Assembly (NCBI GenBank): GCA_000708835.1
Contig: DF237765.1
Coordinates: 1-32,100, forward strand
DNA length: 32,100 nucleotides
Origin: Klebsormidium nitens
Taxonomy: Eukaryota > Plantae > Klebsormidiophyceae
Direction of reading: 5' to 3'
Shown here: one piece after another, positions 1 through 32,100 of the stretch
How positions within the stretch are numbered: position 1 is the stretch's first letter
How the letters are laid out: each line of letters begins with the position of its first letter
Program-made: the position numbers and the translations under genes
Notes under the pieces: generated by a model
Seen by the model: the letters and a program-made list of their open reading frames with translations, nothing else
Database searches by the model: none
Told to the model about the DNA's origin: nothing

Positions 1-200
1 GGCCTACCATTTGAAGTTCGGCATTATCTCTACGGTCAGGATGCAGCCACTCGGATCGGACGGTGCAGGAGCGTTACCGATGTGACGAATTCGGCACTGA
101 CGTTAAATATTGCTGCAGAGGATTTGCCAGCTCAGCCCCCCGCCGCGATCGATGTCGCACGAAAGGGCCGACCGTCGAAATTGTACAAACTTAGGAACCT

Positions 201-395
201 GCAACCGGGCAGAAGGAGAATGCTCGGAGTACGGGGTCGGTCGATAGACTTAGAGACTTGGGATTGAGCCGAAAGGTTATTTCTGTAGTTCCAAGGTGCC
301 CGGAAAACTCGGACCGAGGAGGAGGGTGGATCTGCCGGGGACAACGAGGTGTGAGTGACCGTACTTGGAGGAATGCGCGGGCCTCAGGATGGTGA
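201..395 (+). repeat. Dispersed repeat, copy 1 (homologous to 31192-31371)
   Basis: Hand alignment gives roughly 85% identity with two small indels. Shared blocks include GCAACCGGGCAGAAGGAGAA, CGATAGACTTAGAG and AAACTCGGACCGAGGAGGAGGGTGGA. Confidence 0.9.
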
Positions 396-1068
396 TAGCC
401 TTGGGGTGACAATGTACTCTCCAAGTAACATCAGTGGTGGCCAGACTGGAAGGTGTGATAGTGCCGGTAGTAGCAAGCAAGTCCAGCTGAAGCAAGCCTC
501 TTTCGACCAGATCGCTTCAGGTGAAGTGAGGGTGGACTATCACAGCTGTTTGGAGCGCGTTGCAGTGAAATGCCTGACCTGCTTGCAACAGCTGTGGGTC
601 AAGGTGGACGGCTGTTTGCGGCACACATCTCGTAAAAACCAGGAGCGCAGAGGAGTTTGCAAGGGCTACTTGGTCAGCTCGCAAGTGCCAAAGGGCAAGC
701 AGACAAAACAGGTGGTCTGCCTTAGCTGCATAGATAGGCTGCTCGGCAGTACTGCCGAGAGCGCGGACGGGCGATCCATCCTGTTGAATAGGAGGCAGGA
801 TGGTGGCGAGGATGCAGCGATCCTCCAGCGGCGTGGAGAGGACGCATTCTGGACCCAGACCCTCGAGCTGACAGATAAGCTGGTTGCTTTCCTCGTACAA
901 CGTGATGAGAGCACGGCCGTCGGCAGAAAGCGGCGGCTCAGCGCAGCGGAGCAGGTCGTTAACAAAGGGGCGGCAAAGGGGATGCGCCCGAGAGAGGGCA
1001 GAGTGCCAGGATGCCAGGGAGTTACCGCGGGAGCCTCCGTGAGTGCCTCGGTGCTTTTATTTTCTTGA
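355..1068 (+). CDS. Cys-rich ORF (237 aa), possibly a 5' exon or accessory ORF of the KDZ element
   Basis: Open for 237 codons, with CLTC..W..C..H..C..CLSC spacing, on the same strand as and directly upstream of the KDZ gene. No family recognised and no splice link established. Confidence 0.3.
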   Translation: MTVLGGMRGPQDGDSLGVTMYSPSNISGGQTGRCDSAGSSKQVQLKQASFDQIASGEVRVDYHSCLERVAVKCLTCLQQLWVKVDGCLRHTSRKNQERRGVCKGYLVSSQVPKGKQTKQVVCLSCIDRLLGSTAESADGRSILLNRRQDGGEDAAILQRRGEDAFWTQTLELTDKLVAFLVQRDESTAVGRKRRLSAAEQVVNKGAAKGMRPREGRVPGCQGVTAGASVSASVLLFS

Positions 1069-3135
1069 TCAACCATCAGAACAATCCTACTGGCAGGCAT
1101 GGCGGAATCGACATTGACATTGGATGTACTTTGTAAGGCTCGTGAGAATTGCCTCAGATGCCAGTGCGAAAGGAATCAGCATAAGAGGGGATTCCGGGAC
1201 TTTCACCTGGTGCTCAGATTGCTCCGAAAAGACCCCAATTGCCAGCTCATGGGCTATCGTCTGCGGACTCTCTTTGATGGATGCGACTTTGATAGACTTG
1301 GAAGATTAGTCCTTCAGATGCCCGATGGAGACGAGAAGACACTTATCGATCTGGTCGGTCCTTGCAGGAGGGCACGGAGGGACAACAGCCTGCCCCTGCA
1401 ACGGACATCAGAGCTCAGGCCGGGCGCTTCCTTGGGCTCGTCGGAGAGGGCGAATGCCGCGTGATGGAACCCGCCGGGGTCGGACGGCCATTGCTCAGGC
1501 TCTATGTGTCCGCCTGGGATCACAACGGTTGTGGCAGGGCAAAGCGACTAGGGAAGCCCGACAAGACCTCTGCGCTCCTCGAGCAGGTCTGGTGGGACAC
1601 GCGAGGCCAGCTCAACTGCACGTGCGATCGAGGGCGCCTCACCGAACACGCGCCGTGCGTCCACAAGCTCACCATGGCGGCCCTCAGCGAGGGATGGTCG
1701 GCTGGGGCCGATCTGCCTACGGTGCAGGAGCTGAAGCGAGGCGTGAGGGTCGAGAGATTGGCCTCAGACGAGAGGGGGGACTACCTCGCCGTGTTGGACA
1801 ACCCTTCCGGTGCGTTGAGCCCCCAGCGGCGGATGTTGTTTTGCTCCACGGGGGGCGCTTGGTATTGCGAGGGCAAGCGAGACGGTTGCCCTTCGTTGAC
1901 CGATTGCTCGCACGTCAGCGCAGCCAGGTTTGCTCTCGAGAAGGGGCAGCTTTCCTCGACACAGAGTCTAGAGCTAGCACCAGAGACGCTCGCAAGGGCC
2001 GCGCAGTGGCTCGAGCGCTGGGACAGTACCCCTCCTCGGATTGGGGTGCCCACGGCGGGCGCAACTTCTGGGAGGTTGCGAGCATCCGTCCCGGATGAGG
2101 AGCGAGGCGAGGCTGAGCTGACGAAGGAGCAACGGTACCTCATGGGGTTGCTCGCAAAGCAGCCGCACGAGGGAGCGGCCTGTGCCGGGAGCTCGTGCTT
2201 CTGCAAGAGGCACGCCTACCTCTTCGGTGAGGCGCGGCCGCCATCTGAAGCAGAGGCAGGGGGAGGAGAGAGGATTACTCAGTCAGGAACGCACGCGTCG
2301 AGGGATGCCTCAGCGGGGAGTCCGCCTCGCAAGCGCTCGCGGAGGTCGAAAGCTTTTTGGGAGGCGAAAGCAAAGGCGCAAGTGCCGGCGCTTCGCAGCC
2401 GACCTCCGGAGAGGCGCGCGCCGGCCGCAGACGCTCGTGGCAAGGATGCAATCCACGGGTGGGTAGCCGCCTGCTCGGGCTGCACGTTGGCCTCGGTGGC
2501 TGCAGTGGGTGGGTGCAGCCATGGGGAGGAGGAGCGCATCACGTCTCCTGTGATGCTCATTGGCACCGAGGCGGTCCAGCTCACGAAACCGAAGCTGGCA
2601 AGGTTGAGCGACGCGACGAACTTCCATGATCCTTGGTTGACGGCATTTGGAGAGCCCCCGGTCCGGGTCAGCAAGCTCCGGGATTGGCACTTTCAGAAGC
2701 TTTCCGACCTGGGCCTGCTGAGCGCGCCCTGTCCAATAGAAGCCCCTCCGTGCGGCGGCACGTGGAAGGAGGTATGGGTCTCGAGAGGCTTCCGTCACAG
2801 CCTCGCAATGGAGCCAGAAGGTTCGGGTGCGGATCTACCACTGCACGTGTCTCGACCAGGCCCACACGATCCATTTCGACGGAGAGCACCTCGGCCTGTA
2901 CACCTGGAACCGGCAGACCCTCTTCGTTCAGGAGAGCCTCCAGCTCATCCTCAGAGGCATGCAGAAGGGCCATTCCTTCAAGGCGGAGCTATCCAGAGAC
3001 CAGGCCGCCTTCGAGAGGTCCCCGGGGGCGGAGGTCCTGAACGAGGAGACGTGGCGCAGGGCGAGTCTCGACTTCTTCAAGCTGGTCGGCCTCGGTATCC
3101 GAGACTGCTGCACGCTGTGCGGGCCCCACCCTAAG

Positions 3136-3356
3136 GTGAGCGCATCGTGCAGTACGGTCGTCTCAAGGCCGCAACTTGTTTGGGAGATTCGTAAATAGCA
3201 AGGGGGGCTGGGCTGCGGAACACATTGACAGATCTTTGTTCTTTGTGAAAGAAGGTGTTTCCAGAATTGCAAGTGGGTGCAATTGAAGTCCGATGTACAC
3301 GTATAATCTGGGCAAGTTTGGATTGCAACCGCTTCGGTGCGCACACGTACGCGTAG
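3136..3356 (+). other. Spliceosomal intron in the KDZ transposase gene
   Basis: AAG|GTGAGC ... CGTAG|GTG CTT CTG TGC GAC GGG. Removal gives the expected C..CGPHPKVLLCDG. Confidence 0.85.
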
Positions 3357-4891
3357 GTGCTTCTGTGCGACGGGATTGTCGGACTGGCAAACTCGGACGG
3401 CGGGAAGAAACCGGGCGGCCTCGGCAGCGCGACCCTCGACACGCGGCGCACCTTCCTGCATCCGAGCAGGTTCGCGAACGGAGAGCTGCTGGAGACGAGG
3501 TCGATCTCGGGCCGCGACTTCTGCGCAGCGGGCCTCGAGGGCGGCGGCATGAAGCGGAAGCTCATCCTCCAGCCTGAGCTGCGAGAGGCGATTGCACGAC
3601 TCTCTCAGCACCGCCCGAAGGACGAGAAGCTCGGGCGGAGGCTCTCAAAAAAGGAGTTCGCGAACCTGCTGAGCGCTCTGTCGAGCGATCCCTGTACCGT
3701 CAAAGGCTTCGGCCCCGGCGAGGCAGAGGGGGCGCTGCCGGAGGACGGCAGAAGGCGGATGCTAATTGAGCAGCGTACGATGGTGAGGGACAGGAACCTT
3801 GCGCTGCTGGAGCTCCTGAAGGGCATACAAAGGGACTTCGAACGGCGTGGAATGAATCCAAAAATTTGGGAGAGCTGGATATGCGAATGGACGGAACTTC
3901 TCTACTCCCTGGGCGCCCACGACAGCGACGAGGACCTCATCGGAGGGGATGCGCTACATGTGGTCCGTAAGCTTCTCCTTGGCAGCGAAGCCTCACTGGA
4001 GGACCGACGGTCGTTGGGGAGATCGGCACCAATCTTGAGGAGGGTCCTGGATGCCTACGGCGGGCTGACCTTCCCCGCCTTCTTCATGGCGGTCCTCCAT
4101 CAGCTTTACTTGCTCACCTTGCTTGCACGAGGGTTGACGGGGTTCGAGGCGGAGGGCCGACGAGGTTGGGTCTACGACGCGATCGAGCCATTCGACAGGG
4201 CTGTTTGGCTACTCGCGGAGGAGAGGGTACGGCCGTTAGATATTGACGAGCGCAGGCGACTAGAGGAGGCACGTGCCTCGGCGAACGCGCTGCTCCCGGG
4301 CGTGGAGCAATTGGAACCGAGCCCCCAGCAGTGGGGCTCAATGGGAGGGCGGGAGAGGGCTCTGCTCTTTGAGCGGCTGGGACGAGACGAGGACGGCGTC
4401 GAGCTATCCGAGCTTCCCGCTGGGCATAGCTTCAGCGCCGAGCAGGACGCGCTGGCGCGCTACGATTTGCCGGGGTGGACGCAGTGGCGCGGCTTGCCAC
4501 ATTTCAGCAGCTTCGAGCATCCAAACGGGCTCAGCAAAGGGGCTGAGGAGTTCAAGTGTGCTACGGGGAAATCGGTGACAGAGTGGGATTTCGAGAATGT
4601 GCCCGGCCTGGTCAAGGGTGGCGGAAAGGCGGGCAAGAAGGGGGCGGTTGCAAAGCGTCCCAATCGGAGCCGGGGCATGTTCGTGTTTTGCTGTCCGCAC
4701 CGGTTGATTTATGGGTTTCATGTCATGCTGAGGGGCGAGTCTCCAAGGGATCCGTTCACCGTGCTGTTCACGCGGCTGAAGCGAGAGGACTTGCCCGAAA
4801 CCCTGTGTTACGACAACGCCTGCGCCTTGCGCAACTACTGTATGCGCCGGGCCCCGGCCTTCTTCGCCAACGTTCGATTCGTCGTTGACAG

Positions 4892-5044
4892 GTGAGCGGC
4901 TGCCTTCCTTTGCTTTTTGCAACGGGTGCATTGGCTCTTGAGTCGAATGTGTACATTCAAGCCTATGTGTGGCAAACGAACGCGCCATGTAAGTGCTAGC
5001 TCAATCTCGATTGAGTGCTGATGTACACATGTCTTGTTTTACAA
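4892..5044 (+). other. Spliceosomal intron in the KDZ gene with a mutated acceptor
   Basis: Donor AG|GTGAGC after VVD. Joining to 5045 gives VVDRFHYSK, but 5043-5044 read AA (TTTTACAA|ATTTCAC) where AG is expected. Confidence 0.65.
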
Positions 5045-5373
5045 ATTTCACTACTCGAAGGCGGGGGCCGAGGTGCATAAGTGTGGGCCCAGCAACTCCG
5101 TGGACTCCTACGACGCGCTACGCTCGGTCAACACAAGCGCGGTGGAATCGGTCAACAGCTTCCTGAAAGGCTTCCGATCGCTGGGGTGGTACAGTAGCCT
5201 GGAAAGCTTCATGGTTATCCTTCCGCTCCTTCTGGACGCGTACAATGCGAGATTAAAGCGCGTTGACGATGCCAAGCTTTGCGTTGCCATTGCAGCGGGG
5301 GCATGGACGGCTGCAATCACGAGGGCGTTGTTGCACGGCTAGTTGGGCGCGCCAAATAGCCTCGTTTGTCGGT

Positions 5374-5846
5374 TGATACGGACCTGATACAAAAAACAGA
5401 GACTGTATCACTGTATCACCTTTTTCACTTGAATGAAAAAGGTGGACATTCGGTTCTCTGTAGACGCCGTTTATTGCTCAAGCGGTTGAACACTATGCAA
5501 TGTTCAGGACTCGTGACCTGAATGTCCATGTTCGCTGCGCAAATCGCAAAAAAGAGGGTGATACGCTTGATACGCCTGATACACTTTTCGTATAGCAGAG
5601 CATTATATATACAAATAAACAAACATTTTTTTAAAAAAATATATGATATACATTGTATTGTATCTTGTATCAAATGTATCACCCCTAAATGCATCATCTA
5701 TGCGTTGTCTACGCCCCTCCCGCCCCTGCTGGCCAGGACTGCATTTTTGCGGCCTTGAAATTGGCCCTGAAGGCCGTGACATCAGCGCCGTTCGGGTGCT
5801 GATACCCGCTTTTTGGGAAGCCCGAATGTTTGTATCAAATGTATCA
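5374..5846. promoter_or_regulatory. Iteron-type replication-origin-like region (TGATAC/GTATCA hexamers, AT-rich core 5583-5659)
   Basis: TGATAC at 5374, 5385, 5559, 5568, 5577 and 5800. GTATCA at 5405, 5413, 5667, 5676, 5832 and 5841, plus GTATCT at 5660. They form three head-to-head groups immediately 3' of the helicase stop codon. Confidence 0.7.
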
Positions 5847-5855
5847 CTCACCTTC

Positions 5856-8766
5856 TCAGTCATCACCCGCCGATTCCTCTTGCATTTCCTTCTCGGTCTT
5901 GAGACGGATTCCGAAAAAGCCTCCTCTCCTCCCGGATCCGTCTAGCATCCGGATCATCCTATTCTTTTTGCCATCTTGTGGCGTGCTCGTAAAGCCCTTA
6001 ATGTTCATCGCTCTCGCCAAGCTGTCCCCTGCTAAGCTCGTGTCGTGCCCACCCGCACACAGGAACTCGAAGAATCGGTCCACGAAGTCGACCTTCGTGA
6101 CGCTTAACGAGACGCCTGTCACGCACGATTCGTCGATGGAACATTGAAGCTTGTCGTTCTCCGCTGCATACTCCCGTGCCGCAGCACGGCATCCCTCCGG
6201 AATGGGAGAGAGAACCTTCGATTCCGGAGATTGCTCTTTCTTCGCATAGTACTTCATTGCGCCCTCCACGCAAAAGTCCAGTACATCCGCCGCTCCTTCG
6301 GCCGATTCAAAGTACGACTTGAGCGTCAGGTCCATTGGTTTGTGTCTCTTGTTGTTCCGATCCAGTTCGTCCGGTGACTTGAATATAAAATCGAACATGA
6401 GCAGCACGATCCTGCGGACCAACGCGGCATCATCGCTCGGGAAATGCGGCCTGAAATTCGTGAAGAGGCATAGCTTGTACCGAGGAATGTAAACCTGCGG
6501 TTTGCAGAAAAGCTCTCGCGCTTCGATAGGATTGCCAGAGGCCGCTTCTTTCAGAAACGATCCGTTCAGATGATCATCCTTCTCTGATTCGTCATTTGTA
6601 ACGAAGCGTTTCGACTTGATGCACATCAGATGGGACGAAGCTGCTGACGCGTTTGCCTTGAAAGTGGGCTTGATAAAGATCGCCTTGTTACCGGCCGTGC
6701 TGTAGCTTCCGAACGCCCGACGTATTGCAGTTGCGAGCACGCTCTTCCCGTTTGAACCCTCCCCGTTCATGATAATAATTAGCTCCTCGCTCGTCTCGCC
6801 AGTTAGGCAATATCCCAAAAATATCTGAAGCCAATCAATGTACTCCGGTGGGAGGACGTCCATCGAGAAAGTGCGGAAGCGGGCCGTTGAGCTCTTCGAA
6901 GCGCCCTTAATGTATGTGCAGGTAGTATTGTTGCATAGATCTTGCGGGTGATGCGGCGAGAGGTCGCCTGTTCGGAGGTCGATCACTCCGTTCGGAGCAT
7001 TGGCGACATGGTTGTCTTGATCGAATAGGTCCATTAGATCTTCGACGTAGAGCTCGTTGACAATGGCTGGCAAGCACTTTCGCACATCAGCAATGTCTTG
7101 CACGTTAATCTTGCCGAAGCTTGGTAAGCTCTGATCTCTTTGCTTGAGACATGCCTGTTCGGCGAGCTTGGTCAGTTCCGCTTGCTGTTTAGAGATGGTC
7201 CGAGTATTCTCCTCTGAGATTCCTTAAAGATCGGAGTGCTGCGAGCGCAGGTTTGCCAAGTACCTCTCCCTTTTTCCCTTGTACCATAGAAGGAGGCAGC
7301 CCATCTGAGAGGTGAAGGCGCTTTCGACCAGATTTGAGACGTCTTGCGCCCACGAAGCACCGTTCCACACGTAGAAGTACGATGTATCCTTCTTCTTCTC
7401 CGACTTGTCTTTCGTGGCGAGAATCCTCCCTTCGATCGCATAGATGTAGGCAAACAGTCGCCCCCAGATTGAAATATGCTTGAGGCGCGGCGTGCTCGGC
7501 CACGATCTTGAGGAGGAGCTGTTGCACCTCTTCGTTCCCTCGAGTGTATTGCGTGATGGCTTGCATATCGTCGAAGTGGTGGACCGGCTGCGTGGTCGCG
7601 TCTTGCAGCGCAGCTTTCAGGCTTAGCACACCGAGCTTCTTCGGAGGTCTATGGGAGCAATCCTGGCCATGGCAGCGATAGTACACGTTGCGCCCGCGCT
7701 TCAGCAGATTAAAGTTATTGCTCCCAGTGTGACGATGCCCGAGGTAGCACGTCCTCGGCCCTCTCGTCCTGTAGCAGAAGTACGTTCCGTATAGGCCATG
7801 CGGCAACGTGCTCGCGTACGTGTTCGAAGAATCACCGGCCTTTTTTCTCAGCATGTTGGAGAGCTCGGTCCTCAGGAGGGTCGTGTCGTTCGACGGTCTG
7901 TTAAAAGCTGATGGTTGGTCATCATTGCGGTTAGTTGGATCCACCTGATTAGCCAAAGCGCATACTGCCGGGATCTCGGGGCTACCCACTGATTGGATCT
8001 CACTGGTGGAGCCGCTATCACCGCCATTATTAACCAATGTGCATAACCATCTGGGCATTTCGGAGCAAGTTTCATAGCTTGGTGGACCGTTTAGCCACTC
8101 GTAGCTTAGAAGCTTCCCCTGACCGTCCCTGTAGCATGCCGGGTCAGCATATACGCAACCTCCAACGGAGCGACCATCAATACCATACGGGAGGTCGCCG
8201 CCCGATTTCAAGCCTGCAAAGTTCGACTTGCGAATGAGGCCGGGACTGTTGCTTTTAAAGTACAGGTGAAATCCATTTGACCCGGTCTTTGCCCTCAGTG
8301 TCGACGGTTCACCATGAGTGGCAACCAAGCGGTTCCAAAGCTCCGTCCCTGGAAGCTTCTTTTTGGTGCTTGAATTGTCGACATCTATAACCATCAGAGC
8401 GCTTGGGCCCGTAAGAATAGCAAGCCCGTTTGCATCCGGCACCTCTAAGAGGGCAGTGGCAATGGACTTTTGCCAAGAGTCTCGGTCCTTGATGTGCCCC
8501 CACCTGCTGGGAAAGACGGCGTCCTTCTTCCCCTTACCCTCATTACCCATCGAATCCCAAAACATGCGCACTGGAATAGCATATAGACCCTTGTCTGCGA
8601 GGTTCATGATTGCCTCCTTGATGTTCGGCGGCCCTGGGGCCTTGATCGGGTTGGGGGTCGAGGCCCTAGGACCGACGACATTGGATGCGTGCTCAAAGCC
8701 TGATGCAGCCATTCTTTCTACACTCATCACAAGGAAAAAATCGAACCGTTCTGAACGCGGCCACAT
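5856..8766 (-). pseudogene. Rep A: bifunctional primase-polymerase (Prim-Pol) + UL52/PrimPol-type Zn finger + D5_N + SF3 (D5/P4-alpha-like) helicase + C-terminal winged helix; intronless, 1 frameshift + 1 stop
   Basis: Prim-Pol motifs LMVIDVD, KTGSNGFHLYF and GIDGRSVGG. ZnF CYLGHRHTGSNNF..YYRCHGQDC. D5_N YFYVWNGASW and NAPNGVIDLRTG. Walker A GEGSNGKS, Walker B FVTNDE, motif C CLFTN, Arg finger VRRI. There is one extra base in the C5 run at 7461-7465 and an in-frame TAA at 7224-7226. The start (ATG at 8766 or a later ATG) is uncertain. Confidence 0.9.
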
Positions 8767-8790
8767 TTTATGCTGCGGTCGAATATCCCG

Positions 8791-9582
8791 NNNNNNNNNN
8801 NNNNNNNNNNNNNNNNNNNNNNNNNNNNNNNNNNNNNNNNNNNNNNNNNNNNNNNNNNNNNNNNNNNNNNNNNNNNNNNNNNNNNNNNNNNNNNNNNNNN
8901 NNNNNNNNNNNNNNNNNNNNNNNNNNNNNNNNNNNNNNNNNNNNNNNNNNNNNNNNNNNNNNNNNNNNNNNNNNNNNNNNNNNNNNNNNNNNNNNNNNNN
9001 NNNNNNNNNNNNNNNNNNNNNNNNNNNNNNNNNNNNNNNNNNNNNNNNNNNNNNNNNNNNNNNNNNNNNNNNNNNNNNNNNNNNNNNNNNNNNNNNNNNN
9101 NNNNNNNNNNNNNNNNNNNNNNNNNNNNNNNNNNNNNNNNNNNNNNNNNNNNNNNNNNNNNNNNNNNNNNNNNNNNNNNNNNNNNNNNNNNNNNNNNNNN
9201 NNNNNNNNNNNNNNNNNNNNNNNNNNNNNNNNNNNNNNNNNNNNNNNNNNNNNNNNNNNNNNNNNNNNNNNNNNNNNNNNNNNNNNNNNNNNNNNNNNNN
9301 NNNNNNNNNNNNNNNNNNNNNNNNNNNNNNNNNNNNNNNNNNNNNNNNNNNNNNNNNNNNNNNNNNNNNNNNNNNNNNNNNNNNNNNNNNNNNNNNNNNN
9401 NNNNNNNNNNNNNNNNNNNNNNNNNNNNNNNNNNNNNNNNNNNNNNNNNNNNNNNNNNNNNNNNNNNNNNNNNNNNNNNNNNNNNNNNNNNNNNNNNNNN
9501 NNNNNNNNNNNNNNNNNNNNNNNNNNNNNNNNNNNNNNNNNNNNNNNNNNNNNNNNNNNNNNNNNNNNNNNNNNNNNNNNNN
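8791..9582. other. Assembly gap (N run), possibly overestimated
   Basis: 792 Ns. Both flanks carry ATATCCCG (8783-8790 and 9583-9590). Confidence 0.95.
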
Positions 9583-9618
9583 ATATCCCGTTTTATTTCC
9601 TAGCAACTACACAGGACA

Positions 9619-9995
9619 ATGTCCATGGTCTACGAAGATGCTGCCAGCTTTGAGGACGACGCCAGACCGTGCCCGTGCCGCGCATGCGAGAACCACAGGC
9701 GTTATCAGCGGTTGCATCCAGAAAGGCACAAAGAGCAAGTGAGGGCATATTACGGTCGCAATCAAGAGAAGATCCTCCTGCAAAAACATATGCGCGATAT
9801 GTTGCAGGCCACACGAAGAAATTCCACGAACAAACTCTCGTGAGGCTGAAAAAGGCAGGATTCTCGATCCCACCGGACACAACGTCAAGATTCACTAAGG
9901 AGGACGGACTCTCTGGAGATATTCCGTCATATATATCAGCTGAGGCCTACTGGTGGATATCTCACAGTGCTGCGATCCCGCTCAAACCTCAATGA
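9619..9995 (+). CDS. Small Cys/basic protein (CPCRAC + YYGRNQEKILLQK motif), one frameshift
   Basis: ORF 9619-9843 and ORF 9669-9995 join if one A is added to the A5 run at 9782-9786, giving ..EKILLQK-TYARYVAGHTKKFHEQTLVRLKKAGF... It is divergent from Rep A and convergent with the recombinase. Confidence 0.55.
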
Positions 9996-10016
9996 CAAAG
10001 AGGTGTACATTGAGAC

Positions 10017-11037
10017 TTAAGCACCAGAGAAATTTATCTTTTCGCCATTTGGCAGGTAATGCTTTTCGTAAGTGGTCATCTGGATCGAAGACGAATGCAG
10101 CATTTTTTTTGCCAGCTCGTCCCTCTCGGCAATGCTGGGTGCATCTTTGAATGTATTTGAAATACATATTTTCCGTAAAAGGCAAGATCCGACGTTCGCG
10201 TCCGGAAAGATCTTAGAGCAAAACTTTGTCAGGTAGTTTCGAGACATTGGCGCATCAGGAGAGCGCATTCTGCTGAGGAGATAAGCCCTTGGAAACACCT
10301 CCAGACTTTCCGAAATGACATTGTTGGTACGAGTTGGCAGATCGATGGTTTTTTCGCCGTAGGTTTTTACCGTCTTGTAGTCTTTTAGCACGATTTGGAA
10401 GCGGCCTTTCTCGTATTCGAAAAGGTAATTACCAGTTCCGGCCATCAAGGCTTTTGCAGCAGAGTCGTCGTAGCAAACAATTGGCAGCTCGCTGTAGTCA
10501 TTTCTCACAGCTGGTGAATAGGTATAGAGACACAACACCAAGTGCCGGATTAGGGTAACCTTGTCTAGAACGGTCAATTGTTCTGCATGGCTTTTTAGGT
10601 AGAATGTAACGGTTCACTCGTCGTTGCAGCTCCACCCGCCTTTCGTTGATCTGTTCAAGCGATCTCCAGTTCTTATATTCCGATTCCGAGAGAACTTGCG
10701 GCGGAGGTCTGGCATTTTCCATCACTTCGCGAACCGATTGGTACCGTTTAAAGTAAGTTTGGTAGAGTTCAGTGTTTTGGTCGGATTTCAACTCCTTTTT
10801 GACAATGACGAGAATGGGGGTTATGCATGTTGCCTGCATGCTCGGCTTTTCCTCATATGTGTTTGCCAAATAGCCGATTATCCGGTTTGTATCCTTGAGC
10901 CACTCGAAACTCGACATATCAGCATCTTGACCGTTCAGTCCTTTGTACAGACGTGCAATATGACTGCAGTATTGGTTAACGGTCACCGGTTTCCGGGTGC
11001 CATCGTCAAAGACTTTCTGAAGAAGGTCTTGCGTCAT
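10017..11037 (-). CDS. Tyrosine recombinase resembling the OLV11-like family of virophages/Polinton-like viruses; one +1 frameshift near 10587
   Basis: LCLYTYSPAVRNDY (catalytic R), DYKTVKTYG (K), LLRKICIS (R), MLHSSSIQMTTYEK (H and Y). The N-terminal domain carries the ..NWRSLEQI motif. Removing one base at ~10587 fuses ORFs 10498-11037 and 10017-10577 (..KP-AEQLTVLDK..), ~340 aa. Confidence 0.85.
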
Positions 11038-11319
11038 TGGCGTGGTTACAGTGCGTGTCTCAGCCTGAGGCCCCCACTACATTGTCCGGCCGGTTGTCAA
11101 AAAGCGCACTACGATTTGCCCGGGGCCCGCAAGATACGGGGCTGTTCATCCAGCGGGGCCACGTCAAATGTACGGAATTGAACTGGCCAATGAAACAGGG
11201 GTGGTACATATACCACGTGGGTTGGTATAGGACCGCCGGTCCCGTCAGGCTGTGAGTGCCCGGTCACTAATTCAGCGTAACATCGCCTGCAGACACAGCC
11301 AATTCAGCTGCCCGGTGAC

Positions 11320-11477
11320 NNNNNNNNNNNNNNNNNNNNNNNNNNNNNNNNNNNNNNNNNNNNNNNNNNNNNNNNNNNNNNNNNNNNNNNNNNNNNNNNN
11401 NNNNNNNNNNNNNNNNNNNNNNNNNNNNNNNNNNNNNNNNNNNNNNNNNNNNNNNNNNNNNNNNNNNNNNNNNNNNN
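11320..11477. other. Assembly gap (N run)
   Basis: 158 Ns upstream of the recombinase. Confidence 0.95.
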
Positions 11478-12142
11478 GTCTATGCTATATTGAGTAGGCT
11501 GTAAATAATGCCCGGTACGGCCCGCGCGGTAGCCTTCGGCTAGTACCGCCAGCTAGGATAAACCTGCCGACGGTGAATTCTTGTAAACCTTGAATTTTCC
11601 GAGTACACTCGACGGAGAAAGTACTGCCGCAGTGTACAAGTGCAATTCTGACAGACTTGGACTCGGTCCCTATACGTGGCACTCATCGGACGGTGCCAGC
11701 CCCAGCCAGCGGAAAGTTCGGGACCCCGAAATGTACCTAGTTAAAGTGCGCTTTTTGACAACGGGATGGTCAATGTAGTGCCCTGCATACTTGCTTTATC
11801 TAGGTTATGTAGATAAAAATTATGACCAGCAGACGCGTCTTTCTTTTGTGGATAAGTGATTATAGGCGTTTGTATTTTTTGCAAAAGCTTTATCGTGTAA
11901 AAGCTGTTGTAAATTATTTGACAAAAGAGGGGTTCCGGAGGGCCTTTTCAAAGGGACTTTTGTTACAAAAGTGATTATGAGCCAGATAACGTGAATATGG
12001 TTGTACATTTTTCATATATTGAGCACTCTGACGCCATTCATTTTTCTAGAAGGGGCAACGCTCCGTTATTTGTTGCTGATGCCGACCTCTTTGCCGGGTT
12101 CGCAAGCAGTTCGAGGTCAGGTACTTCGGTGTCCTCATTTTT

Positions 12143-12586
12143 TTAGTCATTAGAATAACCTTCAGCTGCCAACTCAAGATCGCGGGTCCTATGAATTGAA
12201 GTGAGGTGCCTCCGTTCTTCAAAGGTATTGGCGCGTACATTTCGAGGCCGGTGTGCCTTCCGTTCTGCCTTTCTGGCGCACTTCAGTGCGCTTCTCCAAT
12301 TAACGTGTACAATGTATATTGAACCATGCAAGCCAGACGTATCCCAAAACGCATGAAACCCTTCCTTTACCAGGGATTTTACAACATTTCTAGTGATATG
12401 GGCGAGATTGTAGGGGTATGTTAACGCTCGTAAGCCAGCTAACATACCTATGTCCAAGTTGATACTCATGGAGCCTAACTCCTGATAGGAACGCATTATA
12501 GCGCACCTCACCGACCTACGTACCTTTTTGTCCATTTCGAGTACTGCAGTTCGGTCCTTCGGTTGATGACGAACGATCGAGTCCAT
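12143..12586 (-). CDS. Hypothetical protein (147 aa), intronless
   Basis: ATG-initiated ORF with globular-looking composition, followed by an AT-rich tract. No family recognised. Confidence 0.5.
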   Translation of the reverse strand: MDSIVRHQPKDRTAVLEMDKKVRRSVRCAIMRSYQELGSMSINLDIGMLAGLRALTYPYNLAHITRNVVKSLVKEGFHAFWDTSGLHGSIYIVHVNWRSALKCARKAERKAHRPRNVRANTFEERRHLTSIHRTRDLELAAEGYSND

Positions 12587-12687
12587 TCGATCCTATTAAT
12601 GTAATATCATAATAAAGCAAATTGTGCCAATTGCTGAGACGAACTGGAACGAAACGTGTGTGAAGGCGCTGAAGGCCTTCGGTGTTA

Positions 12688-13806
12688 CTACTTGTCAAGC
12701 GAGGTGTGGCACCTTCGAAAGGCCTTCGACAATCGGAACCTTCTCTCGAGTTTAACTTCAACCCAAGCCTTCCTTGCTGCATCGAGCAACTCCTTCGAAC
12801 GCTCCATCTGTTCCTCAAACTCAGCGAGTCTCTGTAGGTACACCGTATAATCTGTGACGAGTGCAGCCTCCACGTTCAGCCAAGCCTTCCAAAGCACCCC
12901 CCCTGCTTTCTGAGCGATGAGTCCGGGCTTGAAACGTTGCTCATTCAAAGGCGCAAACAACTCGGTAGCGTAGAGAGCCTGGATCGCTCTGTGAGACCGT
13001 TCCACTTCTCCCTTCTCAATGCCACGTAGCTTGTGGCTGTAGTGCCGTTGAAAGTCCTCTAGATGGTTCGCGCTTCTTCCCTGGTAACATGCAAAATGAG
13101 CACTTGTCAGTGAAATGTACACAGTTATTGCAGCTTCGGATTATGAATAATGACATATGTACACTCAAAGCATCACAATGATCAAAGATGTACACCTTTT
13201 AAGTAGATTGCTTGATTGTTAGGGCTTGACGAAGGATCCAGCTCATCTCACCTCGACCTTGTCTGGATGAAACTTGAGGGACCAAGACGAGTGACTCAGT
13301 TGGATCTCCCCCGAGCCGAACCTCGACTTCACCTCGTTGGGGGTGAATTGAGCGTCCGCTAGAAGCCACGAGATCGGAGGCGGCGTGTACCTCGGTGCTT
13401 CGGGCTCGGGGGGTTCTGGCACGGCAGTCAAGGCAAGAGCGCGGTACTTCGCGATATGGGGAGCGCGAAATATAGCCCGCTCTCTTCTCAAACTCGTCCT
13501 GTACTTCGCGACCGACGCTTGATTGCTTTGCTGCTTCATGCGCCTGGCGGCATCCGGGCTGAGACCTCGCAATCTAGAGACGGGGCGCTCGCTGGGCAAC
13601 TTCGCTGACTCGCAACCGGTCCTTGCAGGGTGGACCTCGAGAGCTTGCTTTGATGCAAAGTCCTTATTGCATGCATCTTCAGATTGTAATGAATGATGCT
13701 CCAGACAAACATAGCGGCCATCCCGCCTTTCCCAATGTTGTACGGCCGCTTCGGGTTCGGTTGGCGGCACAGGGCTTGGAGCATCGATGGGGTCTGCCAT
13801 CGCCAT
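12688..13806 (-). CDS. Two-exon gene: C2H2-like Zn finger + J-domain-like HPD motif + coiled coil
   Basis: Exon 13806-13252 has YVC..CNKDFASKQALEVH and EIQLSHSSWSLKFHPDKVE. Intron 13251-13081 has a GAG|GTGAGA donor, a CTGAC branch point and a TACCAG acceptor. Exon 13080-12688 continues in phase 0 (GRSANHLEDFQRHY..). Confidence 0.65.
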
Positions 13807-13989
13807 CCCCTGGCGACTACTTAAAACTGGTGGTGAAGTACATTCGCCGTTCAACTCCTAAGTCTCTAATACAACCGACGTCTGGCACTGACTGGCACCT
13901 ATTGGCGCCGATTGCGCTTCCTTTGCGCACTCGCCCGGGCCTGCCGAGCTTTTAAAAGGCCGCCAGACGTCCGACCGCACCCATTAGCA

Positions 13990-14350
13990 CATGGTCGCCT
14001 ACACCGTGTCGAAGGCGATGGGTCGGGGTCTGTCCAAGCTGTCCAAGCTTTACGTGCATGAAGTATTTCCATTGTTCGACTTGATGACGACACCAGTCCA
14101 TCAGTCCGTTGTAATTGCTAATGTGGACTCGAGCAGCGGCCTGTTCGGGTTGTCCAAGCTCTGGCGCGAAGTTGTCTGTCATTCCGTTTGCTGACGGCAT
14201 CAATCTGTTGTAACTGACAGCGTCCACTTGGGCAGGGCTGTCCAGGCTGTCCAAGCTTTTGCGCACAATCCGGGAGATGGCCTCGGCATGTGTCCAGGTG
14301 TCCAAGCGTTCTACGGAACTTATTGTGGCCGCGAAATGCTGACGTCACCA
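13990..14350 (-). repeat. TGTCCA/TGACGTCA module array 3' of Rep B (inverted relative to the 22.2-23.0 kb array)
   Basis: Paired (C/G)TGTCCAAG motifs at ~14030, 14150, 14240 and 14295, and GCTGACGTCA at ~14338. Exact reverse-complement matches: 14175-14195 with 22322-22342 (21 nt) and 14094-14117 with 22410-22433 (24 nt). Confidence 0.85.
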
Positions 14351-14680
14351 TAACTAGAAGTTGCAGACTTTAGTGCCGTTGAGCTTAGACATTTCATACG
14401 CTAGATAAGCCACCATTCAACTGTGACGAATGCAGACCTTGATTTTTAGCACGAATGTTTAATAACAGTGATGTTTCTCACAGACGATGTTATATCCAGC
14501 ACCAAGCTTTTCGAAAACACGAACGACCACTGAATCGATGAAGTTGAATGTACACGAACCTACTTCAATAAATACACAATCTAAAATACAATATTAGTGA
14601 GCGCGCCAGCCTGCATGGACAGTCATTCTGAGTCACTACCATGCCTATTGTACAATGGGAGCCTCGAACCCCTATGATAA

Positions 14681-17600
14681 TTAGAATTCATAATTGCACT
14701 TGATTCCTGGATAGTAATACTGCCACGGCGAGTCGTTATTCCTAAGCCTCTTGAATCTCTTCCGTTCCATTCTTCTTTTCAGCTGCTCTTTGGAGACGGC
14801 CTCGGAGGAAAAGCTATTGTAAAGCCCAACAAAATCATTCTCCAAAGTCGAGTGCCCTTCCCCGAACTCGCAGTGCTGGTCGAGAAATAGCTGCAGCTTG
14901 TCCATCTCGCTCAGGTACTCACGTGTCGCGTTCCGCACTGCCTCAGGAGGAAAACCGAGCCCGTTTGCGCTAGCATACCACTCGACGGAGCCGCGGGCTA
15001 TCCACGAAAGGACCTGCCGAAGCGACTCCTCCTCCTTCATGCGATCCTTCAACCCGTCGTCTCGGAGGCGGTGGGTGGCGTTGGTGGGATCGAACTTGTC
15101 CGCGCCCACATAGCTGTTAGGAAACGGCATTACTCGCAAACGGCGTATGACGTTGTCCTGGACTGCGGACGCAGAGATGGTGGGGGGGTAATTCGTCTGA
15201 ACGAAGGGCGTGTGGGTGATGTTGAACTGTACGTTGCGCCCATGGAGAGGGCGCGCCTTCGTCTCGCCCCCTCCGGTCATTCCAAGGACAAGCCCAAGAT
15301 CGACCTGCTCGCCTTCGGCCGTCTCGTCGGTGATGGCGAGCCGCACGCCCATCAGCTCGTAGATGTAGTCCGTAGGCGCGTTCTTGGAGGCGACTCTCTG
15401 GCAGGGAGCCGTGACGACCGCGTCCTTAGACATGAGGCCGTAATAGTCTCCGGTTGCAGCCTGCAGCGTCTCCTTCAGGACCCCTTTCCCGTTTCCTGCA
15501 AAACGACGGAGAAACGAGCTCAACTCAAGATAACAAAGATGATTCAGCAAGCATTCACGCCTTCAGGCACACGGAAGAAAGCTGGTCGGATCGCTGGTCG
15601 TGGTATAATGAGATGCATAATCTGTTGATTTAGAGATCTATCAATGTTTAAGGCCGTCCATCCGCATAGAGCTCCAAACTGGTATATGGGCTCTTTTGGC
15701 AAACGCGATGTGGCCAAGAAGTCGCACAGAACGCTGAGAAGCGAAAAACCGTTGGACGACTAGCTACGAGCGGCCAGGCCTGATGCTACTTGACATCCAA
15801 AAAGCACATCACACACTTTCTGGACGACAAGAATGGAAACAAAACCGAGGCCTGGCTTGAACTCAGCAGCAATCTCCTTCCAAGACTAAGCCCGACAATC
15901 TAGAGACCTTACCTCCCGCTCCGAGCAAGAGCACAAAAATCTCCTCCTGGGTACGGCCGTTCAGGGCCAGCCAAACAGCTTCCGCATGTAGTCCACCAGC
16001 TCGGAGTCGTGGTTGAAGATGTCGCCCAGAAAAGCATCCATGAGAGGGCTTGGGTAGTCGATCCCCTGCAAAGACAGGTTCTTGGTGTTACGGACGGATA
16101 TACAGGCTCCTTGCCTTTTTGCCTCAAAAGCAATGGAGCAGATCGTAGATGCACGTCCTCAGAGTTAAATGTCAGCAAGATTGTAAAGAGCCAAAATCAC
16201 AACGGAAGAAGAATCCAGCGGCAAAGGATGCACGCCAACGCCTTGCTCGTGTCTTTCACAGGCAGCCAAAAGTGCGCGCTTTCACGAGACCGTAAGAGAA
16301 CGAGAAGGTCGTTCAGGGGCTCCCAGCAATCAATAGCGTGCTAGCCAACGAAGTCCTTTTGGAAGCAGCATGGGGTGCTTACCTTGAAGTCCGTCTCCGT
16401 GATCTTGGAGCACATGTATTGGGGCCTGTGCGCATCCAGCTCGCCCGTCCTGAGAAGGAGCACGCCGTTCTTGACGTTCAGGATATCCGGGTTTGCGTCC
16501 AGCTGCTGGGCGAGGTCGTCAGCGGACAACTCCCCCTTAATGAGCTCAAGCGTACTGGACATCTCACGGGTGTTGTTGTAGGTGCGCAGGTGCTTAAGCT
16601 GCAGGAATAGCTCCTCCTTCTTCTCCTCGTCAGTGGTCGCCTTAATCTTTGCGCTCCACTCGTCCCTCACTCGCGCGTACACGATCCTGAGCTGATTGAT
16701 GAGGACGTGCTTCACCAGGAAATCGCTCTCATTTGACACGAAGCGCCGCCCCTCCCAATGCCACCAGCGTTTCCCATCGAACCACAGCCTGCAGAAGGGC
16801 AAGTAGGACGAGTTAACCGAGGCTGGCGAGCACAATTCGGCGTGAGCTCTTGAGAAGCGCGTCCAGAGCTCTGAATGCATCAAGCAATTCTGGTCTACCA
16901 ATCCCCTTCAACTTCCATAGAAAGCCTGCTTAACCTGCACTTATAACCGCACCAAGGAGTCCAGAATAAAGTTCAAAAAAAACTCTCAAGAGATTGAAGC
17001 ACGATGATGACGTCAGCAATATCAGGCCGACGAAATCTTACACCAAACCTTGGACACTTGGACGGACTGCCAAGCCAAGCCCAGTCCGTTGTCCAAATGT
17101 CCAAGCTTCTGCCAAAAGATTCGAGCAAAAATCTGAGCGTGACGTCAACAATATCAGGCCGACGAAATCTTACACCAAACCTTGGACACTTGGACGGACT
17201 GCCAAGCCAAGCCGAGTCCGTTGTCCAAATGTCCAAGCTTCTGCCAAAAGATTCGAGCAAAAGACTGAGGATGACGTCAGCAATATTAGGGGAAATCTTA
17301 CACTAACCCTTGGACACTTGGACAGACTGCCAAGCACCTGAGACCTTCTCAATTGCAGCAAACCTCTTAAAAACAAAAATGGCTCAAAATCACCTTTTCG
17401 CTGTACAAGCGTTGGTAAGAATGATCTAGATGACGGGCGCTCCTACAAAAGCGTTTTATTGCATGTGCCAGACGAAGTTTGCCCACCTGCCACAACTCGT
17501 GTACATGGCAGCAGCAATCTTGCTGCCGCCGACGTCCCCCTCAAATGCCCAGTAGTCCACGAAGTCCTTGTGGAGGGCGTCGATCGCGCTGGCGTCATCA

Positions 17601-20600
17601 GCACGGAAGGCACGAATCTCGCCACCAATCATGGCCTCTGAGCGCGTGAGCTCTCCGATCTTTCGCAAGGGGCGGACCCCCTCGCACTCCGAGCTGTTGC
17701 AGCAATACAGCAGGGCCCTGCCGCGTACCAGCACGCTGAAGTTGTTGGAGCCGTCGTGGTGATTGCCGTTGGGGCAGCGTCGGGGCCCGTCCACCCGAAA
17801 GACGTACATCGGGCCGTTGACGCCCGTCTTGAGGCGATCGAAGCGAGAGGCGGTGTCGCCAGTATCCGCCACGCAGGCCTTGACGCGCTTCAGGATCGCT
17901 GCTGGGGGAGGCTGCTGAGGGTCTTCGACCGGACGAGGGGGTCCGAAAGCTGCGGTCTGGGCCTCGCTACAGAATATAAAAGAGTAAAGCATCACAACGC
18001 TGAAGGAAAGAAAGCAAACATGTCGATGTTCTCACATCATAGATGGAAACTGGGACAGATGAGTCAGGCTACTCCGGGCCCGGCTGTCCACCCACTGATC
18101 GACATATAAAACTACNNNNNNNNNNNNNNNNNNNNNNNNNNNNNNNNNNNNNNNNNNNNNNNNNNNNNNNNNNNNNNNNNNNNNNNNNNNNNNNNNNNNN
18201 NNNNNNNNNNNNNNNNNNNNNNNNNNNNNNNNNNNNNNNNNNNNNNNNNNNNNNNNNNNNNNNNNNNNNNNNNNGACAAGAAATGCCTTTGCTCTAGAGC
18301 TTGGACAACTTGGACAACTCGGAGAGGCCCCGACCCGATCGACGCGATCAACTACAGTGGCTTTTGGCGTCAGCATTTGCGACAAGAATAACTTTGTTCT
18401 AGAGCTCGGACAGCTCGGACAGACCCTGCTCGGACTTCCAGGGGACCGAATCTGAGGATCAAGGACTTGAGAACGTACCCGCCGCGGCGGCCCCCGCCAC
18501 CGTCCTCGCTTGGTGCTTCGTCGCTCTCGTTGTCTGGGGGGGCCCTGAGATTGGAGCGGTCCGGCAGGATCTCTTGGTCCCACTCGTAGCACCGGCACGT
18601 GCCGTCGAGCCCCACGTAGCTGCTGGGAGCGGTGTACAGCATTCCGCCACGCCCGCGCACGTCGATGCCCACCGGTTCGCCCTTGTACCGGATCCGTTTT
18701 CTATTTGCGCAGTTGCGCAGGCCGGCCTCTGCGGACTGCGACAGGGAGAAGAGGACGTGCATGCCCCCGTTGCCGGTGGTCAGGCGGGGCGTGTCCTCCA
18801 GAAAGAGCCCGTGCTCTTCGAGCATACGTTCGACCGCTTGGAAGCCCCCGTCCTTCACGTCGACGTCGACCGCTAGGATGTCGGACGCCTCCGTGACGAT
18901 GGCGATGGTGTTGCGGGACTCTTGGAGGCAGTTCCCGAGGTTGGCCTCGTTCCAGGGCTTGCGGGAGGGCCAGCGACCTGGCACCTTTCGGACTTCACCG
19001 TTCGGAAAGCGTTTCTCCTGGAGATCGTGGGTGAGGGTCACGACGCCGAGCTCGTGGAAGTGATGGGCGGCAGCCAGGATGGGGTCCGGGCTTGGTCCCT
19101 GCAGAAAGAAGAAAGCAATCTCAGATTGATTGCAGATTGATCTACATAATACTCCGAGCGCGATCCGTTCACAGACGCTTGACAATCCGAGTGCCTACAC
19201 TTTCGGACTATGCCCCGCAGCAAATCAGCATGACGTCAACAAGAACGTAGCCCATTTGGTAAAGCCTGGACGCCTGGACAGCCCATCACTTGCCAGACCA
19301 TGAATCGAAATCGGCACTGTCCAAGTTATTCCGAGCTCCACAAACAAACAGCTAAGAGCTTGTGGGATGACGTCAGCAAGACAGCGCCGCGAATACTTTG
19401 GCAAAAAACTTGGACACGTGGACAAACGCACAAAGCCAAAACTTCCACTAAAAGCAAGCCCATCAGGGGCGAACGGCGACAACTCGGGCTGTCCAAGGTG
19501 TCCAAGCTCTAGAGCAAAGTATGTCCGGTTTCAGCTTGCTGACGTCATCAAGTCCTTGCAGCTGCACTCGAGCAGAGTGTGTCCGAAGGGTCCAAGCTGT
19601 TCCACCTTTATTTATGTTCTTTCAGGGCTGGAGTGATGACCTCAGCAGACAAGCTTGAGAGACGGCTCTTCCAGGCGCCGGAATGATGACGTCAGCAAAA
19701 TTTAGCTGCATAAAACTTGCGCCAAACTTTGGACACTTGGACGGACCACCGAGCCCGGACCAGCAAGCCCAGACTGTCTTGAACCGACTTGCAAAAGGCG
19801 AGTTCTGTCAAGTTCGGCCGTGAGTCTTGAGATAGCCTGTACAATGACGTCAGCGGCTGATTCCGGCCAAGCCCGTTGCGTCATCAGCACCAGAGCGCAT
19901 TAAAGGATTACTTCCACGCCCACTTCGCGCACCTGGATTGGCGGCCAAGTGCAGAAGGGTGCTTCGAGCTCCAAATAATGAGATGAGTCAAACCCGAGCC
20001 TACCTGGCGGAAGGGCGTCGGCTCCTGCACCGCAGCGCGGGCGTTGGCGCGCGAAGGAAGTGCTGACGTGGCCGCAGACATGGAGGCATCTCGGACGGAT
20101 GGCCCGGCAGTAGCGGCCGTTGTCGCTGCGACGGGAGCCATCGGTTCGCCGTGCTGGGACACGGCCTGCACAATTTCCAAGTCGATCACATGAGAATAGA
20201 GAAGCCGAAATCAATCATCTCACCCGAGTTAACCGCACAAGAAAAGCAAATAAGACCACAACCGGGCAAGCTCCGATCAGATGTTAGGAAAGGAGACACG
20301 CCGAAGCTGATCGCGCGCGCATCAGCTTTACGAATTCGTGTACATCGTCAAACAATGTCGTGAATGCTTGGGAATGTACACGAAGGGAGGGCAAATATGA
20401 TCGACTGTACACTTTCATACGAATTGCTCAGGCCTCAACTCCGACAAGAATTTGATGCAACTTCCGAAAGACAGTCGACCATGGAAAGTGGGCACACCTG
20501 GCGCGCAAGAGACTCCCTGCGCTCCTGCCCCGAACGAGGGTCGATGCGGCAGATGCTGAAGTACTGGCGCAGCTCCTCGGATTCGCGCTCGTCGTCCCAG

Positions 20601-23600
20601 TCCCAGAAAGGGTCGTCGTCATTACGAAGGTCCCCCCACTCGCTCGATGTAGCAGACTGCCCCCCTTCCTCGGAGCCCGACTCGTCAGCTTCCGCTTCCG
20701 CTTCCGACAAGATCACCCGGCGACGACGCCGCTGACGGGGCTGCGACTCTCCACTCTGCTCGCTCTCTACGCGCTTGACCCGCTTGCGTGGCCCCCCCAA
20801 CTGAACGCCCGACTCGGTCTTTGACGGCCAGAGCTCTGCGTCCATCGCAGCGTACTCGCAGAAGGGGGGGCGGCCCAGTGCTTGAGGAGACTCGTTTCTA
20901 AAGGCACGGTCCTGTGAGGTCTCCTCGTCAGAGGACTCTTCCTCCCGGTTGAATTCCACGTCCTCAATGTCCTCTCCCTGGGAGTCTGCCTCGATGCTCC
21001 GACCGCCACTCTCCTGATAGGAATAGAAAGAAACGTATTGATCAGATCGAGCAACGGCTCACGTTTAAAATGGTGACAAGTCTTGTCCTATGATCGACCG
21101 TACCTTCAGATCGAGGTTTGTAAGCCCTTCCTCGTGGTAATACAAACGGACCAAAAGCGCCCGACTGAGGACTCAGTGGAAGGTCGTAGGTACAAACAAC
21201 GACGATTCGTGGCTGAATTCTAACGTAGACTGGGGCCGTTGTTGAAAGCCCGTGGCCGAAAACGACATACACGAGCTATCATTACAGAAATTTCGCATAA
21301 GAGCCCCGTAAAATGCAAAACGCTGAAGATTGGCGGGACATCGGGCGCCCTGTGGATCCACAAATGCAAGGAAAAACGGGCTCAAGGCAGCCCTCTATCT
21401 GATGGTCCACGTCGGCATCGGATCATATGGAGCTGTCGCTTCAGCTGCCAACTCAGAACATTAAGAAAACCTCCAGCCCTTGCGATATCTGACTTGAGAC
21501 TTCCAGCCTCCGAAATTGGCATCATCACGATTCTTTCTAAGCCTGTTCACATGGGCGTCCAAGATGTCCAAGATGTCCAAGCTTTTGCTCAAACTTTTTC
21601 GAACATTGATTTCATGACGTCATCACTACTCTCAGACCTATGGCCTGACCTTCGGATGGATGCCCGAGAAGGTCCGAGCTCTAACCCGAAGTACCCTGCT
21701 CTGTGAACTGCATTTTCACATTGTCGAATCACCGAATGTTGTGAACAGCACCATAAGAGATGCAAGAAAGCGCTCACCTCCATCCTCGCGTCCTCCACAT
21801 CCCAATCTCCTCTGCTCTCCACAGGCGTCGGGCGCGACTGCGACAAAGGCGGGAACGAGGCTGAGGCTGAATCACCCCGTCTGATGACGGCCCCGGGTTG
21901 CTCTCAACGCAACCAATCATCAAGAGGGTTGCTGCACGGATTGGAAAGACGACGATTAGGGCGCACTGCAATGCTCGATTCCCTCAGTGGACCCGGAACA
22001 GTAAGATCAAGCTGGACAAAGGGCTTCATTGTAGGGCGGAAAAACATCAGGCACTGCTCAGAGACGTGCCACGACTGACTTCCTAGGGCTTTCAGCGCCT
22101 CACCCAGCAGTGCATGGCTCATGGGCTTCCTGGAGGGCGGCGCCACCTTGAAGTTGGCCTCATCCCAAACTGCAGAAGCAAAAAGTGGCGCATTCAGCTG
22201 AAAGCTGCAAGACATTGCTGACGTCAGCAAATCGAGGACGGAAATACTTTGCGCAAAAGCTAGGACAGCTCGGACTGGCCCTGCCCAAGTCGACGCTGAC
22301 ACTTACAAAGAGATTGATGATGTCAGCAAACGGAATGACAGAGAACTTTTGCGCCAGAGCATGGACAGCTCGGACAGCTCGGACGGGCCCTGCTCGAGTC
22401 TGGCACTGCCAATTACAACGGACTGATGGACTGCTGACGTCAGCAAGCTGGACGAAGAGAATTTCGCCAGAGCTTGGACAATCTGGACAACACGGACAGC
22501 CCCTGGTCGACGCTGCGGATTGATGACGTCAGCAAACGGGTGACAAAAGAAACTTTGCGCCAGAACTTGGACAGCTCGGACACCTGCTGAAGCCCATGCT
22601 GTCAGCTTTAAGAGATTGATGATGTCAGCAATCGAAGGACGGAACTACTTTGCACCGGAGCTTGGACAGCTCGGACAGACCGTGACCCAATCGACACGAT
22701 CAACTACAGTGGCCTGATGACGTCAGCAAATCGGAGGGCGGAAATACTTTGCGCAAGAGCTTGGACAGCTTGGACACACCCTGACCCATCGATGCAATGA
22801 ACTACAAGGTCGTGATGACGACATCAAGTCGAAGGACGGAAATCCTTACGCCAGAGCTTGGACAGTTCGGACAACTCCGACAGGCCCTGCCTAAGCCTTA
22901 TGCTGTCAGTTACAAGGCTGATGATGTCAGCAATTCATGGACGAAAAAACCTTGCGCCACAGCTTGGACAGTTCGGACAGACCCTGACCCAATTCGAGCT
23001 TCAACTGCTGGTAAGAAACGACAGTACCATCGATTATGGTGAACGGGCTCACTCACCTGGCAGGCGGCAAGAGGATTTTGCTGGTTCCGCAGACGAGCTG
23101 GCCTTGTCCATCTTCCGCAGCTCCTCTTCGAGTCTCACCACCTCCGCTTTCAAACGGCGCTGCAATCGGTCCTGTACCCAGACTGCAAAAGGCAGGCGCA
23201 CTGATATGAGCTCCTGTGTGCTGACAAGCGGGCGTAGAAACCTTGACTGGTCAGTCGGGCCCAGCTGCATATGAATTCCTGCGCGCTTCATGCCGCTAGC
23301 AGAGGCCTCCCAAATCTCTCACCTGCACGGTCTTTGTCGATGCAGAAGCAGCCGTTGAAAGCGGAGTGCGCGCTGCAGAGGTATCTCGTTTCCCCCCCCT
23401 CCTTGCTTCCACGAAGCCCAAACTCCGCGGTGGCGCCGCATCGGTGGCAATGGAGACTGTGCGGATCTGGGAAGGATGTGGAGAAATTCAAGTTTCAGGT
23501 GCGAAGCTTGTGCAGTCTGAAAGCGCTGAAGCATTGCAAGCTGGGCTTGACCAGTCTGTCCAAGTGTCCAAGGTCTGCGGTAAGATTTTGAGGGCATCAA

Positions 23601-23893
23601 TCTGCTGACGTCATCCTACAGGCTTCCACATGATTGTTTGGCAAAAGCTGAGACAGGCAACTGGTGGGCACATAATGCTCTTGCTATATCGACAGCCCCG
23701 GATCCTATTCCCTCTATCAGTGAATCACAACGGAGAGTGTCCAAAGAAGTGTCCAAGGAGCGCGAGGTTTGCCCTTGGAACCCACTTCAAGTTCTTTATC
23801 CAACTCAGACTTGGGAGCAGCAACGTCGATTGCGCTTCAAAGAACGACAGACTGAAACTAGACACATAGCGAGCACTCACCTGCGCTATGCAT
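14681..23893 (-). CDS. Rep B: 12-exon gene, small Zn/coiled-coil leader - 2A-like peptide - acidic linker - Prim-Pol - UL52-type ZnF - D5_N - SF3 helicase (~1218 aa; two 1-nt deletions)
   Basis: Exons: 23893-23881, 23466-23323, 23182-23057, 22169-22104, 21931-21778, 21013-20498, 20165-20004, 19098-18479, 17966-17487, 16788-16383, 16065-15913, 15495-14681. All junctions are GT..AG. Phases match once 1 nt is restored at the C4 run 21875-21878 and at ~15970. Motifs: ILAVDVD, TTGNGGMHVLF, GIDVRGRGG; CPNGNHHDGSNNF..LYCCNSSEC; LNVKNGVLLLRTG; Walker A GAG|GNGKG, LAITDE, FVQTN, IRRL. Exons 8-12 are well supported by homology. Exons 1-7 rest on splice signals and phase only. Confidence 0.8.
17008..17340 (+). 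repeat. 132-bp tandem repeat x ~2.5 in Rep B intron 9
   Basis: TGACGTCA at 17008, 17140 and 17272 (period 132). Each full unit contains the dyad TTGGACACTTGGACGGACTG..AGTCCGTTGTCCAAATGTCCAAG. Confidence 0.95.
18116..18274. other. Assembly gap (N run) inside Rep B intron 8
   Basis: 159 Ns adjacent to TGGACA repeats (18298-18422). Confidence 0.95.
19231..19860. repeat. TGACGTCA/TGGACA modules in Rep B intron 7, including a 180-bp dyad 19368-19547
   Basis: TGACGTCAGCAAG (19368-19380) pairs with CTTGCTGACGTCA (19535-19547), enclosing TTGGACACGTGGACA and TGTCCAAGGTGTCCAAG. Further modules at ~19231, ~19687 and ~19846. Confidence 0.85.
21888..21931 (-). other. 2A/StopGo-like peptide TLLMIGCVESNPG|P
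   Basis: Codons ACC CTC TTG ATG ATT GGT TGC GTT GAG AGC AAC CCG GGG CCG directly after a CAG acceptor. Matches (D/G)(V/I)ExNPGP except for C at the D position. Confidence 0.65.
22219..22990 (+). repeat. Degenerate ~100-bp tandem array x8 in Rep B intron 3
   Basis: Units begin TGA(C/T)GTCAGCAA at ~22219, 22319, 22435, 22525, 22619, 22718, 22818 (degenerate) and 22921. Each is followed by TTTGCGCCAGAGCTTGGACAGCTCGGACA-like cores and related variable linkers. Confidence 0.9.
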
Positions 23894-25570
23894 GTTGATC
23901 GCTAAGCGTGCGCTGGGGCCAGACCCATCTCCAGAAAGGAATTGTTCAGCGCCTGCTGCGTGGATTGCGGCGCACTGCTTGTGAGGATCTTGACTCGTTG
24001 AAGTGCAGGATGAGCCACCCAGTGCTAATGTACACCGCGCCTGCAAGAATAAGCATGCACTAAGTCCAGAAGAAGATGTAACCTCTGATTGGCACTGATT
24101 ATGCTGGCATCACATGGTGCCAGGAATGCGATGCCTGCTCGAAACCATCTGCTTGACTTTGTGATGGGAGCTGACAGGGCCTCCGAAGCTGGATACTTAA
24201 CATGCCTCATGATGGTCTTTGTCTCAGAATCGCTGAGACCGGAAATTAATTGAATCCTTTGGATTGATCCTACCTGCTGCAACCTGACACCGCAATGGCT
24301 CTCAAAGCACACATACCACAACCGCTGAGGCACAGCCGCTTCTTCAGTTGCCAGCAATCAACACTTGAGGGACACCACAAATACAAGTCTATAAAGATGT
24401 TTTGTAGACGTAAAACCCCGGCAGCTTCAATAGCCACCGTTGCAGCTCAAAAGGTACCTCGTCAATGATGATTCATTCAGCAACAAGATTCAGCTTGAAA
24501 AAGGAATAGATGCAGATAGGTGCTCACCACAGAAAGTTGCGCTCCCTTGCCTCCAGCTCCCCGAATATCTGCTCAAGCCTGAGGTTCTGCAGATCGGTGT
24601 ATTCCCCCCTTGTGACTGCTGGAAAGAGCCCTCTGGAGCACCTTATATATGGTGCACCGCCGGAAGCCGCCGACAGTTGCCATCCCCTGCCAGCCAGCCT
24701 GGCAGATCTTTCTAAGCAAGCTGAGTCAGAAGATGCTCTGCTGACTCGGAAGATGGACAGCTGGCAGGGCTGCAAATAAGTGCCAGAGCCCGCCATTGCG
24801 TGCCGCAATGCGCCAATATGCCAGCAGGCTGCATAGGTGACAGCTTGCAGATTGCATGCAGAAGACAACCTGGCAATCCCCATTACTGAGGTACACTGCG
24901 AGAGAAGAGCCAAAACAGAAGAGTTGTCGTTGAGACACGCGCTACAGAAGAAACCTACAACCTGCTTCATGGCAGCCATTGCCGAGGAGTCTCGGAAGAA
25001 GCCAACCCCTGCAGTGGCTGGGCCTGGGCCTAGCTAGGTCACGGCTCTTGTTGCCCAGTCTCGTATGTCCTACGGTATATAGAAGGTTACGGGCCCCGAG
25101 GGAGCGTTCAGGGCCCCTATAGAGTGCCGCAGAGTCTAAGGATCGCCCGGGATAGGGTGAGTCCAAGCTCGAACAGCTTGCACCTTAGGGAGAATTTTGA
25201 GACCTGCCGTTTGTATGCAATGGGAGAATCGAGGCGTTTTTGCCCCTATGCTCTCTGTCCATGCGGTTGGCTGACAATTCTAAACAGAATCGGTCTTTGT
25301 AAACAGAAATCGGGTCTTCGGTTACCGATTCTCATTCAACACTTCACGTCCCATGCAACGCCTTCGTCGACTCTCATGAAAGGGGGTGGTCGGGAGCATA
25401 ACCCGGTCAGTTTTAAGCAGCCTTTGAACCCGCGGGCCGGTGTGGTTCCAAGGGGAAACCCCGTACCGAGGGGGCTGCCCACCTTCCTCCCTGCGGGGAA
25501 AGGATGGGGGGAAACAAGTTTTTGCCCCTACGTCACTGCTCGGTTGGAGCAAAATCGCCTGGCGCGGTGG

Positions 25571-26287
25571 GTATGTATTTCCTAATCTAACGAGGAGCCA
25601 AAAACTTTGTATACTCGAACTTCGCACTTTCCTCTTTATTTTTTGTAAGAGGAAACCCATTTGCGTTTGTAGTACAACTTTTCTGCATGAGAGAAGGCGG
25701 ATTAGCAATTACATTAATACCTTAAATGATTGCAATTGTGTATGTACGTATTTCCTATTCTGAGGACGAGCCAAAAACTTTGTATATTGAAACTTTGCAC
25801 TTTCCTCTCCTTTTTTTGTAAGAGGAAACCAATCTGCGTTTGTAGTACGACTTTGCCGAGAGAAGGCAGATTAGCAAAAACATACATACCTTATAAGCTT
25901 AGGGACTCGAGGCATGGGCCAACCTACCTAAGATAGTATAATTGACTGCAAGGACTTATGTATGTATGTATTTCATAATCTGAGATCGAAAGGTTTTGTG
26001 TACTAGAACTGTTCACTTTCCTAACTTTATTGTGAGGAGGAAAACCAGTTTACGTTTTAAGTACGACATTTTGGAGCAAGGAGAGAATAGCAAATACAAA
26101 CATATTGGTAAGGATATTATAATTGATAGAGGAGAGTAATGTATGTACGTATTTCCTGTTTTGCATGGAATCCAGAAAGTCTATATTGCAAGACTTTTCA
26201 ATTTCTACTTCTGTTTTTGTACAAGGAAAGAAGGATCGCGTTTGTAGTACGACCTTTCCGAGCCGGGCCAAATTAGAGAATACATAC
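25571..26287 (+). repeat. AT-rich ~170-190-bp repeat units x4 with inverted ends (GTATGTATTT..AATACATAC)
   Basis: Units start at ~25571, 25740, 25957 and 26141. Shared AAAACTTTGTATAC, TTTCCTC..TTTTTTGTAAGAGGAAA hairpin and GCGTTTGTAGTAC. Confidence 0.9.
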
Positions 26288-26578
26288 CACTGAAGTGGCT
26301 GCAATCTACTCAAAAGCAGTCTATCGCCAACATACTGACAACGCGGCATACGTGCGATGATGCACCATCACGAACGTCTGATCAGCTACAATCTTTAAAC
26401 GACAAGGGTGTTGTTGGCAATTGGCCACCAATATGACGATTCAAACTTACTTTGCTGCCGCCCCTTGAACATTGTCAAAACCGTTCAGCGTGCCCTTAAA
26501 GGGCGGCATGTTATACGAGTTCGCGCGTCAGCTCTGAAAAGGCTAGGTAGTTCGCTGCTATTCCGATTTGCTTTCGTG

Positions 26579-29500
26579 TCAAGACATGTAGCTCGGGAAT
26601 GACTGCAATTCTGGTGCTCTTAGAAGCCCTTCCTCCAAGTTTCCCCAGTACCGCATCATCAGCTCAAACTGCGGCAGGTTGAATAGCGGCTGCTCACGTT
26701 GCGTTTCCTTATAGATGCACTCGGTAAGGTCATCGTTGGAGGGATGAGGCGGCGAGATGTTGGACGATGTTCCGAGCAGCGGGTTTCTTGCGGGAGACTC
26801 AAGAGGTGCTACCGGATGATGGGGCTGAAGGTTGTCAAGGTCCTTCAGAAGATCGTCCACTGCGACAGAATAAGGGCTATGGTTCAAACCGAGAGGCACA
26901 TTGCATCGAGAGGTGACCAAACTTTGCCAATTGAGCTCGACATCCGTGAAGCCTAAGAGCACAGAAGTATTCTGGAAACAAAACACTTCGGAACTGCAAC
27001 CGCCCATGATAACGCCTGGGAAGCGCTGTCCGGGACTGATTTCATGTAGGTAGAAAGTTCCTTGTGTGGCTTTTAGCACATCTAGTGAACCACCAAGGTC
27101 CTGACAAATGCTAGAAGTTACATGAAACATGCATCCGAAGAAGCTAGCATCCGTCTTTGTCAAAGAAAAGCTTTTCTGGAACCTCAGCACCAGATAATCG
27201 CTGCTCGACCTCAAACTCCTTGAATCTGATAAGGGTTACTGTCTAATGAGAGGAGTGACTTACCCTTTCGTCGAGATGCAACTTCTGCCTTCTTGCACAC
27301 CCCCGCAAAGTACCGGAACGCTGCACTCTGGTTTGTAAACTGCACCTCCCTGACGACCGCTCTCCCATCGGAGTCCTGCGCGCCATGGAATACGTTCGAG
27401 TCCCCTATCAGGTTCGTGAGCATGACGGGCATGCCTACTCCCTTCCGCCGAGAGACGAGCGTGCACCCTACGAACTGGCCAAGAGCTTGGCCGCGGAACT
27501 CCTTATGGTTTTTCTTCCATGCTGCTTCAGTCTTGGTGTCGACAATGCCGGATGTCTGCAGTAGAATGCAGAGCAAGGGTCAACAGATTGCGAGGGTATT
27601 GTAGAACCGCAGAAACTAGTGAAAGCTCTTGTCTCTGTCTACGCCCAGACAGAAGCTCCTCGTTCCTTGACTTCAAGGGTGAACTCAAGGGTGATGAGTT
27701 CCGGAGGAGTATTAAAGAACCTCAAAACTAGTAGAGAATCTTGTCTCCGTTTATGCTTAGACAGAAGCCCCTCGTTCGTTGCACAGAAAATAAGGGATGT
27801 GCTCCTTTTTCAGTGTCGCTTCTGGTCAAACAGGGCCTACCGAAATGAACATTAGCAGACTCCAATACAAACCTCCACATGCGATATCTGAACGCTTCAG
27901 CTCACCTTATCCAAGACGTTCCTTGGATTCTCTTTCGCTTGTGCCTCGAATTCGTCCATGACAAGGGCCAAGTCCGTTTTTGTCTCCCGCAATTTCAGCC
28001 TTTTGGTAGGAGTTGCATCCACCTTGCTGAAGATGTTCAACTGGCAGACGTTCACTGCCTTGTACCCCTCCAGGTGCGCCGAGATATTCTCTTGGACAAA
28101 AGACTGAGCGGCGGTCATGTTTGCGCTGTCATCTTCGCGGACACCTGGCAATACAACATGTTATGATTCAGTTAAGAGACGTGGCTGACGTTTAGATCAA
28201 GCGAGCGGAGTTTTAAGGTCTGAACAAGCGCAAGATGAGACTTGCTTGAATCAAACGCACTGGCGTGGAGCAGCTTCAGCGCCTCTATGAATACTCAGCG
28301 GTTCCTCCAGCAAGGTTGCCCTAGCAACCAACAGGGAAACGCCCTCTGAAGATTTTGACGCTATCTGAACTGCAACAACCAGATGCCAAAGATACGGAAG
28401 AATGCCCACACTAAGATCAATGCAAACATGGACAAAAGCAAAAAGGTGCTTGCCTGCTTTCCAGTTGAAGACTCCGCTGTTGTCAGCATCTAAAGCAGGG
28501 TCCAAGTCCCCAATTATCGTCTCCAAACCCTGAAAGCCCATCCTGCCCAACGCCTCCATGGCGTCCTCCAGGTCAGACTTTGACCCTCCTATTGAAATCT
28601 CGTCTGGGAAGTCCACGTTGAATTCCTTCTTTGCAACCCGACGCACGATGGCTACATCACAAAAGTAGGAGGTAATTACAGAAAGTGTCAGCTCTTCTGT
28701 TTCTCTACCTCTTGGAACTACAACGGGTAGTCCAACAGATACCGCAGCTTAGATCCCACAAACCAACTAGTCTGCTCGGGTGCAAGAAGAGCCTTTTGCC
28801 GACCCTGCAACAAAGTGCCTGCAAGAGCTTATACGTAGTGCAAACTCCAAAAATTACCTGCAATGTCCTCTGGAAGCTGTAGTTGGATGACCGGCGGAGT
28901 AGCACCTGAAAGAATGACAGCTCACATTTCATCATGAGCCGCTAAAAGCCTCCCAGCAGTCCTAACAATGTGTGGCTCTAAAGCGATTGCTCGCTGCCTA
29001 AAGCAGTTTGCCCTGCTTAGACTGTACAATCGCCCTGCTTGAACAAGGAACAAGGATACTCAACCGCAGCATTTCCATGCTCCGAAAAAAGATAAGAGCA
29101 GATGGATATATCAGCGACATGAGCATTTTGAGCTGTTCGCAAACCAAAACCCTAAGAAAGTGGGGATGACTGGTTCCTTACAAACACACATGTTTCTTCC
29201 TTGTAATCAGCAATACTAAAACTGCGGTGCATGCTCGGCAAAGAAGCTAAAATGGAGAGAGGATTCTTCATTGTCAGACAAACTTCAGCAGATTCCTAAA
29301 AGGAAGGTGACCACGAAGCTTATGCTGACACGTTGACCAGGAAGGCTGTGCAACAAAGGGAATCCTAGCACCACCTCTGCAATCTACTTGCAGAGGTGCA
29401 CTGACCTGCTTGAAGCCCCTGGACCTGCGCCCCACTGCTGGTTTCACTGATGGCTGATAACTGAAGACCTGAAATGGAAATGGAGAGTAGCAGAGAGAGT

Positions 29501-30262
29501 CAGGATTTTTGCACAAACAGAGGCAGCAAGCAAATCAAAAGTGGATGTTGGAAATAGAGCACTCTAGCATGGCTTCGGTGACAGTCTCTCTGATCTACAC
29601 CTCTTCTGGCATGCTCTGCTTACACATGCGCAACCCCCAGCGTCACATCAGCAAACTGCTTCGAAGTCTGCTTTGCTAACACTTCCTCGGTATGCTGTAC
29701 ATGCTGCCTCTTGTCTGTTGAACACTCTGACCACTAATGAAAAAGCGCAATTTTTAATTCTGCTTACGTACTTGACGTAAGTGCCAGAGCAGCAAGAATA
29801 TTTGGATAAAACCTACCTAATATCTGGCCGCATAATCAGGACCTACAGTAATTCAGCTACCTGCTCCAGCGATGATGGCACAGCAAAGACCAACTTCCAT
29901 CATGAGAAGCACATTGGTAATGCTTCTCATAGACCATTCAACTGCAGGAAGGGGTATCCACAGCAAGAAACCCTGCCCAACTCCTATGATGCTGAGACTG
30001 CAAGCAGATGGTGCAATAGGATCGGTAGGCCCCTACCTGCAGGAGGGGTTATCCTCAGCAACAGCTCCCGCAGCTGGTTCTCCTTGTACTGCAGCCGCCC
30101 CTTCTCCTTGCGCAAGTCTTCCTCTCTCTTCAGCCAGATGCCCTCATGAGGACCACCTTTTCTCCACTCCGCTTCTGCATTGGCAATGGCCTGTTCGACT
30201 TGCTCGATCTTCGCTTCCACCCCCTCAATCTGCTGGTTGACTCGCTCGATCTTCTCCTCCAT
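26579..30262 (-). CDS. Crinkler/RHS-type (CR) protein: alpha-helical header + restriction-endonuclease-fold (CR-REase-like) domain, 6 exons, 458 aa, apparently intact
   Basis: Exons 30262-30037, 28905-28858, 28651-28454 (GC donor AG|GCAAG), 28144-27906, 27555-27264 and 26952-26579 are phase-consistent with no stops. Header REEDLRKEKGRLQYKENQLRELLL. REase-like FNWKAG|VRED, ETKTDLALV, VDTK..QALGQFVGCTLVS..PVMLTNL. The family assignment is from motif recall, not a search. Confidence 0.7.
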
Positions 30263-30793
30263 AGTGGCTGTTCTCGTTTTGTTGGTAGAGCAGACTGCCC
30301 CGACTCCACGGCACCTCTGCAGAGGGAGCCAGCGCTGTCCCTGCGCACCATCCAGCCGCCCTGAAAGTACTCCTTTATGTCTCCCACTATCTAACCCTTA
30401 ACCCTCGCGACGTTGAATGGCGATCAGGACCAAGTGGCCAAGCTTGCAATGGACAGGAGCCAGGCGGTCAGCTGGATGGCTATGGTCAGTCTTGTATGTT
30501 CCCGGCCTGTGCCAATTGGTTCAGGCCCCGGGCTCTTCGTTCCTTCCCCCGGGAGCGCTGGGTAGGGCCGCTGCAGCCTGGCTCGCGACCGGACAGTACA
30601 GACCGGGCCGGGGCAGCCCGGCCGGGCAAGAAAGTCCTGGGTCCTGGATATTGTACAGTAGGTCCCAACATACTGCCCAAATAGCTTGAGAGCGTCGAGA
30701 TCGATGCGCTCGAACTTTCGCAAGGTTCCGCAGCCGGCTGACGGACCCTCGATATAAAAGTTCATCGCGTCAATATCCTGAACTTAGAGACTA

Positions 30794-31189
30794 CAGCAGT
30801 TTCGGAGCAAGCTGCCCGGTTGCGATCGATAGATAGGGTCTATTTAGTCTAAATTTAGGCTAAACTTAGTCAAAGTTTACTTACGTGGCATGACTTCGTG
30901 ACGTCTGCACAGTAAAGCTGAAGTTGCGGCACGGTGAACACTTTTTGGTTAGGGTTTTTAGTTTGGTTGCTCAGGGTCTGCCAATCTTAGGGCACATTGC
31001 TGTTAGGGCACACTAGAGTTACACGGTACATATGCCCGGTGATTGGACGATGTGCATTTAAGAACTTAGAATTTGACGTGGAGGAAACTTTAATGACGTC
31101 AAAAGGATAGCCTAAACTTTGACTAGATTTAGTGTCTAAATAGACCCTATCTATCGGTCGCAACCGGGCAGCTTGCTCCGAAAATGCTG
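30794..31189. mobile_element. MITE (396 bp), 54-bp TIRs, TA target-site duplication, Tc1/mariner-like signature
   Basis: Left TIR CAGCAGTTTCGGAGCAAGCTGCCCGGTTGCGATCGATAGATAGGGTCTATTTAG matches the right end reverse complement with 2 mismatches. TA at 30792-30793 and 31190-31191. No ORF. An approximate empty site exists at ~189-212. Confidence 0.85.
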
Positions 31190-31191
31190 TA

Positions 31192-31371
31192 GCAACCGGG
31201 CAGAAGGAGAAGGCTCGGAGTAAGGGGTCGGCCGATAGACTTAGAGGCTTGAGATCGAGCCGAAAGGCAGTTCCAAGGGGCCCGGGAAACTCGGACCGAG
31301 GAGGAGGGTGGAGCTACCGGGGACAGCGAGGTGTCGGTGACTTAGAGGAATGCGCTGCCTCAGGATAGTGA
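31192..31371 (+). repeat. Dispersed repeat, copy 2 (homologous to 201-395)
   Basis: See copy 1. It is interrupted on the left by the MITE and ends just before the AT-rich units on the right. Confidence 0.9.
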
Positions 31372-31394
31372 CATATTCACGTTATATTTAACCG

Positions 31395-31757
31395 CAAGGA
31401 CTTATGTATGTATGTATTTCGTAATTTGAGATCGATCCAAAAACTTTATATACTAAAGTTTTGCACTTTCCTCTTACTTTTTTGTACGAGGAAAATGCAT
31501 TTGCGTTCGTAGCACGGCTTTTTGGAGAGAAGGCAGACTAGCAAATACATACATACCTAAATGATTGGAGTTAGGTATGTATGTATTTCATAACTTGAGG
31601 ACGAGCCAAAAACCTTGTATACTAAACTTTTGCATTTTCCTCTTACTTTTTTGTAAGAGGAAAATGCATTTGCGTTTGTAGTACGACTTTTCTGAGAGAA
31701 GGCAAATTAGAAAATACATACATACATTATAAGCTTAGGGACTTGAGGCATGGGCCA
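31395..31757 (+). repeat. Two more AT-rich ~170-bp units plus a shared 30-bp tail (direct copy of the 25571-25921 type)
   Basis: Units start at ~31403 and 31575. Tail TATAAGCTTAGGGACT(C/T)GAGGCATGGGCCA at 25892-25921 and 31728-31757. Leader GCAAGGACTTATGTATGTATGTATTTC occurs at both loci. Confidence 0.9.
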
Positions 31758-31873
31758 CCCTTTCACCCTTTACCGCCCTCAGTCTGGCACTGCCCGGCTA
31801 TGGGAAAGGCCCTAACACCAGGCACTCGAGGCCTTTTCGACCGCGGTCGGTCTATCTGCAACCCCTCCGGTCC

Positions 31874-32002
31874 GGGGGGGCTGACGTGGTGGCCTCTGAG
31901 TGGCCCAATTTTAATGCCGAACTTCAAATGGCTTGCTGCAGCAAGGCAAATGAAGTTCGGCATTAAAATTGGGCCACTCACAGGGCGCCATGTCAGCCCC
32001 CC
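31874..32002. repeat. ~130-bp near-perfect palindrome
   Basis: Arms 31874-31926 and 31951-32002 include an exact TGAGTGGCCCAATTTTAATGCCGAACTTCA dyad. The centre CTTGCTGCAGCAAG is itself a perfect palindrome. Confidence 0.95.
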
Positions 32003-32100
32003 TCGGCGGTCCGGCCAGACCGGGGAATTTTAGGGTTTGGTGGCGTCGGTCTGGCCCCATGGAACATACTCGAACCGCCGGGCAGTGTCCAGGTGTCCGA

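Follow-up and report, generated by a model that had tools for sequence, protein, structure and literature searches.

P4 and the SaPI/PICI elements are bacterial satellites in which a tyrosine integrase is combined with a primase-helicase, an adjacent iteron array, and att direct repeats, which also carry helper-exploiting and regulatory genes (AlpA/Stl, terminase, and capsid-size factors), and which are mobilised inside the particles of a helper virus. The P4 alpha and SaPI Rep proteins bind the repeats, melt an AT-rich spacer, and prime their own synthesis. Among eukaryotic DNA elements the Cryptons possess a tyrosine recombinase as the sole enzyme and have no capsid, replicase, or origin array; Helitrons and Replitrons are characterized by an HUH Rep endonuclease, accompanied by a PIF1 helicase in Helitrons. 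Transpovirons are associated with giant viruses.

In Polinton-like viruses (PLVs), which are defined by major capsid, minor capsid, and A32 ATPase genes (PMC4642659), the succession of repeats, primase-helicase, and tyrosine recombinase constitutes an end module that was proposed to be mobile (Barth et al. 2024, PMC11296320), and the OLV11-like recombinases (Yutin et al. 2015, PMC4642659) are common in these viruses. In a 2026 preprint the AEP-type replicases, which are correlated with tyrosine recombinases, were proposed to act as autonomous mobile elements; in the same source transpovirons are described by pPolB and DDE genes, and the AEP-SF3 cases are found inside viral genomes or without an integrase (bioRxiv 10.64898/2026.10.13.758929).

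The stretch of Klebsormidium nitens DNA analysed here (contig DF237765.1, 32,100 nt, further called the window) contains a unit of TGATAC repeats, a Prim-Pol/ZnF/D5 helicase gene, a small divergent ORF, and a tyrosine recombinase gene. The identities of the genes, the lesions of the window copy, and, for other copies, the joint inheritance and the order of the genes were established, and there is about an even chance that the unit is a stand-alone, capsid-less PLV-type replication-integration module and that its family moves as a capsid-less unit. The region includes the following features:

5374..5846, no strand: TGATAC repeat arrays, three head-to-head groups with a mostly 9-nt period
5856..8712, minus strand: Prim-Pol / Zn-finger / D5_N / SF3 helicase replicase, with a nonsense codon at 7224-7226 and a frameshift at 7461
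8783..9590, no strand: 792-N gap, with an identical 8-mer on both sides and no family gene
9619..9995, plus strand: small divergent ORF, two frames here (74 aa and the rest), no family match
10017..11074, minus strand: OLV11-like tyrosine recombinase, with a frameshift near 10587, the MITE lying between it and its start codon (11786-11788)
11075..11780, no strand: CACTA-type MITE, with 36-nt inverted ends starting CACTA and a 3-bp CCC duplication, holding a 158-N gap
12143..12586, minus strand: accessory ORF A (147 aa), orphan
12691..13140, minus strand: accessory frame B, an orphan of 150 codons without an ATG start
13243..13806, minus strand: accessory ORF C (187 aa), with a Cys/His cluster and, at the C-terminus, an HPDK motif
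13807..14010, no strand: non-coding stretch, alike in diverged copies, the right end of the unit not being reached

The preliminary description claimed a minimal element within about 5-5.7 kb; this span was not confirmed, nor are the genes intact ORFs. Related copies are collinear to about 14,010, and the conserved unit runs from 5374 to at least about this position (8.6 kb traced), with three further ORFs beyond the recombinase and at least 7.1 kb of net collinear conserved sequence among copies. The window copy is a pseudogene, an inactivated member of a diverse multi-copy family, which carries a frameshift in the recombinase, the MITE in the third codon of the same gene, and a stop codon in the helicase. 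The absence of introns was borne out for the replicase and the recombinase, whose alignments with intact relatives show no gap of intron size, and both assembly gaps of the region (792 N and 158 N) are joined straight across in related copies. Since the likeness continues to about 14,010 and a second element starts there, the window copy may be cut short; no terminus, att site, target duplication, empty site, or circle was seen in the window and the listed joints of related contigs (contigs only, the small-share runs X9-X20 being left aside). The dead copy, the larger conserved unit, and the multi-copy family with recombinase-replicase co-inheritance were three points absent from the preliminary description.

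Within 521 nt the repeat region holds 12 copies of TGATAC/GTATCA, while 1000 dinucleotide shuffles gave 0.3 on average (maximum 4), the commonest hexamer of any single shuffle reaching 6 copies; only one further copy lies in the other 30,470 nt of the window. The middle head-to-head group flanks a spacer of 82% AT, and the array at 5660-5689 is collinear with the 3' end of the helicase gene in two other contigs of run X1 (joints 5685/5689 to 6144). The earlier view of these repeats as origin-like iterons next to the replicase agrees with this enrichment, and the arrays are likely an origin and/or an end region. The window shows no long terminal inverted repeat that would pair with the left array; an 8-nt inverted match of 5368 with 13872 is at chance level and was rejected.

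All parts of the previously reported Prim-Pol-ZnF-D5 gene were recovered on the minus strand: Prim-Pol (E 1.7e-17), D5_N, DUF5906/SF3, and a Cys/His cluster with a weak Ogr/Delta match (E 0.086). The model TIGR01613 scored above cutoff for the relative P0014, and the only relatives with solved structure were three sequences of the putative primase C962R, an asfarvirus protein. Of 19 helicase matches 11 showed 53-100% identity, followed by a drop to 27-32%, and the substitutions among copies were distributed as 4/6/17 over codon positions 1/2/3 (p 0.004, best-supported rows only). At position 7461 both contigs of run X1 are without one letter, the matching contig being otherwise identical to the window over 4300-8736, and from this comparison the frameshift is likely an assembly error.

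The recombinase gave no meaningful match in sequence searches against Pfam, PHROG, NCBIfam, PDB, and phages, and its fold was confirmed on an intact relative, which is 68% identical to the catalytic half of the window recombinase. An earlier model from an 8-row alignment reached pLDDT 41, while the AlphaFold model of the relative P0003 reached 83 and produced 37 PDB matches at E<=0.001, including Cre, XerA, and lambda Int (TM about 0.4), with all listed rows to rank 46 being tyrosine recombinases. The best viral fold matches were giant-virus and virophage proteins (E 1e-9), and the name "OLV11-like" denotes kinship with a virophage protein and a fold match to an Aureococcus virus, OLV11 itself being outside the alignment. 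The catalytic residues R, K, R, H, and Y are largely retained (in 20, 23, 19, 20, and 19 of the 23 aligned rows, respectively), in accordance with the original identification of the gene. A contig of run X1 matches 10314-11101 with 0 differences, and because of this identity the frameshift is not an assembly error. The insertion in the third codon, presumably of CACTA type as judged by its CACTA end motif, is skipped by contigs of run X8, which join 11070 to 11782/11784, and a very deep contig of run X1 joins 11319 to 11478 across the 158-N gap.

The 792-N gap lies inside the span first claimed and was unmentioned there. In contigs of runs X1 and X5 position 8782 (or 8780) is followed directly by 9592 (or 9599), and the relative P0017 has 24 codons between the anchors 9614 and 8739, where the window has 74 non-N, non-duplicated bases; the gap is likely either an insertion of ~0.8 kb flanked by a target duplication of 8 bp or a gap of wrong size. 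The small divergent ORF does begin on the plus strand at 9619 as described before, and in the window copy it is split into two frames, the contigs of runs X1 and X6 carrying one more base at 9786.

The accessory ORFs A-C gave no meaningful PDB match, and an Rfam search gave no match. A collinear patch near ORF A (12019-12116) is present in another contig of run X1 and one in frame B (12868-12973) in other contigs of this run; frame B may be a second exon of the gene next to it. ORF C has a weak DnaJ match (E 0.059), and its listed substitutions are distributed as 13/6/18 over codon positions 1/2/3 (p 0.05). At the right side the alignments with contigs of runs X6 and X7 extend to 13980 and 13999, and loose 30-mers of these contigs, judged by eye, still resemble the window. 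A 2456-nt contig of run X1 (depth 21, read depth not being taken as copy number) ends at 13342, and joints of equal depth run in the order recombinase - A - B - C. The "skips" in related contigs were considered as deletion derivatives, and this was rejected, since that contig agrees with a diverged copy that is collinear and lacks the MITE.

Separate inheritance of recombinase and Rep, named beforehand as evidence against the element, was not observed. The K. nitens gene models KFL_001520110 and KFL_003670050 fuse the recombinase upstream of the replicase on the same strand, both among plant-like genes, the recombinase of KFL_003670050 representing a different lineage in a quick tree. One contig set carries both genes collinearly, and 3 of 11 replicase-bearing contigs have the same size in nt as one of 32 recombinase-bearing contigs (even 2 were reached in 0 of 100,000 null draws), the other 8 having no size-matched partner. 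Recombinase matches with 48-100% identity to P0003 (29 of 32) formed one side of a branch with 100% SH-aLRT in this tree of 57 rows, from which partial family members and matches beyond P0099 were left out. No close relative was found in JGI metagenomes and GTDB contigs, or in IMG/VR viral contigs scanned with a few exact peptide patterns; the searches for related loci yielded only two virophage-like contigs with a recombinase of 24% identity. No description of the Klebsormidium family was found in the literature outside subscription journals, Repbase, and bioRxiv supplements; the gene-neighbourhood figures of Bellas 2023 and Gallot-Lavallee 2017 may show loci of the family.

The reported lack of capsid, A32 ATPase, protease, and pPolB was upheld by a scan of all 259 stop-to-stop frames of at least 60 aa in the whole window; in the virophage L002, which served as a virophage and not PLV control, the same scan found both capsids. 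No capsid or packaging gene is implied in the gaps either. As the 8.6 kb traced revealed no capsid gene, copying and re-insertion within the family likely proceed without virions. The far end was not found, and for this reason the word "capsid-less" stands for the window copy and the traced sequence and not for the whole family. The recombinase would cut out and re-insert a circular form, and the replicase would bind the TGATAC arrays, melt the AT-rich spacer, and prime its own synthesis, as expected from knowledge of these families; a PLV or virophage may have been the source of the unit, which would then stem from its replication-integration end module. A broader proposal is made tentatively, at well below even probability: a new eukaryotic self-replicating superfamily of 7-9 kb capsid-less circle-forming units (tyrosine recombinase, Prim-Pol/SF3 replicase, and iteron origin) that escaped PLVs, expanded in streptophyte algae as the counterpart of P4/SaPI, and is possibly packaged by resident PLVs or giant viruses. 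The giant-virus satellite suggested earlier received no specific support from the tests run.

The main alternative, a serious one that nevertheless falls clearly short of even chances, is an endogenous PLV end module with the first accessory genes, the capsid half having been lost or replaced by the neighbour and intact relatives being ordinary PLVs. The gene order is that of PLV end modules (PMC11296320), the recombinase type is common in PLVs, the right end is not found, and a virophage contig that bears capsid genes also carries a distant relative of the recombinase. Seven PLV/virophage-type capsid loci exist elsewhere in K. nitens, a number similar to the 6 annotated loci of the element family, these capsid loci being unplaced relative to scaffolds 152, 367, 828, and 1006. 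Against it, none of the seven capsid-bearing contigs (Bellas 2023) equals in size the four gap-free pieces of the window, the scaffold of the window has no capsid, the collinear sequence of at least 7.1 kb contains no virion gene, no long inverted repeat matches the left array, and close relatives among IMG/VR viral contigs are lacking.

It is improbable that the module travels as cargo in a larger composite transposon, the same unit including the KDZ/CxC4 transposase flanking it on the left or the second, intron-containing Prim-Pol/D5 gene on the right (14681-19098) with its GGACA repeats. About 30 nt separate the KDZ stop codon and the first TGATAC, one contig of run X6 spans 5267-5584, the right-side likeness reaches the GGACA repeats, and Amoebidium has Plavaka-flanked giant repeats rich in tyrosine recombinases (PMC11244446); however, another contig of run X1 departs from the window at 5538, the X6 junction may be an orthologous site in a related strain, GC content is 60% on the left and 48-53% inside, and the recombinase profile found no second recombinase in the window. 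An origin from an endogenous giant virus (NCLDV) that carried such genes is highly improbable: the closest folds of the recombinase, which are NCLDV proteins, the C962R relatives of the replicase, and NCLDV core genes in Klebsormidium (PMC5294986) agree with it, while no NCLDV core gene occurs in the 32 kb, other copies have plant-like genes on both sides at a distance of 6-7 gene models from each other, and the architecture of the replicase is that of Prim-Pol and the P4 family.

It has been proposed that in small eukaryotic DNA viruses the end module with replicase and recombinase is capable of independent movement (PMC11296320; bioRxiv 10.64898/2026.10.13.758929). If intact copies are capsid-free, the Klebsormidium family would provide a chromosomal, multi-copy case in an alga that is sequenced, can be cultured, and is close to land plants. 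It would make this idea directly testable via ends and circles, and would be a source of a tyrosine recombinase adapted to eukaryotes and of an origin/replicase pair of compact size. Should intact copies continue into capsid genes, the family would be only the replication module of undescribed Klebsormidium PLVs.

In comparison with giant endogenous viral elements the locus has no NCLDV core genes and no viral-gene-dense region. The window lacks the pPolB and RVE integrase of Polintons/Mavericks, the reverse transcriptase/RNase H of DIRS-type retrotransposons, both the pPolB and the DDE gene of transpovirons, and the HUH Rep of Helitrons and Replitrons, in place of which Prim-Pol and D5/SF3 are present. 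Like Cryptons, the element is eukaryotic, would be mobilised by a tyrosine recombinase, and has no capsid in the sequence traced, but its replicase is co-inherited and its recombinase groups with viral OLV11-like proteins. The P4/SaPI-like layout proposed earlier stands as regards integrase, primase-helicase, and iterons, including the inversely oriented repeats around an AT-rich spacer directly downstream of the replicase, the TIGR01613 affinity, and the lack of capsid, yet this layout is equally that of the PLV end module (PMC11296320); the host is eukaryotic, the recombinase is outside the P4/phage-integrase sequence family, and no regulator, terminase, helper-hijacking gene, or att repeat was detected in the window. 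With mobile AEP-SF3 replicases the element shares a primase-polymerase-SF3 and tyrosine recombinase module without morphogenetic genes, differing in that the family is recombinase-bearing and recurrent in the host genome. With PLVs and virophages it shares the gene order and the giant-virus/virophage-type recombinase; of the PLV characters the OLV11-like recombinase and SF3 primase-helicase, variable genes in these viruses, are present, capsid and ATPase genes are absent in the window copy and the window, and, with respect to terminal inverted repeats and a length of 15-30 kb, only the chance-level 8-mer match was seen. It differs from these viruses in that the 8.6 kb traced yielded no capsid, penton, ATPase, or protease, that arrays of a short hexamer take the place of a long inverted repeat, and that many diverged copies are present in the algal nuclear genome.

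Other copies of the family were examined via protein records, contigs of public sequencing runs (designated X1, X5, X6, X7 and X8) and published tables. Run X1 may be the source sample of the K. nitens assembly, therefore its agreement with the window is used as an assembly check and carries no weight as independent support. The features considered are the following:

1296-5342, plus strand, spliced KDZ transposase gene with a CxC4 domain
5374-5418, 5559-5681 and 5800-5846, three head-to-head groups of TGATAC, spacing mostly 9 nt
5856-8712, minus strand, Prim-Pol/ZnF/D5 replicase
10017-11074, minus strand, tyrosine recombinase
11075-11780, inserted element of 706 nt (MITE) in the third codon of the recombinase; its inverted ends begin with CACTA, and CCC is duplicated
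12143-13806, minus strand, accessory frames (ORF A, frame B and ORF C)
14681-19098, minus strand, second Prim-Pol/ZnF/D5 gene, 25-30% related to the first, with four GT-AG introns

Across its helicase half the window shows 100% identity with the K. nitens gene model KFL_008160020. Prim-Pol, D5_N and DUF5906 were matched by Pfam in the replicase, and an intact relative exceeds the P4-family primase cutoff and matches phage primase PHROGs (E 1e-58), in agreement with the primase-helicase assignment of the preliminary description. Its solved-structure relatives are only three C962R primase sequences; among 19 long homologues 11 are 53-100% identical, five being K. nitens models, and the remainder fall to 27-32%. 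Two lesions interrupt the window gene, a stop (7224-7226) and a frameshift (7461). In both X1 contigs that read through 7461 the C run is shorter by one base, which in the matching contig is the sole difference from the window over 4300-8736; thus the frameshift probably arose in the assembly, described as 454-based in PMC4052687, while the stop is genuine.

Within 5340-5860 there are 12 copies of TGATAC or its complement, against a shuffle expectation of 0.3 (maximum 4 in 1000 shuffles), and the other 30,470 nt of the window hold one. The middle group flanks a 77-nt spacer with 82% AT, and inverted repeats around an AT-rich spacer are the hallmark of P4 and SaPI origins. The origin-like iterons proposed earlier are thus present beside the replicase, and by this analogy the array is a putative replication origin. 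Its part at 5660-5689 is collinear with the helicase 3' end in two further X1 contigs. Some 30 nt separate the end of the KDZ gene from the nearest TGATAC, and this junction is spanned by one X6 contig.

The recombinase was not named by any sequence library searched. The structure model of P0003, an intact relative, built from a 23-row alignment (pLDDT 83), matches Cre, XerA and lambda integrase in the PDB, and R, K, R, H and Y, which we take to be the catalytic residues, are retained at the expected positions, with the first His replaced by Cys; the gene is thus a tyrosine recombinase, as had been claimed. The suggested kinship to the PLV (Polinton-like virus) and virophage type also held: giant-virus and virophage proteins outscore the PDB enzymes. 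A quick tree sets 14 of 14 family rows apart by a branch with 100% support. The structural matches include Aureococcus anophagefferens virus, a named carrier of OLV11-like recombinase (PMC4642659). The recombinase profile found 5620 representatives at E<=0.001, and a relative of 24% identity lies in a virophage contig that also has the two capsid genes. The frameshift near 10587 is borne out by an identical X1 contig, and X8 contigs read straight across the 706-nt element, joining both sides.

Recombinase and replicase appear to be inherited together. In KFL_001520110 and KFL_003670050, the latter with a recombinase of a different lineage, the recombinase is fused upstream of the replicase in the window's order. 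Besides, three of 11 replicase-contig sizes (6906, 20656 and 60401) match one of 32 recombinase-contig sizes, self and the two fused models being excluded, and eight have no match; two matches arose in 0 of 100,000 random draws. The co-inheritance check raised in the preliminary description therefore came out in favor of pairing.

The minimal size of 5-5.7 kb claimed there was too small. In other X1 contigs the recombinase is succeeded, in the window's order, by conserved patches at 12019-12116, 12868-12973 and 13243-13342, and likeness persists to 13999 in contigs of X6 and X7 (one study), so that the conserved unit spans at least 5374 to about 14,010, that is, 8.6 kb, or 7.1 kb without the two insertions. 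On the left one X1 contig diverges from the window at 5538; no common terminus, att site or empty site was seen among the matches listed in alignments to public-run contigs. The sides of the 792-N gap (8783-9590) are joined directly in X1 and X5 contigs, and the relative P0017 crosses this region in 24 codons, the window having 74 usable bases there; the 158-N gap lies within the MITE and is bridged by a contig. By these joints and the P0017 alignment neither gap hides a family gene.

An HPDK-encoding patch of ORF C (13243-13300) is common to many other contigs, with a candidate GT donor after it at 13251; together with frame B, ORF C may form a single spliced Zn-finger/J-domain-like gene. The second replicase, which when spliced reads without interruption to the end of exon 3 and breaks in exon 4, has no recombinase found beside it, and since a viral-type replicase here bears introns, it suggests a separate, long-resident element family. 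Within 14016-23620 lie 27 of the window's 28 GGACA dimers (8-9 nt period, units of about 100-130 nt), usually preceded by the TGACGTCA word and none within the exons modelled for the second replicase; paralleling the 9-nt-period TGATAC dimers, they may be cognate binding sites. Further right are a 169-nt repeat family (25571-26291 and 31378-31761, inverted copies included), a 57-nt inverted pair (30791/31136) and a palindrome (31875-32002). A 195-nt direct repeat of 84% identity lies near both scaffold ends (195-395 and 31192-31371).

The earlier claim that the element is capsid-less is borne out for the window. None of 259 window frames (stop-to-stop, at least 60 aa) matched virion, packaging, protease or PolB genes at E<=0.005, and the same scan recovered virophage capsids in the control contig L002. 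This 18-kb virophage-like contig (L002:472-17557) has Sputnik-type capsids, a DVNP gene, a YqaJ nuclease and an 884-aa protein, which begins with an OLV11-like recombinase, making up its N-terminal third, and then carries a lipase-like GHSLG motif. In Bellas et al. 2023 study a frameshift-tolerant capsid screen over all contigs is reported, with seven K. nitens loci on contigs of 12,919-60,623 nt. The four gap-free pieces of the window (8790, 1737, 6638 and 13,826 nt) share their size with none of these seven, assuming that the pieces are contigs of that assembly. Thus the window is without a capsid locus, while the genome does carry PLV/virophage-type capsids, roughly as numerous as the annotated loci of the recombinase-replicase family.

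That the family is a stand-alone module is the likeliest reading, at about even odds. In such a module the element would be excised as a circle by the recombinase and copied by the replicase, which would bind at the TGATAC array and both prime and unwind the element's DNA; the recombinase would then re-insert the copies. The window copy itself is incapable of this cycle. The main rival, a tentative but serious one, is that the stretch is a PLV cut short at the start of the second element, and it agrees with the order of repeats, primase-helicase and recombinase described for the PLV end module (PMC11296320). The nearest genes flanking the fused models in the PMC4052687 supplement, which tabulates only genes whose best hits are in plants, are 0060/0140 and 0030/0100 and enclose seven (KFL_001520110) and six (KFL_003670050) models, leaving room too small for a giant virus and sufficient for a PLV.

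Both parts and their pairing are already known in PLVs and virophages, and it has been suggested that such modules can be autonomous (preprint 10.64898/2026.10.13.758929); no description of the Klebsormidium family was found in the literature search. As the preliminary description stated for Cryptons, DIRS, Polintons, Helitrons and transpovirons, and likewise for PLVs and P4/SaPI, at least one defining feature of each is missing from the family, which in its working is nearest to the PLV end module or the P4/SaPI core.

Follow-up and report, generated by a model that had tools for sequence, protein, structure and literature searches.

Single-chain replicases that combine a primase, an SF3 helicase and a winged helix are known from the Sulfolobus plasmid pRN1 (ORF904) and from SaPI5 (PriRep5), both prokaryotic, intronless and devoid of a leader or StopGo motif. 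The SaPI5 iterons lie downstream of the gene and consist of heptamers spaced by 2 nt. Among eukaryotic systems, sub-gene domain swapping has been reported for the replicase module of Polinton-like viruses. Helitrons and Replitrons are defined by an HUH Rep endonuclease in one account (PMC10288648). Integrated viruses and similar inserts are described as intron-free and mostly silent; giant-virus inserts are present in Klebsormidium nitens. In cells, StopGo (2A-like) peptides are tied mostly to mobile elements, and a recent survey lists no natural StopGo in plant viruses.

The locus analyzed here, K. nitens KFL_008160040 (Rep B), lies in a 32,100-nt stretch of contig DF237765.1 (the window) and encodes a virus-type replicase in a spliced nuclear gene. 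The coding parts of its 12 minus-strand exons sum to 3655 nt, interrupted by 11 introns that are all GT..AG; with two frame deficits, in exons 5 and 11, this yields the 1218 aa that an earlier note had read from the DNA (Table 1). Exon GC is 0.54-0.72 (0.57-0.72 excluding the 13-nt coding exon 1) vs 0.47-0.57 in introns, and third-position GC is 0.68-0.86 across the proposed exon frames. Ten of the 11 junctions are present as CT..AC joints in three of three RNA-like runs from three studies, at the contig level, and none of the 11 in a DNA run; junction 5 is represented by a 19-nt loose end only, which could stem from a near-identical paralog. Spliced RNA is found in all six RNA-like runs examined (six studies); none of the runs is recorded as RNA, their status being taken from splice joints, and four more RNA-like runs with almost none of the gene's sequence words were left out. 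Splicing removes a 159-N assembly gap in intron 8. A single RNA contig spans exon 6/7 to exon 12, which rules out a gene of their own for the N-terminal exons, and neither separate genes nor unused junctions, the outcomes that the earlier note had set against its one-gene model, were found.

Table 1. Coordinates of the spliced replicase gene, its repeats and Rep A, numbered from the first letter of the window.
Feature	Position	Strand	Remarks
Exon upstream of extra 5' intron	extends to at least 24600	-	
Extra 5' intron	24041..24527, 487 nt	-	Joint in 3/3 RNA-like runs; absent from the earlier note's model
Exon 1	24040-23881, coding part 23893-23881	-	ATG at 23893; 5' part untranslated as far as shown
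Exon 2	23466-23323	-	Cys/His finger-like leader CxxC...C..H, kept in paralogs; no Pfam match
Exon 3	23182-23057	-	Leader, predicted coiled coil; Pfam matches weak, below cutoff
Exon 4	22169-22104	-	Leader; start of Leu-rich stretch preceding StopGo core
Exon 5	21931-21778	-	StopGo/2A-like core CVESNPGP 21911-21888; frameshift near 21872
Exon 6	21013-20498	-	Linker: acidic, low-complexity, with basic runs
Exon 7	20165-20004	-	Linker rich in Ala/Pro
Exon 8	19098-18479	-	Prim-Pol (AEP) domain; catalytic DxD, H, D present
Exon 9	17966-17487	-	Cys/His domain, likely UL52/PrimPol-type primase zinc finger
Exon 10	16788-16383	-	D5_N domain
Exon 11	16065-15913	-	Runs into Walker A; 1-nt frameshift near 15968
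Exon 12	15495-14681	-	SF3 helicase and predicted C-terminal winged helix; stop codon
Repeat unit and heptamers, intron 1	23552..23760		
Tandem array of ~100-bp repeat units, intron 3	22207..22998		
Repeat unit, intron 5	21552..21625		
Repeat units, intron 7	19231..19760		Both orientations
Repeat units, intron 8	18275..18430		Adjoin 159-N gap
Repeat units, intron 9	17004..17335		
3' flank repeats	14016..14350		TGACGTCA box ~42 bp from TTGGACA pair; pairs share one orientation
Rep A	5856..8724	-	Intronless distant homolog; one frameshift and one internal stop
Rep A origin-like region	5374..5846		TGTATCA/TGATAC heptamers facing 88% AT core

The domains are arranged in the order Prim-Pol, Cys/His domain, D5_N and SF3 helicase. 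Profile searches place Prim-Pol (PF09250, E 8.9e-14, above cut-off) in exon 8 and D5_N (PF08706, E 3.9e-16) in exon 10, and TIGR01613 scores 111.7 bits vs a cut-off of 108.7. The N-terminal AEP primase domain keeps its catalytic motifs, and the SF3 ATPase has Walker A, Walker B, sensor 1 and the Arg finger. The C-terminal winged helix is predicted with pLDDT 94.6 and the helix/strand pattern at 199-266, in a model that aligns full length to C962R. ASFV C962R (TM 0.81; profile E 2.5e-43) and poxvirus D5 are the best solved relatives of the exon 12 helicase, yet identity is ~17% and the replicase here has a PF09250 Prim-Pol primase and a spliced nuclear gene; SaPI5 PriRep (7ola) also matches the exon 12 model (E 1.3e-7). 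The exon 9 assignment is likely, although the fold search is weak, with a best Z of 5.1 to unrelated folds and 4.7 to herpes primase, and matches to giant-virus primases are weak as well (E 0.002-0.06). Profile searches of the 12 exons find no tyrosine recombinase or rve integrase domain, and the gene, built of AEP and SF3 domains, has no match to the HUH family.

Both frameshifts are real, which makes this copy a pseudogene, though one that is transcribed and spliced. The exon 11 frameshift is present in DNA and RNA contigs alike: RNA contigs of four runs read through the 153 nt of the exon uninterrupted and unaltered, and DNA contigs align without gaps at both frameshift sites. No splice joint falls inside exon 5 or exon 11 in the RNA contigs. 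The alternative, that the gene is intact and the frameshifts are assembly errors or are skipped via extra mini-introns as in the public annotation, can point to a stop-free annotated protein of 1177 aa, but the contiguous exon 11, the gapless DNA contigs and the lack of internal joints contradict it already at the contig level and leave it very improbable. Translation from the ATG would meet a stop after 249 codons, so the replicase cannot be made by this copy; a 764-aa ORF terminates ahead of Walker A, and no intact reading frame is present. The two 1-nt deficits described earlier both fall at genuine frameshifts, and the size is right for exon 11 but not for exon 5, which lacks 13 nt against a paralog. 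Relative to paralogs, exon 8 has also lost 4 residues at one place and 6 at another, both in frame. A sparing of the leader by lesions was considered and is not significant (four lesions, with the leader making up 11% of the length).

The leader consists of a Cys/His finger and a coiled coil and is terminated by LLMIGCVESNPGP, an exact StopGo/2A core encoded in exon 5. CVESNPGP fits the pattern (D/G/C/N)(V/I)ExNPGP in frame and is the sole match of that pattern in six frames of the window, the chance of such a core being 7e-6 per protein. The Leu-rich stretch upstream, typical of class A StopGo peptides, ends in G and is conserved in homologs; the core itself is exact in four of six leader-bearing paralogs and variant in the other two. 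The public annotation of KFL_008160040 splices the motif away, hiding it in this copy, and the earlier note overlooked both the motif and the iteron-like repeats described below. From the motif, the protein of intact members is predicted to be split at this site. Natural core variants with C at the first position are >95% active, but such a C usually accompanies upstream motifs other than this one. In a published reporter, skipping is seen with a homologous peptide of K. nitens but not with a one-residue variant; KFL_013500020, which has the same finger leader, is classed as skipping. Among five scored natural peptides of this pattern, three skip and two do not; the closest non-skipper and the window peptide share Ala at the same place. 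CVESNPGP is missing from both published supplements searched. The leader has no Pfam match and its atlas scores are all <0.8; the idea that it is an EsV-1-7 repeat is unsupported by profile and atlas searches.

Eleven annotated K. nitens models carry this Rep type (two may be near-duplicates); most are visibly broken or truncated, and many are the first or second gene on short scaffolds. At 80% likeness, 5-14 DNA contigs lie over sampled Rep exon positions. At the six introns listed (6-11), the DNA contigs contain no intronless joint, and in one paralog 469 nt of the DNA contig correspond to 107 nt of RNA, which points to duplication through DNA. Intron ends are common to exon-sized gene calls in other datasets (P0035, P0078, P0114). 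One relative, P0005, is 73-90% identical in the leader and linker and 46-56% in the Rep core, and the leader also stands before primases of another viral clade, the C962R type (P0017 and P0019). Judged by these comparisons, the family is demonstrably multi-copy and chimeric, with swapping of modules, and its introns predate a 46%-identity split. Insensitive pattern scans confirm no relatives in viral contigs (with Rep A, P0003, A4 and P0022) or metagenome contigs (with P0004 and A5). The literature searched, subscription journals, the PMC12846837 datasets and bioRxiv supplements (which may list the peptide) aside, holds no prior description.

Rep A, which the earlier note took for a clear paralog, is only a distant homolog: it is 25-28% identical to Rep B, with no DNA-level match, and the tree gives each a well-supported clade of its own, other datasets holding closer relatives of both. 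A joint clade is neither demonstrated nor rejected (AU p 0.327), and independent origins could not be shown. Contigs of three RNA-like runs give no cover over 5300-9301, which does not show absence of RNA. Rep A itself is broken. The recombinase ORF of element A is split across two frames and has no profile or structure match, lending no support to the suggestion that Rep B uses it in trans. What survives of the proposed long-resident replicon, transposon or domesticated gene is a long-resident, spliced, virus/plasmid-type Prim-Pol/D5 gene.

A box-plus-heptamer repeat, which contains a perfect TGACGTCA box, has 27 matches, with 22 in introns, five in the 3' flank and none in exons. Box and heptamer are 41-43 bp apart in 19 of the 27, and the spacer sequence has diverged. 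Nine-bp heptamer pairs (15 observed vs 0.15 in shuffles) are found in introns and, as expected of iterons, downstream of the gene at 14031 and 14239. The 3' flank pairs run one way only, without the inverted set found at Rep A, where opposed sets of a different heptamer surround the AT-rich core; in introns 7 and 9, repeats occur in both orientations. The heptamers and their 2-nt spacer have the geometry of SaPI5, but pRN1 and SaPI5 have one origin, downstream of the gene, vs repeats scattered through introns here. At viral loci, nine-bp heptamer pairs accompany the D5 stop in 22 of 51 cases vs 179 of 1191 background windows. The repeat pattern gives four single chance matches in viral contigs, with no Rep nearby. 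Rfam has no match. Because the repeat also occurs at other loci, in loose ends of contigs and at the window end (32085-32100), it may be an unrelated dispersed repeat.

These features suggest how intact members might propagate. The ribosome would skip at NPG/P, separating the replicase from a 130-aa leader that holds the finger and the coiled coil. A replicase hexamer could then bind the TGTCCAA pairs via its winged helix, beside a host bZIP-type box, and the bound replicase would melt the DNA of its own element, then prime and replicate it. The copies may re-enter the genome as DNA, with introns kept, presumably through host repair or recombination, as no integrase is encoded. This copy would yield the leader and a short out-of-frame tail only.

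We consider the chances about evenly balanced that the gene is a decayed member of a family of intron-rich elements that lack a capsid and replicate themselves. Since the family is multi-copy, mostly broken and chimeric, a selfish element fits better than one domesticated gene. Against mobility count the absence of an integrase in the gene and of ends, and steady transcription and the retention of 11 introns are compatible with a host gene family as well; comparison between the flanks of the gene finds no element ends, TIR or target duplication, and the flanking ORFs scanned have no match to capsid or packaging genes, although profile libraries cover such capsids poorly. That a captured viral primase-helicase instead serves the alga, in repair, an organelle or antiviral defense, with the repeats acting as host bZIP enhancers and the broken copies reflecting ordinary birth and death, appears doubtful. 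Such a host family could explain eleven host-type introns common to subfamilies only 46% identical, the ubiquity of spliced RNA among the six runs, the kept catalytic motifs and the perfect box in the repeat, but sits poorly with the broken state of most annotated copies, their place at the start of short scaffolds, the swapping of the leader between unrelated viral primases and the link of cellular StopGo to mobile elements.

It is unlikely that the copies are passive relics, i.e., endogenous giant or Polinton-like virus genes that gained introns and spread by segmental duplication or with other transposons, the intron repeat being an unrelated small transposon. The K. nitens giant-virus inserts, the lack of ends and integrase and the other mobile DNA that fills the window (a KDZ-like gene, the Rep A element and high-copy repeats) favor this reading; the 42-bp spacing is nevertheless fixed despite a diverged spacer, Rep A and Rep B each adjoin their own heptamer type, and integrated viruses are described as lacking introns and mostly silent. 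If the self-replicating element is the right reading, it may, as a tentative possibility, represent a novel class of selfish DNA in eukaryotes: a nuclear replicon that has neither capsid nor integrase and copies itself by its own primase-helicase, with origins in spliceosomal introns, primase modules swapped behind one leader and natural StopGo recoding in the plant lineage.

DNA viruses integrated in genomes usually lack introns and are silent, whereas here a virus-type replicase forms a multi-copy family that is both transcribed and spliced. Should the intronic repeats be its binding sites, introns would let origins sit inside the coding region, and the element would be of a kind outside the transposase, HUH and polymerase-B classes. 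The StopGo, if active, would be an instance in which a nuclear gene of a streptophyte has such a peptide before a DNA replicase. In cells, the 2A-like peptides of non-LTR retrotransposons and of K. nitens KFL_013500020 and GAQ92643.1 similarly place an N-terminal Leu-rich StopGo before an enzyme, but here a DNA primase-helicase follows and C occupies the first core position. The primase-helicase and tyrosine recombinase module of Polinton-like viruses likewise relies on a D5-like primase-helicase as its replicase; Rep B differs in that no capsid gene, TIR or recombinase is found with it, and element A resembles that module more closely. In giant endogenous viral elements of green algae, integrated viral genes reportedly acquire spliceosomal introns and undergo transcription. 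By contrast with those elements, which are large multi-gene inserts, the family described here is a dispersed single-gene one, marked by introns in common, a leader that can be exchanged, and repeats.

The 12-exon Prim-Pol-D5 gene (Rep B, here B), annotated publicly as Klebsormidium nitens KFL_008160040, is present in the sequence as the earlier note had drawn it: with GT..AG at every boundary of its 11 introns, the exons sum to 3655 nt and encode 1218 aa if exons 5 and 11 are each corrected for a frame deficit. Third-position GC is 0.68-0.86 in the exons, which exceed the introns in GC. Among 24 sequencing runs listed, 16 from six studies are RNA-like (word share 0.38-0.59 vs an exon share of 0.39), none of them recorded as RNA; contigs from six of these and from two DNA runs were compared with the window. 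At 95% likeness, three of three RNA-like runs hold exact joints at 10 of the 11 introns, as well as at a further 5' intron beyond them, and a DNA run holds none at B introns. In these first runs a single contig spans exons 6/7 through exon 12. The remaining three RNA-like runs have at least six B junctions. Transcript joints had been proposed as the check on all 11 junctions; ten bear it out, and junction 5 shows a 19-nt loose end matching exon 5, for which a close paralog is a possible source. The gene is real, spliced, expressed, and broken in this copy.

DNA contigs agree with the window at both frameshift sites, and exon 11 is covered without gaps, over 153 contiguous bases, in four RNA-like runs. 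Two 1-nt deficits had been claimed: paralogous contigs carry 1 nt more than B near 15968, as expected from that claim, but 13 nt more near 21872. Exon 8 also lacks 4 and 6 residues found in five other models. From its ATG the mRNA encodes 249 aa; it also contains ORFs of 764 aa, which stops short of Walker A, and of 250 aa, which lies beyond that motif. The public annotation spans both breaks by short introns, for which the contigs of the runs compared hold no joint. In the sequenced material, B is a transcribed, spliced pseudogene.

Features of the window outside and around the B exons (forward-strand coordinates)
Feature	Coordinates	Strand	Remarks
Similar segments	201-276; 31192-31267
KDZ-like transposase gene	1296-5342		PF18758 E 0.02, below cut-off
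Origin-like region	5374-5846		directly after Rep A stop; TGTATCA/TGATAC heptamers, 9-bp pairs, opposed around 88% AT core
Rep A	5856-8724	-	frameshift near 7450, stop at 7224-7226; close intronless relatives in K. nitens and other datasets
Putative tyrosine recombinase	10017-11076		over two frames; profile searches without match
High-copy element	11075-11780		inverted ends of 36 bp; depth of DNA contigs 1154 vs ~15 single-copy
Unexplained ORFs between A and B	12143-13857		one with weak DnaJ match, E 0.078
Box-plus-heptamer units	14092-23613		extent of all matches
B, 12 exons	23893-14681	-
Paralogous leader-exon transcript, sequencing run X9	23149-23323		contig depth 5960, far above B; depth is a poor expression measure
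5' region of B	24041-25290		nine upstream ATGs in 910 nt; 169-codon open frame
RNA contig	24642-25266		no joint to B gene in contigs compared
Repeats	25571-26291; 30791-31192; 31398-32002		169-173-bp repeat family; 400-bp element with 57-bp inverted ends; 128-bp hairpin
B-type heptamer pair	32085-32100		extreme contig end; perhaps start of another array

The replicase modules follow the exons: Prim-Pol occupies exon 8 and D5_N exon 10, and the exon 12 model (pLDDT 94.6) matches ASFV C962R over its full length (TM 0.81), matches SaPI5 PriRep as well, and ends C-terminally in a predicted winged-helix pattern. Exon 9, with conserved Cys/His residues and weak fold matches enriched in giant-virus primases, is likely a primase zinc finger.

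Ahead of these modules, exons 2-5 encode a leader comprising a Cys/His finger, a predicted coiled coil and LLMIGCVESNPGP, an exact fit to the expanded StopGo (ribosome-skipping) core (D/G/C/N)(V/I)ExNPGP, expected by chance in ~7e-6 per protein. All seven matches to the leader are K. nitens proteins; among the six others, four preserve the core unchanged, a fifth substitutes D for E, and the sixth has GIEPNPGW in its place. In the related protein P0005, leader and linker are 73-90% identical to B and the Rep core 46-56%, and in two others, P0017 and P0019, a different primase follows the leader, that of P0019 being C962R-like by atlas features and structure. Natural C variants of the expanded core are >95% active, according to two reports (PMC12846837; PMC8623073). 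In one supplement (PMC13405545), the peptide of K. nitens KFL_013500020, whose leader is by eye the same as that of B, is classed as skipping in human cells. As counter-evidence, two of the five scored natural peptides of the leader pattern, of which one alone is tied by name to K. nitens, are non-skipping, and one of these differs from that skipping peptide by an Ala also present in the window peptide. The window peptide is absent from the supplements searched, those of PMC13405545 and PMC12338488.

Elsewhere in K. nitens, a second protein whose 2A peptide skips, GAQ92643.1, is matched to an Ndc10 domain (PMC13405545, supplement 4). Such a domain is Crypton-like, a hint that in this alga 2A leaders may be common to several mobile families.

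Searches found 11 K. nitens models of the B-type Rep, mostly visibly broken or cut, in two main subfamilies (~46% identity). At 80% likeness, sampled positions of Rep exons meet 5-14 DNA contigs each, and none gives an intronless joint among the six introns listed; one DNA contig measures 469 nt where its own RNA measures 107 nt. Exon-sized gene calls in other datasets have boundaries at the same intron ends, one call coming from the other subfamily. Hence the introns are older than the subfamily split, and the copies arose as DNA. Among unspliced full-length relatives, the closest are environmental proteins, 800-822 aa long, that lack the leader and are 28-44% identical to B by module. Rep A, which the earlier note had called a clear paralog, is separate from B in a rapid tree built on 50 helicase regions picked from ~190 proteins (distinct clades, 98 for B and 100 for A); a tree constrained to unite the two is not rejected (p 0.327). 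Rep A is therefore a distant homolog.

Our favoured reading, at roughly even odds, is that B represents a degenerate member of a family of selfish replicons that lack capsids. In such a replicon StopGo would release the leader from the replicase, Rep would bind its own heptamer pairs and copy the element, and, with no integrase encoded by the element, its copies would return to the genome in DNA form. The suggestion that element A lends its recombinase in trans finds no support, because the ORF is split over two frames and is a recombinase only putatively, by its motifs. Since no element ends were found for B in the window, two other readings keep a place: a domesticated family, which we consider rather improbable, and passive viral relics, which we consider unlikely. 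Intron gain is known from algal giant-virus inserts. The literature places giant-virus inserts in K. nitens (PMC5294986), describes giant-virus inserts in general as mostly intronless and silent (PMC11244446) and Polinton-like viruses, in which primase-helicase and recombinase modules are known (PMC11296320), as intron-free (PMC10120064), and reports introners that insert into viral elements (PMC12166617). The B-type family was not described in the literature searched; that it forms a new class of element is conceivable but doubtful. The finding is this family, together with its StopGo leader and its intronic iteron-like repeats.

The repeat unit, a TGACGTCA box, which we take to be a bZIP site, plus a TTGGACA pair, has 27 matches: 22 in introns, five in the 3' flank and none in exons. 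Box and heptamer lie 41-43 bp apart in 19 of the 27, with diverged spacer sequence, and heptamer pairs at nine bp number 15 vs 0.15 in shuffles. The heptamer of Rep A differs, and 12/12 matches lie within 500 bp of the Rep A stop. The case for an origin is better in A than in B, whose 3' flank pairs have a single orientation and whose unit also occurs at other loci. Among viral D5 loci (52 of 80 kept after obvious near-copies were dropped by eye, 51 scorable, related loci possibly remaining), a heptamer pair lies at the stop in 22 of 51 vs 179 of 1191 background windows, and inverted pairs in five vs three of 1191. Known systems are arranged comparably: in SaPIs the origin is found downstream of the primase-helicase, and the winged helix binds the SaPI5 iterons, which are heptamers spaced by 2 nt (bioRxiv 2026.10.17.759575), and the pRN1 origin is likewise downstream (PMC4234260).

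Follow-up and report, generated by a model that had tools for sequence, protein, structure and literature searches.

The Rep B gene of Klebsormidium nitens carries a recurrent two-part DNA module, which is a real feature of the gene: a TG(A/C)TGACGTCA(G/T)CA box is joined, at a largely fixed distance and in either orientation, to a CTTGGACA direct pair. The window analysed is a whole 32,100-base scaffold with three N gaps, and within it 23 full and two half modules form seven clusters, located in introns 1, 3, 5, 7, 8 and 9 of Rep B and in its 3′ flank (Table 1). Our tentative reading, to which we give a little short of even weight, is that the module may be an hr-like bipartite enhancer or origin, in which a bZIP-type box is paired with a box for an element protein, carried by a low-copy family of multi-gene mobile elements.

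Anchoring on near-matches to TGACGTCA yielded 22 of the full modules and one more was added by eye. A strict composite pattern matched the window 13 times, compared to 0.00 times in 100 shuffles. A scan with a profile of the 23 full modules returned 25 matches of ≥25 bits, all between 14014 and 23619, its own training copies being matched by construction. At the same threshold there were no modules in exons and none in the 22 kb outside positions 14000–23900, including the KDZ-like and intron-rich Crinkler-like regions, and the profile scan also left introns 2, 4, 6, 10 and 11 of Rep B empty. The modules are arranged as singles, converging dyads and arrays, the last of these only in the flank and in introns 3 and 9. 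Intron 9 contains two TGACGTCA palindromes that each belong to two oppositely pointing modules. These results bear out most of a preliminary description of this DNA, which had reported a two-part module in the same six introns and the 3′ flank, with tandem arrays, dyads and the intron 9 tandem, and had seen none in exons or in the KDZ or Crinkler-like genes. Its intron numbering also fits the 12-exon model of the gene. Three points described below are absent from it: the frameshifts of Rep B, the standard host bZIP/TGA site in the first box, and the place of the gene in a multi-gene element.

Table 1. Positions of the genes, modules and related sequences discussed in the text.
Feature	Position	Strand	Remarks
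Rep A, second Prim-Pol/D5 gene	5856..8790	−	Intronless, frameshifted; no modules
Conserved zinc-finger/basic neighbour gene	12688..13806	−	Two exons; encodes a C2H2-like finger, a long basic helix (N-x7-R) and an HPDK motif
3′ flank cluster, between Rep B and zinc-finger/basic gene	14014..14355	−	Three full modules, one half module
Rep B gene	14681..23893	−	12 exons, 11 introns; frameshifts in exons 5 and 11 versus paralogues
Intron 9 cluster (intron 17486-16789)	17003..17337	Both	132-bp tandem x2.5; five full modules (three +, two −)
Intron 8 cluster (intron 18478-17967)	18282..18432	+	One full module; one half module, cut by an N gap
Intron 7 cluster (intron 20003-19099)	19224..19764	Both	Four full modules (three +, one −); includes converging dyad 19368-19547
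Intron 5 module (intron 21777-21014)	21552..21630	−	One full module, with three GGAC copies
Intron 3 array (intron 23056-22170)	22210..22999	+	Eight full modules, about 95-117 bp apart
Intron 1 module (intron 23880-23467)	23541..23619	−	One full module
Lone GGACA pair, intron 1	23738..23758	−	12-bp period; no box at canonical distance, no profile match
GGACA pair at scaffold end	32087..32099	−	8 kb upstream of Rep B; possibly a module cut by the window end

Conservation is concentrated in the two boxes. Among 21 non-redundant copies (the intron 9 copies 17140+ and 17279− are recent duplicates and were excluded from these statistics), mean pairwise identity is 82% for the first box, TG(A/C)TGACGTCA(G/T)CAA, and 89% for the first CTTGGACA of the second box, compared to 32% in the left spacer, 51% in the right spacer and 27% and 34% in the flanks. 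The TGACGTCA core is exact in 14 of these copies and carries one mismatch in the remainder. Twelve copies have a GGAC period of 9 and eight have a period of 8; in one there is none. Mean identity among module copies is 56% between sites and 64% within them. The spacing of the boxes is tighter than the 25–35 nt noted before: counted from the start of the box to the first NGGAC, it comes to 43 or 44 nt in 18 of the 23 modules. The centres of the two boxes are 42–43 bp apart, or approximately four helical turns, which puts them on the same face of the helix. Conservation limited to boxes at a fixed spacing would be the mark of selected protein-binding sites, as opposed to a repeat that decays evenly. 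Of the 21 copies, 17 retain the core CpG, and CG methylation is described as marking gene bodies and transposons in K. nitens (PMC5890265), but CpG retention is a modest argument here because intron CpG in Rep B is only mildly depleted (o/e 0.55–1.19). The occurrence of modules in both orientations points to a signal at the level of DNA and not of splicing; a splicing signal was dropped on this ground and on the distances to splice sites, which range from 49 to 777 nt.

Rep B encodes, in order, an N-terminal Cys/His finger-like exon, a 2A-like motif, an acidic region, Prim-Pol, D5_N, an SF3 helicase and a Pox_D5-like winged helix. Prim-Pol and D5_N are Pfam matches and the P4-family primase C-terminal region (TIGR01613) scores above its curated cut-off. 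The last 93 residues resemble Pox_D5 winged-helix clusters (0.96, language-model features only), while the AlphaFold model of Rep B (pLDDT 32) is too low in confidence for use on the winged helix. The helicase exon is a 100% match to KFL_008160040 of K. nitens, and the database protein P0001 supports the gene model. Among the matches listed, introns 6–11 are skipped exactly at their GT-AG ends in RNA-like contigs. These come from three runs of three studies, presumed to be RNA, which show exact GT-AG joints that the DNA run X1 lacks; bins over modules without RNA-contig cover were left out as evidence, and summed contig depth was not taken for copy number. The frameshifts in exons 5 and 11 are real breaks, since DNA contigs spanning both exons, and for exon 11 an RNA-like contig as well, match the window with no gaps. 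Judging from the RNA-like contigs of all three studies, transcription and splicing of the broken copy continue.

The zinc-finger/basic gene downstream of Rep B adjoins Rep B-type genes on four scaffolds, and on this basis we consider Rep B to be part of a multi-gene mobile element family. Nine copies of the neighbour gene are named in K. nitens: four adjoin a Rep B-type gene by gene number, one more lies on the same scaffold as one, and the other four have no Rep on the same scaffold among the matches listed. On another scaffold, the annotation of P0027 fuses a zinc-finger exon to a Prim-Pol that is 37% identical to Rep A of the window, so that Rep B, the finger gene and Rep A follow one another there as they do here. 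The neighbour gene family is small, with 16 representatives at E ≤1e-10 among 1.8 billion. Its long basic segment is predicted to be helical and carries the N-x7-R/K signature, with N in 15 of 15 members followed by R in 13, K in one and M in one, and so resembles a bZIP basic region. The alignment of the neighbour proteins contains no heptad leucines of a leucine zipper, a profile search with 12 members returned nothing from the bZIP families at E ≤5, and the structural model (pLDDT 62, pTM 0.24) gave no fold match, bZIP or other. In the Atlas the protein falls only in unnamed clusters, at scores under 0.9. With zipper, profile and fold support absent, it is a candidate binder only. Pfam found no capsid or packaging ATPase among 28 ORF pieces of the window, although Pfam may miss these and the element may exceed the scaffold or enter its three N gaps.

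If the module is a bipartite enhancer or origin, the TGACGTCA palindrome would be occupied by a bZIP-type dimer, most probably of a TGA/CREB-like protein of the host, while a second protein, most likely the winged helix of Rep itself, would bind the CTTGGACA direct pair about four turns away. The bZIP-type factor would help to load Rep, thereby boosting expression of the element genes and marking start sites for the primase-helicase. Within a long coding region, only introns could house such sites at no cost, and the module copies would increase in number by duplicating locally and by exchange from cluster to cluster. Because the Rep of this copy is broken, any activity here would be provided in trans by paralogues.

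Several known systems offer parallels. Plant parasites use as-1/ocs-type TGA sites. The first box of the module contains the palindrome TGACGTCA, given as the representative TGA motif (PMC9360754), but the module couples a single palindrome to an unrelated direct repeat, whereas in as-1 two TGACG motifs stand in tandem in a promoter. In baculovirus hrs, short units that carry CRE-type motifs for host bZIP proteins are repeated in several dispersed clusters, and hrs are described as both enhancers and origins (PMC13513840). They differ in that they belong to a viral genome and consist of AT-rich units of ~70 bp, built on a 30-bp imperfect palindrome whose core is an EcoRI site; the second site of the module is a direct pair with a period of 8–9 bp, in DNA of about 50% GC, within spliceosomal introns of an algal nuclear element. 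Phage P4 alpha likewise combines a primase, an SF3 helicase and a C-terminal winged helix, which is reported to bind origin repeats (PMC4234260); there too, short direct repeats in both orientations lie near the gene. Its primase is of the Toprim type, unlike the Prim-Pol of Rep B, and compared to a P4-type iteron origin the pairs found here are coupled to a bZIP-type box, lack an AT-rich core and number about 25 sites spread over introns. As we read it, the module resembles hrs and iteron banks in the way it would work, and it is a member of neither family.

The domain order of Rep B is the same as that of the pRN1 ORF904 and BIP-1-type Prim-Pol-SF3-wHTH replicons. For these, a stem-loop of about 100 nt located downstream has been proposed as the origin, ORF904 being described as needing the stem-loop and not iterons (PMC4234260), and their genes are prokaryotic and intronless. 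[quoted passage not shown] In contrast, Rep B has 11 introns and no viral-contig relative, and no gene for a capsid or packaging ATPase was seen beside it in the window.

Several observations count against the enhancer/origin reading. An AT-rich unwinding stretch beside the repeats is a feature of iteron origins, and none was found between the three converging GGACA pairs, where the DNA is 36–45% AT. The nearest counterpart in architecture, pRN1 ORF904, relies on a stem-loop and not on iterons. The intronless Rep A gene has no module. Of the seven longest introns of Rep B, six are those that hold modules, and by length alone all six clusters would be intronic with P = 0.048.

A purely transcriptional role is the alternative that we take most seriously, although we regard it as somewhat unlikely. 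The module would then bind a host bZIP and a TGTC-binding factor, or else the zinc-finger/basic protein of the neighbour, and would keep the element genes expressed with no origin role and no binding of Rep. This would suit the lack of an AT-rich unwinding stretch, the continued transcription and splicing of a broken Rep B, and the position of the 3′ cluster, which lies in a single orientation about 210–540 bp upstream of the ATG of the neighbour gene (13806). bZIP sites have also been named as coupling elements of TGTC-type auxin elements. Against it, twenty copies inside a replicase gene are more than one promoter would need, and the converging pairs look like initiator sites. We know of no plant factor with a CTTGGACA direct pair of 8–9 bp.

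A more specific form of the enhancer/origin reading is unlikely as a whole. Klebsormidium would harbour undescribed, capsid-less, self-replicating nuclear elements with an intron-rich gene for a phage-type primase-helicase, and the introns would serve as a bank of bipartite origins at which a bZIP-type factor, borrowed from the host or supplied as the basic-helix protein of the element, loads the winged helix of Rep at a distance of four turns. Were the module an origin or enhancer, it would place the cis-sites of a eukaryotic element with a phage-type primase-helicase in its own introns and make that element dependent on the spliceosome. It would also single out one sequence as the candidate target of a eukaryotic D5-type winged helix, and would make a small replicon available for testing in a model streptophyte alga. 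A transcriptional role alone would still mean that a mobile element builds enhancer arrays inside introns. We found no description of the module or of the element family (Rep B, the zinc-finger/basic gene and a second Rep) in open-access titles and abstract openings, although the repeat libraries of the genome paper may bear on novelty. Giant-virus endogenisation in Klebsormidium has been mentioned, with no word found there on the Rep B element (PMC11244446).

We searched for further copies in DNA run X1, which comprises 108,136 contigs and 103 million letters and may be the assembly's own source. At 80% likeness, intron 3 matched 17 of the 108,136 contigs, including its own locus and its own diverged 3′ flank, leaving 15 further contigs; loose ends of others carry further modules in arrays. 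The Rep B family has at least 14 named K. nitens proteins, in addition to K. subtile transcripts. Contigs and paralogues are thus similar in number, in keeping with a module bound to the element. Independently of these counts, the gene model of paralogue P0012 continues past the donor site of exon 8. The peptide at its end could be encoded by a full, reverse-strand module with the canonical spacing, in which case the TGA of the module box provides the stop codon. From this one back-translated peptide, we infer that P0012 has a module in intron 8 at the same position as here; in a test for this type of intron-8 read-through, one of 30 proteins passed, as did one of 150 shuffles. Together with the two boxes and the Pox_D5-like end of Rep B, the 17 contigs and P0012 lend support, as far as sequence goes, to the earlier suggestion that the modules are origins or binding sites connected with the Rep family.

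At 80% likeness the module looks low-copy, but the test is weak because module copies here average only 56–64% identity, so that diverged ones are missed. The abundant satellite or MITE that had been named as the case against a Rep-linked module was not seen at this likeness, with the same weakness. We consider it distinctly unlikely that the module is an old host-wide repeat or regulatory module, dispersed in long introns and present in the Rep B family only incidentally. Such a repeat would have most of its diverged copies missed at 80% likeness, would sit as these modules do in the longest introns, and might account for the GGACA pair 8 kb upstream, at the scaffold end. On the other hand, the remaining 22 kb, which include the intron-rich Crinkler-like gene, hold no match of ≥25 bits; the X1 mapping caught the gene's own diverged 3′ flank and yet only 15 further contigs; and the module of P0012 would lie in the same intron. 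Outside Klebsormidium, a pattern scan of viral contigs gave no module matches, and protein-seeded locus searches found no relatives in viral contigs or prokaryote genomes. Nine single matches in a metagenome scan were judged to be chance (no second module, no Rep homology, ≤14 bits), as was one single match in a scan of prokaryote genomes. An Rfam search gave no match.

The preliminary description had also proposed non-autonomous mini-replicons that Rep B amplifies and that home to its own gene; such mini-replicons, or MITE-like passengers, would insert into its introns. The occurrence of singles, dyads and arrays in different introns would be compatible with this, as would the subtype shared by modules of the 3′ flank and intron 3 (up to 77% identity) and the ability of dyads to fold into long hairpins, for which there was no shuffle control. 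We nevertheless hold it to be very unlikely: there are no conserved termini (flanks 27–34%), none of eight clusters has a target-site duplication above the control, and conservation is limited to the boxes where a passenger would be conserved as a whole unit. MITEs were rejected for the lack of conserved termini or terminal inverted repeats (flanks 27% and 34%) and of target-site duplications (0/8 clusters), of which old ones may have decayed.

Least credible is the idea that the modules are arm-type or subterminal binding sites for an element recombinase or a flanking transposase, despite a KDZ-like gene (Pfam E 0.02) on the scaffold and an ORF (10017-11076) that resembles a tyrosine recombinase in its putative catalytic residues: Pfam and other database searches gave no recombinase match for this ORF, there are no modules near either gene, and those found lie inside the Rep gene and not at any recognisable end. 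Two further candidates were dropped. A satellite or minisatellite would form head-to-tail arrays with even conservation, whereas the modules include singles and dyads, point in both orientations and are conserved in their boxes, and the A/B-box consensus of a SINE is, by eye, a poor fit.

Incomplete or isolated pieces of the module were also seen. The pair at 23738-23758 in intron 1 had been listed before as a module, but it consists of a GGACA pair only, with the box missing at the canonical distance. Intron 7 additionally holds weak remnants and a lone TGACGTCA at 19845.

The database paralogue P0005 of Rep B shares 75–90% identity with the window in most of the N-terminal exons (exons 1–7 compared), versus only about 46–56% in the Prim-Pol/helicase region, and this unevenness suggests domain shuffling between copies of the mobile element. 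When contigs were aligned to the window, numerous loose ends were found at 23394–23468 among the RNA-like contigs (three runs guessed to be RNA), indicating that the Cys/His finger exon (exon 2) is common to several other transcribed loci. Contig joints at the position of intron 8 reveal one paralogue with 469 letters identical in DNA (run X1) and RNA-like contigs, such that this paralogue may either lack the intron or retain it.

Exon 5 encodes a 2A/StopGo-like motif that terminates in CVESNPGP, with C replacing the usual D. Sequence comparison shows a motif of this kind in P0005 and in a second paralogue, P0008. Rep B may be a polyprotein from which an N-terminal finger peptide is released.

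The near-perfect 128-bp palindrome lies about 85 bp away from the scaffold-end GGACA pair, and its arms carry TGACGTGG-like sites; it is a candidate for either a stem-loop origin or an end of the element. A frameshifted ORF pair resembles a tyrosine recombinase in its putative catalytic residues, and database searches found no support for this identity. The second repeat family flanks the Crinkler-like gene on both sides.

Positions and properties of the features in the window
Feature	Position	Strand	Details
KDZ-like transposase region	355–5342	+	weak Pfam match, E 0.02
Frameshifted ORF pair	10017–11076	-	recombinase-like
Inverted repeat	11075–11780		36-nt arms, 89%; around N gap
Intron-8 position	17933–18532		
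2A/StopGo-like motif	21880–21930	-	Rep B exon 5
Finger exon	23323–23466		Rep B exon 2
Second repeat family	25570–26290; 31398–31760		~169-bp units, internal inverted repeats
Inverted repeat	30791–31192		57-nt arms, 96%; 400 bp, MITE-like
Palindrome	31875–32002		64-nt arms, 89%; loop absent

Follow-up and report, generated by a model that had tools for sequence, protein, structure and literature searches.

Splicing of two exons was found to complete a StopGo/2A-like motif at the end of a Cys/His-coiled-coil leader in the analysed window (the whole stretch of 32,100 nucleotides of Klebsormidium nitens contig DF237765.1), and the same leader is carried by 24 other proteins besides the window copy. 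The spliced StopGo leader probably splits the proteins of this family, the window copy being broken by a real deletion behind the motif.

Eight of 24 candidate sequencing runs were analysed, two of them DNA (X1 and X2) and six labelled as RNA (X5, X9, X15, X6, X10 and X13, from studies P2-P5), the latter label being the mapping tool's guess, with none on record; their reading as RNA is based on GT-AG joints confined to those runs. The junction 22104/21931 was present in contigs of 6/6 RNA-labelled runs, covering four studies, and of 0/2 DNA runs, in agreement with the original prediction, which had placed there the assembly of a 2A/StopGo-like peptide by splicing. The upstream joints 23881/23466, 23323/23182 and 23057/22169 were all seen in RNA contigs, so that in the six RNA-labelled runs the octamer lies in the mature mRNA and in frame with the upstream ORF from ATG 23893; counted from this codon through the RNA-supported joints, the skip-site Gly is residue 130, exactly the leader length originally proposed. 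Paralogs are spliced at the same place (joints 21926/22104, 21926/22106 and 21933/22106, in RNA contigs only). Downstream, loose ends at 21015 (X5 and X15) point to a joint 21778/21013. RNA contigs show the Prim-Pol exons to be transcribed and spliced; no single one reaches from the 2A to Prim-Pol, and the chain of overlapping joints suggests a single mRNA that holds both the leader exons and those of Prim-Pol. The features of the locus are collected in Table 1. As for the longer N-terminal extensions found in the family, 0/8 paralog extensions matched the window at E<=0.1. The Cys/His-rich leader domain, which matched no Pfam family, is likely zinc-binding, as judged from its conserved Cys and His residues; a possible likeness to EsV-1-7 Cys repeats was without Pfam support. 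The Cys/His part is also present in a transcript of K. subtile.

Table 1. Exons and other features of the StopGo leader and primase-helicase locus in the window
Feature	Coordinates	Strand	Evidence and remarks
Upstream exon	24528..24670	-	3' end 24528, 24670 approximate; GT donor; loose ends (128-143 nt) behind 24041 in X5, X9 and X15 map to 24529
Exon with first in-frame ATG (23893)	23881..24040	-	joint 23881/23466; NCBI models P0001 and P0014 begin here
Leader exon, Cys/His-rich domain	23323..23466	-	RNA joints; four paralogs identical at 31-44/48 residues
Leader exon, long helix, predicted coiled coil	23057..23182	-	RNA joints; helix 49-77 (P0014 model), 152-180 (P0020 model)
Leader exon, linker and first half of 2A upstream helix	22104..22169	-	joints 23057/22169, 22104/21931
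172-nt phase-1 GT-AG intron within 2A helix	21932..22103	-	spliced out in 6/6 RNA, 0/2 DNA runs
Exon, second helix half, core octamer, tail start	21778..21931	-	RNA contigs 21773-21931, 0 gaps
StopGo core octamer CVESNPG/P	21911-21888	-	fits (D/G/C/N)(V/I)ExNPGP of PMC12846837
Frame-breaking deletion	21872..21873	-	13 nt shorter than P0014; 10 nt shorter than P0003, P0015, P0016 (judged from proteins)
Acidic, disordered tail exon, replicase frame	20498..21013	-	joint 20497/20164
Ala-rich linker exon	20004..20165	-	joints 20497/20164, 20003/19097
Prim-Pol (bifunctional primase/polymerase) exon	18479..19098	-	PF09250 E 1.9e-13; RNA contigs in 3/3 RNA runs
Exon between Prim-Pol and D5_N, Cys/His cluster	17487..17966	-	first bases in loose ends at 18479 (3/3 RNA runs); tblastn 73-78% to paralogs; 3' boundary predicted
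D5_N exon	16383..16788	-	PF08706 E 2.5e-17; boundaries predicted
Helicase exon with second frame break	15913..16065	-	boundaries predicted
SF3/P4-type helicase C-terminal exon, to stop	14681..15495	-	phrog_1156 E 8.5e-31; TIGR01613 E 9.3e-22

CVESNPGP is the sole NPGP among the six frames of the window, where six-frame residue frequencies give an expected count of 2.3e-4 for a (D/G/C/N)(V/I)ExNPGP octamer; the skip is predicted to fall between Gly (21893-21891) and Pro (21890-21888). Positions were tallied over 25 sequences, i.e., the 24 family proteins and the window copy, the invariance of NPG and of E/D being imposed by the selection pattern and carrying no weight. Position p13 was V or I in 25/25 sequences, p11 was G in 24/25, and a Leu at -11, scored by inspection and not with the FIMO motifs of Li et al. 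2026 (PMC12846837), was present in 25/25. At p12, G (14), C (10) and E (1) were found, and at p19 P (16), W (7), L (1) and F (1). The restriction of p19 to P/W fits release alone too, and does not separate skipping from fall-off. A helix precedes the skip site in both structure models (P0014, of low confidence, and P0020). Judged from the sequences, the variation of the family follows the known StopGo rules, with G/C at p12, V/I at p13 and mostly P/W at p19.

The motif resembles viral StopGo/2A peptides in its core octamer, in the G at p11 and in the Leu-rich upstream helix (viral L-rich motifs 2/5/6), and the rare but active C at p12 and the W at p19 are common to both groups. Both residues are over-represented in RNA viruses and were measured as active, CVExNPGP being a published active variant and C at p12 giving >95% activity in a natural viral context (PMC12846837). 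Against skipping by the C-type peptide, the same paper associates L-rich motifs that have G as their last residue, at p11, mainly with D at p12. The original prediction had supposed that the D-to-C change may reduce or tune skipping; given the high activity published for C at p12, it need not weaken it. Unlike the viral peptides, that of the Klebsormidium family comes from a nuclear gene of a streptophyte alga, and this gene is split by an intron that falls within the upstream helix.

Conservation is uneven along this segment: the linker before the 2A keeps 4-7/30 identities in P0017 and P0018, whereas the core keeps 5-6/8. Within the leader exons 11/16 paralog SNVs were synonymous, vs 23% expected (p=1e-4, among 40 of 249 SNVs listed and with paralogs pooled). 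A signal-peptide role of the hydrophobic run was dropped on inspection, the run being of about 10 residues and 115 residues from the start.

Sister peptides of the family have already been assayed. In a 2026 preprint (Snell & Matreyek, bioRxiv 10.64898/2026.06.17.732966 = PMC13405545), seven family 20-mers were tried in human cells, and according to its supplements four belong to the skipping class (P0022, P0030, GAQ93188 and, with reduced protein, P0035), one (P0019) is fall-off only and two (P0017 and P0020) are non-skipping, the classes coming from an SVM whose accuracy on the set used to train it was 86%, and 14.86% of the bacterial control peptides falling in the skipping or reduction class. 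Our count excludes engineered D-variants and three look-alike peptides without known source protein (two skipping, one not). The four supplement files concerned hold no C-type family peptide, nor the window's own (other supplements may list some). Two predicted Klebsormidium entries of Rao et al. 2025 (PMC12338488) match P0022. By analogy with its sisters in human cells, the C-type peptide of the window would be expected to skip in the alga.

A conserved hydrophobic helix and linker of a fused protein, merely 2A-like and without any recoding, would account for the two non-skipping peptides among the seven, and is compatible with the absence of the C-type from the assayed set. We consider it very unlikely, because the allowed changes match the StopGo rules, the upstream chain is released by 5/7 of the assayed family peptides, and this segment by itself suffices for the four-leader profile to pick up three unrelated proteins that bear a 2A.

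That profile, built on four leaders, gave 41 matches. A 2A-like octamer was present in 22 of them (19 leader-bearing proteins and the three unrelated 2A proteins), and the 19/41 without the motif were 15 short pieces (70-204 aa), P0024 and P0037, whose gene models leave before the motif, and two unrelated proteins. Five members from further searches added to the 19 make up the family of 24. The motif is conserved among paralogs, and in models P0003 and P0014 it is in frame with Prim-Pol. What follows the leader is a Prim-Pol-D5 primase-helicase in some members, and in others a UL9/RepA-like helicase or a tail of SAM-like or NTPase type; these tails form separate BLAST groups, and similarity falls off past the skip site. 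In the P0020 model the helix before the skip site is followed by a separate helical domain from residue 230. The 2A is part of a portable leader on unrelated tails rather than a feature of the replicase gene itself. Long enzyme tails are in frame with the motif in P0003, P0014, P0016, P0018, P0019, P0021 and P0029, and the models P0011, P0020, P0022, P0028, P0030 and P0044 end soon past it. No fully intact 2A-Prim-Pol-D5 model was present among the paralog models, P0003 being partial and mis-framed over about 87 residues, and P0014 being without a D5_N match.

Structure searches gave no evidence of a new fold, the leader having been modelled only within longer proteins. The leader fold obtained from four sequences (P0014) was poor (pLDDT 54), with no structural match at E<=0.001, and the 36-sequence P0020 model (pLDDT 72) had no PDB or BFVD match at the same threshold; its best VIA row, a LEAFY SAM domain (Z 6.7), lies over the tail (236-303) and not over the leader, and the ESM Atlas returned unnamed clusters only, below 0.9. 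Metagenomes scanned with the leader alignment yielded 179 pattern matches, 0 of them confirmed. Degenerate 2A patterns retrieved seven metagenome loci and one viral locus, with GCVE[ST]NPGP in an open frame at 7/8, one of them before an endonuclease-like ORF and one inside a 2046-aa ORF. None of the eight matched the leader by tblastn, and they show solely that C-type 2A motifs arise elsewhere.

In the window copy, the octamer is not in frame with the downstream protein, whereas it is in paralog models P0003, P0014, P0016 and others; KFL_006270020 is one of the in-frame paralogs. Contigs of this copy cross 21873-21878 with 0 gaps in DNA (X1, X2) and RNA (X15, X6, X10, X13) runs, and no indel was found at 95% likeness in any of the runs mapped first (X1, X2, X5, X9, X15). 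RNA contigs of the closest paralog carry 13 extra nt behind 21872 in 3/3 RNA runs (X6, X10, X13), matching protein P0014, and this frame-preserving paralog contig is expressed; tblastn with P0016 changes frame at 21873-21876. As the contigs of this copy, from DNA and RNA alike, run across the site without gaps and lack 13 nt relative to the closest paralog, the break behind the octamer is a real deletion and not an assembly error. The original prediction had brought the octamer in frame with Prim-Pol-D5 by a 1-nt repair at this place: the phase it inferred was right (13 = 1 mod 3), but the lesion it repaired is genuine. A second frame break, which it had missed, lies near 15967 and is followed by a stop at 15963, shortly ahead of Walker A of the helicase (assembly only); a tblastn frame change near 15967 was seen for P0008 and P0014. 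The primase-helicase frame through Walker A and B is interrupted in this copy (assembly only). The replicase of about 1090 aa once ascribed to this mRNA is obtained only if both breaks are ignored, the distance between the Pro codon and the stop being 3265 nt. Since the deletion shifts the frame, and the NPGP frame meets a stop at 20769-20767, 119 residues past the skip site, the predicted products of this copy are the leader of 130 residues and 119 out-of-frame residues instead of a primase-helicase. The locus is a transcribed, decayed copy.

Production of the leader together with the full replicase would require the break to be an assembly error or to be overcome in some way, through an alternative splice, a -1 frameshift or a second initiation at ATG 21783. 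NCBI model P0001 (1177 aa) does bypass both breaks, the first via a 71-nt GT-AG intron (21908-21838) that removes the octamer, and the Prim-Pol exons are transcribed and spliced; yet DNA and RNA contigs are gap-free across the break, and the P0001 intron is absent among the RNA joints listed (six in the first run set, 15 of 35 in the second). A C_CCG_GGG heptamer lies within the NPG codons, with the -1 frame open from 21903. Slippery heptamers usually have an A/U-rich second triplet. Frameshift rescue at this atypical heptamer was rejected, no 3' structure being found behind it (z 0.40). Re-initiation at ATG 21783 would give 764 aa up to the stop at 15963, short of Walker A. The full-replicase reading of this locus is therefore extremely unlikely and already largely refuted.

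A different possibility is that the motif is a 2A-derived stall/fall-off element that mainly ends or dampens translation, in which case the leader would be selected, the tails would be mostly passengers or decayed, and the frameshift would be costless. This would fit the fall-off of P0019 and the reduced protein of P0035, as well as the many models that end soon past the motif, although these may be annotation cuts. Contig depth, a poor measure, shows the spliced mRNA of the broken copy persisting at a level similar to that of the paralog in frame, with 62-85 against 56-81 in X6 and X10 and 10 against 7 in X13, and downstream SNVs have no preference for the replicase frame: among seven listed paralog SNVs past the deletion, 4/7 are synonymous in the NPGP frame and 1/7 in the replicase frame, which is slight evidence against the replicase frame being under selection at this place. 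However, several tails are long in-frame enzymes and 4/7 assayed peptides are in the skipping class, and we regard such a stall element as unlikely.

Prim-Pol, D5_N and SF3 helicase regions are present in that order, TIGR01613 reaching 77 bits on the last exon alone, below its cut-off of 108.7. PF09250, PF08706 and an SF3 C-terminal region follow the same order in the Prim-Pol-D5 (P4-type) primase-helicases known from phages, from plasmids and from small DNA elements of eukaryotes; the window copy differs from them in being intron-split, in the long acidic tail and 2A leader ahead, in its two frame breaks, and in that no capsid gene was recognised. Neither capsid nor packaging ATPase was found among 27 ORFs (Pfam) or 9 ORFs (PHROGs), libraries that miss divergent capsids, in a window that has N gaps. 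Inverted repeats bounding an element were not found in the window. A frameshifted ORF (11076-10017), whose motifs suggest a tyrosine recombinase, was without match in Pfam, PHROGs or other profile libraries. In the viral contigs scanned, the Prim-Pol query retrieved one distant locus (34%), and the helicase and putative recombinase queries none.

A short N-terminal leader with a Leu-rich 2A before the enzyme of a mobile or rapidly evolving gene is also known from APE-type non-LTR retrotransposons that bear a 2A (Odon et al. 2013, PMC3708506) and from the N-terminal 2A leaders of sea urchins (via PMC12846837). Unlike both, the Klebsormidium family has DNA primase-helicase, NTPase or SAM-like tails, a multi-intron gene and a Cys/His and coiled-coil leader; it also differs from the retrotransposons in lacking RT and APE domains, no Pfam match to either being found in 27 window ORFs or in the sets of 10 and 29 proteins scanned. 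G-type family members, and hence sister peptides, are already known from the tables of PMC13405545 and PMC12338488, without context: Klebsormidium is unmentioned in the main text of both, the former is without 'primase' or 'helicase', and nothing in the text and tables available describes the common leader, the intron, the C-type subfamily or the tails of primase-helicase type. No row of the long table of PMC12338488 belongs to Varidnaviria, Duplodnaviria, Monodnaviria or Nucleocytoviricota. 'Primase' is absent from the 2A literature examined, where no description of a spliced StopGo leader on streptophyte DNA-replication genes was found; C-type peptides or DNA-element 2As may be listed in supplements outside that set (PMC13405545 media-1, media-3 and media-6; the Baral preprint), in the PMC12846837 datasets or in subscription journals.

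In the mechanism we favour, splicing of two exons would complete the StopGo/2A motif at the end of a leader common to about two dozen Klebsormidium genes, and the ribosome would release the leader at the motif and continue into whichever frame follows, which in the window copy, shifted by the deletion, would yield the 119 junk residues. In intact members the module would act as an expression head, in which one promoter and start codon serve two products, the Cys/His-coiled-coil protein set free at the motif and the protein of the tail; the latter would gain a new N-terminus (Pro, or Trp in 7/25) and be made in an amount set by skip and fall-off efficiency. The leader module may have spread among mobile DNA elements by transposition or exon shuffling. 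More broadly, and as a tentative reading to which we give slightly less than an even chance, intron-containing DNA elements of Klebsormidium may share a portable leader and StopGo head, shuffled before unrelated primase-helicases, helicases, NTPase or nuclease-like proteins, with variants at p12 (G/C) and p19 (P/W) tuning the amount and N-terminus of the tail.

These observations extend the 2A from RNA viruses and retrotransposons to DNA primase-helicase genes. They also reveal a blind spot of searches, a 2A split by an intron, the octamer being dropped from the NCBI model via an intron unsupported by the RNA contigs shown. StopGo works in plant cells, and the survey of Li et al., which concerns RNA viruses, found no natural use of it by plant viruses (PMC12846837). 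A native and expressed family in K. nitens, a model streptophyte, that comprises about two dozen variants, with a natural allelic series of G/C at p12 and P/W at p19, offers a direct test of natural StopGo use by plant-type ribosomes. If the portable-head reading is true, 2A recoding would occur naturally on genes for DNA replication and within the plant lineage, whereas the viruses of plants appear to be without it.

The octamer CVESNPGP, corresponding to the ribosome-skipping core of 2A/StopGo peptides, was located on the minus strand at nt 21911–21888 and was the only NPGP found in the six frames of the window; by chance, 2.3e-4 copies of the expanded octamer would be expected. Eight of the 24 listed sequencing runs were examined, and the junction 22104/21931 was present in all six RNA-labelled runs (four studies) and in neither of the two DNA runs, confirming the original prediction that the 2A-like motif is assembled by splicing. 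In the spliced mRNA, the octamer shares its frame with a Cys/His-coiled-coil leader of 130 residues, the skip-site Gly being residue 130 counted from the ATG at 23893, as previously proposed. Further RNA joints, each GT-AG on the minus strand, were found at 23881/23466, 23323/23182, 23057/22169, 20497/20164 and 20003/19097, and loose contig ends suggest two others (21778/21013 and 18479/17966), as well as an exon farther upstream whose 3' end is at 24528. The same transcript holds, when spliced, a possible upstream ORF of 155 aa (nt 25033–24028, minus strand), ending ~135 nt before the leader ATG. At nt 23394–23470, paralogous leader contigs reached a summed depth of 2,300–4,100 in the RNA-labelled runs X6 and X10 versus ~60–85 for the window copy; certain family members may thus be expressed far more strongly, contig depth being a poor measure.

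Behind the motif, the NPGP frame stays open for 119 residues up to a stop at 20769, with Prim-Pol in another frame. The 1-nt repair formerly proposed here did not hold: no indel was listed at 95% likeness and the window copy's own DNA and RNA contigs span the deletion site gap-free, so that this first frame break is not an assembly slip. In three of three RNA runs, paralog contigs (80% likeness) were longer by 13 nt behind 21872 and by 3 nt behind 21806, among the listed indels (46 more rows exist), and both agree with protein P0014, a paralog; thus the ancestor was likely in frame and the window copy then lost 13 nt. In the assembly, the sole source here, the replicase frame breaks again near 15967 and closes at 15963, upstream of Walker A. 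The NCBI model KFL_008160040 (P0001), a 100% match to a window exon, spans the first break by a 71-nt intron, thereby deleting the octamer, and this joint is absent among the RNA and DNA contig joints listed. Rescue by a −1 frameshift was rated unlikely, a heptamer being present in the NPG codons, yet with no 3' structure. Of the seven SNVs listed immediately downstream of the deletion, 4/7 are synonymous in the NPGP frame versus 1/7 in the replicase frame, which counts weakly against selection on the replicase frame there.

To define the leader family, a profile built from four leaders was run against 1.84 billion proteins, matching 41; word-based searches with the P0003 leader region had retrieved three shorter and seven near-length proteins. 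A 2A-like octamer was present in 22 of the 41, comprising 19 with the leader and three unrelated proteins matched via the 2A alone. The other 19 were 15 pieces of 70–204 aa, two longer models, both exiting before the motif position, and two chance coil matches. Species look-up of 20 matches gave 17 K. nitens models and the three unrelated 2A proteins; in K. subtile, one transcript carries the Cys/His part of the leader. The proposed check for the motif in paralogs came out positive, a 2A-like octamer being found in leader-bearing paralogs. In the motif table (24 proteins plus the window), whose [ED] and NPG columns are fixed by choice since rows were selected with the pattern [ED]xNPG, position 13 (2A numbering) was V or I in 25/25 and position 11 G in 24/25, while position 12 was G in 14, C in 10 (C-type, including the window) and E in one, and position 19 P in 16, W in seven, L in one and F in one. 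The splice position within the helix is identical in paralog contigs, and 11 of the 16 SNVs listed in leader exons were synonymous, against 23% expected. Most family leaders carry an additional N-terminal stretch of 100–190 residues; the window copy is without one. P0022 (KFL_010330010, 327 aa) contains two tandem units of leader end, 2A and SAM-like part, with an identical 2A both times.

The tails behind the skip site are diverse. Leaders of P0003 (a partial model, mis-framed in part) and P0014 (without a D5_N match) run in frame into Prim-Pol, and the P0028 tail matches P0006, a Prim-Pol-D5 protein, at its head (22/24 residues); a fully intact 2A-Prim-Pol-D5 was not seen among family models. 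The P0029 C-terminus is a UL9/CyRepA1-like helicase, AAA_22 was matched in P0018 and P0021, and P0017, P0019, P0020, P0021 and P0022 share a tail head with a SAM-domain-like fold (Z 6.7 to the LEAFY SAM, middling). P0015 and P0016 had no match in domain libraries; they may resemble AEP primases. BLAST sorted the tails into a large group, linked partly via acidic stretches, a SAM/NTPase group and three singletons.

The window motif has the sequence features that define viral and retrotransposon 2As and is expected to act like them; it differs in not being in frame, in this copy, with a downstream protein. Identity of the window element with an APE retrotransposon was rejected. Cellular 2As are already known, e.g., in sea-urchin leaders and teleost RapGEF, and both predicted Klebsormidium 2As listed by Rao et al. 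(PMC12338488) match P0022. Li et al. 2026 (PMC12846837) widened the core to (D/G/C/N)(V/I)ExNPGP, with C at position 12 active at >95% and W at position 19 at 91.5% in natural contexts; as reported there, natural StopGo use was not found in plant viruses. According to Baral et al. (bioRxiv 10.64898/2026.09.24.754024), P19W, P19F and others exceed 80% in wheat-germ extract. Among the 20-mers assayed in human cells by Snell and Matreyek (bioRxiv 10.64898/2026.06.17.732966; PMC13405545), seven belong to the leader family, as recognised by sequence match to our proteins or by the full protein in their table. Skipping was reported for four of them (P0022, P0030, GAQ93188 and, with reduced protein, P0035), fall-off for one (P0019) and no skipping for two (P0017, P0020). 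All seven are G-type (G at position 12), and CVESNPGP was not found in four supplement files of that study. Our literature searches retrieved no description of a primase-helicase preceded by a 2A, nor of this Klebsormidium leader family. Degenerate 2A pattern scans of metagenome and viral contigs also found unrelated C-type motifs, one ahead of a Cys-rich, endonuclease-like ORF (L006, nt 1238–1266, minus strand) and one within a 2046-aa viral ORF (L009, nt 1622–1647, plus strand).

The contig contains two Prim-Pol-D5 genes, a weakly matched KDZ-like transposase and other fragments, as reported below.

Other features of the contig
Feature	Position (nt)	Strand	Remarks
KDZ (Kyakuja-Dileera-Zisupton)-like transposase	1296–5342	+	multi-ORF; Pfam E 0.02, under cut-off
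Second, distant Prim-Pol-D5 gene	8760–5856	−	~28% identity to family; two long ORFs, different frames
Two overlapping ORFs, different frames	11076–10017	−	
Multi-exon gene with charged coiled-coil head	30397–26579	−	weak Pfam coil matches only
~100-bp repeat sites	14020–14270, 17000–17335, 18280–18430, 19340–19760, 21550–21590, 22200–23000, 23550–23620		
Direct repeat at both contig ends	201–359 and 31192–31341		90–92%
57-nt inverted pair	30791–30847 and 31136–31192		96%
64-nt perfect-abutting palindrome, near right end	31875–32002		89%

The 5' part of the second Prim-Pol-D5 gene enters an N gap, where any 2A leader would fall. The overlapping ORF pair, without match in Pfam, PHROG, NCBIfam, PDB or viral contigs, resembles a frameshifted tyrosine recombinase in its motifs, and the layout of the multi-exon gene resembles that of Crinkler-like genes. 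The dispersed ~100-bp unit, a TGACGTCA core plus tandem TTGGACA-like words, occupies in both orientations the large introns of the leader/Prim-Pol-D5 gene and the surrounding gaps; it may serve the element family in regulation or as a replication origin. The host element may be a Polinton-like virus or a transposon. Giant-virus genes are known in K. nitens (PMC5294986; PMC11244446); no capsid gene was recognised in the window.

As for the mechanism, the nascent Leu-rich helix and the octamer would inactivate the peptidyl-transferase centre, the leader would be set free after the Gly and the ribosome would continue from the next codon; the C-type window peptide probably skips in vivo. In the in-frame paralogs, a single start codon would give two separate proteins, the leader and the tail enzyme, with the amount of tail governed by skipping versus fall-off. 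In the window copy, the resumed ribosome would yield only the out-of-frame residues, stopping 271 nt ahead of the next junction, so that a primase-helicase would not be made this way; the replicase originally predicted from this mRNA is thus not supported, both the NPGP-frame stop and the second stop standing against it. Structure searches with a modelled family protein including the leader found no fold match for the leader. We regard the leader family as the object of interest and the window locus as a transcribed, broken member; the simplest guess is that the leader regulates its carrier elements as a small protein that binds zinc and oligomerises.
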